From: Candidatus Campbellbacteria bacterium GW2011_OD1_34_28
Lineage (GTDB): Bacteria; Patescibacteriota; Minisyncoccia; Phycocordibacterales; UBA12079
NCBI GenBank assembly: GCA_001029775.1
Contig: CP011215.1
Span: 32,148 to 96,147 of the forward strand
Direction of reading: 5' to 3'
Length of the DNA: 64,000 nt
Translations under genes and position numbers: made by a program
The notes under the pieces: model-generated
Databases searched by the model: none
Seen by the model: only the letters and a program-made list of their open reading frames with translations
Told to the model about the DNA's origin: nothing
Shown: positions 1 to 64,000 of the stretch, one piece after another
Numbering within the stretch: position 1 is the first letter of the stretch
How the letters are laid out: each line of letters opens with the position of its first letter

Positions 1-738
1 AGTTTTTCCAACAGGAACAAAAGCAATTCTTTCACTTCCCTTCAACTTCAAATCAAAAGAAAATGTGTTCTTTGAAGAAAGGGCACCAGAGGGAACATTG
101 ACACTAAGACCAGAGGAACTTTTACCAAGACCTTCCATCGTAACTCTCTTTGCCTCAATTTCTCCGTTAGGATATATGCTTCCGCCAATATCTCTAATAA
201 CATCATCTGTTTTTATTCCAGAAATAAATTGAAGCTTTTGATTATTTAGATTGAAATCGGTTCTCTCTTCCAACCCTCTGATGTCTGGAATACCAATAGA
301 GATAAAAGCATTATTCCAATGTATAGATTGCAAACCGATACCCAAAGAAATAAAATCTGGTTTTTCAAAATCACCAGAAAAAGAAATGTTTGAAGAATAA
401 ACAACCGCATCATAAATTCCACGAGATCTTAATTCGGGAGAAATAGTTGTTTCAATATTTAAATGCTCTGGGAGAAAATGCGCATAGGCTGTTTCTTTAA
501 TTTGTTTTCCATCGACTGTTTTGTATGAATCATAAGGGACCGTCAAAATAGGTCCGGCTATAATTTGCTCGTTTCCCCATTTTGATGTTATATCCTGAAT
601 AGCAAATTGACGGTTATTTTCTCTGTCATATATAACAGATTTAATCATTCCGACAGGGATAAGTAATAAAAGAGCAAGAATTGCAACAAAAACAGCTTTA
701 AGAGTTGTGCTTTGTAATATTTTTTGTATTTTATTCAT
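1..738 (-). CDS. creD: Inner membrane protein of the cell-envelope-integrity (CreD) family. N-terminal 246 aa only; the 3' end runs off the window.
   Basis: Minus-strand ORF from ATG at 736-738, open to position 1. Translation MNKIQKILQSTTLKAVFVAILALLLLIPVGMIKSVIYDRENNRQFAIQDITSKWGNEQIIAGPIL... has the signal-anchor plus periplasmic domain pattern of CreD-family proteins. Not in the ORF track because it reaches the window edge. Confidence 0.5.
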   Translation of the reverse strand, partial: MNKIQKILQSTTLKAVFVAILALLLLIPVGMIKSVIYDRENNRQFAIQDITSKWGNEQIIAGPILTVPYDSYKTVDGKQIKETAYAHFLPEHLNIETTISPELRSRGIYDAVVYSSNISFSGDFEKPDFISLGIGLQSIHWNNAFISIGIPDIRGLEERTDFNLNNQKLQFISGIKTDDVIRDIGGSIYPNGEIEAKRVTMEGLGKSSSGLSVNVPSGALSSKNTFSFDLKLKGSERIAFVPVGKT

Positions 739-747
739 AATGCCATT

Positions 748-1341
748 TTACCACTTATTCAAGATTTTGAAATCTTTTAACAATGTTTCTCTCATTCCTC
801 CGTTATATAAAGCTACGGCCGGATGATATAAAGGTATTATTTTCACTTTGCCGTATGAAAAATCTATTTCATAAGATTTTCCGTGTGCTTTGCTAATCGG
901 TTCAATCTGATTTTCCAAACCAAAATGTCGCATCACATATTCAAAAGAAAACCTGCCGAGTGTTGCAATTATTTTTGGCTGGATTATCTCAATTTGTCTA
1001 TCTAAAAAAGGACCGTACAATTTTATTTCTTCTCGAGATGGATCACGGTTGTCCTCGGGTCTATCTTTCACAATATTGGTTATATAAACATTTTCTCTTT
1101 TTAGATTCACAGAAACAAACATACTGTCTAGAAATTTTCCTGATGCACCACAAAAAGGTTTGCCTGTCTGAGCTTCTTTTTTTCCAGGAGCTTCTCCGAT
1201 AAACATAATTTTTGAATTTAAACTCCCTTCCCCAACAACCGGAAAAAACTTGTTTTCAGTGCGATATTTATACAAAGGAGATTGCTTGAAATCGCTTAAT
1301 TCCTTTTCAATTTTTTTCATCAATTTTGCCTTGTCTTGCAT
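748..1341 (-). CDS. Uracil-DNA glycosylase, family 4/5 type
   Basis: 197 aa. Contains GEAPG...E and PFCGASGKFL motifs and a HPAV motif near the C-terminus, typical of family-4 UDGs. Confidence 0.75.
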   Translation of the reverse strand: MQDKAKLMKKIEKELSDFKQSPLYKYRTENKFFPVVGEGSLNSKIMFIGEAPGKKEAQTGKPFCGASGKFLDSMFVSVNLKRENVYITNIVKDRPEDNRDPSREEIKLYGPFLDRQIEIIQPKIIATLGRFSFEYVMRHFGLENQIEPISKAHGKSYEIDFSYGKVKIIPLYHPAVALYNGGMRETLLKDFKILNKW

Positions 1342-1439
1342 AAAAAGAATTTTATCATATTTTTGTAGCTTCCTGTTTTGATTTGTGATATAAATTTATC
1401 AGAAATGAATCTTTTAAAAAACCTTAACAAGGAGATTTT

Positions 1440-2147
1440 ATGTCCGTCCTAACTTGTATGATTCTCTCTGGCGAACTCTGTAGCTCTGATATCACAAAAG
1501 CAATTGAGTTAAGCAATTACGACAGAGAAGCAATCACTGCTGGACTGAAAACAAACAAACTATCAACCAGACAAATGCTAAAAATTTTGAAAGGGGTCGA
1601 AGAACGAGTCTTTCAGGGGAAAGATGATGTTTCCTCAAAAATTGTGGAAAAAATCAGTTTTAAGGGACTTTCGTGGGAGAAAAAAATCGGAATGATACCT
1701 GAACATAAACACAACATTCCACTCACCTGCAGAATAGTTAAATCAATTTTTTGGAAAAACCTTAGTCAAAAAAATTTGGAGAAAGCCGTCAGACTATCTG
1801 AATACAACCACTTCGTCCTAATTGCCGCAATAGAAACGGGCAATCTTACAAATCAGACAAAATTTGAGGCGATTAAAAAAGTCTCTGGTAATGGCAAAGA
1901 TCGCCCACGCATTGCTGATACAGTTATTCGGATGAACCACTGGGGGGAAATGAGTGTGATTGATTGCTGTATGGCGATAACATTAAGTGGAGGAAACAGA
2001 AAAATCGCCGAATCAGTCAGAGATCACATAGATCTCACAAGAATGTCTCTAGAAACTATTCTCAAAGTAATAGAGCTCTCCGGCAGACATATAGTGATTA
2101 TGAATGCTGTTGGAGAGGAGTTGAAAAGAAGAAATCTGAGAAAGTAA
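1440..2147 (+). CDS. Hypothetical protein with three internal helical repeats of about 70 aa
   Basis: 235-aa ORF preceded by a strong SD (AAGGAG, 7 nt upstream). Internal repeats are AIELSNYDREAITAGLKTNKLSTRQMLKILKGV, AVRLSEYNHFVLIAAIETGNLTNQTKFEAIKKV and AITLSGGNRKIAESVRDHIDLTRMSLETILKV. No family recognised. Confidence 0.5.
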   Translation: MSVLTCMILSGELCSSDITKAIELSNYDREAITAGLKTNKLSTRQMLKILKGVEERVFQGKDDVSSKIVEKISFKGLSWEKKIGMIPEHKHNIPLTCRIVKSIFWKNLSQKNLEKAVRLSEYNHFVLIAAIETGNLTNQTKFEAIKKVSGNGKDRPRIADTVIRMNHWGEMSVIDCCMAITLSGGNRKIAESVRDHIDLTRMSLETILKVIELSGRHIVIMNAVGEELKRRNLRK

Positions 2148-2155
2148 TTTTATTT

Positions 2156-2200
2156 AAGCCGGAAAAACTTTGTACACAAAGTTTTTCCGGCTTATTTTAT
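2156..2200 (+). terminator. Rho-independent terminator
   Basis: Perfect palindrome aagccggaaaaactttgtacacaaagtttttccggctt followed by attttattt. Confidence 0.6.
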
Positions 2201-2248
2201 TTGAGTTTTTATTGTTTCTATGTTATAAATAGTACCTAAGTTTAATAG

Positions 2249-2764
2249 ATGTCACAAAAAACTCACACAAGAATAAATGAAGCTATCAGGGCCCGCGAGG
2301 TTAGGGTTATTGCCGAGAACGGTGATAATTTGGGTGTCATTACAACAAAAGAAGCTATTCAAAAAGCTCAGGAGGTTGGATTAGACTTGATCGAGATTTC
2401 ACCAAACAGCAATCCTCCCATTGCAAAGATAATGGATTATGGTAAATTTCAATACGAACAAAACAAGAAAGCTAAAGTTGCAAAAGCGAAAGCTCATGTA
2501 ACAGAAACAAAAGTAATTCAAATAAAGATAGGAACAAGCGAACACGATTTAAATTTGAAAGCAAAAAACATATCCAAATGGCTGAAAGAAGGAAATAGAA
2601 TAAAATTGGATCTATTCTTGATGGGAAGAACAAAATATATGGATATGCAGTTTCTAAAAGGAAGATTGGAAAGAATTTTAAATCTGATAACCGAGGAATA
2701 CAAGGTAGCAGATGAGCCAAAAAAAGGGCCAAAGGGATTAACCATGACCCTGGAAAGAAAATAA
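2249..2764 (+). CDS. infC: Translation initiation factor IF-3
   Basis: 171 aa. INEAIRAREVRVIAENGDNLGVITTKEAIQKAQEVGLDLIEISPNSNPPIAKIMDYGKFQYE is a canonical IF-3 N-domain. Followed by rpmI and rplT in the conserved operon order. Confidence 0.9.
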   Translation: MSQKTHTRINEAIRAREVRVIAENGDNLGVITTKEAIQKAQEVGLDLIEISPNSNPPIAKIMDYGKFQYEQNKKAKVAKAKAHVTETKVIQIKIGTSEHDLNLKAKNISKWLKEGNRIKLDLFLMGRTKYMDMQFLKGRLERILNLITEEYKVADEPKKGPKGLTMTLERK

Positions 2765-2844
2765 ATAAACTTAGATTTAAGTGGACTTGAAAAAATATAG
2801 ATATTAATGTAATATAGTGAGGTCTAAAATATCTGCGTTGATCT

Positions 2845-2879
2845 GCGTAACATTCGCATCGATTTACGCTTTATTTTTT
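2845..2879 (+). promoter_or_regulatory. Possible attenuator or terminator-like hairpin in the infC-rpmI spacer
   Basis: Stem gcgtaa(2845-2850)/ttacgc(2864-2869) followed by tttatttttt. A direct repeat atctgcgt x2 lies immediately upstream. Sits 10 nt before the rpmI ATG. Confidence 0.25.
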
Positions 2880-2889
2880 AAATAAAGCT

Positions 2890-3069
2890 ATGAAAACAAA
2901 CAAATCATACAAAAAAAGAATAAAAGTAAGTAAAAACGGAAAACTTGTTACAAGAAAGATAGGACAAGGTCACTTCAACGCGAAAGCATCTGGAACAAAA
3001 AATCTTAAAAAGAGACGCACGTCATCAATCACAATGACAAACAAATCAAAAGCAAGATTTTTAAGCTAA
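2890..3069 (+). CDS. rpmI: 50S ribosomal protein L35
   Basis: 59-aa ORF MKTNKSYKKRIKVSKNGKLVTRKIGQGHFNAKASGTKNLKKRRTSSITMTNKSKARFLS. Basic, with a typical L35 N-terminus. Absent from the ORF track because it is under 60 aa. Confidence 0.85.
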   Translation: MKTNKSYKKRIKVSKNGKLVTRKIGQGHFNAKASGTKNLKKRRTSSITMTNKSKARFLS

Positions 3070-3101
3070 AAACTAATTTACTAAAAACTAACAACTAGAA
3101 T

Positions 3102-3482
3102 ATGACAAGAGTAAAAAGAGGAACAACCTCGCTAAAAAGAAGAAAGAAAGTTTTGAAACTAGCAAAAGGATTCAGAAATGCTAGATCAACAAAAGAGAGA
3201 CAGGCTCACGAGGCTTTGATGCATGCAGGAGTTCACGCCTTTGCTCACAGAAGAGACAAGAAAAATGACTTTAGAAGATTGTGGCAAACAAAGATGAACG
3301 CAGGACTAAGAGCAATCGGATTTACATACAGCAAATTCACAGGCGAACTAAATAAAAAAGGAATCGCTTTGAACAGAAAAATGTTGGCAGAAATTGCAGA
3401 AAAACATCCAGAAACATTGGAAAGAATTGTAAAACAAGTTACATCCGCAACACCTACAACAAAAGCTACTGTTACAGAATAA
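3102..3482 (+). CDS. rplT: 50S ribosomal protein L20
   Basis: 126 aa. MTRVKRGTTSLKRRKKVLKLAKGFRNARSTKERQAHEALMHAGVHAFAHRRDKKNDFRRLWQTKMNAG is a canonical L20. Confidence 0.92.
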   Translation: MTRVKRGTTSLKRRKKVLKLAKGFRNARSTKERQAHEALMHAGVHAFAHRRDKKNDFRRLWQTKMNAGLRAIGFTYSKFTGELNKKGIALNRKMLAEIAEKHPETLERIVKQVTSATPTTKATVTE

Positions 3483-3493
3483 TAACCAAAAAC

Positions 3494-3521
3494 AAAAAAT
3501 CTCCTTGCGGAGATTTTTTTG
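3494..3521. terminator. Bidirectional rho-independent terminator
   Basis: aaaaaatctccttgcggagattttttt: stem tctcc/ggaga with A-run and T-run flanks. Serves rplT (+) and the convergent minus-strand gene. Confidence 0.7.
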
Positions 3522-3599
3522 TTTATAAGTTTTATGATTTAAGATTTAGAATTTATAAATTTTTTCTTTATAAACTTTCTACTTTATAAACTTTATTAA
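3522..3599. repeat. Tandem CTTTATAAA-like 9-mer array
   Basis: ctttataaa / ctttcta / ctttataaa / ctttattaa at 3566-3599, plus degenerate tttataagt and tttataaat units upstream. Confidence 0.5.
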
Positions 3600-4232
3600 C
3601 TACAAAATTCTATCCTGACAATATGTCCCATTAAATCCATCAGAATTTTTATAAGCTCTCACAATTCCCTCTTTGTCTTTCTTTACCAATTCCAAAACTC
3701 TTTCAACCAATTTTTTTGGATCAGAATCAAAAACAATTTGATCATTTTTTCTATTGCTTCTCTCAATAATTGTTTTAATTGTTTCGTCCATCAGCCAATC
3801 TCCTTCTAAAATGCCAATTGGCTTTCCATCTTCATAGGCCACAGTGAATTCGTGAATTGTGCCAATTCTTCCGCAACCAATAAAAACCGCGTCAGATGCT
3901 CTGGTCAAAAACAAATCTCTTCCTGGGTATCCAAAACCGGTGTAAACCATCAAATCCATATAATCAACAGGTAATCTGTAAATATTTCTGTGCTCATACT
4001 CACTAGATGCAGGAGAAAATCCTATAGAGATTCCCCCTTCTTCTTTACATCCTTTCGCTGCTTGCAAAGGAAATCCTGTTGTCGCACCGGTCACAAGAAT
4101 TGCGCCTTGTTTGGCAATCTCTCTCCCAAGTTCTTCTGCTAAATCAAAAGATGCTGCTCCACAATGACTTGTTTCAGCCGCTCCTGATACGCACAACTTT
4201 GGTTTAAAATTTCCGTCTTCTTTTATATTCAT
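3600..4232 (-). CDS. LOG-family / TIGR00725-like Rossmann-fold nucleotide-binding protein
   Basis: 210 aa. VTGATTG near the N-terminus and GCGRIGTIHEF (a variant of GGxGTxxE), characteristic of the LOG / lysine-decarboxylase-like family. Confidence 0.55.
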   Translation of the reverse strand: MNIKEDGNFKPKLCVSGAAETSHCGAASFDLAEELGREIAKQGAILVTGATTGFPLQAAKGCKEEGGISIGFSPASSEYEHRNIYRLPVDYMDLMVYTGFGYPGRDLFLTRASDAVFIGCGRIGTIHEFTVAYEDGKPIGILEGDWLMDETIKTIIERSNRKNDQIVFDSDPKKLVERVLELVKKDKEGIVRAYKNSDGFNGTYCQDRIL

Positions 4233-4299
4233 AAATTAATTTAAAATTACTATTACTTATATAATAACAAATTTTTTAGAAAAAATTATACAAAAATGT

Positions 4300-4746
4300 T
4301 TACAAACTATTTTTATTAATTTTTTCCAAGTCTTTTCTATAAAATTTTGAAACAACAACAAAAGCCATAATAGCTCCTATCATATCCATCAACAAATCCA
4401 ACAATGTGTCGTCTATATAATTGTTAGAAAAATCAACCTCTATTATAAATTCAAAAATCTCCCAACCAAGACCGATTAAAATACCGGAAAATAAAGAAAT
4501 AAAAAACATTTTTCTTTTATTAACAGTACCTTCTTTTGTAAAAATACTTTTACCACCTTTTTTTGAAAAACCAGAAGAGTAATAAAACCACAAAGCTGAA
4601 AGTCCTACCCAAAGACCGCCAAGAAAATGCATCATTATATCAAACCACCAAATCCTCCAATAAAAATAATAGTTCACCGCCAACTCATTTAGTGCGGCAA
4701 TAAACAAAATCAATATAAATGTAAAAATAAAAAGTTCTTTTCTCAT
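4300..4746 (-). CDS. Small polytopic membrane protein (VanZ-like?)
   Basis: The ORF track extends to 4863. The upstream 39 codons overlap a GC-rich structured element, so MRKELFIFTFILILFIAALNE... (ATG at 4744-4746) is taken as the start. Four hydrophobic segments. Confidence 0.45.
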   Translation of the reverse strand: MRKELFIFTFILILFIAALNELAVNYYFYWRIWWFDIMMHFLGGLWVGLSALWFYYSSGFSKKGGKSIFTKEGTVNKRKMFFISLFSGILIGLGWEIFEFIIEVDFSNNYIDDTLLDLLMDMIGAIMAFVVVSKFYRKDLEKINKNSL

Positions 4747-4751
4747 TGTCT

Positions 4752-4930
4752 CTAAATAAGAAAACCCGCTCCTCGATTTGAGAGAGCTGGTTTTCGCCTG
4801 GGCCACCTGAGGCATTATCCCTAGTATATAACTAGAGTGGGTATGCTCTGGGTACTGCACCAAGGTGCAATATCCACACGAGCCCCCTCATAATGCTTTA
4901 GTAGGAAAAATACTCTGCAGGTGACCTTCT
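4752..4930 (-). ncRNA. Candidate structured small RNA, identity unknown (6S- or SRP-like in size), with its own promoter and terminator
   Basis: A 170-nt block much GC-richer than its flanks. The closing helix GGUCACCUG (from plus 4918-4926) / CAGGUGGCC (from plus 4801-4809) is complete only on the minus strand (one U-G wobble; C-A mismatch on plus). Internal helices GCAUUAU/AUAAUGC and UGCAC-CUUG-GUGCA. TTGCAA-17-TAATAT promoter-like hexamers sit just upstream on the minus strand. Downstream is a terminator hairpin gaaaacc...gggttttc followed by a U-run (plus 4757-4796). Confidence 0.35.
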
Positions 4931-4946
4931 AATATTATTACATCTT

Positions 4947-4997
4947 AAAAAAAACTTGCAATAACAATATTGCAAGTTTTTTTATTTTTTTATTACT
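4947..4997. terminator. Bidirectional rho-independent terminator downstream of ndk
   Basis: A8-cttgcaata-acaa-tattgcaag-T8: perfect 9-bp stem with A and T runs on both sides. Confidence 0.65.
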
Positions 4998-5064
4998 CCT
5001 TAAAAAAGCTTTATTATTCAAGGGTTCCGTCTATGTTTACATCGTAAAGAATTTGTTCTTGAAA

Positions 5065-5643
5065 TTAAATTCTTGTTCTATAATGTATTTTTTCTTCAGG
5101 TCTTTCATAAGAATGAATTTCATCTGGACTAAACCAAAAATCAATTTCTTTTTGTGCTTCAGTCGGGTTATCAGTTGCATGAATTATTGTTAGATTTGGT
5201 CTATTTGATTTATTCGCAAGTTCAAATGTGTCATGTGAATAGTCCCCTCTGATTGTTCCAGGAGCCGCTTCGTCAATATTTGTAGGACCTGTTAATCTTT
5301 TTACTGTCATAACAGCGTTATGTCCTTCAAGAACTACAGCGATAATCGGTGAAATTTGCATATCGTGAATCAAACCTTCAACAATATTTTTTCCTACGGG
5401 AATAGGGTCTGCATCTTCTGGCATTCCCAATTTTTTCTTATAAAGCTCTCCCTTTTCTCTAAACCATTTTTCATCTTTTTCGTAATGTTTTTCAAGAACC
5501 TCTCTAGAAGCCTGAATCATTTTAATTGCAGAGATTTTCAAACCAACCCTTTCAAATCTTTGAATAATTTCTCCAACAATACCTCTGGCGATAACATCTG
5601 GTTTTAATAAAACCAAAGTCTTTTCTTTTGTTAAGTGTTTCAT
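5065..5643 (-). CDS. ndk: Nucleoside diphosphate kinase, with an internal insertion and C-terminal extension
   Basis: 192 aa. LVLLKPDVIARGIVGEIIQRFERVGLKI and the catalytic-His region NLTIIHATDN match NDK. An insertion of about 40 aa (EKHYEKDEKWFREKGELYKKKLGMPEDADPIPVGKN) and a tail of about 30 aa are extra. Confidence 0.8.
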   Translation of the reverse strand: MKHLTKEKTLVLLKPDVIARGIVGEIIQRFERVGLKISAIKMIQASREVLEKHYEKDEKWFREKGELYKKKLGMPEDADPIPVGKNIVEGLIHDMQISPIIAVVLEGHNAVMTVKRLTGPTNIDEAAPGTIRGDYSHDTFELANKSNRPNLTIIHATDNPTEAQKEIDFWFSPDEIHSYERPEEKIHYRTRI

Positions 5644-5699
5644 TTTTGTTTTAATTTAACTAATAAATAAAATTTAATACCCCCAATCTTACCACAATA

Positions 5700-5905
5700 G
5701 GTCCATTTTTCAAAAAATTGTGGGTTGCTTCACTTCGTTCGCAAAGACGGATTTTGCGAAGCAAAATCCGTCACCCTCGTCGTCTTCGCGAGGCGAAGCC
5801 GAAGCGATCCACGTCGTTTTTTTTTGGATTCCTGCCTGTCGTGTTGTTGCTTTTCTTTCAGAAAAGAGGCGGGGCAAATTTCCCGCCTAAATCCTAAACC
5901 CTCTT
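5700..5905. repeat. GC-rich hairpin-dense intergenic repeat element, copy 1
   Basis: Perfect hairpin gacggattttgc-gaa-gcaaaatccgtc, the words cgtcttcgcgag and gaagcgatccacgtcg, and the terminal hairpin ggcggggcaaatttcccgcc followed by taaatcctaa. About 55% GC against a genome of about 33%. Confidence 0.6.
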
Positions 5906-5907
5906 AA

Positions 5908-6603
5908 TTATTTCTGCATCGTAACCACCCAAAATTTTCTTTTGAAAACCCTTCCGTTCACAGTAGAATAACTCTCTGTTTTTTTCATATCCAATATTTT
6001 AAAATATTTTGAATATATTTCTATAAAATTATCTTTTGAAAAAACTCTTTCTATCAAACCTGTTTCTGGCATTATATAAGTATCTTTTTCTCTAGCTGAG
6101 TTGTTTTTCAAAAGAAATTGAGCATTTTTATCTCCATCTTTACACAAAGCTCTCACAAAAAATATTCCGTCTTTTCTCAAAACACGATTTACTTCTGACA
6201 GATAAATTTCTCTTTCTGCTTCATCCAAAGAGTTAGAACTTGTGATATCAATAACCAGATCAAAATATTCATTTTCAAACGAATATTTTTCTCCAATACT
6301 TTGCTTTATATATTTAGCACCAAGATTTCCAGCTCTTGTTTTTGCTGTATCAATCGCAGTTTGAGAGATTTCCATACCAAAAACATCCGCCTGTTTTTCG
6401 GCTAAATAATTTGCATTTCTCCCAGTCCCCGATCCTAAATCCAAAACCCTTAACCCCTCAAAACTTACAGGGACTCGGTCCCTGTAAGTTTTGAGGTATG
6501 TTTTATACCATTTTAAAAATTTCAAAAAAACAGACTGCGGTTTGTCGTGTCCTGTTACCAATTTTGGATTTCTGTATTCTTTTTCCCAAATATCTTTTTG
6601 CAT
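5908..6603 (-). CDS. Class I SAM-dependent methyltransferase
   Basis: 231 aa. The VLDLGSGTGRNANYLAEK motif I is followed by DVFGMEIS and DLVID. Confidence 0.75.
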   Translation of the reverse strand: MQKDIWEKEYRNPKLVTGHDKPQSVFLKFLKWYKTYLKTYRDRVPVSFEGLRVLDLGSGTGRNANYLAEKQADVFGMEISQTAIDTAKTRAGNLGAKYIKQSIGEKYSFENEYFDLVIDITSSNSLDEAEREIYLSEVNRVLRKDGIFFVRALCKDGDKNAQFLLKNNSAREKDTYIMPETGLIERVFSKDNFIEIYSKYFKILDMKKTESYSTVNGRVFKRKFWVVTMQK

Positions 6604-6720
6604 AAAATAAATATACCAATATACGAATTATGCGAATAAAACGAATAAATACAAATATTAGGAATCGTTATTTGTAACGATTTGTATAATTCGTATCATT
6701 CGTATATTAGTATGTTTATC

Positions 6721-7485
6721 TTAAATTTTTGTCAGAATTTCGGGGTCACCATCTGTGATTAAAATAGTGTGCTCAAAATGTGCACTTCTACTGCCATCCG
6801 CAGTTCTAAAAGTATATCCATCTTTATCTAAAACAACATGTTTCTTTCCTTCATTCAACATCGGTTCAAGAGCGAGAACCATTCCCTTTTGCAATTTTGT
6901 CCCTTGTCCTTTCTTGCCAACATTTGCTATGTATGGCTCTTCATGGACATTTTTTCCAACGCCGTGTCCACCCAACTCATCTATTACACCAAATTTAAAA
7001 GGTTTAACAAAATTTTCAATAGCATATCCAATATCGCCTGTCTTGTTTCCTGCCCTAGCCTGTTTAATTCCTTCATACAAAGACTGTTTTGTTACCTCAA
7101 TCAATTTTTTTGCTTCTTTATCTATTTCTCCCACTCCAACCGTCATTGCCATATCGGTAACTAATCCGTTGTGAACAAGCCCTAAATCAATTCCCACAAT
7201 ATCACCTTCTTGTAACACCTTTTCATTACCCGATGAAATGCCGTGCACGACTTCATCGTTTACTGACACACACAAAGTAGCAGGATATGGAAATCTGGCC
7301 CCTTCCGGTTTGTAATGCAAAAAAGCAGGCTTGTCACCGCCTTCTCTAATCAACTGTTCGGCATAATCGTTTAAATCATTAATTACCGCCCCCGGAATAA
7401 CCTTTTTTGCTGTTTCATTCAAAATAAAGGCAAGTCTCTTGCCTCCTTCTCGTAATATATTTATTTCACTTTCTGTATATATCAT
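6721..7485 (-). CDS. map: Methionine aminopeptidase type I
   Basis: Conserved MetAP-I metal-ligand blocks (VVHGI, GDIVGIDLG, HGVGKNVHEEP, LALEPM, HFEHT). The start is moved to MIYTESEINILREG (ATG at 7483-7485) because the longer ORF would read through the upstream terminator hairpin. Confidence 0.88.
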   Translation of the reverse strand: MIYTESEINILREGGKRLAFILNETAKKVIPGAVINDLNDYAEQLIREGGDKPAFLHYKPEGARFPYPATLCVSVNDEVVHGISSGNEKVLQEGDIVGIDLGLVHNGLVTDMAMTVGVGEIDKEAKKLIEVTKQSLYEGIKQARAGNKTGDIGYAIENFVKPFKFGVIDELGGHGVGKNVHEEPYIANVGKKGQGTKLQKGMVLALEPMLNEGKKHVVLDKDGYTFRTADGSRSAHFEHTILITDGDPEILTKI

Positions 7486-7503
7486 TATTTTGAGTATACA
7501 AGT

Positions 7504-7530
7504 AAAAAAGTCTTGAAACAAGACTTTTTT
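7504..7530. terminator. Bidirectional rho-independent terminator
   Basis: aaaaaagtcttg-aaac-caagactttttt, a perfect palindrome. Confidence 0.65.
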
Positions 7531-7661
7531 AAACAACAAACTACAATCACCAAATCACAAACAAATTCAAAATAACAAATACGAAATCCGAGACAAGTGT
7601 TTATTATTTTGAAATTAAAATTTGTAATTTGTTTAGAATTTAAAGTTTAAAAAATCTGATT

Positions 7662-8255
7662 TTACAATCCGATTTTTTCAATCATTTCTTGATAAACTTG
7701 CTCTATCGTTTGTTCCCCATTTACCTCGACAAATTTATATGTTGAATTATTTTTTAAATATTCAATTGCTGGCAAAACATCTCTATCAAACCAATCCAAT
7801 CTTTTCTTTACCTGTTCCTCATCGTCATCATGTCTTCCCCTGCCCAACAATCTTGCTGTTGACCATTCACGAGAAACATTCATATATACAACAGTTGGAT
7901 CTTCTCTTTTATAAAATCTGATTGCAGAATCGAGTACTTCAGCTTCGTTCAAACGACGAGGTGTCCCGTCCAGAATAAGATGTTCACTGCCTTTCATTTC
8001 CTCAATCAGATCTTTTCCCCAAAGATACACAACCAAAAATTCTGGCTGTAATTCTCCTTTTTCAACAATTTCTCTTGAAAGTCTATTTGAATAACTATCA
8101 TTTTCCCAAAATTTTCTTAAAACATTACCTGTACTAATATAATTGATCCCGATTTCAGGATTTTTTTCTTGTAATTTTTTTGATAACAAATCAATCTGTG
8201 TTCCTTTTCCACAACCAGACCGACCGATAAAAATGTAGGTTTTTTGTGCAGACAT
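7662..8255 (-). CDS. adk: Adenylate kinase family (nucleoside monophosphate kinase)
   Basis: P-loop YIFIGRSGCGKGTQ, ILDGTPRRLNEAEVL, and the LID-region RGRHDDDEEQVKKRL. The start is set at MSAQKTY (ATG at 8253-8255). The 85 upstream codons of the track ORF lie in the GC-rich repeat and are rejected. Confidence 0.78.
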   Translation of the reverse strand: MSAQKTYIFIGRSGCGKGTQIDLLSKKLQEKNPEIGINYISTGNVLRKFWENDSYSNRLSREIVEKGELQPEFLVVYLWGKDLIEEMKGSEHLILDGTPRRLNEAEVLDSAIRFYKREDPTVVYMNVSREWSTARLLGRGRHDDDEEQVKKRLDWFDRDVLPAIEYLKNNSTYKFVEVNGEQTIEQVYQEMIEKIGL

Positions 8256-8289
8256 ACTAATATACAAATTATACGAATAATACTCTGAA

Positions 8290-8600
8290 TTATACTTGAT
8301 TTTCTGAAGCCCTGCCTCTTCTCTTCCAGGAAAGAGGCAGGGATTCACGAAGTTATTTTGGATTGCTTTGTCGTTTCGTTTCACTCCACTCCTCACAAAG
8401 ACGACGAAGTTGTCGTCTTTGTGAGGAGCTTGCGACGAAGCAATCCACGCCGTCCGTTCGTCGTTCTGGATCGCTTCGCTACCGCTCGCGAAGACGAAGT
8501 TTTGCTCCACAAAACTTCGTGACGAATTTCCGCAGGAAATTCGTCTTTGCGAGCGAAGCGAAGCAATCCACGTCGTTCATTTGTCTTCGTTACTATCGAC
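8290..8600. repeat. GC-rich hairpin-dense intergenic repeat element, copy 2
   Basis: Hairpins ccctgcctct..agaggcaggg, the 17-bp stem ctcctcacaaagacgac-gaagtt-gtcgtctttgtgaggag, gaagttttg..caaaacttc and gacgaatttcc-gcag-ggaaattcgtc, plus the family words gcgaagcaatccacgtcg and tctttgcgag. Confidence 0.6.
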
Positions 8601-11600
8601 TATAAACTATCGACTGTCGTCGTAGCTGTCGGTTCTACCACAGGATCTGTTGTCGTTGCTGGTTCTGTTGTTACAGCTGTTGAATCTTCAACAAGTACTG
8701 TTCTTGTACTTGTTGAAGTATTTGTTCCATCAAACGCTGTGTAAGTAACTGTGTATTCTCCGGCGATTGTTGTGTCTACTATATCTAGGTCGTGAGTATC
8801 TACTATTAGAGAGTTTCCTTGGTAGTCTACTGCTGTAGCGCCTAGATCAATATAGTTGCTGTTTATTTCTACTACGGCTGGGTTGTTGCCTGTGATTGTT
8901 ATAACTGGTGCGATAGCATTCTGGATTGCTTCGCTATCGTTCGCAGAGACGGAAGATGTGTTAGAAGAAGTATCTGTGTTTTCCAACAAACTTCTCAACT
9001 GATCTTTGTTTATACACACATCATCGATACAAATTTCTTGTCTCGCTTTTATTTTATCCGCAACCAATTCTGTAACCGAAGCCAAAACATTTGAAATTCT
9101 TTCATCCAATGTGTTTATCAATTCTTGCATTGCTTTTACAATCACCGAAGTCAATTTTGGATAATCAAGGTTCATGATAGTACCTTTGTCGTCGTGTCCG
9201 ATGACTTCGGGAATTAACAAGTCAACTTCTTCTGCGATGAATCCGATTTGAGTAGATGATGAATTAATAAAGTCTGATTTCCAATTGAATGATACAGGGC
9301 GTAATTGGAGTACTGTGTCTAGACCGTATGTTAGATCGTTTATGTTTGTTTTGAATCTCTCTGATGATGCTCCACAGGCGGTTGTTGATGTGGCTAGTTC
9401 TCCGCTGGTTGATATACAAGCGTAATAACCTGTTCCGTCGTTGGTTAGACCGGTGAAAGCAGCTGTTCCGTTTACGGAAAGAGTTCTCCATGGGGTGGTG
9501 GTGCCGATGCCGACGTTGCCACCGAAATAGTTCGTGCCACCTTGCGAATATATAGAATAATTATTTGAAGATCCTTTATTTGGAGTTTCTATGTATAGCT
9601 GATATTGATTGGCAAGGACACTGGCGCCTCCATTTTCATAATTATTAAGATAGATATTGTAAGCATTCGTCACATTACCAGACGATCCCCAAACGCCAGA
9701 ACCGGCTTCAGAATATATTCCATAGATATTGCCAATGTTAGCGGTGGATCCGGACATAGCTCCGCCATAAGCTGCTACTTTCATACCGTATATATTTGAT
9801 ATATTTGATACTCCTGCATTTTCCAATCCTGAAGCGGCAAAACCACTTGATTCTGTTCCAATTATAGTTGTCACATCTCCATTTCCATAGAAAGTTCCCT
9901 TGTTAACGGATCCCTTAATTTCTTGGGTATCGCCGGAACCATAAACTCTGGCATCAGAAAATGCTCCATAAACCCAATTAATATTACCATTTCCATCATG
10001 ATATGCTGTTGTTCTAATTCCTTGCATTCCTGAACTAGAAAAATTCGTATTATCTCCAAAAGGTGTTGAAATAGCATTATTAATACCAATACCTTGTCCT
10101 TCTTTTTCAATGCTCAGCTTCCCCAACGGACTCATCGTCCCCACACCCACATTCCCATTATTCAACACAGCAAACAAAGAAGTGGTTGCACTCGCTGTAG
10201 AGCTGGCGATATTGAACAAAGTTGTGTTTGTTTCTCCGTTGTTTGCGTGGATTGATAGTTTTGCAAAAGGTGAGGTGGTGCCGATGCCTATTTTGCCACT
10301 TGATAGAGTCGTTCCCGTTCCATTTATTCCTGTTCCAAAAATTAAGTTTCCAATGTTTAATTGATTTGAGGCGGTGGCAGAAGGAGCATCAACATCGTAA
10401 CCTATAACAAGGTTGTTTGATCCTGTTGTTAAATTATTACCTGCTTGGTATCCAAGAAAAATATTATTTGAACCAGAAACCAATGAACCTGCATTGTATC
10501 CAATACCAACACTCCTAGAAGGTGATCCCCCATAAGCCAAGGAATTTATGCCAATAGCGACATTATAACTTCCTGTACTGTTGTTATATAATACTGAATC
10601 TCCTATTCCAACGTTAGAAGCTCCTGTAGTATTTGAATAAAGTGACATATCTCCCACAGCGCTGTTCAATCCGCCTGTTGTATTTGAAACCAAAGATTCT
10701 GTTCCGAGAGCAATATTATAACCTCCGGAAATATTTGCATACAAAGACATTGATCCGCTTGCTATGTTACGAGAACCACCAATATTTGAAAATAAAGCAT
10801 AAGATCCTGAGGCTATATTATTATTTCCAGTCGTATTTGAATAAAGGGATGTGTATCCGCTGGCAACATTGTTGTATCCTTCGGTATTGAAATGCAAAGA
10901 CTTGTACCCAAAAGAAGCATTGAGATAGCCTGTCGTATTTGAATATAGCGACTGATATCCTACCGCTGCGTTTCTATAACCAGAAGTATTTGAACGCAAT
11001 GACTGATAACCAATACCAACATTATAATTATCTGTTAGATCATCACTTCTTCCAGCCTCATATCCAAAATAAGTAGAACCACCCAAACCGGTTTGAGAAA
11101 CCCTTCCATACACGGATAACTTTGCTCCTGCGTTTTCTGAGGTTGTTGTTCCAATACTAACTCTATTATTTACTGAATCAATAACCAGAGTATCTGTATC
11201 AAAAACAGCACTGTCTATTGTCAAATTTGAAATATTTCCGTTAGTAAAGTTTAATTCTGTTCCTGAAACATTTGAGGTGCTAATGTTTGAATCATAAATT
11301 TCAACCCCACCCAAATTATCTATATCGTTGGTAGCAGAGATCACTTGATATGTGTTGGTGATTTGAGCATTTGTATTTGATGAGAGTTTGTAGATTTCAC
11401 TTCTTAATTCGTTGTTTAGTTTTTGAAGATCTTCCAGTGTGACGCCTGGTGTTTGGATTACTCTTTCTACTACGGTTTCTTTTATTATTTCTCTGATTGG
11501 GTTTGTAACGATGGTGGTGGTCTTTGGGGTTGCGGGAACTGAAGGAACATTTTCCGAGATCTCACCTCTGTCCGCTTCGCTCTCCGAGGAAAGACCTCGG

Positions 11601-11869
11601 GAAATTTCGTCTTCGTTTGTGCTATTGGTTGTTAGCTGTCCACTGTCAGCTGTTTCTTCAGCGGAGCTGAAAAAACCCGAGATTGTTCTGTATACATAAA
11701 CAGCCGTCTTTTCAACGGTGTTCAAATTGGAAATATTTTGAACTTCACTCGCTTCAACTTTTTGTAGAAAAAGTAAATTATCATCATTTGCTAGAAAACC
11801 ACCTCCCAACATCAACATAACGGCAAATACGATAAAAAACTGTTTTATAAATTTATCAATAAGATTCAT
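8600..11869 (-). CDS. Giant secreted surface protein 1 (1089 aa), built like a phage tail fibre. Signal anchor, block shared with giant 2, 14-15-aa xNTAxGYxSLxSNTTG repeat array, intramolecular-chaperone (Peptidase S74) domain, coiled coil, DUF5011-type Ig domain, Thr/Pro-rich tail.
   Basis: N-terminal signal MNLIDKFIKQFFIVFAVMLMLGGG. About 20 tandem repeats of the type NAAVGYQSLYSNTTGYLNASFGYKSL. ASSERFKTNINDLTYGLDTVLQLRPVSFNWKSD...IGFIAEEVDLLIPEVI matches the tailspike C-terminal intramolecular-chaperone consensus. ITITGNNPAVVEINSNYIDLGATAVDYQGNSLIVDT...GEYTVTYTAFDG is DUF5011-like. Confidence 0.8.
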   Translation of the reverse strand: MNLIDKFIKQFFIVFAVMLMLGGGFLANDDNLLFLQKVEASEVQNISNLNTVEKTAVYVYRTISGFFSSAEETADSGQLTTNSTNEDEISRGLSSESEADRGEISENVPSVPATPKTTTIVTNPIREIIKETVVERVIQTPGVTLEDLQKLNNELRSEIYKLSSNTNAQITNTYQVISATNDIDNLGGVEIYDSNISTSNVSGTELNFTNGNISNLTIDSAVFDTDTLVIDSVNNRVSIGTTTSENAGAKLSVYGRVSQTGLGGSTYFGYEAGRSDDLTDNYNVGIGYQSLRSNTSGYRNAAVGYQSLYSNTTGYLNASFGYKSLHFNTEGYNNVASGYTSLYSNTTGNNNIASGSYALFSNIGGSRNIASGSMSLYANISGGYNIALGTESLVSNTTGGLNSAVGDMSLYSNTTGASNVGIGDSVLYNNSTGSYNVAIGINSLAYGGSPSRSVGIGYNAGSLVSGSNNIFLGYQAGNNLTTGSNNLVIGYDVDAPSATASNQLNIGNLIFGTGINGTGTTLSSGKIGIGTTSPFAKLSIHANNGETNTTLFNIASSTASATTSLFAVLNNGNVGVGTMSPLGKLSIEKEGQGIGINNAISTPFGDNTNFSSSGMQGIRTTAYHDGNGNINWVYGAFSDARVYGSGDTQEIKGSVNKGTFYGNGDVTTIIGTESSGFAASGLENAGVSNISNIYGMKVAAYGGAMSGSTANIGNIYGIYSEAGSGVWGSSGNVTNAYNIYLNNYENGGASVLANQYQLYIETPNKGSSNNYSIYSQGGTNYFGGNVGIGTTTPWRTLSVNGTAAFTGLTNDGTGYYACISTSGELATSTTACGASSERFKTNINDLTYGLDTVLQLRPVSFNWKSDFINSSSTQIGFIAEEVDLLIPEVIGHDDKGTIMNLDYPKLTSVIVKAMQELINTLDERISNVLASVTELVADKIKARQEICIDDVCINKDQLRSLLENTDTSSNTSSVSANDSEAIQNAIAPVITITGNNPAVVEINSNYIDLGATAVDYQGNSLIVDTHDLDIVDTTIAGEYTVTYTAFDGTNTSTSTRTVLVEDSTAVTTEPATTTDPVVEPTATTTVDSL

Positions 11870-11947
11870 TAATATTTAAAGTTATTATTTAATATTATTA
11901 TAGTAATAATAACACAATAGATAATGAAAAATATTATAAAGACTGTG

Positions 11948-12035
11948 GATTTCTTTCTATTTATATAGACCTGTCAATTTTTTAACCAAAAAATCTGACA
12001 AAGACTTTAAATATTCATCGTCATAAACAAAGACA
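11948..12035. repeat. Duplicated fragment of the obg 3' end and its downstream sequence
   Basis: About 85 bp (tatatagacctgtcaattttttaaccaaaaaatctgacaaagactttaaatattcatcgtcataaaca) nearly identical to 18905-18990 (the obg stop-codon region). Lies between giant genes 1 and 2. Confidence 0.7.
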
Positions 12036-12076
12036 ACATTCTCACAGAAAAAGAGGATTTTCGTCTGCATTATTCC

Positions 12077-15000
12077 CTATTGACTATCAACTACCGGTTC
12101 CGTCGTTGTAGCTACAGAATCTAGACTATCGACTATTGCCTCTTCAACAAGTACTATTCTCGTACTTGTTGAAGTCAGTGTTCCATCAAACGCTGTGTAA
12201 GTAACTGTGTATTCTCCTGCTGTTGTTGTGTCTACTGTATCTGCGTCTATTGTATCTACTATTAGAGAGTTTCCTTGATAGTCTACTGCTGTAGCGCCTA
12301 GATCAATATAGTTGCTGTTTATTTCTACTACGGCTGGGTTGTTGCCTGTGATTGTTATTGTGGGAGGAGTGGTGTTTGAAGGTTCTGCTGTTGGCTGTTG
12401 GCTGTTGGCTGTATTAGTGTTATCAACACCCTCTAAAGCATTCAATCTAGCTTCCAATTCATTCAATCTATTTTCAAGACCAGAAACTTTTGCGATCAAT
12501 TCTTGTGTCTTGTTCCAAATTTCCTTAATCGCATTTACCAAAACCGAAGTCAGCTTTGGATAATCAAGGTTCATGATAGTACCTTTGTCGTCGTGTCCGA
12601 TAACTTCGGGAATTAACAAGTCAACTTCTTCTGCGATGAATCCGATTTGAGTAGATGATGAATTAATAAAGTCTGATTTCCAGTTGAAAGATACAGGGCG
12701 TAGTTGAAGGACTGTGTCTAGACCGTATGTTAGATCGTTGATGTTTGTTTTAAATCTTTCTGACGATGCTCCACAAGCGGTTGTTGATGTGGCTAGTTCT
12801 CCTGTTCCAGCGTTGGCACAGACATAATAGCCAGTGCCGTTGTTAGCAAGACTTTGAAACGCTACTGTTCCATCTACGGTTAGTTTGTAATTTGGAGTAG
12901 TTGAACCGATTCCGATGTTGCCGGTTGAGATGGTTGTGCCGTTTCCATCTATACCTGTCCCAAAGATTAGATTTCCAATTGTCATTGTGTTATTACTTGT
13001 TGCCGTTGGTGAATCAATGTTGTAACCAATAACTATGTTGTTGTCTCCCGTTGTTAAGGTCTCTCCAGCCTGATAGCCAAGTAATATATTATTATCTCCT
13101 GTCGTTAAATTAACCCCAGATCGATACCCAATAATAACACCCCCCTGATTGTAGGATACTGTGCTAACACCTTGACCGGCTTGATAACCGATCGCAACAG
13201 TAGAAGTAGCTGATCCATTATATCGATTTGCCTGAGTACCTATTGCCACATTTGAAGAACCTGTTCGATTACTACGAAGAGATTCAGACCCAATTGAAGT
13301 ATTGTAAGTTCCTGTAGTATTTAAAGACAGCGAATCATATCCGAGAGCGCTATTATAATTTCCTGTGGTGTTATTAGTTAAAGAAAAACCGGCGGCCATA
13401 TTATAAGAACCTGTTGTATTTGCACCCATGCTTAAACCTCCAACGGCTGTATTATAAATTCCTGTTGTATTGACATCCAAGGCACCAGCTCCAACCGCGG
13501 TATTATAATAACCTGTAGTATTGGCTTTCAATGCTTGATAGCCTACAGCAGTATTACTACTACTTGTTGTTGCTAAATAAAGTGCTTCGTAACCCAAAGC
13601 GGTGTTATTTAGAGCACCACTCAACAAAGCGTTTCCTGCTCCAATACCGACAGAAACAGAACGACTGGTTGAAGAGGCAAAAAGTATTTTGCTTCCCCCA
13701 ATAGAATATCCTCCATTTGTTGTATCTGTAGAATTAAATGCTGTTGCAGAAATCGATGAGGTTGCTGTTAAACTATTGACGGTTAAATCACCAGATATCC
13801 ACGCACTACCTTCTACACTCAACTTTCTGAAAGGTGAGGTGGTGCCGATGCCCACATTCCCCTTCAAAGCCGTAGTTGTGATACTGTCATTTCCAAGAAC
13901 AACAGAGTTGCTTCCTACTCCTGTGGCATCGTAACCGATTACAATTTCGTTTTGGTCATTGTCAGCAAGGGCTTTGGTGTTGTAGCCTAAGAATGTATTG
14001 TAGTCTCCTGTTGTGTTACCTGTTGAGCCGTTGGCAATGTAGCGACCTGCATTGTATCCAAAGGCTATATTATAATGACCTGTGGAGTTAGCATAGAGAG
14101 AAGAATAACCAACTGCAGTGTTATACATACCCGTAGAGTTGGCATAAAGAGAAGTGTACCCACTTGCAGTGTTGTATCTGCCTGAAGTGTTTGAAAAGAG
14201 AGATTCATAACCACTTGCAGTGTTGTGATAACCGGAGGTGTTGGACTGAAGAGAAGAATATCCAATCGCGGTGTTGTGATAACCGGTGTTGTTGTTATAC
14301 ATAGAGCTACCACCATAAGCAGTATTACGGTAACCTGTGGTATTAAGGTATAAAGTAAAAATTCCACTTGCGGTGTTACCATAACCAGTATTATTGGTGA
14401 AAAGAGCATTAACACCATTTGCAGTGTTAAAGTAACCTAGAGTATTTGCATAAAGAGCACGGTAACCTGTTGCGGTGTTATAACTGCCATGACTTGCGCT
14501 TGTCGCCGTGCTACCCATCGTAAGATTTCCCGCTTCTTCTCCCACAAAAGTATTCTGTCCTGTTGTCGTCACAGTTCCGTTGTTTCCATAATTGAAATTA
14601 TGAATGAAACTTGTTCCGTTTTTTGAGATTACCCCGTATTGATTTGTATTAGTGGTGTTGTCCAAATTCAAATTACCTTGATAGATATCGAGTTTTGCAG
14701 AAGGAGTCATTGTTCCTATTCCTGTATACCCAGAAGGGCCAGCAAAAAAAGAAATGAAATCTTGAACTCCATCGTTTGTTCCTATTAAAACACTATTGGC
14801 AATATTATTATTTAAAGAACCTCCTCCTGATCCACTATAGCCAAAACCTATAGTAATTGATTTCGTCGCCGAAGCCTTCGCTGTGCCTCCTAAAACAACT
14901 GAATACTGACCGGCAGCTGTTGCCCCTCCTTTTCCAAAAACAGAAGAATACTGCCCACTAGCAATACCTGAACCAACAACAATAGACCCTTCACCTGTTG

Positions 15001-18000
15001 CACTACTACTTTCTCCTAATGCTATGGATTTCCATCCACTTGCAGAACCATTAATCATGGAAACATTAACGCCACCAGAAGAGTTAACCTTAAATCCATT
15101 AGACACTTCTAGTTTGGCTGTCGGACTCGCCGTCCCAATGCCCACATTCCCCGTACTCCTATCCACCACCAATTTGTTTGTTCCCACAGCAAAACCACCA
15201 GCAAAAGTAGAAGTTGCTGTTGTTGAAGTTGCGTTGAAATAGTCGGCAACGACATCTCCGACAACGGAAAGTTTTGCGAAAGGTGAGGTGGTGCCGATGC
15301 CGACATTTCCTCCTAAAAACACCCCTGCATAATTGTTGATTGCTCCTGTAGAAGCATTCACCAATAACCCGTAGGCATTTGTTACTACGGCTTGGCTTGT
15401 GCTCACTGGTTTAGTTGGCACAAGAATACTATAAGCATTTGTAATAGAAACATTTGCACTTGTGCTTTTCCAAGGCCATGCGGTGACTAAACTTGCTGCT
15501 TCTGTAACCACTTGATTTGCAGTAGTGCTATACAGTTGCATATTACCCAATTTAGTTCCGTATATTGTATCGTAAGTCGTTGGATCAGAACCAGATAGAG
15601 TTACAAGATGATCACGCAATGTTATTCCCGTAACGCCCGAAGATGTCAATGTGGTGACGGGATTAATATCAAGAAATGATGCAGGGGCGGTAGTATTGAT
15701 TCCTAAATATCCAGATGAATTTATTCTTGCTCTTTCAAATGTATTAGCTGAACTACTTGTTGTCCAAAAACTAAGGTATCCCTGTGCATTTCCACCGGTC
15801 GAATTTTCCTTTGCTCCTTTTATTGAACCAAAAGTCCAAAAACCAGTTGAACCGGAGTATACACCACCCAATCCGATGCTTCCCCCTTTATTAATCGCGT
15901 TTGTATCAGTAGACATTACAAGCATATTACCGGCATATTGGTCATTGCTACCCAATACTAAATCGCTTCCACGTATATCAAGCGTACGCTGTGGGTTTAT
16001 CGTACCAAGGCCCACAACAGGTGTCGCGAGGTTAATATTTGAAGTCAAGCCATTAACAACCAATCCTGAAAACTGAGGAGAATCAGTCGTTCGCAGACTC
16101 TGGCTCAATGAGACATTGCCACCACTAATTGAGAGATTTCTGACAGTTTCATTTTTAATCCAAGTGGTCCCTATATATATTGAATTTGCTAAAGCAATAT
16201 ACCCGGTCGGAGTTAGATGCAAATAATCAGCGAGAGCATACGAGGCAAGAAGGGTGTCAGGATTGGTTGGATCTTCGAGCGCAGAATAAGCATCTATCCT
16301 ATAGTCAACATCGGATGCCATGTTAAGTATCCAATTATTAACATCTTCTAAAACTACCTGACGAGCTTCCGTCCATGAAGTGCTAGTTTTAAACGGAGTA
16401 ATCGTAACAGCCACAACCTTAGATCCGTTGGCGTTAGCCGCAGTGTACATAGCTTGTAAATTACTTTCAATAGTGGCGGCAGATGCGTTTGCTGCTATAT
16501 CATTTATACCTCCCAGGATAATTACATATTCAGCATCGTCAACTACTACATCACCAGAAAAACGCGCTGCCATTTGTGTAGTAGTATTGCCTCCAACGCC
16601 TTTGCTATTCACATTCCATAATGCCCCCAGTAAATCAGCCAATGCACTTCCATAGTTTGTTAAGCTATCACCTATAGCATATACTTGATGAGTTTGAAGA
16701 ATGTTCACTTTATTCAGAGAAATATCTCCGTTTACATCAAACTTCGCTCCCGGACTCTCCGTCCCCACCCCCACATTCCCTGTAGAATAATCAACAACAA
16801 ATTTGTTTGTTCCAACAGCCAAACCTCCTGCAAATGTAGAAGTTGCTGTGGCTGATGTTGCTGTAAAGTAAGGGGCAGAAATTGAACTTGTGGCAGTAAT
16901 TGAATTAGCGGTTAAATCACCACTGATCCACGCATTACCTTCTACACTCAACTTTCTGAAAGGTGAAGTCGTCCCAATCCCAACATTTCCACTTGCTCTC
17001 CAAACATCTGTTCCGTTGGATGTCCAATTACCAACGGCTGAACCTGATAAAAGATTACCACCCCAGTATAAATCATTGGAGATGTTGTAAAGTCTGTCGG
17101 TTGTGATTGATGGAGCTGATATTGGTGCAAGGTATGTTGCTCCGTTTACTGAAAGAGTATCTGAAGGTGTTGTTGATCCGATGCCTACACGGTTGTTGAT
17201 TGAATCGATGTAAAGAGTGTCTGTGTCAAAGATTGTGTCTCCTGATACGGTAAGAGTGTTTAGAGTGGTGTTGCCTGTTACAGTTAGATTGCCAGAGTAT
17301 GTTCCACTGGTTGCAGAAATAGGGCCACCGTATGTAGAGGTAGCTGTGCCTGTGACAGTTAGGTTTTGAATTGTTCCGTTGGTAAAGCTTAGTTCTGTTC
17401 CTGAGACATTTGAGGAACTGATGTTTGAGTCGGTGATTGTGACACTACCCAGATTGTCGATGTTGTTAGTAGCAGAGATTACTTGGTAGGTGTTGGTGAT
17501 TTGAGCATTTGTATTTGAAGAGAGTTTGTAGATTTCACTTCTCAGTTCGTTGTTTAGTTTTTGAAGATCTTCCAGTGTGATGCCGGATGTTTGGATTACT
17601 CTTTCTACAACAACTTCTTTGATTATTTCTCTGATTGGGTTTGTAACGATGGTGGTGGTCTTTGGAGTTGCGGGAACTGAAGGAACATTTTCCGAGATCT
17701 CGCCTCTGTCCGCTTCGCTCTCCGAGGAAAGACCTCGAGAAATTTCGTCTTCGTTTGTGCTATTGGTTGTTAGCTGTCCGCTGTCAGCTTCGTCAACGCT
17801 ATCAGCTGTTGGCTGTAAGCTATCAGCTTCGTTACTAAACAAATTATTAACAAACTTATACCAAACAATCGCAAACTGTTCCACAGGACTTGCTGTTTCG
17901 TAGACTGCTAAAGCTAGGTTGTTTACACCCGTCTTCGCGAACGAAGTGAAGCGACCTGCCTCGCCGGCAGGCAGGTCCATGTCGTCCGTTTTCTGGATTG

Positions 18001-18541
18001 CTTCGTCATAAACTCCTCGCAAAGACGACGAACCAGAGACAATTTTGTTTTTTAATCCATCTAAATAATCTAAAAAGTCTTGTGTATATGTATCTACTGT
18101 TTTTACATTTTTACTGTCTTTTATTTCTTTGATGGGAGAATTGTCATTGCTATCAAGAATTTGTGTTTTGAACAAATCTCTTTTTTCTGCACCAACTTTG
18201 TATGTTATTTCTTTTGTGTTTTTTACCGCAGAAAAAACAGCCTCCCCTGTTTTGTTGAGTTGGTTTAATATGTCTCCTGAAAAGTAACCTGCTCCGATTA
18301 AGAGAATCGCTAAAACAGCCGTTGACAATGCTCTCACTGGCAAAATCATCGGCTTGTTTGTTTTGTTTTTATATTCAAAAAGTTTTTCTAATTCAACAAA
18401 ATATTCCCCTTCTACCTTTGTAAAATCTATCTTTTCTTCACGGCACAGGTCTTTAATATGTTCTTCATCCAATTCTATGATTTTTGTCGCTTTTTTTGTT
18501 GAAAGATACCTTTTGCCATTTAAAAATATCTCACTTTGCAT
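12077..18541 (-). CDS. Giant surface protein 2 (about 2150 aa). N-terminal HTH-like cytoplasmic segment plus TM anchor, block shared with giant 1, repeat arrays, embedded SGNH/GDSL esterase domain, tail-fibre NTA-GY repeats, Peptidase S74 intramolecular chaperone domain, coiled coil, DUF5011 Ig domain.
   Basis: Track ORF is 12077..18589; the preferred start is MQSEIFLNGKRYLS (18541). TM segment LSTAVLAILLIGAGYF. A 110-aa block (ADSGQLTTNSTNEDEISRGL...NAQITNTYQVISATN) is nearly identical to giant 1. The SGNH motifs are AIGDSLT, GGNTT, GINDI and DYLHLT. The C-terminal 230 aa are nearly identical to giant 1. Confidence 0.8.
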   Translation of the reverse strand: MQSEIFLNGKRYLSTKKATKIIELDEEHIKDLCREEKIDFTKVEGEYFVELEKLFEYKNKTNKPMILPVRALSTAVLAILLIGAGYFSGDILNQLNKTGEAVFSAVKNTKEITYKVGAEKRDLFKTQILDSNDNSPIKEIKDSKNVKTVDTYTQDFLDYLDGLKNKIVSGSSSLRGVYDEAIQKTDDMDLPAGEAGRFTSFAKTGVNNLALAVYETASPVEQFAIVWYKFVNNLFSNEADSLQPTADSVDEADSGQLTTNSTNEDEISRGLSSESEADRGEISENVPSVPATPKTTTIVTNPIREIIKEVVVERVIQTSGITLEDLQKLNNELRSEIYKLSSNTNAQITNTYQVISATNNIDNLGSVTITDSNISSSNVSGTELSFTNGTIQNLTVTGTATSTYGGPISATSGTYSGNLTVTGNTTLNTLTVSGDTIFDTDTLYIDSINNRVGIGSTTPSDTLSVNGATYLAPISAPSITTDRLYNISNDLYWGGNLLSGSAVGNWTSNGTDVWRASGNVGIGTTSPFRKLSVEGNAWISGDLTANSITATSSISAPYFTATSATATSTFAGGLAVGTNKFVVDYSTGNVGVGTESPGAKFDVNGDISLNKVNILQTHQVYAIGDSLTNYGSALADLLGALWNVNSKGVGGNTTTQMAARFSGDVVVDDAEYVIILGGINDIAANASAATIESNLQAMYTAANANGSKVVAVTITPFKTSTSWTEARQVVLEDVNNWILNMASDVDYRIDAYSALEDPTNPDTLLASYALADYLHLTPTGYIALANSIYIGTTWIKNETVRNLSISGGNVSLSQSLRTTDSPQFSGLVVNGLTSNINLATPVVGLGTINPQRTLDIRGSDLVLGSNDQYAGNMLVMSTDTNAINKGGSIGLGGVYSGSTGFWTFGSIKGAKENSTGGNAQGYLSFWTTSSSANTFERARINSSGYLGINTTAPASFLDINPVTTLTSSGVTGITLRDHLVTLSGSDPTTYDTIYGTKLGNMQLYSTTANQVVTEAASLVTAWPWKSTSANVSITNAYSILVPTKPVSTSQAVVTNAYGLLVNASTGAINNYAGVFLGGNVGIGTTSPFAKLSVVGDVVADYFNATSTTATSTFAGGFAVGTNKLVVDRSTGNVGIGTASPTAKLEVSNGFKVNSSGGVNVSMINGSASGWKSIALGESSSATGEGSIVVGSGIASGQYSSVFGKGGATAAGQYSVVLGGTAKASATKSITIGFGYSGSGGGSLNNNIANSVLIGTNDGVQDFISFFAGPSGYTGIGTMTPSAKLDIYQGNLNLDNTTNTNQYGVISKNGTSFIHNFNYGNNGTVTTTGQNTFVGEEAGNLTMGSTATSASHGSYNTATGYRALYANTLGYFNTANGVNALFTNNTGYGNTASGIFTLYLNTTGYRNTAYGGSSMYNNNTGYHNTAIGYSSLQSNTSGYHNTASGYESLFSNTSGRYNTASGYTSLYANSTGMYNTAVGYSSLYANSTGHYNIAFGYNAGRYIANGSTGNTTGDYNTFLGYNTKALADNDQNEIVIGYDATGVGSNSVVLGNDSITTTALKGNVGIGTTSPFRKLSVEGSAWISGDLTVNSLTATSSISATAFNSTDTTNGGYSIGGSKILFASSTSRSVSVGIGAGNALLSGALNNTALGYEALYLATTSSSNTAVGYQALKANTTGYYNTAVGAGALDVNTTGIYNTAVGGLSMGANTTGSYNMAAGFSLTNNTTGNYNSALGYDSLSLNTTGTYNTSIGSESLRSNRTGSSNVAIGTQANRYNGSATSTVAIGYQAGQGVSTVSYNQGGVIIGYRSGVNLTTGDNNILLGYQAGETLTTGDNNIVIGYNIDSPTATSNNTMTIGNLIFGTGIDGNGTTISTGNIGIGSTTPNYKLTVDGTVAFQSLANNGTGYYVCANAGTGELATSTTACGASSERFKTNINDLTYGLDTVLQLRPVSFNWKSDFINSSSTQIGFIAEEVDLLIPEVIGHDDKGTIMNLDYPKLTSVLVNAIKEIWNKTQELIAKVSGLENRLNELEARLNALEGVDNTNTANSQQPTAEPSNTTPPTITITGNNPAVVEINSNYIDLGATAVDYQGNSLIVDTIDADTVDTTTAGEYTVTYTAFDGTLTSTSTRIVLVEEAIVDSLDSVATTTEPVVDSQ
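17925..18045. repeat. GC-rich repeat element, copy 3, embedded in-frame inside giant gene 2
   Basis: cttcgcgaacgaagtgaagcgacctgcctcgccggcaggcaggtc...ggattgcttcg...tcgcaaagacgacgaa shares the gacctgcc..ggcaggtc hairpin and family words with copy 4. It is translated as ...DDMDLPAGEAGRFTSFAKTG... with no stop. Confidence 0.55.
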
Positions 18542-18639
18542 ATTTATCTTTAGCCAAATTATACCAATAATTAAGGCTAATTTAAACAAAAAAGGGTGCG
18601 TAAGTGTTGATAAATAAATTGAAGCTTATAGCTCTATAG

Positions 18640-18895
18640 CACAGACGAAAACGAAGCTGACAGCGGACAGTCAATAGCTAACAGCACGGATGATGTGGAT
18701 TGCTTCGCTACGCTCGCAATGACGACGAAGGTGACGGAATTTCGTTTTGCGAAATTCCGTCTTCGCGAGGAGTGAAGCGACCTGCCTCGCCGACAGGCAG
18801 GTCGTTTCACCTTCGGTTCGCAAAGACGGACAAAGGCGGGAAATTTGCTTCGCAAATTTCCCGCCTAAATTCTAATTTCTAATTTCTAAATTCTC
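18640..18895. repeat. GC-rich hairpin-dense intergenic repeat element, copy 4
   Basis: Hairpins gacggaatttcg-tttt-gcgaaattccgtc and gacctgcct-cgccgac-aggcaggtc, the 12-bp stem ggcgggaaattt..aaatttcccgcc, the words ggattgcttcgc, cttcgcgagg and tcgcaaagacgg, and a tail ctaattt x3. Confidence 0.6.
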
Positions 18896-18899
18896 GTCT

Positions 18900-19874
18900 T
18901 TATTTATATAGCTCTGTCAATTTTTTAACCAAAAAATCTGACAAAGACTTTAAAGATTCATCGTCATAAACAGAAACAGAGACAACATCTTCACAATATT
19001 TTCTCAATTTTTCTTCCGCCTTTTTTGTTGTCTTGCTGTCAACCAAATCAGTCTTTGTCAAAATAATAATCTCGGATTTTTCAGCCAATTCTGGATCAAA
19101 TTTTTTCAATTCATTTTTAATTGTTTTATATGCTTTTACAACATCTTCATTTTCAAGAGAAATACAGTGCAAAAGAAGTTTTGTCCTTTTTATATGTCTT
19201 AAAAACTTGTGTCCCAAACCTTTTCCCTCTGATGCCCCTTCTATAAGCCCCGGAATATCCGCCAAAATATATTTGTACAATTCTCCCAAATTTGGTTCCA
19301 ATGTTGTAAAAGGATAAGCTCCCACTTTTGCATTTGCACGAGTTAATTCGTTAAGCAAAGAAGATTTTCCAGCACTTGGCAAACCGATAAGACCAGCGTC
19401 CGCAATCAATTCTAGCTCAATAAAAAATTCTGCGTCTTCGCCTTTTTTCCCCTCCGTAGATTCTACTGGGCTAGTATTTTTTGAACCCTTAAAATTTTCA
19501 TTTCCCAAACCGCCGTGACCTCCTTTCAAAACCAAAATATTCTCTCCCTCCTTAATCAATTCAAATTTTTCATCAGTTATCAAATTTTTTACAATAGAAC
19601 CAATAGGCAAATCAATAAACAAATCATCACCATTTTTTCCATGCATACTATTTTTCTCTCCATTTCCTCCGTTTTCCGCAGTAAACTTTTTATTTTTTGT
19701 GTAACGAGAAAGAACCTCTATATCTCTAATTGCACGAATATAGACATCGGCACCTTTTCCGCCATTGCCCCCAGCAGGACCCATAAGAGGTTTGTATTTT
19801 TCTCTTCTCCATCTAACAACACCGTCTCCCCCTTTTCCGGCTCTGGCATAAATTTTTAGTTCATCTATTAACAT
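18900..19874 (-). CDS. obg: GTPase Obg/CgtA
   Basis: The Obg fold Gly-rich N-domain (KIYARAGKGGDGVVRWRREKY...GGNGGKGADVYI) followed by a G-domain with GLPSAGKSSLLN, DIPGLIEGA and LTKTDL. The start is chosen at MLIDELKIY (19874); the track ORF extends 12 codons further. Confidence 0.85.
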   Translation of the reverse strand: MLIDELKIYARAGKGGDGVVRWRREKYKPLMGPAGGNGGKGADVYIRAIRDIEVLSRYTKNKKFTAENGGNGEKNSMHGKNGDDLFIDLPIGSIVKNLITDEKFELIKEGENILVLKGGHGGLGNENFKGSKNTSPVESTEGKKGEDAEFFIELELIADAGLIGLPSAGKSSLLNELTRANAKVGAYPFTTLEPNLGELYKYILADIPGLIEGASEGKGLGHKFLRHIKRTKLLLHCISLENEDVVKAYKTIKNELKKFDPELAEKSEIIILTKTDLVDSKTTKKAEEKLRKYCEDVVSVSVYDDESLKSLSDFLVKKLTELYK

Positions 19875-19918
19875 AAGAGACAGTATATATGTAGCAAAAA
19901 TAAAGAGCAACTTTTATT

Positions 19919-21118
19919 TTATTTATATTTAAGAGCAGTCAAAGGATTAAGCCTTGATGCTTTTATAGAAGGGTAAACTCCTGTGAGCAATCCGATTATT
20001 GTTGAAAAGACAATAATGAAGACAACAAACCAAACTGGTTGATAAAACAGGTCCAATGCCCTTCCACCAAAAGTTTTAGCCAAAATATTGACACCCAAGT
20101 TTGCAATTTCTCCTCCCAAATATCCGACAATAAGACCTCCCAAACCTCCCAAAAAACCCATCAAAATAGATTCAAACAAAAAGAGTTGAACAATATCTTT
20201 TCTTGTTATTCCAATAGCTCTCATAATACCGATTTCATTAATACGCTCCAACAAAGCGATTGTCATTGTGTTAAACATTCCAATAGCAGAAACAAGCAAA
20301 GCGATCAAACCAAACAAGGCCAAGATAATTTGGACTATTTTAAATATTTTATTTGCCTGATCAATAGTATCTGACAAAGATGAAACCAAAAATCCTCTTT
20401 CTATAATACTACTCCTGATACTCTCTATGCTTTCGTTATTTATAGACTTGACCTTCAAAAAATCATATTCAGTCAAACCAAGATCACTTATTGTTTTTTC
20501 AGGAATATAAATAAAATTTGTATCCTGACTCTCTACGACACCAACCACTTTGTATGAATCTTCCCTCTTGAATATTTGATCTTCAAAAGAACCATCTTCT
20601 GTTTCTTTTGAGACGAAGATTGTTAAAAATACTTCTCTTCCTATGATTTCTTGCGGTGTCATATCAAAAAGCTGTGCGCCTGCCGAAGAAATTACGACAC
20701 TGTGCTCATTTTCATCTTCAAAAAATTTCCCTTTCATAGGAAGGATTCCGTCCAGACGAAAAAAAGATGGCGTAACAGAATATACAAGTCCGTCTCCTGT
20801 GAATTCACCTATTGTGATGTGTGCAGATAGATTTACAACAGGACTTACTTCTACTACTCCTGTAATAGATCTGATCTCTTCCAGATCTCTTTGTGTTATT
20901 GTTATCAGATCAGTTGATCCCGCAGAAACATCCAAGCTCAAAAGAGAATCTACTGTCGTAATTTGACCCAAAATTACATTTTGAATACCATAACCCAAGG
21001 ACACAAGAAACAACACGGCTCCAATACCGACGCTTACTCCGAGTATGGTAAGAAATGTTCTAAGAGGTCTAGTCTTGAACATTCTTGTTGATAGTGAAAA
21101 TGTATCAATAATTCTCAT
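19919..21118 (-). CDS. ABC transporter permease, FtsX-like (MacB/LolCE family)
   Basis: 399 aa. N-terminal TM, large periplasmic domain, then three C-terminal TM segments containing the FtsX signature region GIMRAIGITRKDIVQLFLFESILMG. Confidence 0.75.
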   Translation of the reverse strand: MRIIDTFSLSTRMFKTRPLRTFLTILGVSVGIGAVLFLVSLGYGIQNVILGQITTVDSLLSLDVSAGSTDLITITQRDLEEIRSITGVVEVSPVVNLSAHITIGEFTGDGLVYSVTPSFFRLDGILPMKGKFFEDENEHSVVISSAGAQLFDMTPQEIIGREVFLTIFVSKETEDGSFEDQIFKREDSYKVVGVVESQDTNFIYIPEKTISDLGLTEYDFLKVKSINNESIESIRSSIIERGFLVSSLSDTIDQANKIFKIVQIILALFGLIALLVSAIGMFNTMTIALLERINEIGIMRAIGITRKDIVQLFLFESILMGFLGGLGGLIVGYLGGEIANLGVNILAKTFGGRALDLFYQPVWFVVFIIVFSTIIGLLTGVYPSIKASRLNPLTALKYK

Positions 21119-21124
21119 AATTTG

Positions 21125-22471
21125 TTAATTCTTGTATTTACCCAAAATTAATAATTCAAATCCTCTAGTCATTTTTTTAGCAGTTCTACTATCCAAACCA
21201 AGTCCTGATTCTTTAATAGGCAAGTCTAATATTTTCTTAAACATTTTAGAGTCGATCTTGTTATCAAGTCTGTCTTTTATAGCATTGTCTAATATTGTCA
21301 ATTGTTGTGATATTTGCAAATCAACGCTAAATGTCTCCAACAAATATTGTCTAATTTGAACCACCTCTTCCAATTCATCAAAGTTTTTATCTTTATTTTT
21401 TTGATCTTCAAGATCTCTAATATTTTTTATTTCATTGATTAAATCAAAAATCTTGTCTGCTATTTTTCTTGCATTTCTCTTATCCATTCCAAGTCCTCCA
21501 TCTTCAACTTCTTTATCCAAATAGTCATAAAAGTTCATCTCGCCTTCTCTTATACCATATTCTAACAACTCTCTGACCTTGGCTTCTATTTTTGAAACAT
21601 CGTCTGCTGTCATACCGATGAGAGCTTCTGTAACAATCTCTTTTGATTTGAAAGGAATAATACTGTTGATTGAATCTAAAATCGAAGGGAACGATCTGGA
21701 CAACAATTCTAATTCTCTAGAAACTGAAATCTGAGGTTTTTGTTCAATTGTTGAGACAACCTTGTCGTTTATTGCTCGGTTTACTTTTGTCTGAATTAAC
21801 ACCCCGTCTTTAATGTGAAAAACTCTGTGGGCATAATCCAAATAAGAAGCGTCGTGAGTAACCAGAATAATTGTCTTCTTTTGTTCATCATTAAGTTGTC
21901 TCAAAAGAGACATAACGTCCGCTGCCGATTTTGAATCGAGGTTACCTACGGGTTCATCCGCCATCAAAATATCTGGATCATTTATTAGAGATCTACAAAC
22001 AGCGACTCTTTGTTGTTGTCCTCCAGAAAGCTCGTTTGGCAATTTGTGAGACTGCAAGCCAACCCCAAATTTGTCTAACAAGTTTTGAGCCTTTTCTTCT
22101 CTCTCTTTAATCTTTGCACCAATGGCAATCTGTGGTAACACAACATTTTTAATAACACTAAGAGAAGCAATCAGATAATATGCCTGAAAAATCATTCCTA
22201 TTTTCTTTTGGTGGAGAGTTTCTATCTCTGATTGTTTAAGTCCGTTCAGTTTTTTATTATCAATATAAACATTTCCCTCGATGTCTGTTTCCAAACCAGA
22301 GATAGAATAAAGCAATGTTGATTTTCCACAACCAGACGGACCAAAGAAAATTATAAATTCTCCTGGAAAAATTTCGAGTGAAATATTTTTCAGTACTTTT
22401 GCTTCATTAGTTTTACCCAAATTATAGGTAACATTTAAATTTTCTACTTTTACAATAGGGTCAATGGACAT
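21125..22471 (-). CDS. ABC transporter ATP-binding protein (MacB/LolD type) with an unusual C-terminal extension of about 220 aa
   Basis: Walker A GPSGCGKST, signature LSGGQQQRVAVCRSL, Walker B ILMADEPVGNLD, H-loop VTHD. The extension has two copies of a motif: EDGGLGMDKRNARKIADKIFDL and KESGLGLDSRTAKKMTRGFELL. Confidence 0.8.
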   Translation of the reverse strand: MSIDPIVKVENLNVTYNLGKTNEAKVLKNISLEIFPGEFIIFFGPSGCGKSTLLYSISGLETDIEGNVYIDNKKLNGLKQSEIETLHQKKIGMIFQAYYLIASLSVIKNVVLPQIAIGAKIKEREEKAQNLLDKFGVGLQSHKLPNELSGGQQQRVAVCRSLINDPDILMADEPVGNLDSKSAADVMSLLRQLNDEQKKTIILVTHDASYLDYAHRVFHIKDGVLIQTKVNRAINDKVVSTIEQKPQISVSRELELLSRSFPSILDSINSIIPFKSKEIVTEALIGMTADDVSKIEAKVRELLEYGIREGEMNFYDYLDKEVEDGGLGMDKRNARKIADKIFDLINEIKNIRDLEDQKNKDKNFDELEEVVQIRQYLLETFSVDLQISQQLTILDNAIKDRLDNKIDSKMFKKILDLPIKESGLGLDSRTAKKMTRGFELLILGKYKN

Positions 22472-22495
22472 AATTAAAATTATTTTATTTAGCTT

Positions 22496-25400
22496 TTATC
22501 TACCGCGAATATCTCCAACCCAACCAAATATATCTTCAACATTTGACATAATTACCTGGAATACAGACTCTCTGTGTCTAGGAGTAAGGATTGTATAAAC
22601 TTTTGACAAACTTACATTTCCTCCAGAGTCGGTGCTTTCTACCCTAAAGCTGTAAACTGTTCCTAGATCAAACGAAGTAATTACAACCACGTGTTTCTTC
22701 GTATATGTGCTGTCTAATTTTGTCATATTGGCTAGTGGTTTGTCCATACCAATAATTCCTTTTTGGTAATAAACTTGACTTGTTGAAGGTTCGTTAGTTA
22801 ACCAAGTGATGATGCTTTGAATTTTACTTTCTTTACCTGTAGAAATAGCTGAATCTGTCTTTACGGAATAAATCAAAGGAGGGAGGTCATCTTCTGATGT
22901 AGAAAAAGTAGGAATCTTTTTGCTTGTGATAGAACCGTCTACACCCTTGCTGGTCAATTCAACATCATAAAATACTCCTGCTTCCAAATTGTCCAATTCA
23001 ATTTCGTGAATAAAACTATTTCTTTTATCCGAAATTGTTGTTGTTTCCTCGATAGAAAGAGTATTATTTCTGTACGGTGTATATCGAACAGTTCCATCTG
23101 CCTCTACGTTTGTAACCCACTGAAAGACAACTGATTCGTTTGAATTTTTCTTTATTGTATAAGAAGAAATTTCCAATTCTTCAGATCTTGTTTTGAAAGT
23201 AAAGTCAGGAGAGTACCCGATTGTTCCTACAGAGGCTTTGCTTCTTACTTGATAATGATAATTCGTCTCTGGTTCCAAATCATAAATCATTACTGTGTGA
23301 TCTGTTGTGCTTGTAGAATTTCCACCTATTACCTGTACATATCCCATCTCATCAGAATTTGTTCCTTTGAAATCTTTTTCCTGAGCAATCGCAACAAAAG
23401 AACCCGCTGGCTTGTCAGTTCTCCAAGAGATGGTTGCTGTCTTGGCTGTTGTCACAACCTTTGGTTCTCCGCTCATAAGAGGTGCAGAGATTCTTGTAGA
23501 CAAATATTCCAAATTAGTAAACTGTTCTGAAACTGTTGTCTCCAAAGTTCCAAGAGAAACTTGAGAAGAAATCTTGAGAGCCAATCCCATTGCCTGTCGC
23601 ACAGTAGAAACAAACAATTCATCCAATTCTTCTGCTGTCATTGTCTTTGACAAAGAGTCATCGCCTTCATTATTTTTTTCCAACTGATCAACAAACGATA
23701 TTGTCTCAAAACTCTTCTCTGGAGAACGATAAACATTTCCGAAAGAATCATTTCCTGCAACCTTAAAGAAATATGTTTTTTCTGGAAGAAGATAATTCAA
23801 ATTTACTTCGTGAATATTACCCATGCTGAGACTTCCTATCGTCGTTCCATAACTATTTGTCAAACCGTACTCGACAAAACCATTAGCGCTTTCATCAGTT
23901 TTCCATCTAATTTTTGCCGAAGTATCTGTTATATTCAAAATTTCTATATCTGAAAATCCTGGAGCCGTAACATCTGCATCACTTTGTCTTCTACTTACAG
24001 CGGCGCCCTGTCTAGCTGCCAATTCTCTTGCCAAAACTTCCGACTCTAAAGAAAGTTCTTCTAGGGTTGTAAAATCTGCTTCATCAGAAACAACACTGTT
24101 TCCATTAGCATCTGAGGAATAAACCCTGTAATAATATTTTGTGCTGGTTGCTAAGTTGATAAGGGCAACTGTGTGATCACGGTTATAATTGACCGCCAAA
24201 GAAGTACTTGTCGCATAATCGCTTATGTCATTACCACTTTCTGGACCAAAATAAACTCTCGCATTTGCATCTTCGTCAGTCGTCCACTGAATAATAGCAG
24301 TCGTATCTGAAATAGAAGAACTATCCGGACCTGTTGTTATAGTCGGAGAGGTTGTATCATTGTTTGTTGTAAAACTATAATAATCTCCAGAAAAATTGTC
24401 TAATGCAATATTACCTTCAGCATCAACAGACTTAACATAGAAATAATAGGTTGTTGCCTGATCCAACCCTGTAATATCTGCAGAGTGCGCAGTTGTAAGA
24501 TTAACTGAACCTTGAAATTCTGAGGAAACACTAAGATCGGGGTTAAGAGAATAAACAACAGCAGTATCAGCAAGAATGTCAGTATTCCAAACTATTGTTA
24601 CCATATTATTATCTACATGAGAAACAAGAACATCAGAAATCACCGCTCCTGGATTTGTTGTAAATGTATATCCTGGACCATCGTTATCGTCAGTATCTGA
24701 ATTTCCTGACAAGTCGGAAGACATTGCTTGGAAATAATATGTTGTATCTGGTGTTAACCCAGTAAGAAAAATTTGGTGCTGTCCGATACCGCTTTCTGAA
24801 TCTGCCATGGTTGAAACACCGACTTCGCCAGAAAATTGATATGGGATTGTTGAATAACCCACAGTTGAACGAGATACCTCGTCAGTATCCCAAGTTACCA
24901 CTGCACTCTGTGTTGTAACTGATCCAACAGAAACATTAGAAATGGTCGGAGGAACATTGTCTCCACCTCCCTGTCCATCAGCGAGTTCGCTCACTTCACT
25001 TGAATAATATGATGATGTACCGTAAGTGTCTTCTGTTGAAATCTTGTAATAATAAGTTGTGGATGTTGCAATTCCGCTATGTACATAATAGTTTGTTGTA
25101 CGAACATTTACTCTATCTAACAAAGAATAGTCGGTTCCGTTTGTAGAAGACCAAATATTGTATCTTCTGAAATTTGTGATATTTGTCGTCGCAGGTTTCC
25201 ATGCCAAAAACATATAGTAACTTCCTGTTACATAGTTTGCGACATCATACGCTTGTAAATTCAAAGCTGTTTCCATTGTCTCAACAGATGCACTAACAGT
25301 ATTTCCCAAAGCATCTCTAAATTGAACATAGGCAATGTCAGGGTCAGTCTCGAGAGTAATTGTGGAAGAACTTTGGTAAGCTTCCCAAGCACCATCGCTA

Positions 25401-28400
25401 TAGTCCGACGCCAATCCGATCTTCATTTCAATAGAATTATCGTCTGACACATCAAAATTTAATGTAGCAGGAGATGTTGTTGCTGTTACAGTAACATAAG
25501 TAGAAGATGTTGCAGGATCTTTTGTATCCAAACTAAACGATGAAGATGTCACGGTCTGACTATTTGATGAACAGGAAGAAACCAATCTTATCTGCATCGT
25601 TTCATTATATGTTCCGTCGTAGTCAATTTTTGCATCCCAAATAATTTGTTTAGCGGTGCTAGAAGAAACACCAGTTCCATAATCACCAGACAAACTGGTT
25701 GCATCCAGCCAACTTGCACCATCCCAATATTTTAACGAAACACTTGATACAGCAGAGCATCCTTCATAAATAGAATAATCATAACCAACGATTACTTTTC
25801 CTAAAGTTCCCGAATCTGTTGATTGAGAAGATGTCAAATTTGAAATTGCAACAGTCGTCAGATTAAAATCGGCTGTCATAGAGCTCGCTATATTATTGGC
25901 AGCTTCGTTGTCGTTTACGGTCACTCTAATTTTTGCTGTAGTTGTTGAAGTATCCAAACCTATCTGTAACTGAGGATCCCATGTCATCGTATAAGTTGAA
26001 TAGCTGGCCTCATCTACTGCTTTGTTGTCAGTAGATGTAGCATTCATTCCGGCTGTTATGTTACCCCATGTCGAACCACCATCAAGAGAATATTCAAATG
26101 AAGGTGTTAATTCATTTGGACTATTTGTTCCTGTGGTTGAGTCTATGTCTCTAACAGAATAAACAATTTCAACAATTCCATCTGTTCTTTGTACTGCAGT
26201 GGCTTCACTTTGGAAATCAGGAGTTTCGTTCACTACATATTCAAGACCCGCGCTAGTTACCATCGGCACAGCACCGTTATCAGATTCCAATGTTATTTTG
26301 TATTGCATCCATTGATCGGCCGTCATATCGGTAAATTCTGTTGAAACATCCGTAATACTGCAGACAATGTCTGTTCCTGTTTTTACACAACTTCCCACAT
26401 CACTTTGAAAAAAACCTCCATCTACATCATCATCTCCTAAAAAGTTCGACGCTGTGTCTGTGTCAGGGGCAGGTCCGTCTGTAGAGGTAGCAGTTCTCAA
26501 CTGAAACTTGACTGCAGTTCCAGCAGGCAAAGATTCGTTCTCGGACCAATTTATTTTTGAAACAATATTTACGATATCATTACTGTTATACCAGCTTGAA
26601 AGAAGTGTCCCTGTTGTAGTTGTGTAATTTATATAATTAAAAGAAATATCTTGTAGTTGAGGCGTTACAGAAATATCTGTGGTTGAAAAAACAACCTGAT
26701 ATTGAATATATTGATCGGTGTTGTTAACACAACTAGAAGCAGACGCAATATCCGTGATGCCTTTATCACTTCGACTGAAAGCGGGACAACTAGAAATGGC
26801 GGTTTCCCCCGAACAAGAAGCATCGTCGCAAGTTCTAACTTTTATTTGTAAATCTGTATCAGTCAAAATAGAGCCAGATTCATTTTCTGTCCAATCGATT
26901 GTTGTTAAACCTGTGTTAGCTCCCAAATTTTGAATATCTGATGTATATACACCCGAAGATTCATACTCAACCACGATGTTCAGTGAAGAAGTGTTTGCCG
27001 TCGGAGCAGTAGTTCCAGAAATATTACTAGATTTCACATGGATGCGTCCTACACCTCCATCCCCACCATCAACACTTCCACAATCATCACTTGTACCATC
27101 ACCCGCTCCACCAGAAGCCGTAACATGTGAAGCCGTGCCAAGAACTACGGAATTACCTGTCAGATAAATAGATCCTCCCGATCCGCCCCCGTTAGGAGAG
27201 GTGTGCAAAGTCGGACTTGTTCCATTGCTGACAATGTTTCCAACGGAGGAATTTATAGAACCTGCACCAATATACACTATACCACCACCATCTCCACCAG
27301 TATCTCCAAAATTGGCAGCCGTACCTCCTGCGCTTCCAAGATAAAATTTGCTTAAATCTGCAATTCCATAAATAGATCCTCCAACAGCAGGAGCCATCCC
27401 TTGTCCTACAGCTCCATATCCTCCACCTGCACCAGTTGCAATAAAACAAAAAGGATCATCTAAATAATATGCCCCACCTCCTCCAAGATTAGCACTCGTA
27501 GAAACTGCACCTAGTTTACTATATGATTCTCCTTGCACAGCAGTAACAGCAGATCCCCTAAATCCTTTTCCTGTCATATTAATACTTCCGCCACTTCCAA
27601 CTGTTACAGCACCACTCGCCAAAAACGCCAATACTCCACCTTTGGATCCATTCCAATCGCTGGCTGTCAAAACACCTCCCGAAATTGTTAGGTCGGTATA
27701 ACGAGGAACTCTTTGCAACATCACTCTTTGGTTTGTTGTTGCTGTTCCTATGTTGGTATCGTCGGAATCAGTACCGTCTCCATAATATTTTGTTTTGTTG
27801 CTAGCGAAAGTAACTGTATTTGAAGAAACAGACAGTACTTCAAAGATTTCATAATTTCCAACATTTCCATAGTTTGAGGCTGTTCCTTGCAAATTTATTA
27901 ATAAAACAGAATCTCCTGCGGATAAACAGCCAGCGGAAGGAGATGTTGACAAAGTAGCCGTGTTTGAAGAAAGTGCTGTAGCACTATAAGAAACTCCGTC
28001 TCCTCCATCGGCACAACTTCTTCCACTTGCAAGAGTATCAGTATTTATATTTACAGTTCCGCTAGAAATAGTAACGCTACCGTCTGCGTAAGTTCCTTCG
28101 GGAATTTCTTCCAACTCAATGCTTCCTGCGGTTTGAGTTCTGCTTGTACTGCTATCTGTCCCACCAGAAAAATCGGTATCAGTATGAGTGTCTTCTGCTT
28201 TGTCTATTCTATTAAAATTAATTGTTGCAGAAGATAGCGCAGATGTCTGCGATAAATCCGACGATGCACCAAAAGTCACTTTGTATTGAACATATCTATT
28301 TCCATCTGTAACACAAGGATCGCTAGATATATCATTTCCACTTGTAATATTTGAACAGCTTGTCCAATTATTAGCACCAGCCATATCTGTACTAGTTCCT

Positions 28401-29182
28401 GTTCTCACTTTCACAGTAAGAGTCGAGTTGGAAGGAACAGAAGAACTGAAAACTAGTGTTCCAAAATTTGCGTTTCCTAAAGTATCATAAACAGGAGAAG
28501 TATAAGTTCCGGTGCTGTAATAACTTCCGCCATTCAAACTTAGTTGAACAGAACCAGAAGTACCACTTCCACTTGTTCCTGTTTGAGAATTTGTTCCTGC
28601 GTCAAAATCTGTGTCGGTTGTTTGTGTCCATGAAGCTGCAGCAGTTGCAAGAGTAACACCGTCAGAAGAAGTAACAACACCAGTTGATGAATCAAAACTT
28701 GTAACCGTTGGAGTCGGAGAAGAGTGTGTAACATAAGTTCCGGGACTAGCAGAAGCATCCCAATCAGTTTGTGTCCATGAATAAGTGGCGGCATACGCTC
28801 TTGGAGCAGGTCCTAAAGATAAATTTAGTACAGAAACCATTAACAATAGAACCAAAGTAGAAGATAAAATTTGAGGAATAGTTTTTTTAATTTTTTTGAT
28901 ACTAAAAATATCTTTCAAAAACAAAAAAACAACATCTCTCATGCGAGGACTCTCATCTTTTATATATACAGCTCTGCTAGCTTCTTCTTTTACAAGTTCT
29001 AAAAAAGATTTTTCAACATACATTTTTCCTTTTACAGTTTTTGTATTTATTTCTTTGTCATAACAAAAACTGACTATGTATTCTTTTTTATAGCCTGTTA
29101 AATCTGAAGCCCTTTCCAGAGAAATATACTTTTGTACTTTTGATACAATTTCTTTATGCTTCATCACACTAAATGATAACAT
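22496..29182 (-). CDS. Giant surface protein 3 (2228 aa). N-terminal HTH-like segment plus TM anchor, Gly-rich beta-helix-like region, multiple fibronectin type III domains.
   Basis: N-terminus YISLERASDLTGYKKEYIVSFCYDKEINTKTVKGKMYV, then TM IPQILSSTLVLLLMVSVLNLSLG. Gly-rich segments (GGGGAYY, GGDGGGIVYIGAGS, GGGSGGSIYLTGNS). At least five FN3-like units (for example PPTISNVSVGSVTTQSAVVTWDTDE..., SPTITTGPDSSSISDTTAIIQWTTDE..., APGFSDIEILNITDTSAKIRWKTDE...). Confidence 0.8.
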   Translation of the reverse strand: MLSFSVMKHKEIVSKVQKYISLERASDLTGYKKEYIVSFCYDKEINTKTVKGKMYVEKSFLELVKEEASRAVYIKDESPRMRDVVFLFLKDIFSIKKIKKTIPQILSSTLVLLLMVSVLNLSLGPAPRAYAATYSWTQTDWDASASPGTYVTHSSPTPTVTSFDSSTGVVTSSDGVTLATAAASWTQTTDTDFDAGTNSQTGTSGSGTSGSVQLSLNGGSYYSTGTYTSPVYDTLGNANFGTLVFSSSVPSNSTLTVKVRTGTSTDMAGANNWTSCSNITSGNDISSDPCVTDGNRYVQYKVTFGASSDLSQTSALSSATINFNRIDKAEDTHTDTDFSGGTDSSTSRTQTAGSIELEEIPEGTYADGSVTISSGTVNINTDTLASGRSCADGGDGVSYSATALSSNTATLSTSPSAGCLSAGDSVLLINLQGTASNYGNVGNYEIFEVLSVSSNTVTFASNKTKYYGDGTDSDDTNIGTATTNQRVMLQRVPRYTDLTISGGVLTASDWNGSKGGVLAFLASGAVTVGSGGSINMTGKGFRGSAVTAVQGESYSKLGAVSTSANLGGGGAYYLDDPFCFIATGAGGGYGAVGQGMAPAVGGSIYGIADLSKFYLGSAGGTAANFGDTGGDGGGIVYIGAGSINSSVGNIVSNGTSPTLHTSPNGGGSGGSIYLTGNSVVLGTASHVTASGGAGDGTSDDCGSVDGGDGGVGRIHVKSSNISGTTAPTANTSSLNIVVEYESSGVYTSDIQNLGANTGLTTIDWTENESGSILTDTDLQIKVRTCDDASCSGETAISSCPAFSRSDKGITDIASASSCVNNTDQYIQYQVVFSTTDISVTPQLQDISFNYINYTTTTGTLLSSWYNSNDIVNIVSKINWSENESLPAGTAVKFQLRTATSTDGPAPDTDTASNFLGDDDVDGGFFQSDVGSCVKTGTDIVCSITDVSTEFTDMTADQWMQYKITLESDNGAVPMVTSAGLEYVVNETPDFQSEATAVQRTDGIVEIVYSVRDIDSTTGTNSPNELTPSFEYSLDGGSTWGNITAGMNATSTDNKAVDEASYSTYTMTWDPQLQIGLDTSTTTAKIRVTVNDNEAANNIASSMTADFNLTTVAISNLTSSQSTDSGTLGKVIVGYDYSIYEGCSAVSSVSLKYWDGASWLDATSLSGDYGTGVSSSTAKQIIWDAKIDYDGTYNETMQIRLVSSCSSNSQTVTSSSFSLDTKDPATSSTYVTVTATTSPATLNFDVSDDNSIEMKIGLASDYSDGAWEAYQSSSTITLETDPDIAYVQFRDALGNTVSASVETMETALNLQAYDVANYVTGSYYMFLAWKPATTNITNFRRYNIWSSTNGTDYSLLDRVNVRTTNYYVHSGIATSTTYYYKISTEDTYGTSSYYSSEVSELADGQGGGDNVPPTISNVSVGSVTTQSAVVTWDTDEVSRSTVGYSTIPYQFSGEVGVSTMADSESGIGQHQIFLTGLTPDTTYYFQAMSSDLSGNSDTDDNDGPGYTFTTNPGAVISDVLVSHVDNNMVTIVWNTDILADTAVVYSLNPDLSVSSEFQGSVNLTTAHSADITGLDQATTYYFYVKSVDAEGNIALDNFSGDYYSFTTNNDTTSPTITTGPDSSSISDTTAIIQWTTDEDANARVYFGPESGNDISDYATSTSLAVNYNRDHTVALINLATSTKYYYRVYSSDANGNSVVSDEADFTTLEELSLESEVLARELAARQGAAVSRRQSDADVTAPGFSDIEILNITDTSAKIRWKTDESANGFVEYGLTNSYGTTIGSLSMGNIHEVNLNYLLPEKTYFFKVAGNDSFGNVYRSPEKSFETISFVDQLEKNNEGDDSLSKTMTAEELDELFVSTVRQAMGLALKISSQVSLGTLETTVSEQFTNLEYLSTRISAPLMSGEPKVVTTAKTATISWRTDKPAGSFVAIAQEKDFKGTNSDEMGYVQVIGGNSTSTTDHTVMIYDLEPETNYHYQVRSKASVGTIGYSPDFTFKTRSEELEISSYTIKKNSNESVVFQWVTNVEADGTVRYTPYRNNTLSIEETTTISDKRNSFIHEIELDNLEAGVFYDVELTSKGVDGSITSKKIPTFSTSEDDLPPLIYSVKTDSAISTGKESKIQSIITWLTNEPSTSQVYYQKGIIGMDKPLANMTKLDSTYTKKHVVVITSFDLGTVYSFRVESTDSGGNVSLSKVYTILTPRHRESVFQVIMSNVEDIFGWVGDIRGR

Positions 29183-29248
29183 GGATTTGTCAAAAACACT
29201 GTGGAAAATTAAACAAAAAATCTAAAAAATTATAGAAATTTTTGCATT

Positions 29249-29875
29249 CTAAAATTTTTTTATCTTTTTAAAATACCAAATCAAAATAATAGCCGTAATA
29301 AGAAAAATAGAGACAAAACTAGTCAAAAATACATTGTCAAACAAGACAATTTTGTAACCATAAGCAAAAATAAATGAAAAAGGGATAATTCCTATAAAAG
29401 AAGCCAGTAAATATTTTCCCATCTTCATATTTGTCAAAAGACCAATTAAATAACTTATTACATCCACAGGGATAACCATTCTCAAGAAAACAACCCACCA
29501 AAAACCGATATCCTCTGGCAAATACTTGTGATATTTAACAACATCTTTTTCTGAAATAAATTTCATCAAAATTGGTCTCCCAAAACCTCGTGCAATCCAA
29601 AAAGCAATTGCTGAACCAATAAACCATCCAATGATAGAGTAAATAGCTGTTTCAAATTGACCCAACAAAACACCCACGGCTGGAACAATCGGCAAGATAA
29701 CCAACGGTTCAAATACAGTAGAAAGCACCATCAAAAAAATAAAAACAAAAATACTTAAGATTGAATTGTCTACTACAAATTTACTAAAATAATCCATAGG
29801 AGCCTGCCAGAAAAAAAACACTATTGTAAGAACAACAAACAAGACAATAAAAATGTTTTTTAATAATTTTATCAT
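29249..29875 (-). CDS. DedA / TVP38 / SNARE-associated family membrane protein
   Basis: 208 aa. Polytopic, with LPIVPAVGVLLG and ARGFGRPIL, typical DedA motifs. Confidence 0.65.
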   Translation of the reverse strand: MIKLLKNIFIVLFVVLTIVFFFWQAPMDYFSKFVVDNSILSIFVFIFLMVLSTVFEPLVILPIVPAVGVLLGQFETAIYSIIGWFIGSAIAFWIARGFGRPILMKFISEKDVVKYHKYLPEDIGFWWVVFLRMVIPVDVISYLIGLLTNMKMGKYLLASFIGIIPFSFIFAYGYKIVLFDNVFLTSFVSIFLITAIILIWYFKKIKKF

Positions 29876-29890
29876 TTGTATGTAACAAAT

Positions 29891-30898
29891 TTAAACTGTT
29901 ACCAAATTTATAGGATCGTTTTTTTCAAATGCTTTTATATTTTCAACAGTTACTGAAAAAATTCTTTCTATGGCTTCTTGTGTGTTGAAAGCATTATGTG
30001 GAGTAATAATAACCTGTGGGTGATCGATCAAATATTGATTTTCCAAAACAGTTTTCAAAGTATCGGGATTAGGGTGTTCTTGAGTGAGTAAACTAACTTC
30101 ATCATTCATCAAACTTTCTTCTTCTAATACATCCAATCCTGCGCCAGACAAAATACCCTTTTCAAGTGCCTCAACTACCGCGTCTGTCTCAACCACTTCC
30201 CCTCTAGATGTGTTTATCAAAATTGCGCCTTTCTTTATTTTCGAAATATTTTCTTTATTGATCAAATGTCTTGTGTGAGGATTCAGAGGAACATGCAAAG
30301 AAATAATATCTGATTCGGACAACAAATCGTCAAAATCTGCATATTCAAAATTTAATTCTTTTGCAAAATCCTCGTCTCTTTTAATATCAAAAGCGATTAC
30401 TTTCATTCCAAATCCATTTGCCATTCTGATAGAGTGCTTTCCAATATTTCCAACACCAACGATACCCATTGTCTTGCCCGCCAAATCAGAACCTCTTAAG
30501 CCTTCTTGAGAGAAACTTCCTTGCTCAACTATTCTATTATAAGCGGGATATATTTTTCTTGTTAGCGACAAAAGTAATGCAAAAGAAAATTCTGCAACAG
30601 TATTTTCTCCGTATGTTGGCACATTTGAAACTTTTATATTTCTTTTCTTTGCTTCTTCCAAATCGATATGGTCATATCCGGTTGAACGAGTAACAATAGA
30701 TTTTAAATTTGGAAAACGATTCATTTCATCAATTCCCACAGGAGAATTTACGAAAACAACCAACATTTCTGCTTGATCGTCTTTATATGCGACATTGTCT
30801 TGAGTTGTTCCTTTCAAAAAAACTATCTCATTTCCTGACAATCTTTCTGAAAAATAATCTTTTTCTTTTCCCTCTTCGTAAAAATATACGATTTTCAT
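29891..30898 (-). CDS. D-isomer-specific 2-hydroxyacid dehydrogenase (D-lactate / phosphoglycerate dehydrogenase family)
   Basis: 335 aa. NAD-binding GKTMGIVGVGNIGK, a catalytic R/E/H arrangement, and HVPLNPHTRHLIN. Confidence 0.8.
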   Translation of the reverse strand: MKIVYFYEEGKEKDYFSERLSGNEIVFLKGTTQDNVAYKDDQAEMLVVFVNSPVGIDEMNRFPNLKSIVTRSTGYDHIDLEEAKKRNIKVSNVPTYGENTVAEFSFALLLSLTRKIYPAYNRIVEQGSFSQEGLRGSDLAGKTMGIVGVGNIGKHSIRMANGFGMKVIAFDIKRDEDFAKELNFEYADFDDLLSESDIISLHVPLNPHTRHLINKENISKIKKGAILINTSRGEVVETDAVVEALEKGILSGAGLDVLEEESLMNDEVSLLTQEHPNPDTLKTVLENQYLIDHPQVIITPHNAFNTQEAIERIFSVTVENIKAFEKNDPINLVTV

Positions 30899-30946
30899 AA
30901 TTTATCTTTTAAATTTAACTACTATGTTTTTAGTATAACATTTTTA

Positions 30947-30990
30947 TAAAAAATTGCCGTACAGGTGTGCACACCTGTACGGCAATTTAA
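30947..30990 (-). terminator. Rho-independent terminator (GC-rich perfect palindrome)
   Basis: attgccgtacaggtgtgc/gcacacctgtacggcaat followed by a T-run on the minus strand. Downstream of the 86-aa Cys-rich gene. Confidence 0.65.
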
Positions 30991-30993
30991 AAC

Positions 30994-31254
30994 CTAACGA
31001 CGGCCAAATCTTCCGACCGCAGTCTTTGATGTAGTAGGGCGCTGACGATCGACCAAGCCGTGGATCTCGTTTTTGTAGAAATCACATTTACGACAACCGG
31101 CCTTTTTTTCGTTATAACTTCCCTGAACATCTCCATGACACAAGGTTCCTCTGACGGAAAAACAAATCCTTCCATTATTGGGATATGCGGGGCACTTGTC
31201 TTTGGCCTGGCACCCTTTCCCGTGTTCCCAGCAATTCATTTCTTTTGTTGCCAT
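30994..31254 (-). CDS. Small cysteine-rich protein (7 Cys, basic C-tail), probable metal-binding protein, no family assigned
   Basis: 86 aa, MATKEMNCWEHGKGCQAKDKCPAYPNNGRICFSVRGTLCHGDVQGSYNEKKAGCRKCDFYKNE.... Local GC is clearly higher than in the neighbours. Has its own terminator. Confidence 0.5.
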   Translation of the reverse strand: MATKEMNCWEHGKGCQAKDKCPAYPNNGRICFSVRGTLCHGDVQGSYNEKKAGCRKCDFYKNEIHGLVDRQRPTTSKTAVGRFGRR

Positions 31255-31348
31255 ATTTCTCTTTCTCCCCTTTTAAAAGTAGTTTAGTATCCAACGATAC
31301 CGAAAAACATCCATCTCAAAAGGTACACCACAAAAACAAAAACGTCAA

Positions 31349-32536
31349 TTAAATCTCTTTTGAGATTTGTTGCAGTCTTTGATATTTTACCAATCTTTCT
31401 TGCTGTCTAGGAGACCCTGCTTTTATTCCATAGGCTCCAATACCTACTGCTAAATCAGCAATAAAATCGTCCATTGTTTCTCCTGAACGGTGTGAACAAA
31501 TTATTTTCCATCCCGCTCCGCGTGCAATTTTCACTGCACTATAAACCTCGCTTAATGTTCCAATTTGATTCGGTTTTATTATCACAGCATTCGCTCGTCT
31601 ATTTCTGGCAGAATCCAAAATCTGTTTTGCGTTCGTCGTCGTCAAATCGTCCCCCACAATTATCAAATCTTCGTCTCCCGATTTCAATTTCCAATCACGA
31701 GATTCTTTTACCATATCTGAAAAAGCAGAAAAATCTGATTCTTCAAAGGGATCCTCTATGCTGAAAAGTGGAAAATTCTCAACTAAATCTTTATAAATTT
31801 TTTGTAATTCATTTGATGTATATTCTTTTTCAAAAAGTTTATACCGTCCATCTTTGTAAAGCTCTGAACCAGCAACATCAATAGCGATTTTCATATCTGA
31901 ATCCATCAAACTATAAATCAACTCAAAAGGTTCTTCCACACGACTCATCTGTGGAGAAAAACCTCCTTCATCCCCTATTTTTACTTCGCCATATTTTTCT
32001 TTTACCACCTCGCCCAATTTATCCAAAAAAGTAACGGCGTTGTCATACGAGTTACAATCTGTGACAATCATAGATTCTTGAAAAGGAATCCTGAAATCGG
32101 CGTGAGCTCCGCCATTTATCACATTCATAAACAATTTTGGCAAAGCGGGATTCGTATCTACACCAGAAATTTCATTTATATATTTCCAAAGAGGTTTGTT
32201 TTCTAATTTTGATGCCAATCTGGTAACAGCCAAACTTACTCCGAGAGTTGTATTCCCACCCAATTTTGATTTGTCTTCTGTTCCGTCTAATTCAATCAAA
32301 ATTTTATCAACTCCTTGTGGGTCTATTTCCAAGTTTAAAATAGCAGGAGCAATAATTTCTTCAATATTTTTTATAACTGTTTCAATAGGAACATTTTTTG
32401 CTTCACGAGAACCAGCACTTTTTCCAGAAGGAACAGACGCTGTGACACAAATATTTTCAGAACAAACCTCTACTTCAATGGTGGGTTCTCCACGAGAATC
32501 TTTTATTTCTTTTGATTTTATTGATGTTATTTTCAT
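31349..32536 (-). CDS. eno: Enolase (phosphopyruvate hydratase)
   Basis: 395 aa. SVPSGKSAGSREA, the metal ligands SIEDPFEE and IVGDDL, IKPNQIGTLSE, and SHRSGETMDDFIADLAV. Confidence 0.88.
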   Translation of the reverse strand: MKITSIKSKEIKDSRGEPTIEVEVCSENICVTASVPSGKSAGSREAKNVPIETVIKNIEEIIAPAILNLEIDPQGVDKILIELDGTEDKSKLGGNTTLGVSLAVTRLASKLENKPLWKYINEISGVDTNPALPKLFMNVINGGAHADFRIPFQESMIVTDCNSYDNAVTFLDKLGEVVKEKYGEVKIGDEGGFSPQMSRVEEPFELIYSLMDSDMKIAIDVAGSELYKDGRYKLFEKEYTSNELQKIYKDLVENFPLFSIEDPFEESDFSAFSDMVKESRDWKLKSGDEDLIIVGDDLTTTNAKQILDSARNRRANAVIIKPNQIGTLSEVYSAVKIARGAGWKIICSHRSGETMDDFIADLAVGIGAYGIKAGSPRQQERLVKYQRLQQISKEI

Positions 32537-32569
32537 ATGTAAATAAAATTATATCACAAAGAATTAAAC

Positions 32570-32600
32570 AAAAAGTAGGACGTCCGACGTCCTACTTTTT
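32570..32600. terminator. Bidirectional rho-independent terminator
   Basis: aaaaagtaggacg-tccg-acgtcctacttttt, a perfect palindrome. Confidence 0.65.
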
Positions 32601-32602
32601 GT

Positions 32603-34981
32603 TTATTTTTTATTCTTTTCTGTTTTGTTTACATTGATAGTTGTTTTAATCACAGTATCTGGAATTACCGAGATAGAATCGATTTCACAATCCACCAAGA
32701 ATTTTACGAACTCTGGAAAATCGCTTGGCGCCTGTCCACAAATTCCAACTTTGGTTTTTGTTTTCTTTGCTTTCTCAATCAAATCTTTAATCAAAATTTT
32801 AACAGCTTCGTTGTTTTCATTTGAAACTCCGGCCACATCCAATGTTCCTGTCGAGTCTCTGTCAATTCCCAAAGTCAGCTGAGTCAAATCGTTTGAGCCA
32901 ATTGAAAATCCGTCAAAAATCTTTGCAAATTGTTCTGCCAAAATAATATTTGAAGGAATCTCTGCCATAACATAAATTTCTAATCCGTTTGTTCCTCGTT
33001 TCAATCCATACTTTGCCATAATTTCTTGAACTTTTTTACCTTCTTCAACTGTTCTACAGAAAGGCACCATAATTTTTGTATTAGTTAATCCCATTTCATT
33101 ACGAACTTTTACAAGAGCCATACATTCCAATTCAAAAGCTGGCAAAAATTCTGGAGAATAATAACGAGATGCTCCTCTGTACCCAATCATCGGATTTGAT
33201 TCCACAGGCTCGTAAGAGTGTCCTCCAATCAAGTTTGCATATTCGTTGCTCTTGAAATCAGAAAGTCTGACAATCACTGGTTTTGGATAAAAAGCAGCAG
33301 AAATTCGGGCAACACCTTCGGCAAGCTTATCAACAAAAAATTGTTTTTTGTCTTTATAACCAATAGTGAAAGCTTCAATTTCTTTTTTAGTTTTGGCATC
33401 TTGTTTGCTGAAATTTATCAATGCCAAAGGGTGAGCTTTGATAGTATTGTTGATAATAAATTCAAGTCTAGCCAATCCTACTCCGTCATTTGGAATAAAT
33501 GAACTTGAAAAAGCCAACTCTGGTTCCCCAAGATTCAACATTATTTTTGTCTTTGGTCTTTCAAGATTTCCAATATCAGTTTTTATAACTTCGTATTTCA
33601 ATTCTCCTTTGTGAACTTTTCCTGTTTCTCCGTCCGAGCAATTCACAGTCACTTTTTGTCCCGATTTCAAAAGGCCTGACCCTGTTTCTGTTCCAACAAC
33701 ACAAGGAATGCCCAACTCTCTTGAAACAATCGCTGCGTGACAAGTACGCCCTCCTTTGTCCGTAATAATTGCAGAAGCAATCTTCATGATTGGTTCCCAA
33801 TCTGGATCAGTCATGGTAGTTACCAAAACCTGTCCTTTTTTGAATTTGGTAATATCTTTGACATTCATAATCTTGTTAACGACACCGGCACCTATCTTTT
33901 GTCCAATACTTTGTCCTGTGATTATTACATCGCCTTTTTCTCTCAATTTATATTCTTCAATAGTATTTTTATTTTTCTGACTCTGAACAGTCTCAGGACG
34001 AGCTTGTACGATGTAAAGTTTTTTGTCTCTACCATCCAATGCCCATTCCATATCCATCGGACGATTGTAGTGCTTTTCAATAGTGATTGCCCATTCAGCC
34101 AACTGCTTTACTTGTTCGTCAGTAATAGATTGTTTTGCTTGATCAGCAGAACTGACAGCGATATTTTTAACTGGGTTTTTTAGGTCAGATGTATAAACCA
34201 TTTTTACATCTTTTTTGTTTATTGTTTTTGAGATTATGGATTTTGTTGGTTTGAAATAATAAAACTCGTCTGGAGTTACTCTACCCTGCACAATATTTTC
34301 TCCCAAACCGTAAATAGAACTTATCAAGACAGTGTTTTCAAAACCTGATTCTGTATCAATAGAAAACATAACACCCGAGCTCGCCAAATCAGAACGAACC
34401 ATTTTTTGGATACCCACGGAAAGAGAAATACTGAAGTGGTCAAAGCCTTTATCGGCCCTGTAAGAAATTGCTCTGTTTGTAAACAATGACGCGATACATT
34501 TTTTAACTGCAATCAACAATTCTTTTTCTCCCTTAATATTTAAATATGTTTCTTGTTGTCCTGCAAAAGAAGCGTCTGGCAAATCTTCTGCTGTGGCAGA
34601 AGAACGAACAGCCACATCCACATTGGCTGTACCATACAGCTTGGACAATTCTTTATAAGCCGAAACAACATCTCTTTTCAAATCTTCTGGGAATTCTGCT
34701 TTTAAAATTACTTTTCTCACCTTTTCTCCTCTGGTCATAAGATTTCTTATATCGTGAGTATTCAAATCTTTCAAAATCTTTTTTATCTCATCCATCGTTC
34801 CGCTTTCTTTCATAAATTTTACATAAGCTTCCGCAGTCGTAGCAAAACCATTTGGGATATTTACTCCTTTACTAGTAAGCTTTTGATACATCTCTCCAAG
34901 AGACGCATTTTTTCCCCCAACCAAAGGAACATCTTTATTGGTCAAATTTTTAAACCAAATTACACTTTTTTCTGTCTCCAT
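32603..34981 (-). CDS. ppsA: Phosphoenolpyruvate synthase (pyruvate, water dikinase)
   Basis: 792 aa. Domain order is N-terminal ATP-grasp, then the phosphohistidine domain (GGRTCHAAIVSRELGIPCVVG), then a PEP-utilizing C-terminal TIM barrel. Confidence 0.85.
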   Translation of the reverse strand: METEKSVIWFKNLTNKDVPLVGGKNASLGEMYQKLTSKGVNIPNGFATTAEAYVKFMKESGTMDEIKKILKDLNTHDIRNLMTRGEKVRKVILKAEFPEDLKRDVVSAYKELSKLYGTANVDVAVRSSATAEDLPDASFAGQQETYLNIKGEKELLIAVKKCIASLFTNRAISYRADKGFDHFSISLSVGIQKMVRSDLASSGVMFSIDTESGFENTVLISSIYGLGENIVQGRVTPDEFYYFKPTKSIISKTINKKDVKMVYTSDLKNPVKNIAVSSADQAKQSITDEQVKQLAEWAITIEKHYNRPMDMEWALDGRDKKLYIVQARPETVQSQKNKNTIEEYKLREKGDVIITGQSIGQKIGAGVVNKIMNVKDITKFKKGQVLVTTMTDPDWEPIMKIASAIITDKGGRTCHAAIVSRELGIPCVVGTETGSGLLKSGQKVTVNCSDGETGKVHKGELKYEVIKTDIGNLERPKTKIMLNLGEPELAFSSSFIPNDGVGLARLEFIINNTIKAHPLALINFSKQDAKTKKEIEAFTIGYKDKKQFFVDKLAEGVARISAAFYPKPVIVRLSDFKSNEYANLIGGHSYEPVESNPMIGYRGASRYYSPEFLPAFELECMALVKVRNEMGLTNTKIMVPFCRTVEEGKKVQEIMAKYGLKRGTNGLEIYVMAEIPSNIILAEQFAKIFDGFSIGSNDLTQLTLGIDRDSTGTLDVAGVSNENNEAVKILIKDLIEKAKKTKTKVGICGQAPSDFPEFVKFLVDCEIDSISVIPDTVIKTTINVNKTEKNKK

Positions 34982-35034
34982 ATTTCTCTAAATTTTTAAT
35001 GTTTTTAATGTTTCTTTATTCTAGCACAAAGAAA

Positions 35035-36324
35035 TTATTCGCTATCCTCACCCGTGAGGACAAAATACCAATCTGCAACATTTGCCCCTGTCCTTCCTGT
35101 ATTGATATGTCCACCAACTTTTTTGAAAAATTCATAAGAATTGTTTTCTTTTAAAAAGTCTTCTGTCTCAAGCCCCTCGTCAGATGCTCGTTTGAACAAA
35201 TCTTTGTCTCCGATAGCACCCGCTGTATCGCTATTGTCCCACCCATCGGATGCCGAAGCAACAACCACCATATTCGGGACAATATACGGCAAACTCGCCA
35301 AAACAAATTCTTGATTTCTTCCGCCTATTCCATTTCCTTTTACCTTAACCGTTGTTTCCCCTCCCCAAATATGACAACTTTTTGGCAAATAATTTTTTGT
35401 AACAATTTTTTCAGACACAGAAACTACTTCTCCTTCTAATTTGTTGTCTTCTATATACGCATCATATCCTAAATCTTCTGCCTTTCTTTTCATTGCCTCA
35501 AGACCAACCATGTTTGAACCCAAAAGAATATTAGTGACATTTTCAAAAAATTTTTCTTTCTTTGGGGTTTCCGTTAAAGAGATATTTAAATGACGCATTG
35601 AATTTTGCATATCGTATTTTTTTAAAACATCCTCTGCATCTTTGATTGTTGTTTTGTCCATAACAGTTGGACCAGAAGCAATCACACTCAGATCGTCCCC
35701 TGGTACATCAGAAAGAATAAAAGAAACCAATTTTGCAGGATATGCAAACTCGGCAAATTGTCCGCCCTTTATAGAAGAAGTGTGTTTTCTTACCGTGTTT
35801 ATCTCTGTTATATTTGCTCCTTTTTTCATCAACTCTTCAATAAATTCTTTTTGATTTTGAAAATCTGTTTTATATGGCAAACACAACAACGCAGATCCAC
35901 CGCCAGAAATAACGGTCAAAACAAGATCTTTTTTCGTAGCTTGTTTCAACATCTCAATAATTTGTTCTGTGACAAAAACATTTTTTGCGGAAGGAAATGG
36001 GTGTGTCCCTTCTTCTGAAAGCAAATTTTTAAATTCGTCTTTTTTTACATCCAAAACAATACCACTCGTTATTTTATCTCCCAAAATATCTTCCAATGCT
36101 TTTGCCGAACTAACCGCACATTTTCCAATAGCAATAACAAAAATCCTTTCATAATCATTGAGACAAATTTTTTGATCAGCAAAACAAATATGTCCGTCTC
36201 TTACTTCTATTTTTGATTTGAAAAGACGCTCTACCATGATGGCTTCGTATCCTGTTTCCAATATTTCCAAAGCATCTCTTTTCAATTTAGATGTTCCTAA
36301 TTCATCAATATTTTTGATTATCAT
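35035..36324 (-). CDS. Glycerate 2-kinase (MOFRL family; DUF4147 + MOFRL)
   Basis: 429 aa. VIAIGKCAVSSAKALE, a Gly-rich SGGGSALL, and C-terminal MOFRL-like blocks. Confidence 0.7.
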   Translation of the reverse strand: MIIKNIDELGTSKLKRDALEILETGYEAIMVERLFKSKIEVRDGHICFADQKICLNDYERIFVIAIGKCAVSSAKALEDILGDKITSGIVLDVKKDEFKNLLSEEGTHPFPSAKNVFVTEQIIEMLKQATKKDLVLTVISGGGSALLCLPYKTDFQNQKEFIEELMKKGANITEINTVRKHTSSIKGGQFAEFAYPAKLVSFILSDVPGDDLSVIASGPTVMDKTTIKDAEDVLKKYDMQNSMRHLNISLTETPKKEKFFENVTNILLGSNMVGLEAMKRKAEDLGYDAYIEDNKLEGEVVSVSEKIVTKNYLPKSCHIWGGETTVKVKGNGIGGRNQEFVLASLPYIVPNMVVVASASDGWDNSDTAGAIGDKDLFKRASDEGLETEDFLKENNSYEFFKKVGGHINTGRTGANVADWYFVLTGEDSE

Positions 36325-36349
36325 AGATTAAATTTTAACATAAAAAAAT

Positions 36350-36388
36350 AAAAACTATCCGCGATTTAGCGGACAGTTTTTATTTTTT
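36350..36388. terminator. Rho-independent terminator
   Basis: ctatccgc-gattta-gcggacag (7 of 8 bp) flanked by A5 and T5AT6. Confidence 0.5.
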
Positions 36389-36391
36389 CAT

Positions 36392-36790
36392 CTATTCTGT
36401 TGTTACCCCTTCAAAGTGCTCATCGTCGGCTTCGGCCTGTTCTTTTGTCGCATGAACAACCCCGTCTCTATGATGCGCAGGAGAATAAATTGTGTAAAGC
36501 TTCATATCTTCTGTTTCAGAAGTATTTATAATATTATGTCGAGCACCAGCTGGTATAACGATCGCAAAACCATCACTTATCTCTGTTTCCACTCCATCCA
36601 ACACAACCTTTCCTTTTCCAGCATCTACTCTAAAAAATTGGTCATTATCCTCATGAACCTCCATTCCAATTTCTTCCATCGGTTTCAAACTCATCAAAAC
36701 TAATTGACTATATTTGCTTGTATAAAGAACCTTTCTAAAATTAGAATTTTCTTTTGTTAGATTTTCAATATTTTCTACAAATCCTTTCAT
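36392..36790 (-). CDS. Cupin-domain protein
   Basis: 132 aa. GFAIVIPAGARHNIINTSETEDMKLYTIY is the cupin_2 motif-2 region. Confidence 0.65.
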   Translation of the reverse strand: MKGFVENIENLTKENSNFRKVLYTSKYSQLVLMSLKPMEEIGMEVHEDNDQFFRVDAGKGKVVLDGVETEISDGFAIVIPAGARHNIINTSETEDMKLYTIYSPAHHRDGVVHATKEQAEADDEHFEGVTTE

Positions 36791-36874
36791 AATAGTTAAA
36801 AATTAATTTAATAAAATAAATTATAACATACAAAAAACATGCTCGTGAAAATTTAATAAATTACAATTTTAATA

Positions 36875-38509
36875 TTATTCCAAAAACAATCTCGCGACTC
36901 TTATCTCGTCAAAACCAAAATCATCACCCAAAATTTCTTTAACTGGGGTCAATTTTTTGTCCTTTGTTTTTTTGAATGCTTTTAATATCTTTTCTAATCT
37001 ATTTTTTTCAAAACCTTTTTTAATATAATCAATATCAATCTTTTCACCAGATTCAAGTAGCTTTTCAATATGGCCGACAATTGTTTCTTTGGTTACCTCT
37101 CTTTTATCTGCTATTTCTTGTAAAGAATTTTTTTCATCTATCAACAGTTTTGTTTTTTCGTAGGTTGAAAGACTCTCTTGTTTTTCTTCTTTTGTTGGAC
37201 TAACAAGATCCAAAAAAGTTTCTTGAATTTTTTTGACTTCATTTTCAGAAAAACTGCTCAACTCGTCAACAGCCTTTTCAGAAAACAATAATAATTTTTT
37301 ATCTAATTCAGAAACTTCTTTGTTGATCCTTAGGGCAATATCATTCAAACCCATCAGTCTCAAACCTTCTATTTTTTTTACACGAGAAAGAGCCACATAC
37401 CCCATTCCCTCAACAAAAGATTTTGATAAATCAATTTCTGCACAGTCCAAACTCATTCCCTGACTTTTATGAATCGTAATTGCCCACGCCAAACGCAAAG
37501 GAATTTGTTTTAATTCTGCTTTTATTTTTCCATCTTCATCAATTACCCAAGATTCTTCTTCTACCTCGATTATCCTTCCGTCGTATGTTTTAACAATCGG
37601 CAATCCTCCGGCGCTAAAATCTATGACTTTGCCGAGTGTTCCATTTACATACTTCTTGATGGGATTATTTTTTAAAAACATAACAACAGCACCTTTTTTC
37701 AACCTCAATTCTTCTTGTGCCAAACAGCTCTTTTTCAATGTCTCTACCAATTTTCTATTACCTTTGGTATGCATTTCAAAAATCTTTAGGGAACCTTCTA
37801 TCAAATCCAGCTGTTGATTGTTTATGATATCAATATCAGCATTATGTGTGTAAAGTTTTGTAGGAACTATTTCCGAATTAATTTGTTTTTTATACCGAAG
37901 TCTCAAAGGAGCCAACACATTTTCTCCTGCATTATCTTGCCTGATATTATTCAAAATATTTGTCAGAGTATCACAATCTTGACGATATTGTTCATCAAGA
38001 TAACAAACCTTCAAATCCATATCATTCCAAACATTTGCCTTATTTATAAAACAAAATCCTTCATTGTTTTTACTTATCGGAGGCAGTTGAAAAAAATCTC
38101 CAGACAAAATAACTTGCATTCCACCAAAAGGAAAATCTTTTTGTCTAAAAGCTCTGCAAACTTTGTCTATCAAATCCAAACGATAATGATGCAACATAGA
38201 CACCTCGTCTATTATCAAAACTTTTGTATTTTGAAATCTTTTTGCTAGATGACTTTTTTGTAAAAGAGAATCCATCTCCCATTCATTTAAATCATCGTTT
38301 ATTCCTATCCCTGCCCAAGAATGAATTGTCATCCCGCCCAGATGAGTAGAAGCAATCCCAGTTGATGCCGTTACCGCTACACTAACATCATTTTCTTTCA
38401 AAAAATTTATATATTCATTAAGGAGATATGTTTTTCCACTACCAGCAGCACCCGTTAAATAAACATTGTGACCCATTTTTAAGATTTCTAGTGCCTCTTT
38501 TTGTTTCAT
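36875..38509 (-). CDS. ATP-dependent DNA helicase, PIF1/RecD family, with a C-terminal HTH-containing domain
   Basis: Walker A LTGAAGSGKTYLL, Walker B LIIDEVSM, the PIF1 signature region, and a C-terminal SH3/UvrD_C-like part. The last 100 aa or so look like a wHTH. Confidence 0.75.
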   Translation of the reverse strand: MKQKEALEILKMGHNVYLTGAAGSGKTYLLNEYINFLKENDVSVAVTASTGIASTHLGGMTIHSWAGIGINDDLNEWEMDSLLQKSHLAKRFQNTKVLIIDEVSMLHHYRLDLIDKVCRAFRQKDFPFGGMQVILSGDFFQLPPISKNNEGFCFINKANVWNDMDLKVCYLDEQYRQDCDTLTNILNNIRQDNAGENVLAPLRLRYKKQINSEIVPTKLYTHNADIDIINNQQLDLIEGSLKIFEMHTKGNRKLVETLKKSCLAQEELRLKKGAVVMFLKNNPIKKYVNGTLGKVIDFSAGGLPIVKTYDGRIIEVEEESWVIDEDGKIKAELKQIPLRLAWAITIHKSQGMSLDCAEIDLSKSFVEGMGYVALSRVKKIEGLRLMGLNDIALRINKEVSELDKKLLLFSEKAVDELSSFSENEVKKIQETFLDLVSPTKEEKQESLSTYEKTKLLIDEKNSLQEIADKREVTKETIVGHIEKLLESGEKIDIDYIKKGFEKNRLEKILKAFKKTKDKKLTPVKEILGDDFGFDEIRVARLFLE

Positions 38510-38514
38510 AAAAG

Positions 38515-38556
38515 TAAGTATAAAGTTAAAAGTTTATAAAGTCTATAAAGTTATTT
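38515..38556. repeat. Tandem TATAAAG(T) 9-mer-like array (minus-strand orientation CTTTATAGA / CTTTATAAA) directly upstream of the helicase start
   Basis: gtataaagttaaaagtttataaagtctataaagtta; the reverse complement carries 3 CTTTATAxA units. Confidence 0.45.
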
Positions 38557-38564
38557 AAATTAAA

Positions 38565-38590
38565 CAAAAATCGCCAAAGGCGATTTTTGT
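38565..38590. terminator. Bidirectional rho-independent terminator downstream of secA
   Basis: aaaaatcgcc-aaa-ggcgattttt. Confidence 0.65.
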
Positions 38591-38626
38591 TTTCTACATT
38601 CGTTCTTGCTACCTACTACTTTTTAC

Positions 38627-41158
38627 TTATTTCCCGTGGCACTTTTTATATTTTTTGCCCGACCCACAAGGACACAAATCATTTCTTCCAATCTTTTCTT
38701 CTTCCCCTTTTACAATAGGTTGTTGATTTTTTTCTGTACCAGATCCTTCTTGTTCTGCAATATTTTTTGCACTCTCATGAGTCGCTTTCAATTGTTGTTG
38801 TTCTCTAACAAAAGCCCCCTCTCCCATACTTGGCAAAAAGTGCAAAATCTTTTCGTTGATCACCCACTGCATTTCTTTAAACATAGTCAGTCCCTCTCTC
38901 TTGTATTCTACAAGAGGGTCTCTTTGGCCATAAGCACGCAAGTTAACAGACGATCTCAAATAATCCATTACTTCTAGATGTTCCACCCAAAGCATGTCAG
39001 TTGTCTGCAAAAGCAATCTTCTCATTACCGTAAAAAATTCTGCTTCCCCCAAAGTATCTTTTTTGTCTTGAACAAGTTTTTCCATTTCTTCTTTTGTGCC
39101 AAAAACCTCGTTTGCCAAAGCAATTGTTCTAGGAGAATAAACATCCTCAATTATTTCATTCAAAAAATCGGAGATCTCTTCATTTGCTCCAAACAAAATT
39201 CTTCTTCTCTTTTCATAAACAATTTTTCTTTGGAAATTTAAAACATCGTCATATTGTAAAACATGTTTTCTTGAATCAAAGTTGAATCCTTCTATTTTTG
39301 TCTGAGCCGATTCCAAAGAACGAGTAATCATTTTGTTTTGTATCGGTTCGTCTTCTGGAATACCCAATCTGCCCATCATGTTTTTTACCATGTCAGATGC
39401 GAATATCCTCATTAGAGAGTCCTCCAAAGAAACAAAAAATTGTGTTTCTCCTGGATCGCCCTGTCTTCCCGAACGACCTCGCAACTGATTATCAATTCTC
39501 CTTGAATCATGTCTTTCAGTACCGATAACAAACAAACCACCCAAAGATTTTACTTCTTCATATTTTGTCTTATCAAAAGGTACACCTCCTAGTTTGATAT
39601 CTACTCCACGACCTGCCATATTGGTTGCAATAGTTACTCTGCCCTTTTCTCCAGCACGAGCGACGATCTCTCCTTCTCTCTCGTGATTTTTTGCATTCAA
39701 CAATTCGTGTTTTACTCCTTCTGCTTTCAAATATTGTGAAAGCAATTCATTTTTTTCAATAGAAACAGTACCAATCAAAACAGGTTGGCCGTTTTTATTT
39801 AATTCTTTTATCTTTTTAGCAAGCGCTTTAAATTTTCCTGTCTCTGTTTGAAAAATCAAATCATCTCTGTCTATTCTCTTTATTTCCCTATGTGTTGGAG
39901 CAACAGTTGTTTCCAAACCATAAACTTTATAAAATTCTTCTGCCGATGTTTTGGCTGTACCTGTCATACCCGACAATTTTTTGTATAGGCGGAAATAATT
40001 TTGGAAAGTAATAGAAGCGAAGGTACGAGATTCTTTTTGAACTTTCAGCCCTTCCTTTGCTTCAATCGCTTGGTGTAAACCATCAGACCATCTTCTTCCT
40101 GGTTGCATACGACCAGTAAATTCATCCACGATAACAACCTCGCCTTCTCTTACAACATATTCTTTGTTTGCACTGAACAAAGCCTTTGCTCTGACCGCTG
40201 TTTCCAAATGGTGAACAAATTTAATTCCTCTCTCTGTATAAATATTTTCTATTCCCAAAAACTTCTCCGCTTTCTCAATTCCCAAATCTGTCATCTTTAT
40301 TGCTTTGTATTTTTCTTCAACGGTAAAATCTTGGTCTTTTATCATTGTCTGCGCAATCTTTGCAAATTTTGCGTAAAGATCTTCTGACTCTGTTGTCGGA
40401 GCAGAAATAATCAACGGAGTTCTCGCCTCATCAATCAAAATAGAATCTATCTCGTCTACAATCGCAAAATTGTAACCACGTTGACGGATTTCTTCTTTTC
40501 TATATTCAATATTGTCTCTCAAATAATCAAAACCAAATTCATTGTTTGTTCCATAAGTGATATCAGCATCGTATGCCTGTTGTCTTGTACAGGGACGCAA
40601 AAATTCATTTACAACTTTGTATGATCCCTCTTCGTCTCTTTCTTCATCCAACTCTTTGTGGTTGGGGTCATAAATATAAGAAGCTTCACTGTTTATTATT
40701 CCAACGCTCAATCCCAAAAATGAATAAATCTGTCCCATCCAAACGGCATCTCTTCGTGAAAGATAATCGTTTACCGTAACAACGTGAACTCCTTTTCCTG
40801 AAAGTGCATTTAAATAAACTGGCAAGGTCGCTACCAAAGTTTTTCCTTCTCCTGTTCTCATCTCGGCGATTCTTCCTTGATGCAAAATAACACCTCCGAT
40901 CAACTGAACATCATAATGCCTTTCATTCAAATTTCTTTTTGATGTTTCTCGAACAACAGCAAAAGCTTCGGGAAGTAAATTATCCAACGCTTCTCCCTCT
41001 TTTAATCTATTCTTAAATTCTTGTGTTTTTGCTTTCAAATCATCATCGGACAAAGAAGAAACCTCGCTTTCAAGAGAATTTATTTTTTCTACGATTGGTT
41101 GTATTTTTTTCAAATACTTTTTATTTTCGTCACCAAAAATGTTCTTAATATTCATCAT
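38627..41158 (-). CDS. secA: Preprotein translocase ATPase SecA
   Basis: 843 aa. DEAD motor GKGVHVVTVNDYLSRRDA, the preprotein-crosslinking domain, and a C-terminal zinc-binding tail CPCGSGKKYKKCHG. Confidence 0.92.
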   Translation of the reverse strand: MMNIKNIFGDENKKYLKKIQPIVEKINSLESEVSSLSDDDLKAKTQEFKNRLKEGEALDNLLPEAFAVVRETSKRNLNERHYDVQLIGGVILHQGRIAEMRTGEGKTLVATLPVYLNALSGKGVHVVTVNDYLSRRDAVWMGQIYSFLGLSVGIINSEASYIYDPNHKELDEERDEEGSYKVVNEFLRPCTRQQAYDADITYGTNNEFGFDYLRDNIEYRKEEIRQRGYNFAIVDEIDSILIDEARTPLIISAPTTESEDLYAKFAKIAQTMIKDQDFTVEEKYKAIKMTDLGIEKAEKFLGIENIYTERGIKFVHHLETAVRAKALFSANKEYVVREGEVVIVDEFTGRMQPGRRWSDGLHQAIEAKEGLKVQKESRTFASITFQNYFRLYKKLSGMTGTAKTSAEEFYKVYGLETTVAPTHREIKRIDRDDLIFQTETGKFKALAKKIKELNKNGQPVLIGTVSIEKNELLSQYLKAEGVKHELLNAKNHEREGEIVARAGEKGRVTIATNMAGRGVDIKLGGVPFDKTKYEEVKSLGGLFVIGTERHDSRRIDNQLRGRSGRQGDPGETQFFVSLEDSLMRIFASDMVKNMMGRLGIPEDEPIQNKMITRSLESAQTKIEGFNFDSRKHVLQYDDVLNFQRKIVYEKRRRILFGANEEISDFLNEIIEDVYSPRTIALANEVFGTKEEMEKLVQDKKDTLGEAEFFTVMRRLLLQTTDMLWVEHLEVMDYLRSSVNLRAYGQRDPLVEYKREGLTMFKEMQWVINEKILHFLPSMGEGAFVREQQQLKATHESAKNIAEQEGSGTEKNQQPIVKGEEEKIGRNDLCPCGSGKKYKKCHGK

Positions 41159-41204
41159 TTATTTTTTTAGCTTTAAATTACGAAATACTCTGGGTAGCAA
41201 TATT

Positions 41205-41440
41205 GCTTAAATTTTCTCTCAAAAAATTAAAAGTGCTATCGCTCGCGAAGAGAAACGAGGACATCGTGGATCGCGTCGCTTCGCTCGCGAAGACGAATTT
41301 TCTGAAAGAAAATTCGTTGACGAAGTTGGGCTTTGCCCAACTTTGTCTTTGCGAGCCTTGGCGAAGCAATCCACGTCGTCGTTCGTCTTTGCGAGCCTTG
41401 GCGAAGCAATCCAGTTTCGTAATTCAAAGTTCTTTTATTA
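41205..41440. repeat. GC-rich hairpin-dense intergenic repeat element, copy 5
   Basis: Hairpins gacgaattttct-gaaa-gaaaattcgt and gaagttgggc-tttg-cccaacttt. A tandem direct repeat tcgtctttgcgagccttggcgaagcaatcca x2. The words ctcgcgaag and gcgaagcaatccacgtcg. Confidence 0.6.
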
Positions 41441-41451
41441 CAGCATATACT

Positions 41452-42486
41452 TTACCACATAACGACTTCTGTTTCTATGTTTATCCCTGTTTTCTCTTTT
41501 ACATCTTTGGCTATTTTTTCTACAAGATTTTTTACATCTTTTGCTGTGGCATTCCCGTGATTAATCACAATCAAAGAATGTTTTTCAAAAATCCCCGCTT
41601 CCCCATCTTTGTAACCCTTCCAACCAAACTGTTCCAAAAGATGGCCAAGTGGAATTTTATGTTCTCCTTGCAGAGAAGTATTACATCCTATATCAATTTT
41701 ATAATGTGGCATATCAGGAGAGATTTTTTTAAGGGCGAACAATGTCTCACTATTGACGACAGGAAGTTTAAAGAAAGATCCGGCTGTTCCAAATTGTTTT
41801 AAATCAGGAAGTTTATTTTTTCTAATGAAAAGTAATATCTCTCTCATCTTTCCAAGGCTAACATTTTTCTCTTCCAAATTATTTTCTTTCAAATAATTTT
41901 TTACATCTTTGTAGTCCAAATTTAATGTGCCTTCTTTTTTTAAAACAAAATTTACTCTCAGAATAATATATTTCTTCCCCTCCTCTGTTTTAAAAATACT
42001 GTGTCTATAAATAAAATCACACTGTTTGTTAGTTAAAATCTCAATTTCCAAAGTTTCTATATTAAACACTTCGACACTCTCCACAGAATCCTTAACCTCT
42101 GCACCATAACATTCAATATTTTGAACAACACTCGCTCCGACCGTTCCAGGAATATAAGAGAGATTTTCTAAACCATATAGATTTTTGTCTACAGTTTGTT
42201 GGACCAAATCATCCCAAACCTCTCCTGCTCCCACAATCACTTGGGACTCCGAATCCCAAGTGACTCCTTTTATTTCAATTTTCAAAACCAAACCGTCTAC
42301 GCCTTCATCAGAAATCAAAAGATTGGATCCTCCGCCCAATATATAGAGAGGCAGTTGATTTTGCTTCGCAAAAATCACTGCGCCTTTCAAGTCCTCTTCA
42401 TTTTTTATAACAGCAAAATATCTAGCGCATCCGCCAATTTTAAAAGTAGTATAATCCGCAAGCAAAACATTTTCTTCAATATTCAT
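41452..42486 (-). CDS. murB: UDP-N-acetylenolpyruvoylglucosamine reductase
   Basis: 344 aa. FAD-binding GGGSNLL and a MurB C-terminal domain. Confidence 0.85.
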   Translation of the reverse strand: MNIEENVLLADYTTFKIGGCARYFAVIKNEEDLKGAVIFAKQNQLPLYILGGGSNLLISDEGVDGLVLKIEIKGVTWDSESQVIVGAGEVWDDLVQQTVDKNLYGLENLSYIPGTVGASVVQNIECYGAEVKDSVESVEVFNIETLEIEILTNKQCDFIYRHSIFKTEEGKKYIILRVNFVLKKEGTLNLDYKDVKNYLKENNLEEKNVSLGKMREILLFIRKNKLPDLKQFGTAGSFFKLPVVNSETLFALKKISPDMPHYKIDIGCNTSLQGEHKIPLGHLLEQFGWKGYKDGEAGIFEKHSLIVINHGNATAKDVKNLVEKIAKDVKEKTGINIETEVVMW

Positions 42487-42502
42487 ATAAAAACATTATA
42501 AC

Positions 42503-42539
42503 AAAAAACACCAGATTTTATAAAATCTGGTGTTTTTTT
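42503..42539. terminator. Bidirectional rho-independent terminator
   Basis: aaaaaacaccagatttt-ataa-aatctggtgttttttt, a perfect palindrome. Confidence 0.65.
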
Positions 42540-42540
42540 A

Positions 42541-42578
42541 CTTTATGAACTTTATAACTTTACAAACTTTATAAACTT
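42541..42578. repeat. Tandem CTTTATAAA-like 9-mer array
   Basis: ctttatgaa ctttataa ctttacaaa ctttataaa, immediately beside the terminator. Confidence 0.5.
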
Positions 42579-42579
42579 C

Positions 42580-44760
42580 TTACGGTCTTCTCCCTGCCCT
42601 AATTTCACTTATATAAAATTCTCCTTGTTCTTTAAACTCTGGATTTATCTCAATTGCTTTTTGCAAAACCTCTATAGACTTTTCTCGATTGCCAATATCA
42701 AGATAGCTGGCAGCCAAAGACAAATAATTTTGTAACTCGTTAGGTCTATTTTCAACGGCAAATTCCAAAATCTTTATCAGTTTTGAATATTGTTTTGTAT
42801 CATAATAAGCTTGAATTATTCTTGGGTTGTCTACTAGAACGGTTCCAAAAGTTTCCATCAAAATTCCATCTGCCAATTCTTGGTCTCCTAGACGAATAGC
42901 ATTTGCAGCATAATAAGCGGCTGCATCCTTAAAGCTCTTGTCCAATTCATAAGCTTGTTTGTAATAAACCAAAGCCTCTTCGCTCTTTTCTTGCAACTGC
43001 AAAACAGTTCCCGTCATAAACAAAATTGATTGTTTGTTTGGGGACAACTCACTCGCTCTCATAAAATGGGGCAAGGAATCATCATATGCACCAAAGCTAG
43101 ATAGCAATGTTCCCGCAATAACTTCTGTTCTTGCATTGTTTGGATCTCTTTCAATTTCTTTTAACATTTCTGCAAAAGCAAAATCGGCAACTCCTTGTTT
43201 GATTTCTGTAGTAGTGTCGGCAGATGCAACTTGAATTGCAAATTGTGCTAACTGTTCACGAACCTCTTGATTTCCAAAAGATTCATAAGACAAAGATTTT
43301 TGATAATTCTCCAAGTTAACATTTATATTTCCTTGTGGTCGCAATGCTTCCAATAGATGATAAGCCGTAAAAAATCCTTTTGTATTTACAAAATAAATTG
43401 AACCAAACATAACAACAACAATTACAGGCATTGCAACAAAATATTTTTTGTCACCAATCACTTTCTCATAATTAAACAAAATCCTTCCAGAATTTAAATT
43501 GTGCAAATAAGCAAGTAACGAGAAAAACAAAATATAACTGATCAGGTTATCAAACACAAAGAAATTGTGAATAAAATATCCTGCAAGCAATCCAATCAAA
43601 ATTGCTTTTTCTATCAGAGAGAAATGAGAATTTTTATCTCTAATCAAATAATACAAAATTGCAAAAAACAAAGACAGATATCCAATCAATCCCAAAATAC
43701 CACCCGCAATCAACCAATCAAAGAAAACATTGTGAGTTCTATCAAACCATTGCTCTTGATCATACATTCCGGGGTCATAATACTTGTTGAATACATAGTT
43801 AAAGTTTTCCTGTCCCCAACCCAATATAGGTCTTTCTTTAAAACCTTGAAATGCCATATCCCAAACCAAAAAACGAGATTTGGTTGTTGTTTCTTGCAAA
43901 GAGATATTGGCAAATCTATTCAACACAGGACTATTCTGAACAAAACTACTATCTTTCACCAAAATAAAACCTCCAACAAACAAAACCAAAGCAACTAATA
44001 CTCCCATAGCTATTTTCTTCAATTTTAAATTTTCTTTTTCAAACAAAGAAATTATAATCGCCGATATCATCAATCCCACAAGCAATCCCAAAATTGCTCC
44101 TCTAGTAGCGGTGTAATACAAAATCACTGTTTCCAAAACAATTACCAAACCGTACAGATAAGAAATCATATTCAAACCTTTTCTTTTTGCCAACATAAAG
44201 ATCGTCAAGAAAATATGCACGAGCAAATAAACGGCAAAGTAAGCCGAGTTTCCAAATGTTGCATCAAGACGAACACCTCCTTGGTGAACTTCTAATACTC
44301 CCAGCAACTGCATAACCCCGTAAAGAGAAAGACCAACACTGGCAACAATAGATGTATTCAAAAATCTTGCCCAAAGTTTTGAAGATGTCAAAACGCTTCC
44401 GACAACAACCAAATATCCAAAAAGGTGAACCAAAGTTACCCAACCCTCCATTCTTTCAAAATTACTCCAAATACTTTTCAAAGGATTTACTCCCATAAAA
44501 TCTGAAAGTCCAATCAAAGCAACAAAAATTGCCGAAAAAACCAATATCAGAGAATTCTTTAATCTGTACTCAGGATTGCGAAGTGAAAGAATCAGCCATA
44601 ACCCGATCATTATCTCTACCAAAATTCTAAAAACAAAAGCTTTTCCTGTTATAAAAGGAAAAAACAAATTTCCATAAACAACGAAAGGAATAAAAGGAAC
44701 TAAAAATATCGCCGTGAATAAAATGTATTTAAGTATATTATCTATTTTTGCCAAATTCAT
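42580..44760 (-). CDS. O-antigen ligase / Wzy-like polytopic membrane protein fused to C-terminal TPR repeats
   Basis: 726 aa. About 12 TM helices with a Wzy_C-like periplasmic loop, then a soluble domain of about 250 aa with TPR-like repeats (YYKQAYELDKSFKDAAAYYAANAIRLGDQE...). Confidence 0.65.
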   Translation of the reverse strand: MNLAKIDNILKYILFTAIFLVPFIPFVVYGNLFFPFITGKAFVFRILVEIMIGLWLILSLRNPEYRLKNSLILVFSAIFVALIGLSDFMGVNPLKSIWSNFERMEGWVTLVHLFGYLVVVGSVLTSSKLWARFLNTSIVASVGLSLYGVMQLLGVLEVHQGGVRLDATFGNSAYFAVYLLVHIFLTIFMLAKRKGLNMISYLYGLVIVLETVILYYTATRGAILGLLVGLMISAIIISLFEKENLKLKKIAMGVLVALVLFVGGFILVKDSSFVQNSPVLNRFANISLQETTTKSRFLVWDMAFQGFKERPILGWGQENFNYVFNKYYDPGMYDQEQWFDRTHNVFFDWLIAGGILGLIGYLSLFFAILYYLIRDKNSHFSLIEKAILIGLLAGYFIHNFFVFDNLISYILFFSLLAYLHNLNSGRILFNYEKVIGDKKYFVAMPVIVVVMFGSIYFVNTKGFFTAYHLLEALRPQGNINVNLENYQKSLSYESFGNQEVREQLAQFAIQVASADTTTEIKQGVADFAFAEMLKEIERDPNNARTEVIAGTLLSSFGAYDDSLPHFMRASELSPNKQSILFMTGTVLQLQEKSEEALVYYKQAYELDKSFKDAAAYYAANAIRLGDQELADGILMETFGTVLVDNPRIIQAYYDTKQYSKLIKILEFAVENRPNELQNYLSLAASYLDIGNREKSIEVLQKAIEINPEFKEQGEFYISEIRAGRRP

Positions 44761-44844
44761 ACCGTTAAAATGATTAAAATTATTAATAAATATGTATTTT
44801 CATAAATGATAGCATAATGATAAGATTAAGACATCTTTACATCC

Positions 44845-46104
44845 ATGAAAAAAATTATAGAAAATTACAGAAATAAAACCTACAAATTCCTCCGCTGGAG
44901 CGAAAAATGGACCAAAACAGACATGATATACCTCACCAAAGGCGGTTTTTGGCTTACACTAGGACAAATTTTTTCTTCTATATCAGGATTGCTTTTAGCG
45001 ATTGCATTTGCCCACTTCATCCCCCAAGAAATTTACGGAAATTACAAATATATATTATCTCTTGTCGGAATTTTAAGTGCCCTATCTCTTTCAGGAATTG
45101 GTGTATCTATAACACAAAATGTTGCTCGTGGTTTTGAAGGATCTCTGGAACAAGGTTTTTGGGAAAATCTTCGTTGGGGAATATTAGTGATATTAGCATC
45201 GTTAGGTGGTTTCATTTATTATTTTTTAAATGAAAATTATACTATCGCCTATTCTCTATTAATAGCAGGAACAACATACCCTATATTACAAAGTGCTTCT
45301 TTTTATGGATCATTTTTGGGAGGGAAAAGAGAATTCAAAGCTTCAACAATAATAGGAATATTTAGAAGTATCATTCCAGCGTTTCTAATTTTTCTAACAA
45401 TTGTTTTTACTCAAAATCTACTTGCTATTATTACAGTCTATTCTTTATCCCACGCCATAACAGCTTTGTTTTTTTATTTTTACACTATTAAAAAATTTAA
45501 GCCAAACAACAAAATAGATGAAAAAAATATAAATTTTGGAAAACATTTAAGTTTAATGGGTTCGCTTGGTACAGTCGCCGACAACCTGGAAAGCATTTTA
45601 ATTTTCCATTTTTTTGGAGGCGCTCAGTTGGCAGTTTATACTTTTGCTACCGCTCTTCCAAAACAATTTAATTTTTTAAAAAAAGCGATCCAAACAATGG
45701 CCCTACCAAAACTCAGCCAAAAATCAATTCCTGAACTGAAAAAAATTCTTCCTACAAAAGTAACAATGCTTTTCTTTGCTCTTATTCCTATTGTTGGTGC
45801 GTTTATATTGTCAGCGCCTTATATATATAAAATATTTTTTCCCCAATATCTTGATTCTGTAATTTATTCTCAGGTTTTGTCTCTATATATACTTCTCTTC
45901 CCTAGTCTTTTTTACACACAGGCTTTGGTTGCTCATGCAAAAAAAAGCTACCTTTATGTAACGGGAGTTACGCTACCCATAATCCAAATAATATCTCTTC
46001 TTATTCTTCTCCCTATTTACGGAATTTGGGGAGCTGTCTTTTCAACTCTTATACTAAGACTTTCAAATTTTATAATCTCTCTCTTCTTGTTTAATAGAAT
46101 GTAA
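44845..46104 (+). CDS. Oligosaccharide flippase (Wzx / MOP superfamily polysaccharide biosynthesis protein)
   Basis: 419 aa. About 12 TM segments and an N-terminal region typical of Polysacc_synt family proteins. Confidence 0.65.
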   Translation: MKKIIENYRNKTYKFLRWSEKWTKTDMIYLTKGGFWLTLGQIFSSISGLLLAIAFAHFIPQEIYGNYKYILSLVGILSALSLSGIGVSITQNVARGFEGSLEQGFWENLRWGILVILASLGGFIYYFLNENYTIAYSLLIAGTTYPILQSASFYGSFLGGKREFKASTIIGIFRSIIPAFLIFLTIVFTQNLLAIITVYSLSHAITALFFYFYTIKKFKPNNKIDEKNINFGKHLSLMGSLGTVADNLESILIFHFFGGAQLAVYTFATALPKQFNFLKKAIQTMALPKLSQKSIPELKKILPTKVTMLFFALIPIVGAFILSAPYIYKIFFPQYLDSVIYSQVLSLYILLFPSLFYTQALVAHAKKSYLYVTGVTLPIIQIISLLILLPIYGIWGAVFSTLILRLSNFIISLFLFNRM

Positions 46105-46109
46105 ATTAT

Positions 46110-46138
46110 AAAAGGGCGAACAAGTGTTCGCCCTTTTT
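46110..46138. terminator. Bidirectional rho-independent terminator
   Basis: aaaagggcgaac-aa-gttcgcccttttt. Confidence 0.65.
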
Positions 46139-46151
46139 CCCGCAGGACATT

Positions 46152-47024
46152 TTACTTCCTACGCAATTTTTTCTTGATGGGAACTTCGCGGTCGAGAACG
46201 ACCTTTTCGCCGTTCCCAAACCCTTCTTCAAAAACACGAATGTCGCGGATCATCAACTCGAAACCTTTCGGCTCGAGTGACGCTGCCTGATCAGACCCCC
46301 ACATCGTCCGATCCAGAGTAATGTGTCGTTCAACGACGCATGCACCCATGGCGACTGCGCACAAAGAAAGACTGATGCCTCTCTCGTGTCCACTATATCC
46401 GATGGGGTAATTCGGGTAACGCTTTTTGAGCGTGTTAATGACGGCCAAGTTGGCCTCCTCATTTTCCGATGGATATGTGGATACCGCATGCAGTATCACC
46501 AAAGGAATCTGGTGTTCAAAAAAAATTGCCACGGCCCGATCAATCTCTTCAACCGTGCTCATGCCCGTAGAAATAATCACCGGACGGTTTTTAGAAGCAA
46601 CGTGATTCAAAAGACCGATATCGGTCAAGCTCGCGGAAGCGATTTTGTGACAAGGCGGATCAAACTCATCCAGAAAATCAACGCTGGCCTCGTCCCACGG
46701 AGACGCAAACCACAAGATGCCTTTCTCTTTGCAGTAAGCATCAATTTCTTTATATCCGGCAAGGTCAAACTCGAGGCCGTATTTCAGGTCACCATTGGTC
46801 GTACCAAAAGGATTTTCCCTCGGCATTGCCAACTCTTCCTGTGTGTAGACGATATCAATCGTCCTCTTCTGAAATTTAACCGCGTCAGCACCCGCCGAAA
46901 CAGCCATATCAATGAGTTTTTTGGCAGTCTCCAAACTGCCGTTATGATTGATACCGACTTCGCCAATGATAAAACACGGCGCACCATTACCGACTTCTTT
47001 CCCTCCGATTTTGACTGATTTCAA
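46152..47024 (-). CDS. Nonulosonic acid synthase (NeuB/PseI/LegI family N-acetylneuraminate-synthase-like), no SAF domain
   Basis: 290 aa. CFIIGEVGINHNGSLETAKKLIDMAVSAGADAVKFQ and the TIM-barrel NeuB core. Ends before where the C-terminal SAF domain would be. Confidence 0.75.
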   Translation of the reverse strand: MKSVKIGGKEVGNGAPCFIIGEVGINHNGSLETAKKLIDMAVSAGADAVKFQKRTIDIVYTQEELAMPRENPFGTTNGDLKYGLEFDLAGYKEIDAYCKEKGILWFASPWDEASVDFLDEFDPPCHKIASASLTDIGLLNHVASKNRPVIISTGMSTVEEIDRAVAIFFEHQIPLVILHAVSTYPSENEEANLAVINTLKKRYPNYPIGYSGHERGISLSLCAVAMGACVVERHITLDRTMWGSDQAASLEPKGFELMIRDIRVFEEGFGNGEKVVLDREVPIKKKLRRK

Positions 47025-47215
47025 TTTTTTCTCCGTTCTCTGATGTTAATGTGAATAGTTCACCATACAATTTGTCTGCGCCAATTAAAACACAACAAAA
47101 ATATAAAATCAATAGAAAATTTAAAGTATTGCTAAAAATAAACTCTTATGTTTTAATTCACACAGAAATCAGCTCTAAAACATACTAAATATTCACAAAG
47201 TGAAAGGAGTAAAAA

Positions 47216-48019
47216 ATGAAAAAAAAGATCTATGGCTTGTCGGCTATAAACATTGAGCTGACAAACAGGTGCAACAAAGCCTGTTGGATGTGTGGGCGAA
47301 GAAAGGTGGAAAAGGATTATCCCAAACTTGCTCTGCAATATGGTGATATGGATTTCAATCTACTCAAAATTATCGCACCACAGATTCCCCCGAGGACTGT
47401 GATCCAATTTCACAAAGACGGCGAAGGATTGCTCTATCCCCGATTTGGAGAAGCTGTCAGGCTTTTTAAAAATCAAACAATCAAATGTCTCACGACCAAC
47501 GGAAAATTGTTAGCTGAAAAGGCCGCTGAAATAATCGGTAATCTGGATACAATTTCTCTTTCTATAATTCAAGACGACCCCGAAGCCGACGAGCAATACG
47601 AGGTCATCAAAAAATTTCTGGAAATGAAAGGCTCTCAAAAGCCCTTCGTGATTTACCGTCTACTTGGAGATGTTTCCTCGGACAGATATGAAAATCTCCC
47701 TGGCATTATTGTCCGCAGAATTCTTCATTCTCCGATGGGTAGTTTCAAATATCAAAAAAAGACGACTATCCCCGAAATCGGTTTTTGTCTTGATTTGATG
47801 AATCATCTCGTGATTAGCAATACTGGTGAGGTTTCTTTCTGTGTTCGCTTTGATCCCAACAAAATCGGAGTGCTTGGGAACATTAAAGAACAAACACTTT
47901 CGGAAATTTGGAACGGCGAAATGCGACAAGAAATTATAAACCTTCATATTGCCGGACGGAGGGATATGGTCACTCTCTGCTCAACCTGTGAATATTGGGG
48001 CGTTCCGACCAGCCCCTGA
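47216..48019 (+). CDS. Radical SAM protein with a SPASM/twitch-like C-terminus
   Basis: 267 aa. CNKACWMC (Cx3Cx2C) near the N-terminus and C-terminal Cys pairs (CVRF...LCSTCEYWG). SD AAAGGAG lies 9 nt upstream. Confidence 0.65.
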   Translation: MKKKIYGLSAINIELTNRCNKACWMCGRRKVEKDYPKLALQYGDMDFNLLKIIAPQIPPRTVIQFHKDGEGLLYPRFGEAVRLFKNQTIKCLTTNGKLLAEKAAEIIGNLDTISLSIIQDDPEADEQYEVIKKFLEMKGSQKPFVIYRLLGDVSSDRYENLPGIIVRRILHSPMGSFKYQKKTTIPEIGFCLDLMNHLVISNTGEVSFCVRFDPNKIGVLGNIKEQTLSEIWNGEMRQEIINLHIAGRRDMVTLCSTCEYWGVPTSP

Positions 48020-48021
48020 AC

Positions 48022-48047
48022 AAAAGCCACGCTTCGCGTGGCTTTTT
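48022..48047 (+). terminator. Rho-independent terminator
   Basis: aaaagccacgc-ttcg-cgtggctttttt. Confidence 0.65.
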
Positions 48048-48052
48048 TATTT

Positions 48053-49003
48053 TTATTTAGTACCAATAATCAAAGAAATCTCTTTTGGAAAATTGTTTAC
48101 CAGTTTGGTATATACCCTATTTTCGCTGGAAAGATCATTATATGTTTCCTTGTCAGGATCTATAAATTTTGATGTAAAAAATATCTGAATTTTTGGTGGT
48201 AATTTTGAAAAAATATTCTTTAAAATTCTTACAAAAAAATTATTACTATCGGAACGAGCAATATTATAATGTTCAAAATTTGAAAAATTTGTCAGCATAA
48301 AATATTTTTTCCAATCCTTCAATCTAAATTCTTGTTCGCCGTTCATTCTTCTCGTTAATCTCTCCTTTACATCAACCCCCATGTTCTTCTTTGCCTCTTC
48401 AGAATATTCCTTATCCAGCATATTCTTCAAATCATCTTCTTTCAAATAATCCGCCCGAGCTTTATCAAAACAAAAAATTACACCTCCTGGCTTCAACACT
48501 CTGTGGATTTCAGATAATGTCTTTTGTAAATCATTGGAGTGATGCAAGGAAAAAAAATCAAAAACAAAATCAACAGAATTGTCTTTCAGCTCCAAATTAT
48601 TAAACTCACCCACGACACCAACAACTTTTTCGCTTTTCTTTTTTCCTAAAACAAAGTCGGCAATAACAGGCATCAATTCAGTCACAATATTTTCGCAAAC
48701 TTCAACAGCATAAATCTTTTCCACTTTTTTGTTATCTGCCAAAACAGCACTAAAAAATCCCGGTCCCGCCCCTACTTCCAAACCAACGCCTTTTATTTTT
48801 TTATTTAAAAAATTTTTATTTATGTATTTAAAAAATTTTTTTACATCAATAATAGTAATATTGGGAGCAACATTATCAAATGTAATTTTTTTAATTATTT
48901 CAACAGGGTTAGAATCTTTTAAAGAAATTGCAAAATCTGTCCGATAATGACTATCAATTTCTTTTTTTAACTCTGGTTGAATCTTCCAATTTAATATCTG
49001 CAT
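48053..49003 (-). CDS. Class I SAM-dependent methyltransferase
   Basis: 316 aa. GVGLEVGAGPGFFSAVLA motif I and VLKPGGVIF. Confidence 0.7.
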   Translation of the reverse strand: MQILNWKIQPELKKEIDSHYRTDFAISLKDSNPVEIIKKITFDNVAPNITIIDVKKFFKYINKNFLNKKIKGVGLEVGAGPGFFSAVLADNKKVEKIYAVEVCENIVTELMPVIADFVLGKKKSEKVVGVVGEFNNLELKDNSVDFVFDFFSLHHSNDLQKTLSEIHRVLKPGGVIFCFDKARADYLKEDDLKNMLDKEYSEEAKKNMGVDVKERLTRRMNGEQEFRLKDWKKYFMLTNFSNFEHYNIARSDSNNFFVRILKNIFSKLPPKIQIFFTSKFIDPDKETYNDLSSENRVYTKLVNNFPKEISLIIGTK

Positions 49004-49026
49004 AAATTACATAATACCCCAAAAGC

Positions 49027-49055
49027 ATTGACTACCCTAGCTAATTTGTTTATAT
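49027..49055 (+). promoter_or_regulatory. Sigma70-type promoter candidate for the cytidylyltransferase gene
   Basis: TTGACT (49027-49032), a 17-nt spacer, then TATATT (49050-49055), about 50 nt upstream of the ATG at 49104. Confidence 0.4.
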
Positions 49056-49103
49056 TGAAAAAAGAAAAAATGTTCTATAAACCCAAATCATGAGGATAAA
49101 ATA

Positions 49104-49826
49104 ATGAATATTGTAGGAATAATACCTGCCCGAGGCGGGTCAAAAGGGATCCCCTCGAAAAACACGAGGAGATTGTATGGGAAACCTTTGATAGCGTGGA
49201 CGATATTGACCGCGCTAAAAAGCAGTTTAGACAGGGTGATTGTTAGCACCGATGATCCAAAAATAAAGAAGATTGCAAAAAGATATGGCGCAGAGGCACC
49301 ATTCTTGAGACCTGCAAAATTAGCCGGCGACAAAGGTGGAATAGAACCGGTGTTGAAACACACTGTTGAATGGCTATTTAAAAACGAACATTATCACGCG
49401 GATATTGTTGTATTACTTTTACCGACCTCCCCTCTTCGCCAACCACGGCATATAGACAAAATTATTGATCATTTTATAGAAACAGGTGCCGATTCGATAG
49501 TGTCTGTATCTGAAGCAATTGCCAACAACAATCCATATTGGATGCTTCAAAGAGATCAAAATGGCAGGGTAATTCTTGCAAACGGAAAACCTTTGACCGA
49601 AATCAAAGACCGCAGACAAGAGCTTCCTCCTTATTTCATTAGAAACGATTTGGTATATATCCTTAAAAATGAAAATCTTTACGAGGAAAAACCAAATCTT
49701 TATGGAAAAAAAGTAGAACTTTTACAGACAGAACCAGAGTTTGATATTGACATCAACAACGAACAAGACTGGTTGCTCTGTCAATTCAAAATGAAGCAAC
49801 TTCGGAAAAAAGGATATTTCCGATAA
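49104..49826 (+). CDS. CMP-nonulosonic acid synthetase (acylneuraminate cytidylyltransferase, NeuA/PseF/LegF family)
   Basis: 240 aa. IIPARGGSKGIPSKN at the N-terminus; the CTP_transf_3 fold. Confidence 0.78.
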   Translation: MNIVGIIPARGGSKGIPSKNTRRLYGKPLIAWTILTALKSSLDRVIVSTDDPKIKKIAKRYGAEAPFLRPAKLAGDKGGIEPVLKHTVEWLFKNEHYHADIVVLLLPTSPLRQPRHIDKIIDHFIETGADSIVSVSEAIANNNPYWMLQRDQNGRVILANGKPLTEIKDRRQELPPYFIRNDLVYILKNENLYEEKPNLYGKKVELLQTEPEFDIDINNEQDWLLCQFKMKQLRKKGYFR

Positions 49827-49828
49827 AC

Positions 49829-49858
49829 AAAACGCGTAGGGCAACCTACGCGTTTTTT
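49829..49858. terminator. Bidirectional rho-independent terminator shared by convergent genes
   Basis: aaaacgcgtaggg-caa-cctacgcgtttttt. The 3' half overlaps the last codons of the minus-strand hydrolase gene. Confidence 0.6.
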
Positions 49859-50739
49859 ATTTCTTCAAGTAGAAACTCTTTAATTAAATTAATTATTTTT
49901 TCACTCCCGAATTCATCTCCTCCATGAGTAGCTCCTTCTATGGGGTAAAAATATGACCTCAGCCCCATCTTGTTATAAAGATAATTAAGATGTGAACTTT
50001 GACTTATAGAAACAGTAACATCCTTATCTCCATGAAATATAATTACAGGGGGGTCATCAGAAGTTAAATAATACACTGGACTGGCAGATTCTAGTAACCT
50101 ACTAGATATATTACCAAGCCTATTAAAAGAAGGTGATTCTATATCAAACAGACTAAGATCGCTAATACCATAAAAATCAACAATAGCATCCACTTTTGAT
50201 GAATATTCTAGGTTTCCCCCAACAGTACCCTCGAGTTCGGCAACATCCCCACTTAATCCCAGTAACAAGGCTAGGTGTGCTCCGGAAGACCCACCTCCAA
50301 CTATTATACTAGATGTATTGTAGCCATAGTTATCAGCGTTAGCCCTCAACCATCGAATGGCCCCTTTTATTTCTTGAATTTGTCGTGGGTGGGAATCGAT
50401 GTTAGTCAGACTATAATTTATATAAGCAACAGCATATCCGCTCTTTATAAATTTCTTAAATATTTGATTTGCATCTTTTTTATCACCATTTGTCCAACCT
50501 CCCCCATGTATCCAAACAAGTAATGCTGATGGTTCGTCTGGTATATACAAATCAAGTGTTAGTGATTTTTTATCTGCATATCTTATATCCTTAATAACAA
50601 TCGCTGATTCTTTACACATACCTACCATTCTTTTATCGTCTATTTCTTTTTCGATCATAATATAACCTACAATGCCAACAAAAATCACAACCAGTATTGT
50701 AATTTGTGTAGAAATATTTGTATAAATCCTCATATCCAT
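49846..50739 (-). CDS. Alpha/beta hydrolase (esterase/lipase fold, HGGGW type)
   Basis: 297 aa. N-terminal TM or signal, the oxyanion motif WIHGGGW, and the nucleophile elbow GGSSGAHLAL. Confidence 0.7.
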   Translation of the reverse strand: MDMRIYTNISTQITILVVIFVGIVGYIMIEKEIDDKRMVGMCKESAIVIKDIRYADKKSLTLDLYIPDEPSALLVWIHGGGWTNGDKKDANQIFKKFIKSGYAVAYINYSLTNIDSHPRQIQEIKGAIRWLRANADNYGYNTSSIIVGGGSSGAHLALLLGLSGDVAELEGTVGGNLEYSSKVDAIVDFYGISDLSLFDIESPSFNRLGNISSRLLESASPVYYLTSDDPPVIIFHGDKDVTVSISQSSHLNYLYNKMGLRSYFYPIEGATHGGDEFGSEKIINLIKEFLLEEIKNA

Positions 50740-50760
50740 ATAGACAATCTCAATTTAACA

Positions 50761-52149
50761 TCATAAAAAATAATTATTAATTTCATTCAATATGTATTGA
50801 CCAATCCTTTCTCCAGACCTACCATCTAATTTCCAAAATTGTTGATCAATCACCATTTTTCTCTTATCTCTATTCAAAGATGGATCATTTATATATTTAT
50901 TAATGATATCAATTAATTCTTCTTTTGAGTTTACAACACTCATTCCGCCAAGATCAAGCATCTTTTTCATATGATCCTCATCATGATATCTTTTCACACT
51001 TTCTATATATTTTTTATTTTCAAAACCATCAAAATTGACAACAATCTGTGGTTTATCGTAAACCAAAGCATCTATACCAAGAGTAGTAGCAATCCAAATA
51101 ATTAAGTTTGAGTGAAATAATGAATCAGCTAAATGATTTGTGTCGTCTGGTCTAAACTCGACGTCCTTACCTTCACCTATGCCAGGCTTATCAAATATAA
51201 AATTATTATCTTTTACAAAATCACCAATGGGCAAATCTCTACCAGGATGCAACCTCACTAAAAATTGTACATCCGCAGGAATTTCATTACTGTTTAAGGC
51301 GTCTTTCAAAATCTGACAAATTTGCCAATCAGTATCAGAAAGAGGATCCCCTACAGGAGAAAACATTATTATTTTCTTTTTTATATCAGCCCCTATTTTA
51401 TTGCAAAATAATTCTCGAGAAATCCTTTTCTCATTTAATAATTTATCAAACTGCGGCAATCCTCCAACATAAATATCATTTTGTGGGACAAGATGAATAA
51501 ATTCCGCATCAGCTTTAATCGTCTCATTATTAACTATCAATTTATCAGGCAAAACCCTAAGGAGTCCTTTACTATTGCAATTATCCCAAGATCTAACCAT
51601 TCCAACTGAATGAATTTTTCTATATTTTGCATCTCTCAAAAAAAAGGAATCTGTGCTATCAAAAACATCTGTAACAAAAACACAATCAGGATTATATTTA
51701 TCGAAATATTCTGCTAAAAAATTTTTAGGAACAAAAAGATAATCAAAAAAACGAAAGATTTTTTTTGCTATTTTTGAAGATGCAAAAAATTTAGTAAAAG
51801 TTATTTTATAAAAATATTTTAAAAAAATAATTAACGACTTCGATCGATTTATTTTTTCTCTTTTTTTATACCAAAGATAATGAGAATTAATTAAAAGCAG
51901 AGAAATACGTGAGAAAAAAACATTAATTCTATTTTGAGAAATTTTTCTAGGATTTACTCCTTCAAAAACAACCTTCTCACTAGAATAATATTTTTCGAAT
52001 AATTTTTTCTTATGCTCTGGAACGAAAACAACGATTTCTAAATTATTATCACTTTTTAGTACTTTAAAGACATCCGAATTTAATATATTCTTCGATATAA
52101 TCCCATGGAAACTTGTGATAAATAAAACTTTCTTATTTTTTACTGACAT
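50761..52149 (-). CDS. Putative polysaccharide biosynthesis transferase. Has TagB/TagF (CDP-glycerol glycerophosphotransferase) or capsule-synthase-like features; the exact family is uncertain.
   Basis: 462 aa. The C-terminal block ADSLFHSNLIIWIATTLGIDALVYDKPQIVVNFD resembles the TagF ADxLITDYSS..DxxxLDKPIIFY region. Confidence 0.4.
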   Translation of the reverse strand: MSVKNKKVLFITSFHGIISKNILNSDVFKVLKSDNNLEIVVFVPEHKKKLFEKYYSSEKVVFEGVNPRKISQNRINVFFSRISLLLINSHYLWYKKREKINRSKSLIIFLKYFYKITFTKFFASSKIAKKIFRFFDYLFVPKNFLAEYFDKYNPDCVFVTDVFDSTDSFFLRDAKYRKIHSVGMVRSWDNCNSKGLLRVLPDKLIVNNETIKADAEFIHLVPQNDIYVGGLPQFDKLLNEKRISRELFCNKIGADIKKKIIMFSPVGDPLSDTDWQICQILKDALNSNEIPADVQFLVRLHPGRDLPIGDFVKDNNFIFDKPGIGEGKDVEFRPDDTNHLADSLFHSNLIIWIATTLGIDALVYDKPQIVVNFDGFENKKYIESVKRYHDEDHMKKMLDLGGMSVVNSKEELIDIINKYINDPSLNRDKRKMVIDQQFWKLDGRSGERIGQYILNEINNYFL

Positions 52150-52152
52150 AAT

Positions 52153-53097
52153 TTAAATATTTCTCACTTTCTTAAAAACAAAACCTGACGGGAAAAACTC
52201 ATTAACAAATCTTCCCAAAAAAGAACCTGTGGAATAAATATTTCTCTCTTTTTTTGATAATCTGGTTTTTTTATTATTACAATGCATTTGTCTTTGTTTT
52301 TTAGATAACAATCTTTTCATGAATGAATACAACTCAAACATATAATAAACAAATTTTGGCTTCTGGTAAACCAATTTAAATCCATGTTTATTAAATACTT
52401 CGATCATTCTTTTTTTTGAAAAATAACTACAATGATATGGTGGTTCAAACTGTCTTTCAAAATAATTTTGATCATTTTTAAAAGAATTAAGTGAAAACAA
52501 ATTATTTTTTACAAACACAACTCCTGATTCATTCATAATCTTATTCAGGGCCTGCAAATTTTTATTAGGATCTCTCATGTGTTCTAAAACATCATTCATA
52601 ATAACCACATCGATATTTCTTACAGGTAGTTCGGATAATTCCCCCGAATAGACATCTCTTATTTTTTTCTCTTTACATCTGTTAATAGCATCAACAGATA
52701 CATCAACACCAAAAACATTAGAGCCCATATCTTTGGCAACTAACAACCCATAACCCTCTGCGCAACCAACATCTAACAAATTACTATTTTTAAGTTTTTT
52801 AAATCGATTCAATAACAAAAGAATATTCGTATACACTTTTTTGTGTTCATTTCTATTATCTGCATAGCTAACTTCCGTACCGTCATTTTTTATGTTACTA
52901 CAAAAAGCCTCTGGATTATCATAATTATCAAAATAATACCTATTATAGTAATCGGAGTAATTAAAATCTTCTTTCACAAACATAAAATCACACCCTCTAC
53001 ACACAGACAATGTATATTCAAATCTTTTTCTAAGATCGTATATATCTTTATTATGACACAAAGGACATTTATCTTGTATTGTGTTTTTATTTTCCAT
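52153..53097 (-). CDS. SAM-dependent methyltransferase with an N-terminal zinc ribbon
   Basis: CPLCHNKDIYD...CRGCDF, then LLDVGCAEGYGLLVA motif I. Confidence 0.65.
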   Translation of the reverse strand: MENKNTIQDKCPLCHNKDIYDLRKRFEYTLSVCRGCDFMFVKEDFNYSDYYNRYYFDNYDNPEAFCSNIKNDGTEVSYADNRNEHKKVYTNILLLLNRFKKLKNSNLLDVGCAEGYGLLVAKDMGSNVFGVDVSVDAINRCKEKKIRDVYSGELSELPVRNIDVVIMNDVLEHMRDPNKNLQALNKIMNESGVVFVKNNLFSLNSFKNDQNYFERQFEPPYHCSYFSKKRMIEVFNKHGFKLVYQKPKFVYYMFELYSFMKRLLSKKQRQMHCNNKKTRLSKKERNIYSTGSFLGRFVNEFFPSGFVFKKVRNI

Positions 53098-53674
53098 AAT
53101 TTTTCTTTACCAAATAAATAATTTGATCATTCCATTTATACTTTTCAATTAATTTCAAATTATCTCGAACAAATAATTCATTCAGATTATCTTCGGTCAA
53201 ATTATTAACCCATCCTTTATTTAACCTCTCTAACTTAGATTTTTCTTTGTCAAAATGGGAATACGAAATAATCATATGTTCACCATATCTTGATAATTGT
53301 TCTATTGCATCTTTTGGGTTTCTTGCGTATTCCAAAACACCACTCAAAATTACATAATCGTATTGATAATTCACGCTTGGATAAATATTTGAATTAAAAT
53401 CACAAAACAAAACGCCCGTACGATTAGCTATCAAATCACAAGGTTGATATTCACAATCTTTTTTTAAAAAAGATCTTAAATTTTGATCGCCACAACCAAT
53501 GTCAAGAACCCTGCTTTTATCAGGAATAATTTTGGCAATCAATCTATTTCTTTCATACCAAGCTGTTGGAGACTTTTCAGAAACATTCTTCCATCTTTCT
53601 AGGTCATTTTTTATAAAAATAACTCTCAGCGAGATAAATATTTTTTTTATTTTATTAATGATTCGTTCACTCAT
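53087..53674 (-). CDS. SAM-dependent methyltransferase
   Basis: 195 aa. RVLDIGCGDQNL motif I. Overlaps the upstream gene end by 11 nt. Confidence 0.6.
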   Translation of the reverse strand: MSERIINKIKKIFISLRVIFIKNDLERWKNVSEKSPTAWYERNRLIAKIIPDKSRVLDIGCGDQNLRSFLKKDCEYQPCDLIANRTGVLFCDFNSNIYPSVNYQYDYVILSGVLEYARNPKDAIEQLSRYGEHMIISYSHFDKEKSKLERLNKGWVNNLTEDNLNELFVRDNLKLIEKYKWNDQIIYLVKKNYGK

Positions 53675-53690
53675 ACTGCTAACAAATAAA

Positions 53691-54848
53691 CTATATAATA
53701 TACGGGGTTAGATACTCTTTAATAGAAATTGAACAACTCCTAAATTCTGAGAAATCTAAAACATTTTTCTTTGAACCATCCATTGCATCCAATATTGTAT
53801 TTAAAAATATCTCCGGCTTTTGAATGATGTCGTTAATTGAGAAAAAACAATCCTCCTTGAAAAACATACTCAAATTTAACACTTTTTCGTCATAAATAAT
53901 AGGTATGATTGGCAAATCTTTTACATTAGATGCCAAAATGATAGCATGCAATCTTGAGCACACAAATAGATCCAATTTTGACGACAAATCAAGAAATTCT
54001 TGCGGAGTGTCTACTATGTGTTTCTCTATATTTATATTTTTTGATAATTTCTGATATAAATACTCAAATAAGACATCATCTTTCTTTTGTGCTGTCGGCA
54101 AATAATACAATGTATATTGTTTAATTTCGGAAAGTTTATTTAAGGAATATGCAAGTGAATTTATAAAATCATTGACAGATTTCTGGTCAGACAAATCTGC
54201 TTTCCAAAAAGCCAAATTTAAACCAATGATTAATTCATTATGATTATTTTTTTTTCTATCAATACTATCAAAGTGAAAAACTGGATCATTGATAACATAA
54301 ATATTATTTCTCAAATTAAATAAGATTTCCTCTAGTGATTTTTTACTTTCTTTATCTCTAACAGATATAAAATCGACATCTTTTATGTGATTTACTAAAT
54401 TAATCACTTTTTTATTACTTATTTTGTTTACACCAATAGACCAAACAAAAATTCTCTTCTTGAAAAATTTAGCGATTCTTAGTGGAATTATATAAAGACT
54501 CAACCAATCAGGTCTATTTCTAATGATTCCACCACCACCCCACACAAACAAATCACAATAAAATATATCGATGATGACACTCATTGTCCCCCAAATCTTC
54601 TCAAAAGAAAGGTAATCTCTATTGTTTTTTACAATCTCTAAAATCTTTATATTTTTAATACTGAATAAATTTGGATGTGATTTAAAAAATTTACTTATAT
54701 CAATAACAATAACTGTTAAAACAACATTCTTATTTATTGATAAAATGTCTTTAATAATTGTGTCACAAATAGCTTCATCTCCAAGATTGCCCATCCCATA
54801 AGCCGCCGATATTACAATTCTTTTTTTACTCTTGTATTTCATAAACAC
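53691..54848 (-). CDS. Polysaccharide pyruvyl transferase (CsaB/WcaK family)
   Basis: 385 aa. N-terminal GMGNLGDEAI and the PS_pyruv_trans fold length. Confidence 0.65.
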   Translation of the reverse strand: MFMKYKSKKRIVISAAYGMGNLGDEAICDTIIKDILSINKNVVLTVIVIDISKFFKSHPNLFSIKNIKILEIVKNNRDYLSFEKIWGTMSVIIDIFYCDLFVWGGGGIIRNRPDWLSLYIIPLRIAKFFKKRIFVWSIGVNKISNKKVINLVNHIKDVDFISVRDKESKKSLEEILFNLRNNIYVINDPVFHFDSIDRKKNNHNELIIGLNLAFWKADLSDQKSVNDFINSLAYSLNKLSEIKQYTLYYLPTAQKKDDVLFEYLYQKLSKNINIEKHIVDTPQEFLDLSSKLDLFVCSRLHAIILASNVKDLPIIPIIYDEKVLNLSMFFKEDCFFSINDIIQKPEIFLNTILDAMDGSKKNVLDFSEFRSCSISIKEYLTPYII

Positions 54849-55926
54849 TTATATATTTTTGAGATATTTTATCCCAAGAAAAATCTTTAACCCATTCTCT
54901 TGCGTTATCAGACATTTTAACATACAAAGCATCGTCTTCTAACAAAATCTTTATCTTTTCTGCCGATTCCTCGGGATTTTCATTATGAACTAAAAAGCCA
55001 TTATAACCATCTTTTATGGCATCTTCTCCACCATTGCCATATGATCCTATCACGGGCAAACCCAGAGCATTCGCTTCCAAATAAACCAAACCAAAACCCT
55101 CAAAATTAAATTCGTTGCTTACTGGGTTTAAAACAAAAATCTTTGATTTATTAAGTAATTCAAACTTTTTTGAATCATCCGCATTTCCATAAAAAAAGAC
55201 ATTTTCTTCCAATCTTTTTTCTTTTACTATTTTTTCTAGCAACTCAAAATATTTTTTATCTCTTTGAATTCCAACAATGTAATATTTAATGTCTGGAATG
55301 TTTTCTCTAACCAAAGCCAAGGCATTTAGTGTGATATGAAAACCTTTTCTATTTTTCAACACACCGATACCGATGATAGAATTCTCTTTTTCAACAGAAG
55401 TCGTAAAAGAGGATATTTTATCACTAACACCATTTGGAATAATGACAATATTTTCAAAATTTCCATATTCCAAAATTCTATTCTTTGTGTAATTGCTAAT
55501 ACAAATAATTTTTTTGGCTTTAATATAAGAAAATATCTGAATAGTTTTATAGATAATACAGTCAAAACCTTTTACACCGTACGATCCGTGAATAGTCAAA
55601 AAATAAGGGACTTTAAAAAACAGAGATAAAATAAAAGTAAAAAATAGATATGGTTCAACAAAACAATGAATTAGATTTGGTTTTCCAAAATCATTTTTTA
55701 AAAAAAACCTGATAGCATCCCAAAGAGCTGTGAATTGATTTTTACGCAGTCGCAAAGGATCAGGCAACAATTCTATTTGTTTTATGTTTTTATAGGAATC
55801 ATTTTTTTTATGACAAATAACCAAAACATCAAAACCGTTTTGGATTAAACCGTTAACCATATCCAAAGAATACCTCTCCCATCCAGATCTTTCTCCTAAA
55901 CTATTAGTAATAATTAAAGCTTTCAT
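54826..55926 (-). CDS. Glycosyltransferase family 4
   Basis: 366 aa. C-terminal EX7E-type region GFGLVYLEANALGLPVIGSYGNGGEDAIKDGYNGFLV. Confidence 0.75.
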   Translation of the reverse strand: MKALIITNSLGERSGWERYSLDMVNGLIQNGFDVLVICHKKNDSYKNIKQIELLPDPLRLRKNQFTALWDAIRFFLKNDFGKPNLIHCFVEPYLFFTFILSLFFKVPYFLTIHGSYGVKGFDCIIYKTIQIFSYIKAKKIICISNYTKNRILEYGNFENIVIIPNGVSDKISSFTTSVEKENSIIGIGVLKNRKGFHITLNALALVRENIPDIKYYIVGIQRDKKYFELLEKIVKEKRLEENVFFYGNADDSKKFELLNKSKIFVLNPVSNEFNFEGFGLVYLEANALGLPVIGSYGNGGEDAIKDGYNGFLVHNENPEESAEKIKILLEDDALYVKMSDNAREWVKDFSWDKISQKYISVYEIQE

Positions 55927-57065
55927 TCTTTTATAAAATTAATTATATTTTCTACTCTTTTATCCCAAGTATAGTTTTGAACATCTATAAATGCCTGATT
56001 CCCTATTTTTTTAGCGAAAAGATCATCACTCAAAACAATATTTATTCCACTTGCCAAGGAATCAAGATTGTCTGGCTCAACCAAGACAGAATTTTCTTCA
56101 TTTAAAATTTCCCTTATTGAAGGTAAACCAGAAGCCACAATCGGATTACCACTTGCCATATATTCGAACAATTTCATTGGCGACATATACAAAGCATAAT
56201 GTTCAATATTTGGATAACTCATAATCAAAACATTTGAAATTTTCAAATATTCTGGAATCTTTTTCTTTGGAATGTGAGTCACCAATTTATAAGATTCTTG
56301 ATTTATATTAAATTTTTCAAAAATTTTTACGATATCTTCAATCTCGGATTTATTTATACCAACCAACAAAAAAAATGCTTGTTTATTTTTTTCTAATATT
56401 CTAGGAAAAACCTCTATAATATCTTCCACCCCCTTACTTTTTCCCATTGTCTTTAATTTTCCAATATAAGTAACAACCTTTTTATCAGAGGGTATGTCAA
56501 ATTCTTTACGCAAAATATTTTCGTCAGGCAAATTTAAAAAATTCTTTAAATCAACAGCATCCGGAGACCAAAATATCTTTTTCTCATCAACACCATATTC
56601 TTTTACATAAAAATCTTTCAATTTTTGTGTAATAGCAATAATATTTTTTACTTTTCTAAAAACTCTTTTAGAAATAAAGTTGTTTTTAGCGATGTGAATT
56701 TCGAGAACCAGATTATTTTTAAAGAAACTGAGAAACCACAAAGGTAATTCGTCTCTAGAATAGATTAGATCTGATTTTTTAAACAGAGAATAAATTGTTG
56801 CAAATTTTGCAAAATTTGTTGATTGAATCCAAAATCCTATTTTACCAAACCTGACTAAATCTAAAACCGGCAATTTAACAATTTTAAAATTTTCTTTTAT
56901 ACCGTAAAAATCAAAAGGTGTCTCGTTTGTATTATTCAATCTTTTTGGAACAACAAGAGTTACATCGTTTCCTGCATTAGCAAAAGCAGAGCACATCTCC
57001 ATTATCTGGACTCCGTGTGCTTTTTCTGTTGGTATTCTTATGTTAGCAATATAAATTATTTTCAT
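55923..57065 (-). CDS. Glycosyltransferase family 4
   Basis: 380 aa. SPMKLFEYMASGNPIVASGLPSIREIL. Start overlaps the previous stop (ATGA). Confidence 0.75.
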   Translation of the reverse strand: MKIIYIANIRIPTEKAHGVQIMEMCSAFANAGNDVTLVVPKRLNNTNETPFDFYGIKENFKIVKLPVLDLVRFGKIGFWIQSTNFAKFATIYSLFKKSDLIYSRDELPLWFLSFFKNNLVLEIHIAKNNFISKRVFRKVKNIIAITQKLKDFYVKEYGVDEKKIFWSPDAVDLKNFLNLPDENILRKEFDIPSDKKVVTYIGKLKTMGKSKGVEDIIEVFPRILEKNKQAFFLLVGINKSEIEDIVKIFEKFNINQESYKLVTHIPKKKIPEYLKISNVLIMSYPNIEHYALYMSPMKLFEYMASGNPIVASGLPSIREILNEENSVLVEPDNLDSLASGINIVLSDDLFAKKIGNQAFIDVQNYTWDKRVENIINFIKE

Positions 57066-57072
57066 TCCACTA

Positions 57073-57762
57073 TTATTTTACCTTACAAAAATAAACGATT
57101 TGGTGTCCAAGCATATTTTTCCAAATATTTTTTAAAGGAGGCACCAAACCAAACAAAGAAAAACCATTTGATGAAACAGATTTTTCAATATCTAACCCCA
57201 TTGCATTCAGCCAATCCAAAAAATCTATATGCGACCAAAATCTAATATGCTCTGACGGATGATAAACCCATTGAGTAAAAAATCTTCCTCCAAAAAATAG
57301 CCCTATTCTATATCTATAAAAAGCACTATTCGGTACGGTAATAATAAAACTTTTTGTGTATTTCTTCAATTCTCCAATAATTTCTTCTGGATTTTTTGTA
57401 TGTTCCAAAACTTCACTCAAAATAATAACATCAAATTTCCCATCCAATTTTAAACTATCTATTTTTTCCAAATCAATCTGCAAACTTGAAATGTTATATT
57501 TTTGAAAACCCCTCAAAACTTCTTCTGAAATATCCGCAACTTTTATGTCGATCCCCTTCTCTTTCAATTCAACAGGGAGACGAGAATTTCCACATCCAAT
57601 ATCCAAAACTTTTTTATCAATAGCAATATTGTTCAAGATAATCAATTCTCTCTCCTTCATTTTTTTATTTATTTCAAAACCTCTTTCAGACCAATATCGG
57701 TTATAATCGATTTTCTTTATCTCTGAAAAATTTGGTTTTCTTGTGCCTTCAAATTTAAACAT
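57073..57762 (-). CDS. Class I SAM-dependent methyltransferase
   Basis: 229 aa. KVLDIGCGNSRLPVELKEKG motif I. Confidence 0.7.
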   Translation of the reverse strand: MFKFEGTRKPNFSEIKKIDYNRYWSERGFEINKKMKERELIILNNIAIDKKVLDIGCGNSRLPVELKEKGIDIKVADISEEVLRGFQKYNISSLQIDLEKIDSLKLDGKFDVIILSEVLEHTKNPEEIIGELKKYTKSFIITVPNSAFYRYRIGLFFGGRFFTQWVYHPSEHIRFWSHIDFLDWLNAMGLDIEKSVSSNGFSLFGLVPPLKNIWKNMLGHQIVYFCKVK

Positions 57763-57763
57763 C

Positions 57764-58804
57764 TTATTTCTTTAAATCATTTAACAAATCTCTCACTAAT
57801 ATCTTGGGAGTTAATCTTTTATTGAAGATATCAAATGCATTGTTTGATATTTTTTCTCTCAAAAAATCGTCTTTTTTTATTTTGATTATCTTTTGAGCCA
57901 AGTCTCTTCCATCGGCTCTGTTACACAAAATAATGCTTTCATTATCCTCAAATAATTCTTTAATAGCAAGAGTACTAGCTGTTATTACAGGTTTCCTTAT
58001 AGCAATTGCTTCATAAACTTTGTTTGGAATGACATTGTCAGCTTTTTCGGTATTTCCAAAAATCCCCAAACAAAGATCAGCTTTGTTCATATATTCGGAT
58101 AATTTTTCATAAGAAATATTTTCAATAAAATTGATATTATCAAACTTTTTACCCAAATACTTTTTTTTGATATTTGTTCCTATTATATTAAATTGGATAT
58201 CTTTTTCTTTTTCCAAAATCTTTGCCGATTCTATTATGTATTCAACCCCCTGCAATGGAATAAAACTCCCGTGAAAATGAACTACAAAATTTTTGTCCTT
58301 TCTTTCACTATCTTTCGGATAAAAAATAGAGTTGTCACTTCCAACAAAGACACGAATAAATTTATCTTTATCTATTTTAAAATTTTTAGAAAAATAATCT
58401 ATATGTCTGTTTGTATCCAAGAGAATTTTTTCAGCGAACATACAACTATACCAATCTAAAAACCAATCTCTAAAGCCTCTCGGACTAAAAGGTTTGTACA
58501 ACTTTCTATCCCAGACATTTGAATCGTAAAGAGAAACAAAAGCATCAAAAATAATATCTTTACCAAACAAAAGATATGCAAGCCACACGACAGAATGACC
58601 CGGGAAAGCAACTATTATATAATCAAATTTTATATCTTTAATTTTTTTATATTCCTCCAACAAAGCAATGTATTTTTTTATTTTTCCAGATTTTGGATCT
58701 ACTTTGCATTCAAAAACATCAAAACCGTTTTGCTTGAAACCAGAAATCAATACTCTATTTCTAGAATATTCAGGATTATAAATACCAAAAAAGCAGATTT
58801 TCAT
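57764..58804 (-). CDS. Glycosyltransferase (GT-B fold, GT4-like)
   Basis: 346 aa. The C-terminal domain with NKVYEAIAIRKPVITAS resembles the GT4 E-x7-E region. Confidence 0.6.
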   Translation of the reverse strand: MKICFFGIYNPEYSRNRVLISGFKQNGFDVFECKVDPKSGKIKKYIALLEEYKKIKDIKFDYIIVAFPGHSVVWLAYLLFGKDIIFDAFVSLYDSNVWDRKLYKPFSPRGFRDWFLDWYSCMFAEKILLDTNRHIDYFSKNFKIDKDKFIRVFVGSDNSIFYPKDSERKDKNFVVHFHGSFIPLQGVEYIIESAKILEKEKDIQFNIIGTNIKKKYLGKKFDNINFIENISYEKLSEYMNKADLCLGIFGNTEKADNVIPNKVYEAIAIRKPVITASTLAIKELFEDNESIILCNRADGRDLAQKIIKIKKDDFLREKISNNAFDIFNKRLTPKILVRDLLNDLKK

Positions 58805-58806
58805 AT

Positions 58807-59841
58807 TTAAAAATGAGTTTTTATTTTCTTTATCAAATTAACAACAGAATAATTTTCTCTTACAAAATCACTTAATTCCTTTTTATTATTATACCCCTCT
58901 TTCAAAATTGAAAAGATCTTATCTGCCAACTCGTTCTTATCATCATTTTTTAAGATAAGTTTGTCATCTCTCAAAATATTCACAAATGTTTTATTGAGAG
59001 CAATTGCCGGCGTTCCGCAAAGCAATGATTCCAACACTACCTTGTCTAATCCCCCCGTCGGGGCAAGATTTATACTAAATCCTGACTCATAATAATATAG
59101 ATGTATAAAATTGTTTGGAACACTCCCAATAAAAATTATATTGTTTTCCAAACCCTTATTGTCAACAAAATCTTTAACACTCTTATAATAACCATTATCA
59201 AAATCGGAAAAACCTCCTACCAATGCAACTTTTAAATCGCGTACACCTTTTTCGTTAACCAAGACATCAACTGCTTCAACCAAAAGTTTTTGATTTTTTA
59301 TTGGAGATATTCTACCAACACAAACAGCTGTATATTTTCTTTGTTCTACATTTTTATATTGATATTTATCTACATCTATACCATGACCTACTATTTTCAA
59401 CTTTTTGCTTCTTAGCAGAAAGCTTTCTTTTGATGCAGAAAAAATTACATTCGTGATTTTTTCAGCGATTCTTAATTTAAGATCAATATTTTTATGGGTG
59501 TACCACAAAGCAAGTCTGTTTCCTCTCAACCTCCAAAACAAACCGCCTAAAACAACATAAATAGGATTCATGTGGACAAATACACGGTCATATTCATTGC
59601 GATTTTTCCAAATATATTTATAGAAACGAAAAAAAGCTCTTAGCTTATAGCTTATAGCTGATAGCTCGTCTTTGCCTAAAGACAATACTTTTACATTGTT
59701 AGGTAAATTGTGTTCCCCCTCGTAAAGACAGATCACTGTTACCTTTTCATAATTCTTGGCAAATTCAATAACCCACTGGTGAAAAAAACCGAGAACATCA
59801 TCATGTTTATCTATTTTCTGCGTAATTATAAGCAAATTCAT
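58807..59841 (-). CDS. Glycosyltransferase family 4
   Basis: 344 aa. GLDKVVLESLLCGTPAIA. Contains an imperfect heptamer tract. Confidence 0.7.
   Translation of the reverse strand: MNLLIITQKIDKHDDVLGFFHQWVIEFAKNYEKVTVICLYEGEHNLPNNVKVLSLGKDELSAISYKLRAFFRFYKYIWKNRNEYDRVFVHMNPIYVVLGGLFWRLRGNRLALWYTHKNIDLKLRIAEKITNVIFSASKESFLLRSKKLKIVGHGIDVDKYQYKNVEQRKYTAVCVGRISPIKNQKLLVEAVDVLVNEKGVRDLKVALVGGFSDFDNGYYKSVKDFVDNKGLENNIIFIGSVPNNFIHLYYYESGFSINLAPTGGLDKVVLESLLCGTPAIALNKTFVNILRDDKLILKNDDKNELADKIFSILKEGYNNKKELSDFVRENYSVVNLIKKIKTHF
59635..59669. repeat. Imperfect heptanucleotide tandem tract (AGCTNNT x5) inside a glycosyltransferase gene
   Basis: agctctt agcttat agcttat agctgat agctcgt; encodes ...DELSAISYKLRA... 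Confidence 0.6.
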
Positions 59842-59845
59842 ATTT

Positions 59846-61003
59846 TTACTTTAAACAACTCTCCCAATCTTCTTTCATTTTATTCAAATACTCTTGTTTG
59901 TCTTTTATAACATTTTCTTCAATTCTTTTTCTGGCTTTAATGGACATATCACACAAAAGCAATTTATCCTTCAAAAGTTTTTTAATTTCTGCGACAAAAC
60001 AATCTTTATCACCTGTCTTACATACTTTTATATCCCCTTCTTTTAACACACCGCCTACCAAACCAACATCAGTTGTCAGAATAGGACATCCCGATGCAGA
60101 GGCTTCTATCAAAGACATCCCGTAACCCTCGTAGTTAGAAGTGAACAAAAACAAATCGGCTGTTTTGTAATAAGAAAACAAATCTTTTTGCCATCCTTCG
60201 AAGATTATACTAGCTGATAGCTTATAGCCGATAGCTGATAGCTCTAGTTTTCTTTTCAAAGATCCGTCGCCTACAATAACAAGTCCTGCTTTGGGATGTT
60301 TCTTAATAATTTTCTTCATTACTTTTATAGCCATAGAAATATTCTTCTCTTTTTCTAAACGACAAGTCATCAAAATAATAAAATCAAATTGAGGATATTT
60401 TTTGTGCAAATCAAAGGCGGGTATTTTATTTTCGTAATTTTTAATATCAACAAAAATTGGCAAAACAATTGGTTCAGTTTTTAGTTTATAGTTTTTAGTT
60501 TTTAGAGACTGACTTATTCGCTCGCTAACTACCCTCACCCCATCGGCTTTTGGTAATAAAAATTTTGCCAAACAAACTCTGACACGATTTAAGAAAGATT
60601 CTTTTATAAAATATTTACTCAAAAAATCAGTGTGTATTTGTAAGTGCAATTTTGCACCTGTTTTTTTCGCAATCCACCAACCTACAAAACCAGTTTCAAA
60701 AACGTCCTGAGTCGTAACCAGATTACCTTCTACTTTCCACTCTCTACTTTCAAAAATTTCTTTAGAAATTTTTATTGCATCAAAAATATAAAACCAACGA
60801 TTTCTGGAATTTGTTGGATATAAAGTAACATTGGTCCCTAAAATCCTTTCTACTTGATACTTACTACTTGCTACTCTTGTCGACGAATTGAATATCACAA
60901 TATTTAGTTCGTCGACAAGTTTGCCATACTGAACAACCCTCTGTCGAACGGCAGAATCCCTCTCAAGAATCTTTCTATCTGTTGAAATCATTAAAATTTT
61001 CAT
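59846..61003 (-). CDS. Glycosyltransferase family 4
   Basis: 385 aa. GMSLIEASASGCPILTTDVGLVGGVL. Contains three distinct heptamer tracts. Confidence 0.7.
   Translation of the reverse strand: MKILMISTDRKILERDSAVRQRVVQYGKLVDELNIVIFNSSTRVASSKYQVERILGTNVTLYPTNSRNRWFYIFDAIKISKEIFESREWKVEGNLVTTQDVFETGFVGWWIAKKTGAKLHLQIHTDFLSKYFIKESFLNRVRVCLAKFLLPKADGVRVVSERISQSLKTKNYKLKTEPIVLPIFVDIKNYENKIPAFDLHKKYPQFDFIILMTCRLEKEKNISMAIKVMKKIIKKHPKAGLVIVGDGSLKRKLELSAIGYKLSASIIFEGWQKDLFSYYKTADLFLFTSNYEGYGMSLIEASASGCPILTTDVGLVGGVLKEGDIKVCKTGDKDCFVAEIKKLLKDKLLLCDMSIKARKRIEENVIKDKQEYLNKMKEDWESCLK
60211..60247. repeat. Imperfect heptanucleotide tandem tract (TAGCTNA x5) inside a glycosyltransferase gene
   Basis: tagctga tagctta tagccga tagctga tagctct; encodes ...LELSAIGYKLSAS.... 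Other tracts in the same gene are TTTTTAG x4 (60478-60505) and TACTTNN x4 (60851-60878). Confidence 0.6.
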
Positions 61004-61067
61004 TTGTATTCATAGTAGCACCCAAACAGACAAAAATTAAGACCGAGCATCTGCTCGGTCTTATTGT

Positions 61068-61247
61068 TTACCTACGAAATCTCCAGTTGGTGGTCCTTGC
61101 CCATTCGCGACCACTTTCAAGAACATCGTCACCTTTTTTAAAAATTCTTTTCACGAAAGAAGCTGTTTGTGGGTCAATCCTTACAGGATACCCCTTTCCC
61201 TCCAGTCCATACTTTTTTGCAAAAGTAATTTTATTTTGTTGTGACAT
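61068..61247 (-). CDS. Small hypothetical protein (59 aa)
   Basis: MSQQNKITFAKKYGLEGKGYPVRIDPQTASFVKRIFKKGDDVLESGREWARTTNWRFRR. The start is taken at the internal Met of track ORF 61068..61319. Basic C-terminus. Confidence 0.35.
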   Translation of the reverse strand: MSQQNKITFAKKYGLEGKGYPVRIDPQTASFVKRIFKKGDDVLESGREWARTTNWRFRR

Positions 61248-61257
61248 AAATATTCCC

Positions 61258-61476
61258 TTAGAATTGTTTACATTTACGATATCGAACAGGGTTATCCCCG
61301 CAAGATATCGTCTCAACACGGCCTCGAAGATTATTCAAAAAACCACGAACAATATTTTTGTCAGATCCGATTTTATTAGAGATTTCATCAATTGTCACAC
61401 CACTCTCTTTTTCTTCCCAATCTGGAATAGCTTCAAAAACTTTTTGTTTTAATTTGTCAAAAAAATCATTGCTCAT
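61258..61476 (-). CDS. Small winged-helix DNA-binding protein (72 aa), putative regulator
   Basis: VTIDEISNKIGSDKNIVRGFLNNLRGRVETI has a wHTH-like pattern. Lies 10 nt upstream of the 59-aa ORF. Confidence 0.4.
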   Translation of the reverse strand: MSNDFFDKLKQKVFEAIPDWEEKESGVTIDEISNKIGSDKNIVRGFLNNLRGRVETISCGDNPVRYRKCKQF

Positions 61477-61536
61477 ACAAATCTCCTCTTTTTTACAAAG
61501 ATAGGTTAAATCTTGTCTGAATATATAGTAATTACT

Positions 61537-62643
61537 CTATTTTTGCAACAAAACATCCACCAACTCATCCAGCATCTTTTCTTCATCAAAATGTTTCAGT
61601 TTTTCTTTGGCATTTGCGACAAGCTTGTCAGCAAAAACCCTCTTTTTTGACAACTTCAAAATTGCCTCTTTCAATTGTTCTTTATTGTTGTAATCAATCA
61701 AAAGACCTTCTCTTTCATCTTTTATCAATTCTGGATTTCCGCCTACATTGGTCGTGATTATCGCGGTTCCAACACTCATCACTTCTAACAACTGATGAGA
61801 AAGCCCTTCATAGCCAGTATTTAAAACAAAAATGTCTGATGCTTTTATTTGTTTTAACAAATCATCCTTACCCAAACGACCAGACAAAACCACTCTATTT
61901 TCCAAGCCCATTTTTTTTATTTTTTCTTGCAATTTATCATAATCAGGACCCTCTCCTGCAATAATCAATCTTGTCTCGGGCAATTCATTTACGACATCTA
62001 TCAAAGTGTCATACCCTTTCCAAGGAACAAGTCTACCCGCAGAAAAAATAGCCGTACCACTTATTTTGTAACGAATTCGCAAACTATATTTTTCTTCAAT
62101 AATATCAACAGGGGCAAAAGCGTTGTAAATAACGGTTATTTTTTTTTCATCGATTCCCCAACCAGACACTATATCTTTTAAATAATTGCTTGGAGTGATT
62201 ATTTTTTCTGCTCTATCGGCCGTAAACTTTTCTATTTTTTTCAAAAGCTCTGTTTTGAAATCAAATTTTCTTTTCCAAAAATTTTCTGGGTAAACAAAAT
62301 CCATCTCTTGTGCGCTTTTGCTTTGTTGAAATTGTTCCCAAGCGTAATCACCCACCACCTTCAAAACAAATTTCTTATTTATCTTTTTACAAGCACAAGC
62401 AGTTGGAAAGCCGACAGAAACAGGATCTTGAACATAGATTAGATCGGCATCTCTCCCCAATTTCTTTACTTTTTGATAATAAACAAAATGTCTAATTATT
62501 TTTGGCAGATGTCGCACCTCACTGAAACTTAAAATTTTTACACTGATTTCTTTTTCTGGAAGCCTGTCAAAAAGCAACTTTGAATAAGTTGCCGGGCCTC
62601 CCATATCAGGAGGGTATATTCCTGTGCATACCAATAATTTCAT
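61537..62643 (-). CDS. Glycosyltransferase family 4
   Basis: 368 aa. GLSHQLLEVMSVGTAIITTNVGGNPELI. Confidence 0.75.
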   Translation of the reverse strand: MKLLVCTGIYPPDMGGPATYSKLLFDRLPEKEISVKILSFSEVRHLPKIIRHFVYYQKVKKLGRDADLIYVQDPVSVGFPTACACKKINKKFVLKVVGDYAWEQFQQSKSAQEMDFVYPENFWKRKFDFKTELLKKIEKFTADRAEKIITPSNYLKDIVSGWGIDEKKITVIYNAFAPVDIIEEKYSLRIRYKISGTAIFSAGRLVPWKGYDTLIDVVNELPETRLIIAGEGPDYDKLQEKIKKMGLENRVVLSGRLGKDDLLKQIKASDIFVLNTGYEGLSHQLLEVMSVGTAIITTNVGGNPELIKDEREGLLIDYNNKEQLKEAILKLSKKRVFADKLVANAKEKLKHFDEEKMLDELVDVLLQK

Positions 62644-62712
62644 TATTATATATAGAATAGCAATTTTAAAGAGAAAAATAAAATACCGCGCCCAAATGGA
62701 CGCGGTAAGAGA

Positions 62713-63153
62713 TCAGAATGTAATCTGCGACGAATAAAGCTCGTTTCTGACCATCTCAAAGATATCACAATTAGCAGAGATGTTGAACCTTCTAATACAA
62801 AAATCTGAGACATAGGTTATCTCTGGAATAGAAGGAGAAACAAGAACATTTTTATTAACAATAACTTTCTCACAAAATTTAGGTTTCCAATTTTTGTCTT
62901 GAGAAATACCCTCAAACGAGCACTTTCTCTCTCCAGAAACCATATCATAAAAATAAAAAAGAATTGCAATACGATTCAGATCCAAAACCAATCCGATACA
63001 CTCAATACCGTCGATTTCTCCCAAATCCCTGCGGAAAGTAATTTCTTCTCCAAACAAAAAATCTTTTGAGCACGAAAAAATATCCATGACTTCCCTCATC
63101 AAAAAATTAATTTGAACAAATCCTAAATGAGAGAATATAAAAAATCTGGTCAT
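62713..63153 (-). CDS. Hypothetical protein of about 130-146 aa in the glycan cluster
   Basis: ORF with no clear signature. The true start may be MREVMDIF (63099). No TM. A cupin-like small sugar-modifying enzyme is possible. Confidence 0.35.
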   Translation of the reverse strand: MTRFFIFSHLGFVQINFLMREVMDIFSCSKDFLFGEEITFRRDLGEIDGIECIGLVLDLNRIAILFYFYDMVSGERKCSFEGISQDKNWKPKFCEKVIVNKNVLVSPSIPEITYVSDFCIRRFNISANCDIFEMVRNELYSSQITF

Positions 63154-63162
63154 TAGTCAACA

Positions 63163-64000
63163 TCACTTGGAAACAGGGTTTCCAAGTAGATTGTTAAAGA
63201 CTTTTTGCTTCATATCATTAGCAATAATATTCCAATCATATTTTTCAAATACCATTTTTTTGGCAGTAGCAACAACAATCTTTACATTTTCAGGACTATT
63301 TAAAATATCTTTTATCGTCTCTGCAATTTGCTCGGGGCTTCTCTTGTCTACTGCCCAACCCGTCGCCTGCTTGTCAGGATTTCTCTTTGCGTCAAACAAA
63401 AAATCAGCTATACCACCCTCTTGTGTAGCGATTACAGGAATTTCACAAGCCATTGCTTCAACAAAAGAATTACCAAATCCTTCGGAAAGAGCAGGGCGAA
63501 TAAAAATATCTGATATTCTCAAATATTTTGGCATTTCTTTGTGACTAACAAGCCCTAAAAATTTTACGCGATTTTCAACACCTTCTGTTTTTGCAAGACT
63601 CATCAAATCTTCTTTGTCCGGACCTTCACCCAATACAACAAATTTTATATTTTCTGGTAAATATTTTAATGATTTAATAACATCGTCAACGGCATTTTTC
63701 AAAACAAGTCTGGATGTTGTGATCATAAATTTGTCACCTTCTTTTTTATCCAATTTTTTCTTCAATTCACCCAAATCACTTTCAGAATAAATTTGTGAAA
63801 AATGTTTTGTATCAACCGCATTGGGAACAATTTCTACTTTTCCCTCAAAACCCATATCTTTTGCCCAAAATCCTAAATAGTTTGAAATCGCCTGAATAAC
63901 ATCGGCTTTTGTAAAGATTTTTACAAACAAAGGATACACAAACCTAACCTTTCTTTTTATATAATCAATTGGGTCGCCTTCTTGAAGTGTTAGTAGGTAT
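63163..64000 (-). CDS. Glycosyltransferase family 4 (5' end beyond the window)
   Basis: The reading frame stays open past 63939 to the window edge (...YLLTLQEGDPIDYIKRKVRFVYPLFVK...). The C-terminal domain has SEGFGNSFVEAMACEIPVIAT, the GT4 EX7E region. The track's M at 63939 is a GTG inside the gene. Confidence 0.7.
   Translation of the reverse strand, partial: YLLTLQEGDPIDYIKRKVRFVYPLFVKIFTKADVIQAISNYLGFWAKDMGFEGKVEIVPNAVDTKHFSQIYSESDLGELKKKLDKKEGDKFMITTSRLVLKNAVDDVIKSLKYLPENIKFVVLGEGPDKEDLMSLAKTEGVENRVKFLGLVSHKEMPKYLRISDIFIRPALSEGFGNSFVEAMACEIPVIATQEGGIADFLFDAKRNPDKQATGWAVDKRSPEQIAETIKDILNSPENVKIVVATAKKMVFEKYDWNIIANDMKQKVFNNLLGNPVSK

Follow-up and report, generated by a model that had tools for sequence, protein, structure and literature searches.

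The window analysed here is a stretch of 64,000 nt from Candidatus Campbellbacteria GW2011_OD1_34_28, a tiny groundwater bacterium belonging to the Patescibacteria and having a small low-GC genome, whose proteins include AKM83794 and AKM83795. It contains two adjacent glycosyltransferase genes, designated GT-A and GT-B:

58807..59841, minus strand: GT-A, GT4 glycosyltransferase of 344 amino acids with one array (open reading frame, Pfam, synteny)
59846..61003, minus strand: GT-B, GT4 retaining glycosyltransferase of BshA/MshA-like fold, 385 amino acids, with four arrays (open reading frame, Pfam, AF2, Foldseek)

Both products were assigned to GT4/Glycos_transf_1 (Pfam E-values 8e-34 and 1e-16), the Pfam domain of GT-A covering residues 165-320. 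About 60 syntenic orthologues of GT-A were found, placed downstream of GT-B. The AF2 model of the GT-B product has a pLDDT of 90.5 and its best Foldseek matches are BshA and MshA (E about 1e-20). The two-Rossmann GT-B fold, the Glycos_transf_1 C-domain and the E-x7-E region of retaining GT4 enzymes are all present in the host genes. Both enzymes are of the surface-polysaccharide type.

Heptanucleotide arrays in GT-A and GT-B

The two genes carry five short tandem arrays with units of 7 nt:

59635..59669, minus-strand gene: GT-A array; plus strand AGCTCTT AGCTTAT AGCTTAT AGCTGAT AGCTCGT (sequence, TRF)
60211..60247, minus-strand gene: GT-B site A array, (AGCTATC)-type; plus strand TAGCTGA TAGCTTA TAGCCGA TAGCTGA TAGCTCT (sequence, TRF)
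60476..60505, minus-strand gene: GT-B site B array, (CTAAAAA)x4.3; plus strand (60478-505) TTTTTAG TTTATAG TTTTTAG TTTTTAG (sequence, TRF)
60724..60755, minus strand: GT-B site D degenerate array, (AGTRGAR)x3.5 (comparison with relatives)
60846..60878, minus-strand gene: GT-B site C array, (AGTAGNA)x4.3; plus strand (60851-78) TACTTGA TACTTAC TACTTGC TACTCTT (sequence, TRF)

Four of them had been listed in an earlier note made from the sequence; all four were found, on the plus strand, where it had placed them, above the chance level given by shuffles, and TRF assigned them period 7 with 3.7-4.7 copies and 78-94% matches. The weak fifth tract at site D, absent from that list, reads AGTAGAG AGTGGAA AGTAGAA on the coding strand; where it lies, perfect arrays of (ATTGGAA)x4.4, (ATTGAAA)n or (ATTAAAA)n are found in relatives.

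On the coding strand the GT-A array reads GAGCTATC AGCTATA AGCTATA AGCTAAG AGCT and encodes ELSAISYKLRA (residues 58-69), in the loop of the N-domain that follows strand VKVLSLGK. The site A array encodes ELSAIGYKLSAS (residues 253-265) in the C-domain, where the AF2 model has helix 250-259 and the loop preceding strand 266-269. Translation returned both peptides as the earlier note had given them, and Pfam and AF2 bear out its remark that they occupy non-homologous positions. The site B array encodes LKTKNYKLKT (residues 167-176), at the end of helix 161-170 and in the interdomain linker of the model, and its lone odd unit, CTATAAA, abolishes an in-frame TAA. RVASSKYQV, encoded by site C, lies in a disordered loop (residues 42-51; pLDDT <50 at residues 44-48), while site D (residues 84-93) comprises the end of helix 69-86 and a loop. 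None of the four listed tracts folds better than shuffled sequence (z between -0.8 and +0.4), and they have no hairpin or cruciform potential.

Related arrays and GC-rich hairpin repeats

Further arrays were found elsewhere in the window, together with a cluster of GC-rich hairpin repeats:

3064..3100, no strand assigned: intergenic (CTAAAAA)-type array, of the unit family of GT-B site B
12387..12412, minus strand: perfect (AGCCAAC)x3.7 array within a linker in the giant ORF
17757..17833, minus strand: long degenerate AGCTGAT/AGCNNAC-family array inside the 2170-aa ORF 12077-18589
18621..18687, no strand assigned: intergenic AGCTTAT/AGCTGAC-type heptamers (including the array 18650-18687), adjoining the GC-rich hairpin cluster
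18692..18864, no strand assigned: GC-rich hairpin repeat cluster (GGATTGCTTCGCT..GCTCGCAATGACG; GACCTGCCTCGCCGACAGGCAGGTC; GCGGGAAATTTGCTTCGCAAATTTCCCGC) with heptamer arrays on either side
18865..18894, no strand assigned: intergenic (CTAAATT)x4.3 array immediately after the GC-rich cluster

The unit families are dispersed: the CTAAAAA family occupies two loci of the window and the AGCTKAT family four, namely GT-A, GT-B site A, 17798-17828 and 18621-18687. These four are not homologous, so that the earlier claim of one unit family at unrelated sites holds, as does the presence of its motif next to a GC-rich repeat at 18621-18640. AGCTKATAGCT with at most one mismatch was matched 11 times in the window; 1.05 matches are expected, and no more than 5 were obtained in any of 100 shuffles. 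The array at 17757-17833 is an inverted copy of 18650-18687, its stretch 17798-17828 is 90% complementary to the GT-B site A array, and the intergenic array at 3064-3100 is complementary to that of site B.

An association of arrays with hairpins of the SDR type was seen in homologues and at other loci of the window, not at the five arrays of GT-A and GT-B. Where the giant ORF has the 12387-12412 array in a linker, a paralogous ORF has a GC-rich repeat (8921-8956). Site C of GT-B homologues has received in-frame insertions of GC-rich elements, and in L092 it shows the array-hairpin-array architecture of 18621-18894, translated in frame. In L007 a 16-nt hairpin lies within the site D array, whose register is restored on removing 19 nt; hairpin repeats in or beside arrays were also found at L024 site D and L003 site A. 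At the gathering threshold Rfam gave no match in the whole window, and 17600-19000 yielded only chance-level miRNA matches.

Excess of period 7 and coding location

Four period-7 arrays of the window reached a score of at least 13, as against none in 30 dinucleotide shuffles, and no other period from 4 to 15 attained it; a second count gave five period-7 arrays with 0.13 expected from shuffles. In 528 kb from 80 related Patescibacteria species there were 36 period-7 arrays, at most 6 of any other period and practically none in shuffles. The shuffle controls preserve local composition and yield about 0 arrays. In both the window and the 528-kb set, 7 is the sole enriched period not divisible by three. 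The length mode is 30-33 nt, about 4.5 units being typical and hardly any array being longer.

In a census of arrays of at least 22 nt (n = 84), 75 (89%) lay within open frames of at least 120 amino acids and hence are translated. Head-to-tail units, the excess of the period and dispersed unit families, the marks of heptanucleotide SSR/STRR-like repeats, were all found here, whereas the intergenic predominance described for the repeats of cyanobacteria and Xanthomonas was not. The periodicity belongs to the DNA, successive units being read in different frames; as the units are read in three different frames, selection at the protein level cannot produce a 7-nt period. The tracts are thus a feature of the DNA and not inherited protein sequence, as the earlier note had supposed.

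Recurrence at fixed protein sites of orthologues

Among orthologues of 30-84% identity the arrays return to the same places on the protein surface, four in GT-B and two in GT-A. The GT-B sites are a disordered loop, two segments of helix end plus loop and the interdomain linker; they make up 62 of the 385 residues and hold 27 of the 29 in-gene arrays of GT-B orthologues (binomial p 1e-19; p 4e-14 if only the 40% of positions that vary most are allowed for placement). Residues 186-200 and 320-385, though equally variable, are almost without arrays, and the clustering exceeds what sequence variability predicts. The arrays keep to a small number of surface loops and helix ends in which any sequence is tolerated. 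An apparent splitting of GT-B orthologues at tract B by an insert of about 450 bp was an artefact, the tblastn matches having begun in an upstream paralogous glycosyltransferase.

Arrays occupy site A in 10 other species and site C in six. At sites A and B there is no net change of length relative to the homologues, many of which have their own heptamer array there. The loop of GT-A differs in this respect: against the family consensus SLGKEkGvSKikY the window has 3 additional amino acids and about 9 overwritten, a sister strain has a different array, 18 nt longer (an alternative allele of +9 aa relative to the consensus), and inserts of +3 to +14 aa were found in other lineages. The earlier view of the tracts as inserted modules fits GT-A, whose segment proved lineage-specific in the alignment, and does not fit tracts A and B of GT-B, which keep the family length.

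All the orthologous arrays found are in frame. Of 93 deviations from the unit, 25 are in would-be stop codons, a class making up 4% of the codons, and in nine arrays such a deviation is the only one; selection keeps the frame open, and the odd unit typically breaks a would-be stop. Units at the same site of distant species are similar only as a trend (13% vs 6% with at most one mismatch; p=0.13 with at most two), so that the long persistence of one array is inseparable from repeated birth at the same loop.

Replacement and reassortment among strains

Strains that are nearly identical diverge chiefly in the arrays, whose flanks are 95-99% identical. The units are exchanged in register and at equal length at site A (GCTATCA, ACTAAAA in L082, GTTTACA in L083), site B (CTAAAAA, or CTATCGA in L082 and L091) and site D (ATTGGAA, ATTGAAA, ATTAGAA, ATTAAAA); in L091 and 4 cluster members the GT-A array is replaced by (AAATTGG)n. 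At a given site the unit changes in all copies together, while register and length are fixed. The patch alleles also reassort: L091 combines site A of the window type with sites B and D of the L082 type, and L083 has site B of the window type. The suggestion in the earlier note that the tracts might be recombination hot spots agrees with this pattern.

Unit sharing is higher within a genome (21-25%) than between genomes (8-9%; p<0.001) and persists after GC matching. In L091 an identical 32-nt module, AAATTGGAAATTGG..., occurs in both GT-A and GT-B site D.

At least 24 contigs, drawn from different samples, encode the exact GT-B protein of the window, whose 90% cluster is one sequence; ERZ27254739 and JGI Ga0209541/Ga0209542 are among the samples in which this strain is present. 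Six metagenome contigs with three allele types are of equal length at GT-B tract A, and in them the window-type tract A is unchanged beside two flanking SNPs. Cluster members differ by replacement of the whole array and not by ±7 nt; in this small sample, consisting of assemblies only, no ±7-nt variant occurred among the contigs with the GT-B protein (at least 24), the cluster members or the six metagenome contigs. The same arrays are present in independent ENA, JGI, NCBI and Logan assemblies, with the genes kept in frame, which dismisses an assembly artefact.

Discussion

We consider it somewhat probable (roughly 0.55) that the tracts belong to a class of heptanucleotide arrays found across the lineage, about 30 nt long (about 4.5 units) and mostly intragenic, which undergo turnover of the slippage type and recombine as neutral linker cassettes. 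Either slipped-strand mispairing or a short-patch conversion among adjacent units would give birth to the arrays and homogenise them, and efficient loss above about 33 nt would cap their length. Homologous recombination in the conserved flanks would then shuffle the array alleles among strains. The arrays in GT-A and GT-B would act as neutral or near-neutral hypervariable linker cassettes instead of on/off switches, and might double as preferred landing sites of the small GC-rich hairpin repeats.

This proposed mechanism meets several difficulties. As ±7-nt variants were not observed, the argument for slippage comes solely from the concerted pattern of the units. Slippage by a single unit shifts the frame of the gene, and homogenisation by this route consequently needs null intermediates or conversion. 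Local slippage alone does not explain units shared between sites of one genome, and arrays with different units and different flanks offer no homology for ordinary gene conversion between them. The sharp mode at 30-33 nt is also unusual for slippage-driven repeats, and the clustering at a few protein sites, stronger than variability would give, counts against the proposal as well.

Some of these points speak for a less probable reading, a dedicated agent that makes or spreads the arrays, which would be parts, footprints or attachment sites of the GC-rich hairpin repeats, or the work of a repeat-writing enzyme pasting modules of about 30 nt with units of the genome's own. Units common to non-homologous sites of one genome without homology of the flanks, such as the 32-nt module of L091, would follow from it, as would the narrow module size. 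The composite array-hairpin-array units of the window and L092, the hairpin in L007 and the paralogous linkers carrying either an array or a GC-rich repeat point in the same direction. The arrays of GT-A and GT-B, however, are free of hairpins and do not fold, and the insert sizes in the GT-A loop differ; in these two respects the tracts themselves do not look like the mobile element that the earlier note had brought up. Sites A and B show no net gain of length. Neither the logic of a 7-bp target-site duplication nor a candidate enzyme was identified, and the unit variants of site D differ by single bases across all units, like gradual concerted drift.

A bolder form of this idea, in our opinion doubtful, is that low-GC Patescibacteria, and perhaps cyanobacteria and Xanthomonas, actively write or replace modules, installing about 4.5 copies (about 31 nt) of a genome-specific unit at permissive positions, also in essential-looking genes. 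If so, the heptamer arrays would come from an enzyme or template system so far undescribed and not from passive slippage; they would supply glycosyltransferases and giant surface proteins with hypervariable reassorting peptide cassettes, and GC-rich mini-hairpins with landing pads.

Glycosyltransferases of Haemophilus, Neisseria and Campylobacter include phase-variable simple-sequence contingency loci, and the arrays resemble these in being non-triplet tandem repeats in ORFs of surface-glycan glycosyltransferases. That they switch GT-A and GT-B on and off by slipped-strand mispairing, as the earlier note had considered, appears improbable. Gain or loss of one unit would shift the frame, several arrays lie within one gene of a surface-polysaccharide type, and they evolve fast. 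Unlike contingency loci, they are short and imperfect, with no long near-perfect tract, occur in many non-switch contexts (intergenic DNA, linkers of giant ORFs) and showed neither copy-number polymorphism nor frameshifted alleles. The GT-B protein is identical on its many contigs, tract A has a single length in the six metagenome contigs and every orthologous array found is in frame; with no copy-number variation seen, phase variation is unsupported.

It is highly improbable that the periodicity is due to chance in AT-rich DNA, or to a peptide selected for its repeats or its amphipathic character. Three units do equal one 7-residue heptad, suited to surface helices, and xxYKLxx-like peptides recur at site B of many homologues. 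With three reading frames, however, no peptide repeat needs a 7-nt period, the encoded peptides vary greatly from one species to the next, and non-coding DNA has identical arrays. Composition-preserving shuffles give about 0 arrays, and 7 is the one period, multiples of three aside, that is enriched. The variable region of a diversity-generating retroelement was set aside: no template/variable-repeat pair is evident, substitutions are not specific to adenine (AAA<->TCG) and the arrays stand in tandem. Heptamers for programmed ribosomal frameshifting were rejected too, since the majority of units do not fit the X XXY YYZ pattern.

To our knowledge heptanucleotide repeats, familiar from cyanobacteria since 1990 and since 2007 as an oddity of bacteria in general, have no accepted origin or role. 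Mazel and colleagues in 1990 and Elhai and colleagues in 2008, both cited here through PMC4692102 and PMC3116915, reportedly described the heptanucleotide (STRR) repeats of cyanobacteria and the small dispersed repeats (SDR) inserting into them. STRR arrays reach tens of units. The two systems share tandem 7-nt units, several families dispersed in a genome, small GC-rich hairpins within or beside the arrays and an obscure function, and the STRR3 unit CAACAGT resembles CAACAGC of the window. Unlike STRR, the Patescibacteria arrays end at about 33 nt, recur at orthologous protein sites across species and are 89% intra-ORF and translated, in a low-GC host.

An excess of heptanucleotide simple sequence repeats in prokaryotes, with polymerase slippage as the proposed cause, is attributed to Mrazek, Guo & Shah 2007 in PMC4692102. 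The examples include Xanthomonas GGGAATC arrays, typically of four units and varying in length and sequence between close relatives; such heptamer arrays are described as intergenic and, in Xanthomonas and Nostoc, as G-rich and quadruplex-forming. Our arrays are like the prokaryotic repeats in the prominence of period 7, in having about four units and in varying among close relatives, but differ from them in being rich in A/T, coding, in frame and edited against stops. The palindromic elements of Rickettsia (RPE) are selfish repeats of about 100-150 bp, palindromic, with a conserved peptide, inserted in frame into protein-coding genes (PMC10969869). In them, too, repeat DNA is translated and tolerated at permissive sites of functional genes, and the GC-rich hairpin repeats of our lineage behave so; the heptamer arrays, in contrast, are of about 30 nt, non-palindromic, without a conserved peptide and often replace sequence instead of adding it. 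Our literature search found no paper on heptamer repeats in Patescibacteria.

Since the arrays lie inside conserved enzymes, the orthologous alignments supply a fixed coordinate system. In it, site and length persist, all units of an array change at once, translation edits no unit but the one creating a stop, and the unit repertoires are private to each genome, which places quantitative constraints on any mechanism, be it slippage, conversion or an active writer. In this uncultivated lineage the arrays also show where surface-glycan genes vary most from strain to strain, and the odd low-complexity peptides that they encode (SYKLSAIS, NWKLEIGN, FSIFNFQ) can mislead annotation and alignment.

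Heptanucleotide arrays in two adjacent glycosyltransferase genes

The window belongs to the genome of a Candidatus Campbellbacteria bacterium (Patescibacteria/CPR). Of its two adjacent GT4 glycosyltransferase genes, GT-B encodes a protein with 100% identity to AKM83795 / DCZ46_00445 that is found on contigs as long as 1.44 Mb and whose AlphaFold model (pLDDT 90.5) resembles retaining GT4 enzymes including BshA and MshA. The four tandem tracts that the earlier note had listed in these genes were all recovered in the window sequence and have been described with Tandem Repeats Finder as arrays of period 7 with 3.7-4.7 copies and 78-94% matches; a fifth, degenerate tract occupies site D.

58807-59841, minus strand: GT-A, 344 aa, Pfam Glycos_transf_1
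59635-59669: GT-A array
59846-61003, minus strand: GT-B, 385 aa, Pfam Glycos_transf_1
60211-60247: GT-B site A
60476-60505: GT-B site B
60724-60755: GT-B site D, coding strand AGTAGAG AGTGGAA AGTAGAA
60846-60878: GT-B site C

The GT-A array and site A have ~29 of 33 nt in common, sites C and D share the unit AGTAGNA, site A is 90% complementary to 17798-17828 and site B matches 3064-3100. No hairpin and no folding was found in these five arrays. The motif AGCTKATAGCT, proposed earlier as a shared signature, is indeed enriched in the window (11 occurrences with at most one mismatch against 1.05 expected), and all matches lie within heptamer arrays, in GT-A, GT-B, 17797-17828 or 18623-18633.

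Scanning the window for repeat periods from 4 to 15 revealed four strong arrays, all of period 7, whereas dinucleotide shuffles gave none; when the threshold was relaxed, the shuffles were exceeded by period 7 and by multiples of three (9, 15) alone. In a wider sample, 528 kb surrounding GT-B orthologues of 80 other Patescibacteria species, 36 period-7 arrays were detected, with at most six at every other period and ~0 in shuffles; they concentrate in loci below 45% GC. The arrays belong to a lineage-wide, DNA-level class of translated heptamer arrays of ~30 nt located at permissive protein sites.

Location and translation of the arrays

When the arrays of 76 GT-B orthologues (30-54% identity) were placed on the window protein, 27 of the 29 in-gene arrays fell within four short segments comprising 62 of its 385 residues (binomial p 1e-19; 4e-14 with placement limited to the 40% most variable positions).

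Residues 38-58: site C, disordered loop in the model
Residues 83-93: site D, end of a surface helix and the next loop
Residues 167-181: site B, interdomain linker
Residues 251-265: site A, end of a surface helix and the next loop

The suggestion that the tracts are inserted modules fits GT-A, where ~60 syntenic orthologues have the consensus SLGKEkGvSKikY and the window loop is 3 aa longer with about nine residues overwritten; it fails for tracts A and B of GT-B, which have the same length in most homologues and therefore are not net insertions. In other lineages the GT-A loop and the interdomain linker contain different heptamer arrays or insertions. Two species have GT-B and GT-A fused as a single ORF of 718-736 aa (L003 3001-5211; L041 3001-5157); within its GT-A portion the interdomain linker contains an (AATTTTC)x4.3 array in the former and a (GATTCAN)n array in the latter.

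Among 84 arrays with a length of 22 nt or more, 75 are inside open frames of 120 aa or longer; coding DNA is therefore not depleted of them, an unusual situation for a repeat unit whose length is not a multiple of three. A perfectly repeated consensus unit would create one in-frame stop in 23 of 57 coding arrays. These 23 would-be stop codons make up 4% of the in-frame codons and hold 25 of the 93 deviations from perfection; that some deviation breaks the stop is a consequence of choosing open frames, but this does not account for its being so often the sole deviation, as in nine arrays including the window GT-A array and site B, where CTAAAAA to CTATAAA turns TAA into TAT. Cyclically stop-free units are found in 34 of 57 cases on the coding strand as against 10 of 57 reverse complements.

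Turnover of units between relatives and strains

The window was compared with close relatives (L082, L083 and L085; 73-84% protein identity) and with near-identical strains (L091 and JGI contigs).

Array units at GT-B sites
Site A: window (GCTATCA)n; L082 (ACTAAAA)n; L083 (GTTTACA)n; L085 none
Site B: window (CTAAAAA)n; L082 (CTATCGA)n; third unit CTATAAA kept in both
Site D: window degenerate; L082 ATTGGAA; L083 ATTAAAA; other genomes ATTGAAA, ATTAGAA

At site A every version has the same length and register and the downstream flank is ~95% identical, and at site D one or two positions are altered in all units simultaneously. The only strongly divergent patches of GT-A/GT-B between the window and L091 (59617-59686, 60472-60539 and 60680-60776) all coincide with arrays; those against L082 include 60205-60371, 60472-60552 and 60688-76. 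L091 has, in place of the window's GT-A array, (AAATTGG)x4+, which is 18 nt longer and has the same unit as L091's own site D; the GT-A 90% cluster has five members, of which four carry this allele and are otherwise ~99% identical. Patch alleles reassort: L091 has site A of the window type together with sites B and D of the L082 type, and site B of L083 is of the window type. This pattern speaks for homologous recombination within the conserved stretches that separate the arrays. Concerted replacement of array units is fast, and the arrays form private unit families and discrete alleles that reassort. L082, a strain with 92-96% identity elsewhere, has a 127-aa PDDEXK_3 gene (2407-2790) inserted between its GT-B and GT-A orthologues; the window lacks this gene, and its GT-B and GT-A are 4 nt apart.

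With units compared in any rotation and on either strand, 21-25% of same-locus array pairs are at most 1 nt apart, versus 8-9% of different-species pairs (p<0.001), and the within-locus excess persists after matching on unit GC content. Array length has its mode at 30-33 nt with almost none above 33 nt, in coding and non-coding DNA alike.

Possible origin of the arrays

We consider it somewhat probable (roughly 0.55) that arrays would be born and homogenised by slipped mispairing or short-patch conversion, held to a maximal length by deletion and reshuffled by recombination. Local slippage is not an obvious explanation for unit sharing and preferred size, which would be better accounted for by the main rival, an active or element-linked process writing or pasting modules; no candidate enzyme was identified for this process, the gradual concerted variation of site D units by single bases agrees poorly with it, and it is judged possible at about half that weight. 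Phase variation, raised in the earlier note, is poorly supported and unlikely: a flank-anchored scan of JGI metagenomes found tract A on six contigs in three allele types without length variation (a small sample of assemblies rather than reads, in which rare variants could be missed), the window-type tract being unaltered in three contigs with two SNPs directly downstream, and the exact GT-B protein is present on at least 24 contigs. Peptide selection or chance is very improbable and poorly supported; 7 = 2x3+1 means that successive units are translated in all three frames and selection on the peptide cannot yield a 7-nt period.

An excess of heptamer repeats in bacteria and the cyanobacterial STRR repeats have been described (Mrazek 2007, Mazel 1990, as summarised in PMC4692102), as have selfish repeats in frame within Rickettsia genes (PMC10969869). 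Our literature search turned up no account of heptamer arrays from Patescibacteria, nor of mostly coding heptamer arrays that are position-conserved across orthologues and replaced in register.

GC-rich hairpin repeats

GC-rich hairpin repeats form a further family, dispersed over the window (…CGTCTTTGCGAG…GAAGCAATCCA…, GACCTGCC…GGCAGGTC; also …CGTCTTTGCGAGCGAAGCGAAGCAATCCAC…; GACCTGCCTCGCCGGCAGGCAGGTC; GCGGGAAATTTGC-TTC-GCAAATTTCCCGC), in a host genome of 28-43% GC; no Rfam family matches them.

GC-rich hairpin repeats in the window
5720-5826
8412-8585
8921-8956
17929-18029
18692-18864
41265-41413

Several copies are translated inside ORFs, and homologues show them as peptides, e.g. AGRQVAS and RHCELCSVAEECGNPAS. 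At 18621-18894 a hairpin cluster is flanked on both sides by heptamer arrays, and the same array-hairpins-array composite forms an in-frame insert at site C of L092. At site D of L007 a 16-nt hairpin lies within the array, whose register returns on deleting 19 nt; GC-rich inserts occur also at site D of L024 and site A of L003. Two paralogous giant ORFs of the window differ at the same linker: one has a GC-rich repeat there, the other an (AGCCAAC)n array. This association resembles that in Nostoc, where small dispersed repeats reportedly insert into heptamer arrays (Elhai 2008, cited in PMC3116915).

The giant ORFs (8600-11869, 1089 aa; 12077-18589, 2170 aa; minus strand) share blocks 86-92% identical, contain 51-nt internal coding repeats (13285-14360, 10803-10990) and are each followed by a 78-nt segment, 94% identical (11958-12035, 18901-18978).

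Other repeats

Intergenic period-9 repeats (CTTTATAAA / ACTTTATAA) are located at 3552-3601, 38509-38564 and 42540-42578, the copies 38525-38554 and 42554-42583 being 87% mutually complementary; they may represent a shared operator or promoter motif. At 6603-6723, upstream of ORF 5908-6603, lies an intergenic 55-nt inverted repeat (80% complementary, 11-nt spacer) of ATTCGTAT-like 8-9-mers, with a related copy at 8252-8283. In L064 (Kaiserbacteria, 2257-2420) the glycosyltransferase upstream of GT-B begins with a duplicated 27-aa segment (NQTQTNTDHSSESP(D/H)VASAISN), in contrast to the heptamer arrays a coding repeat of triplet period.
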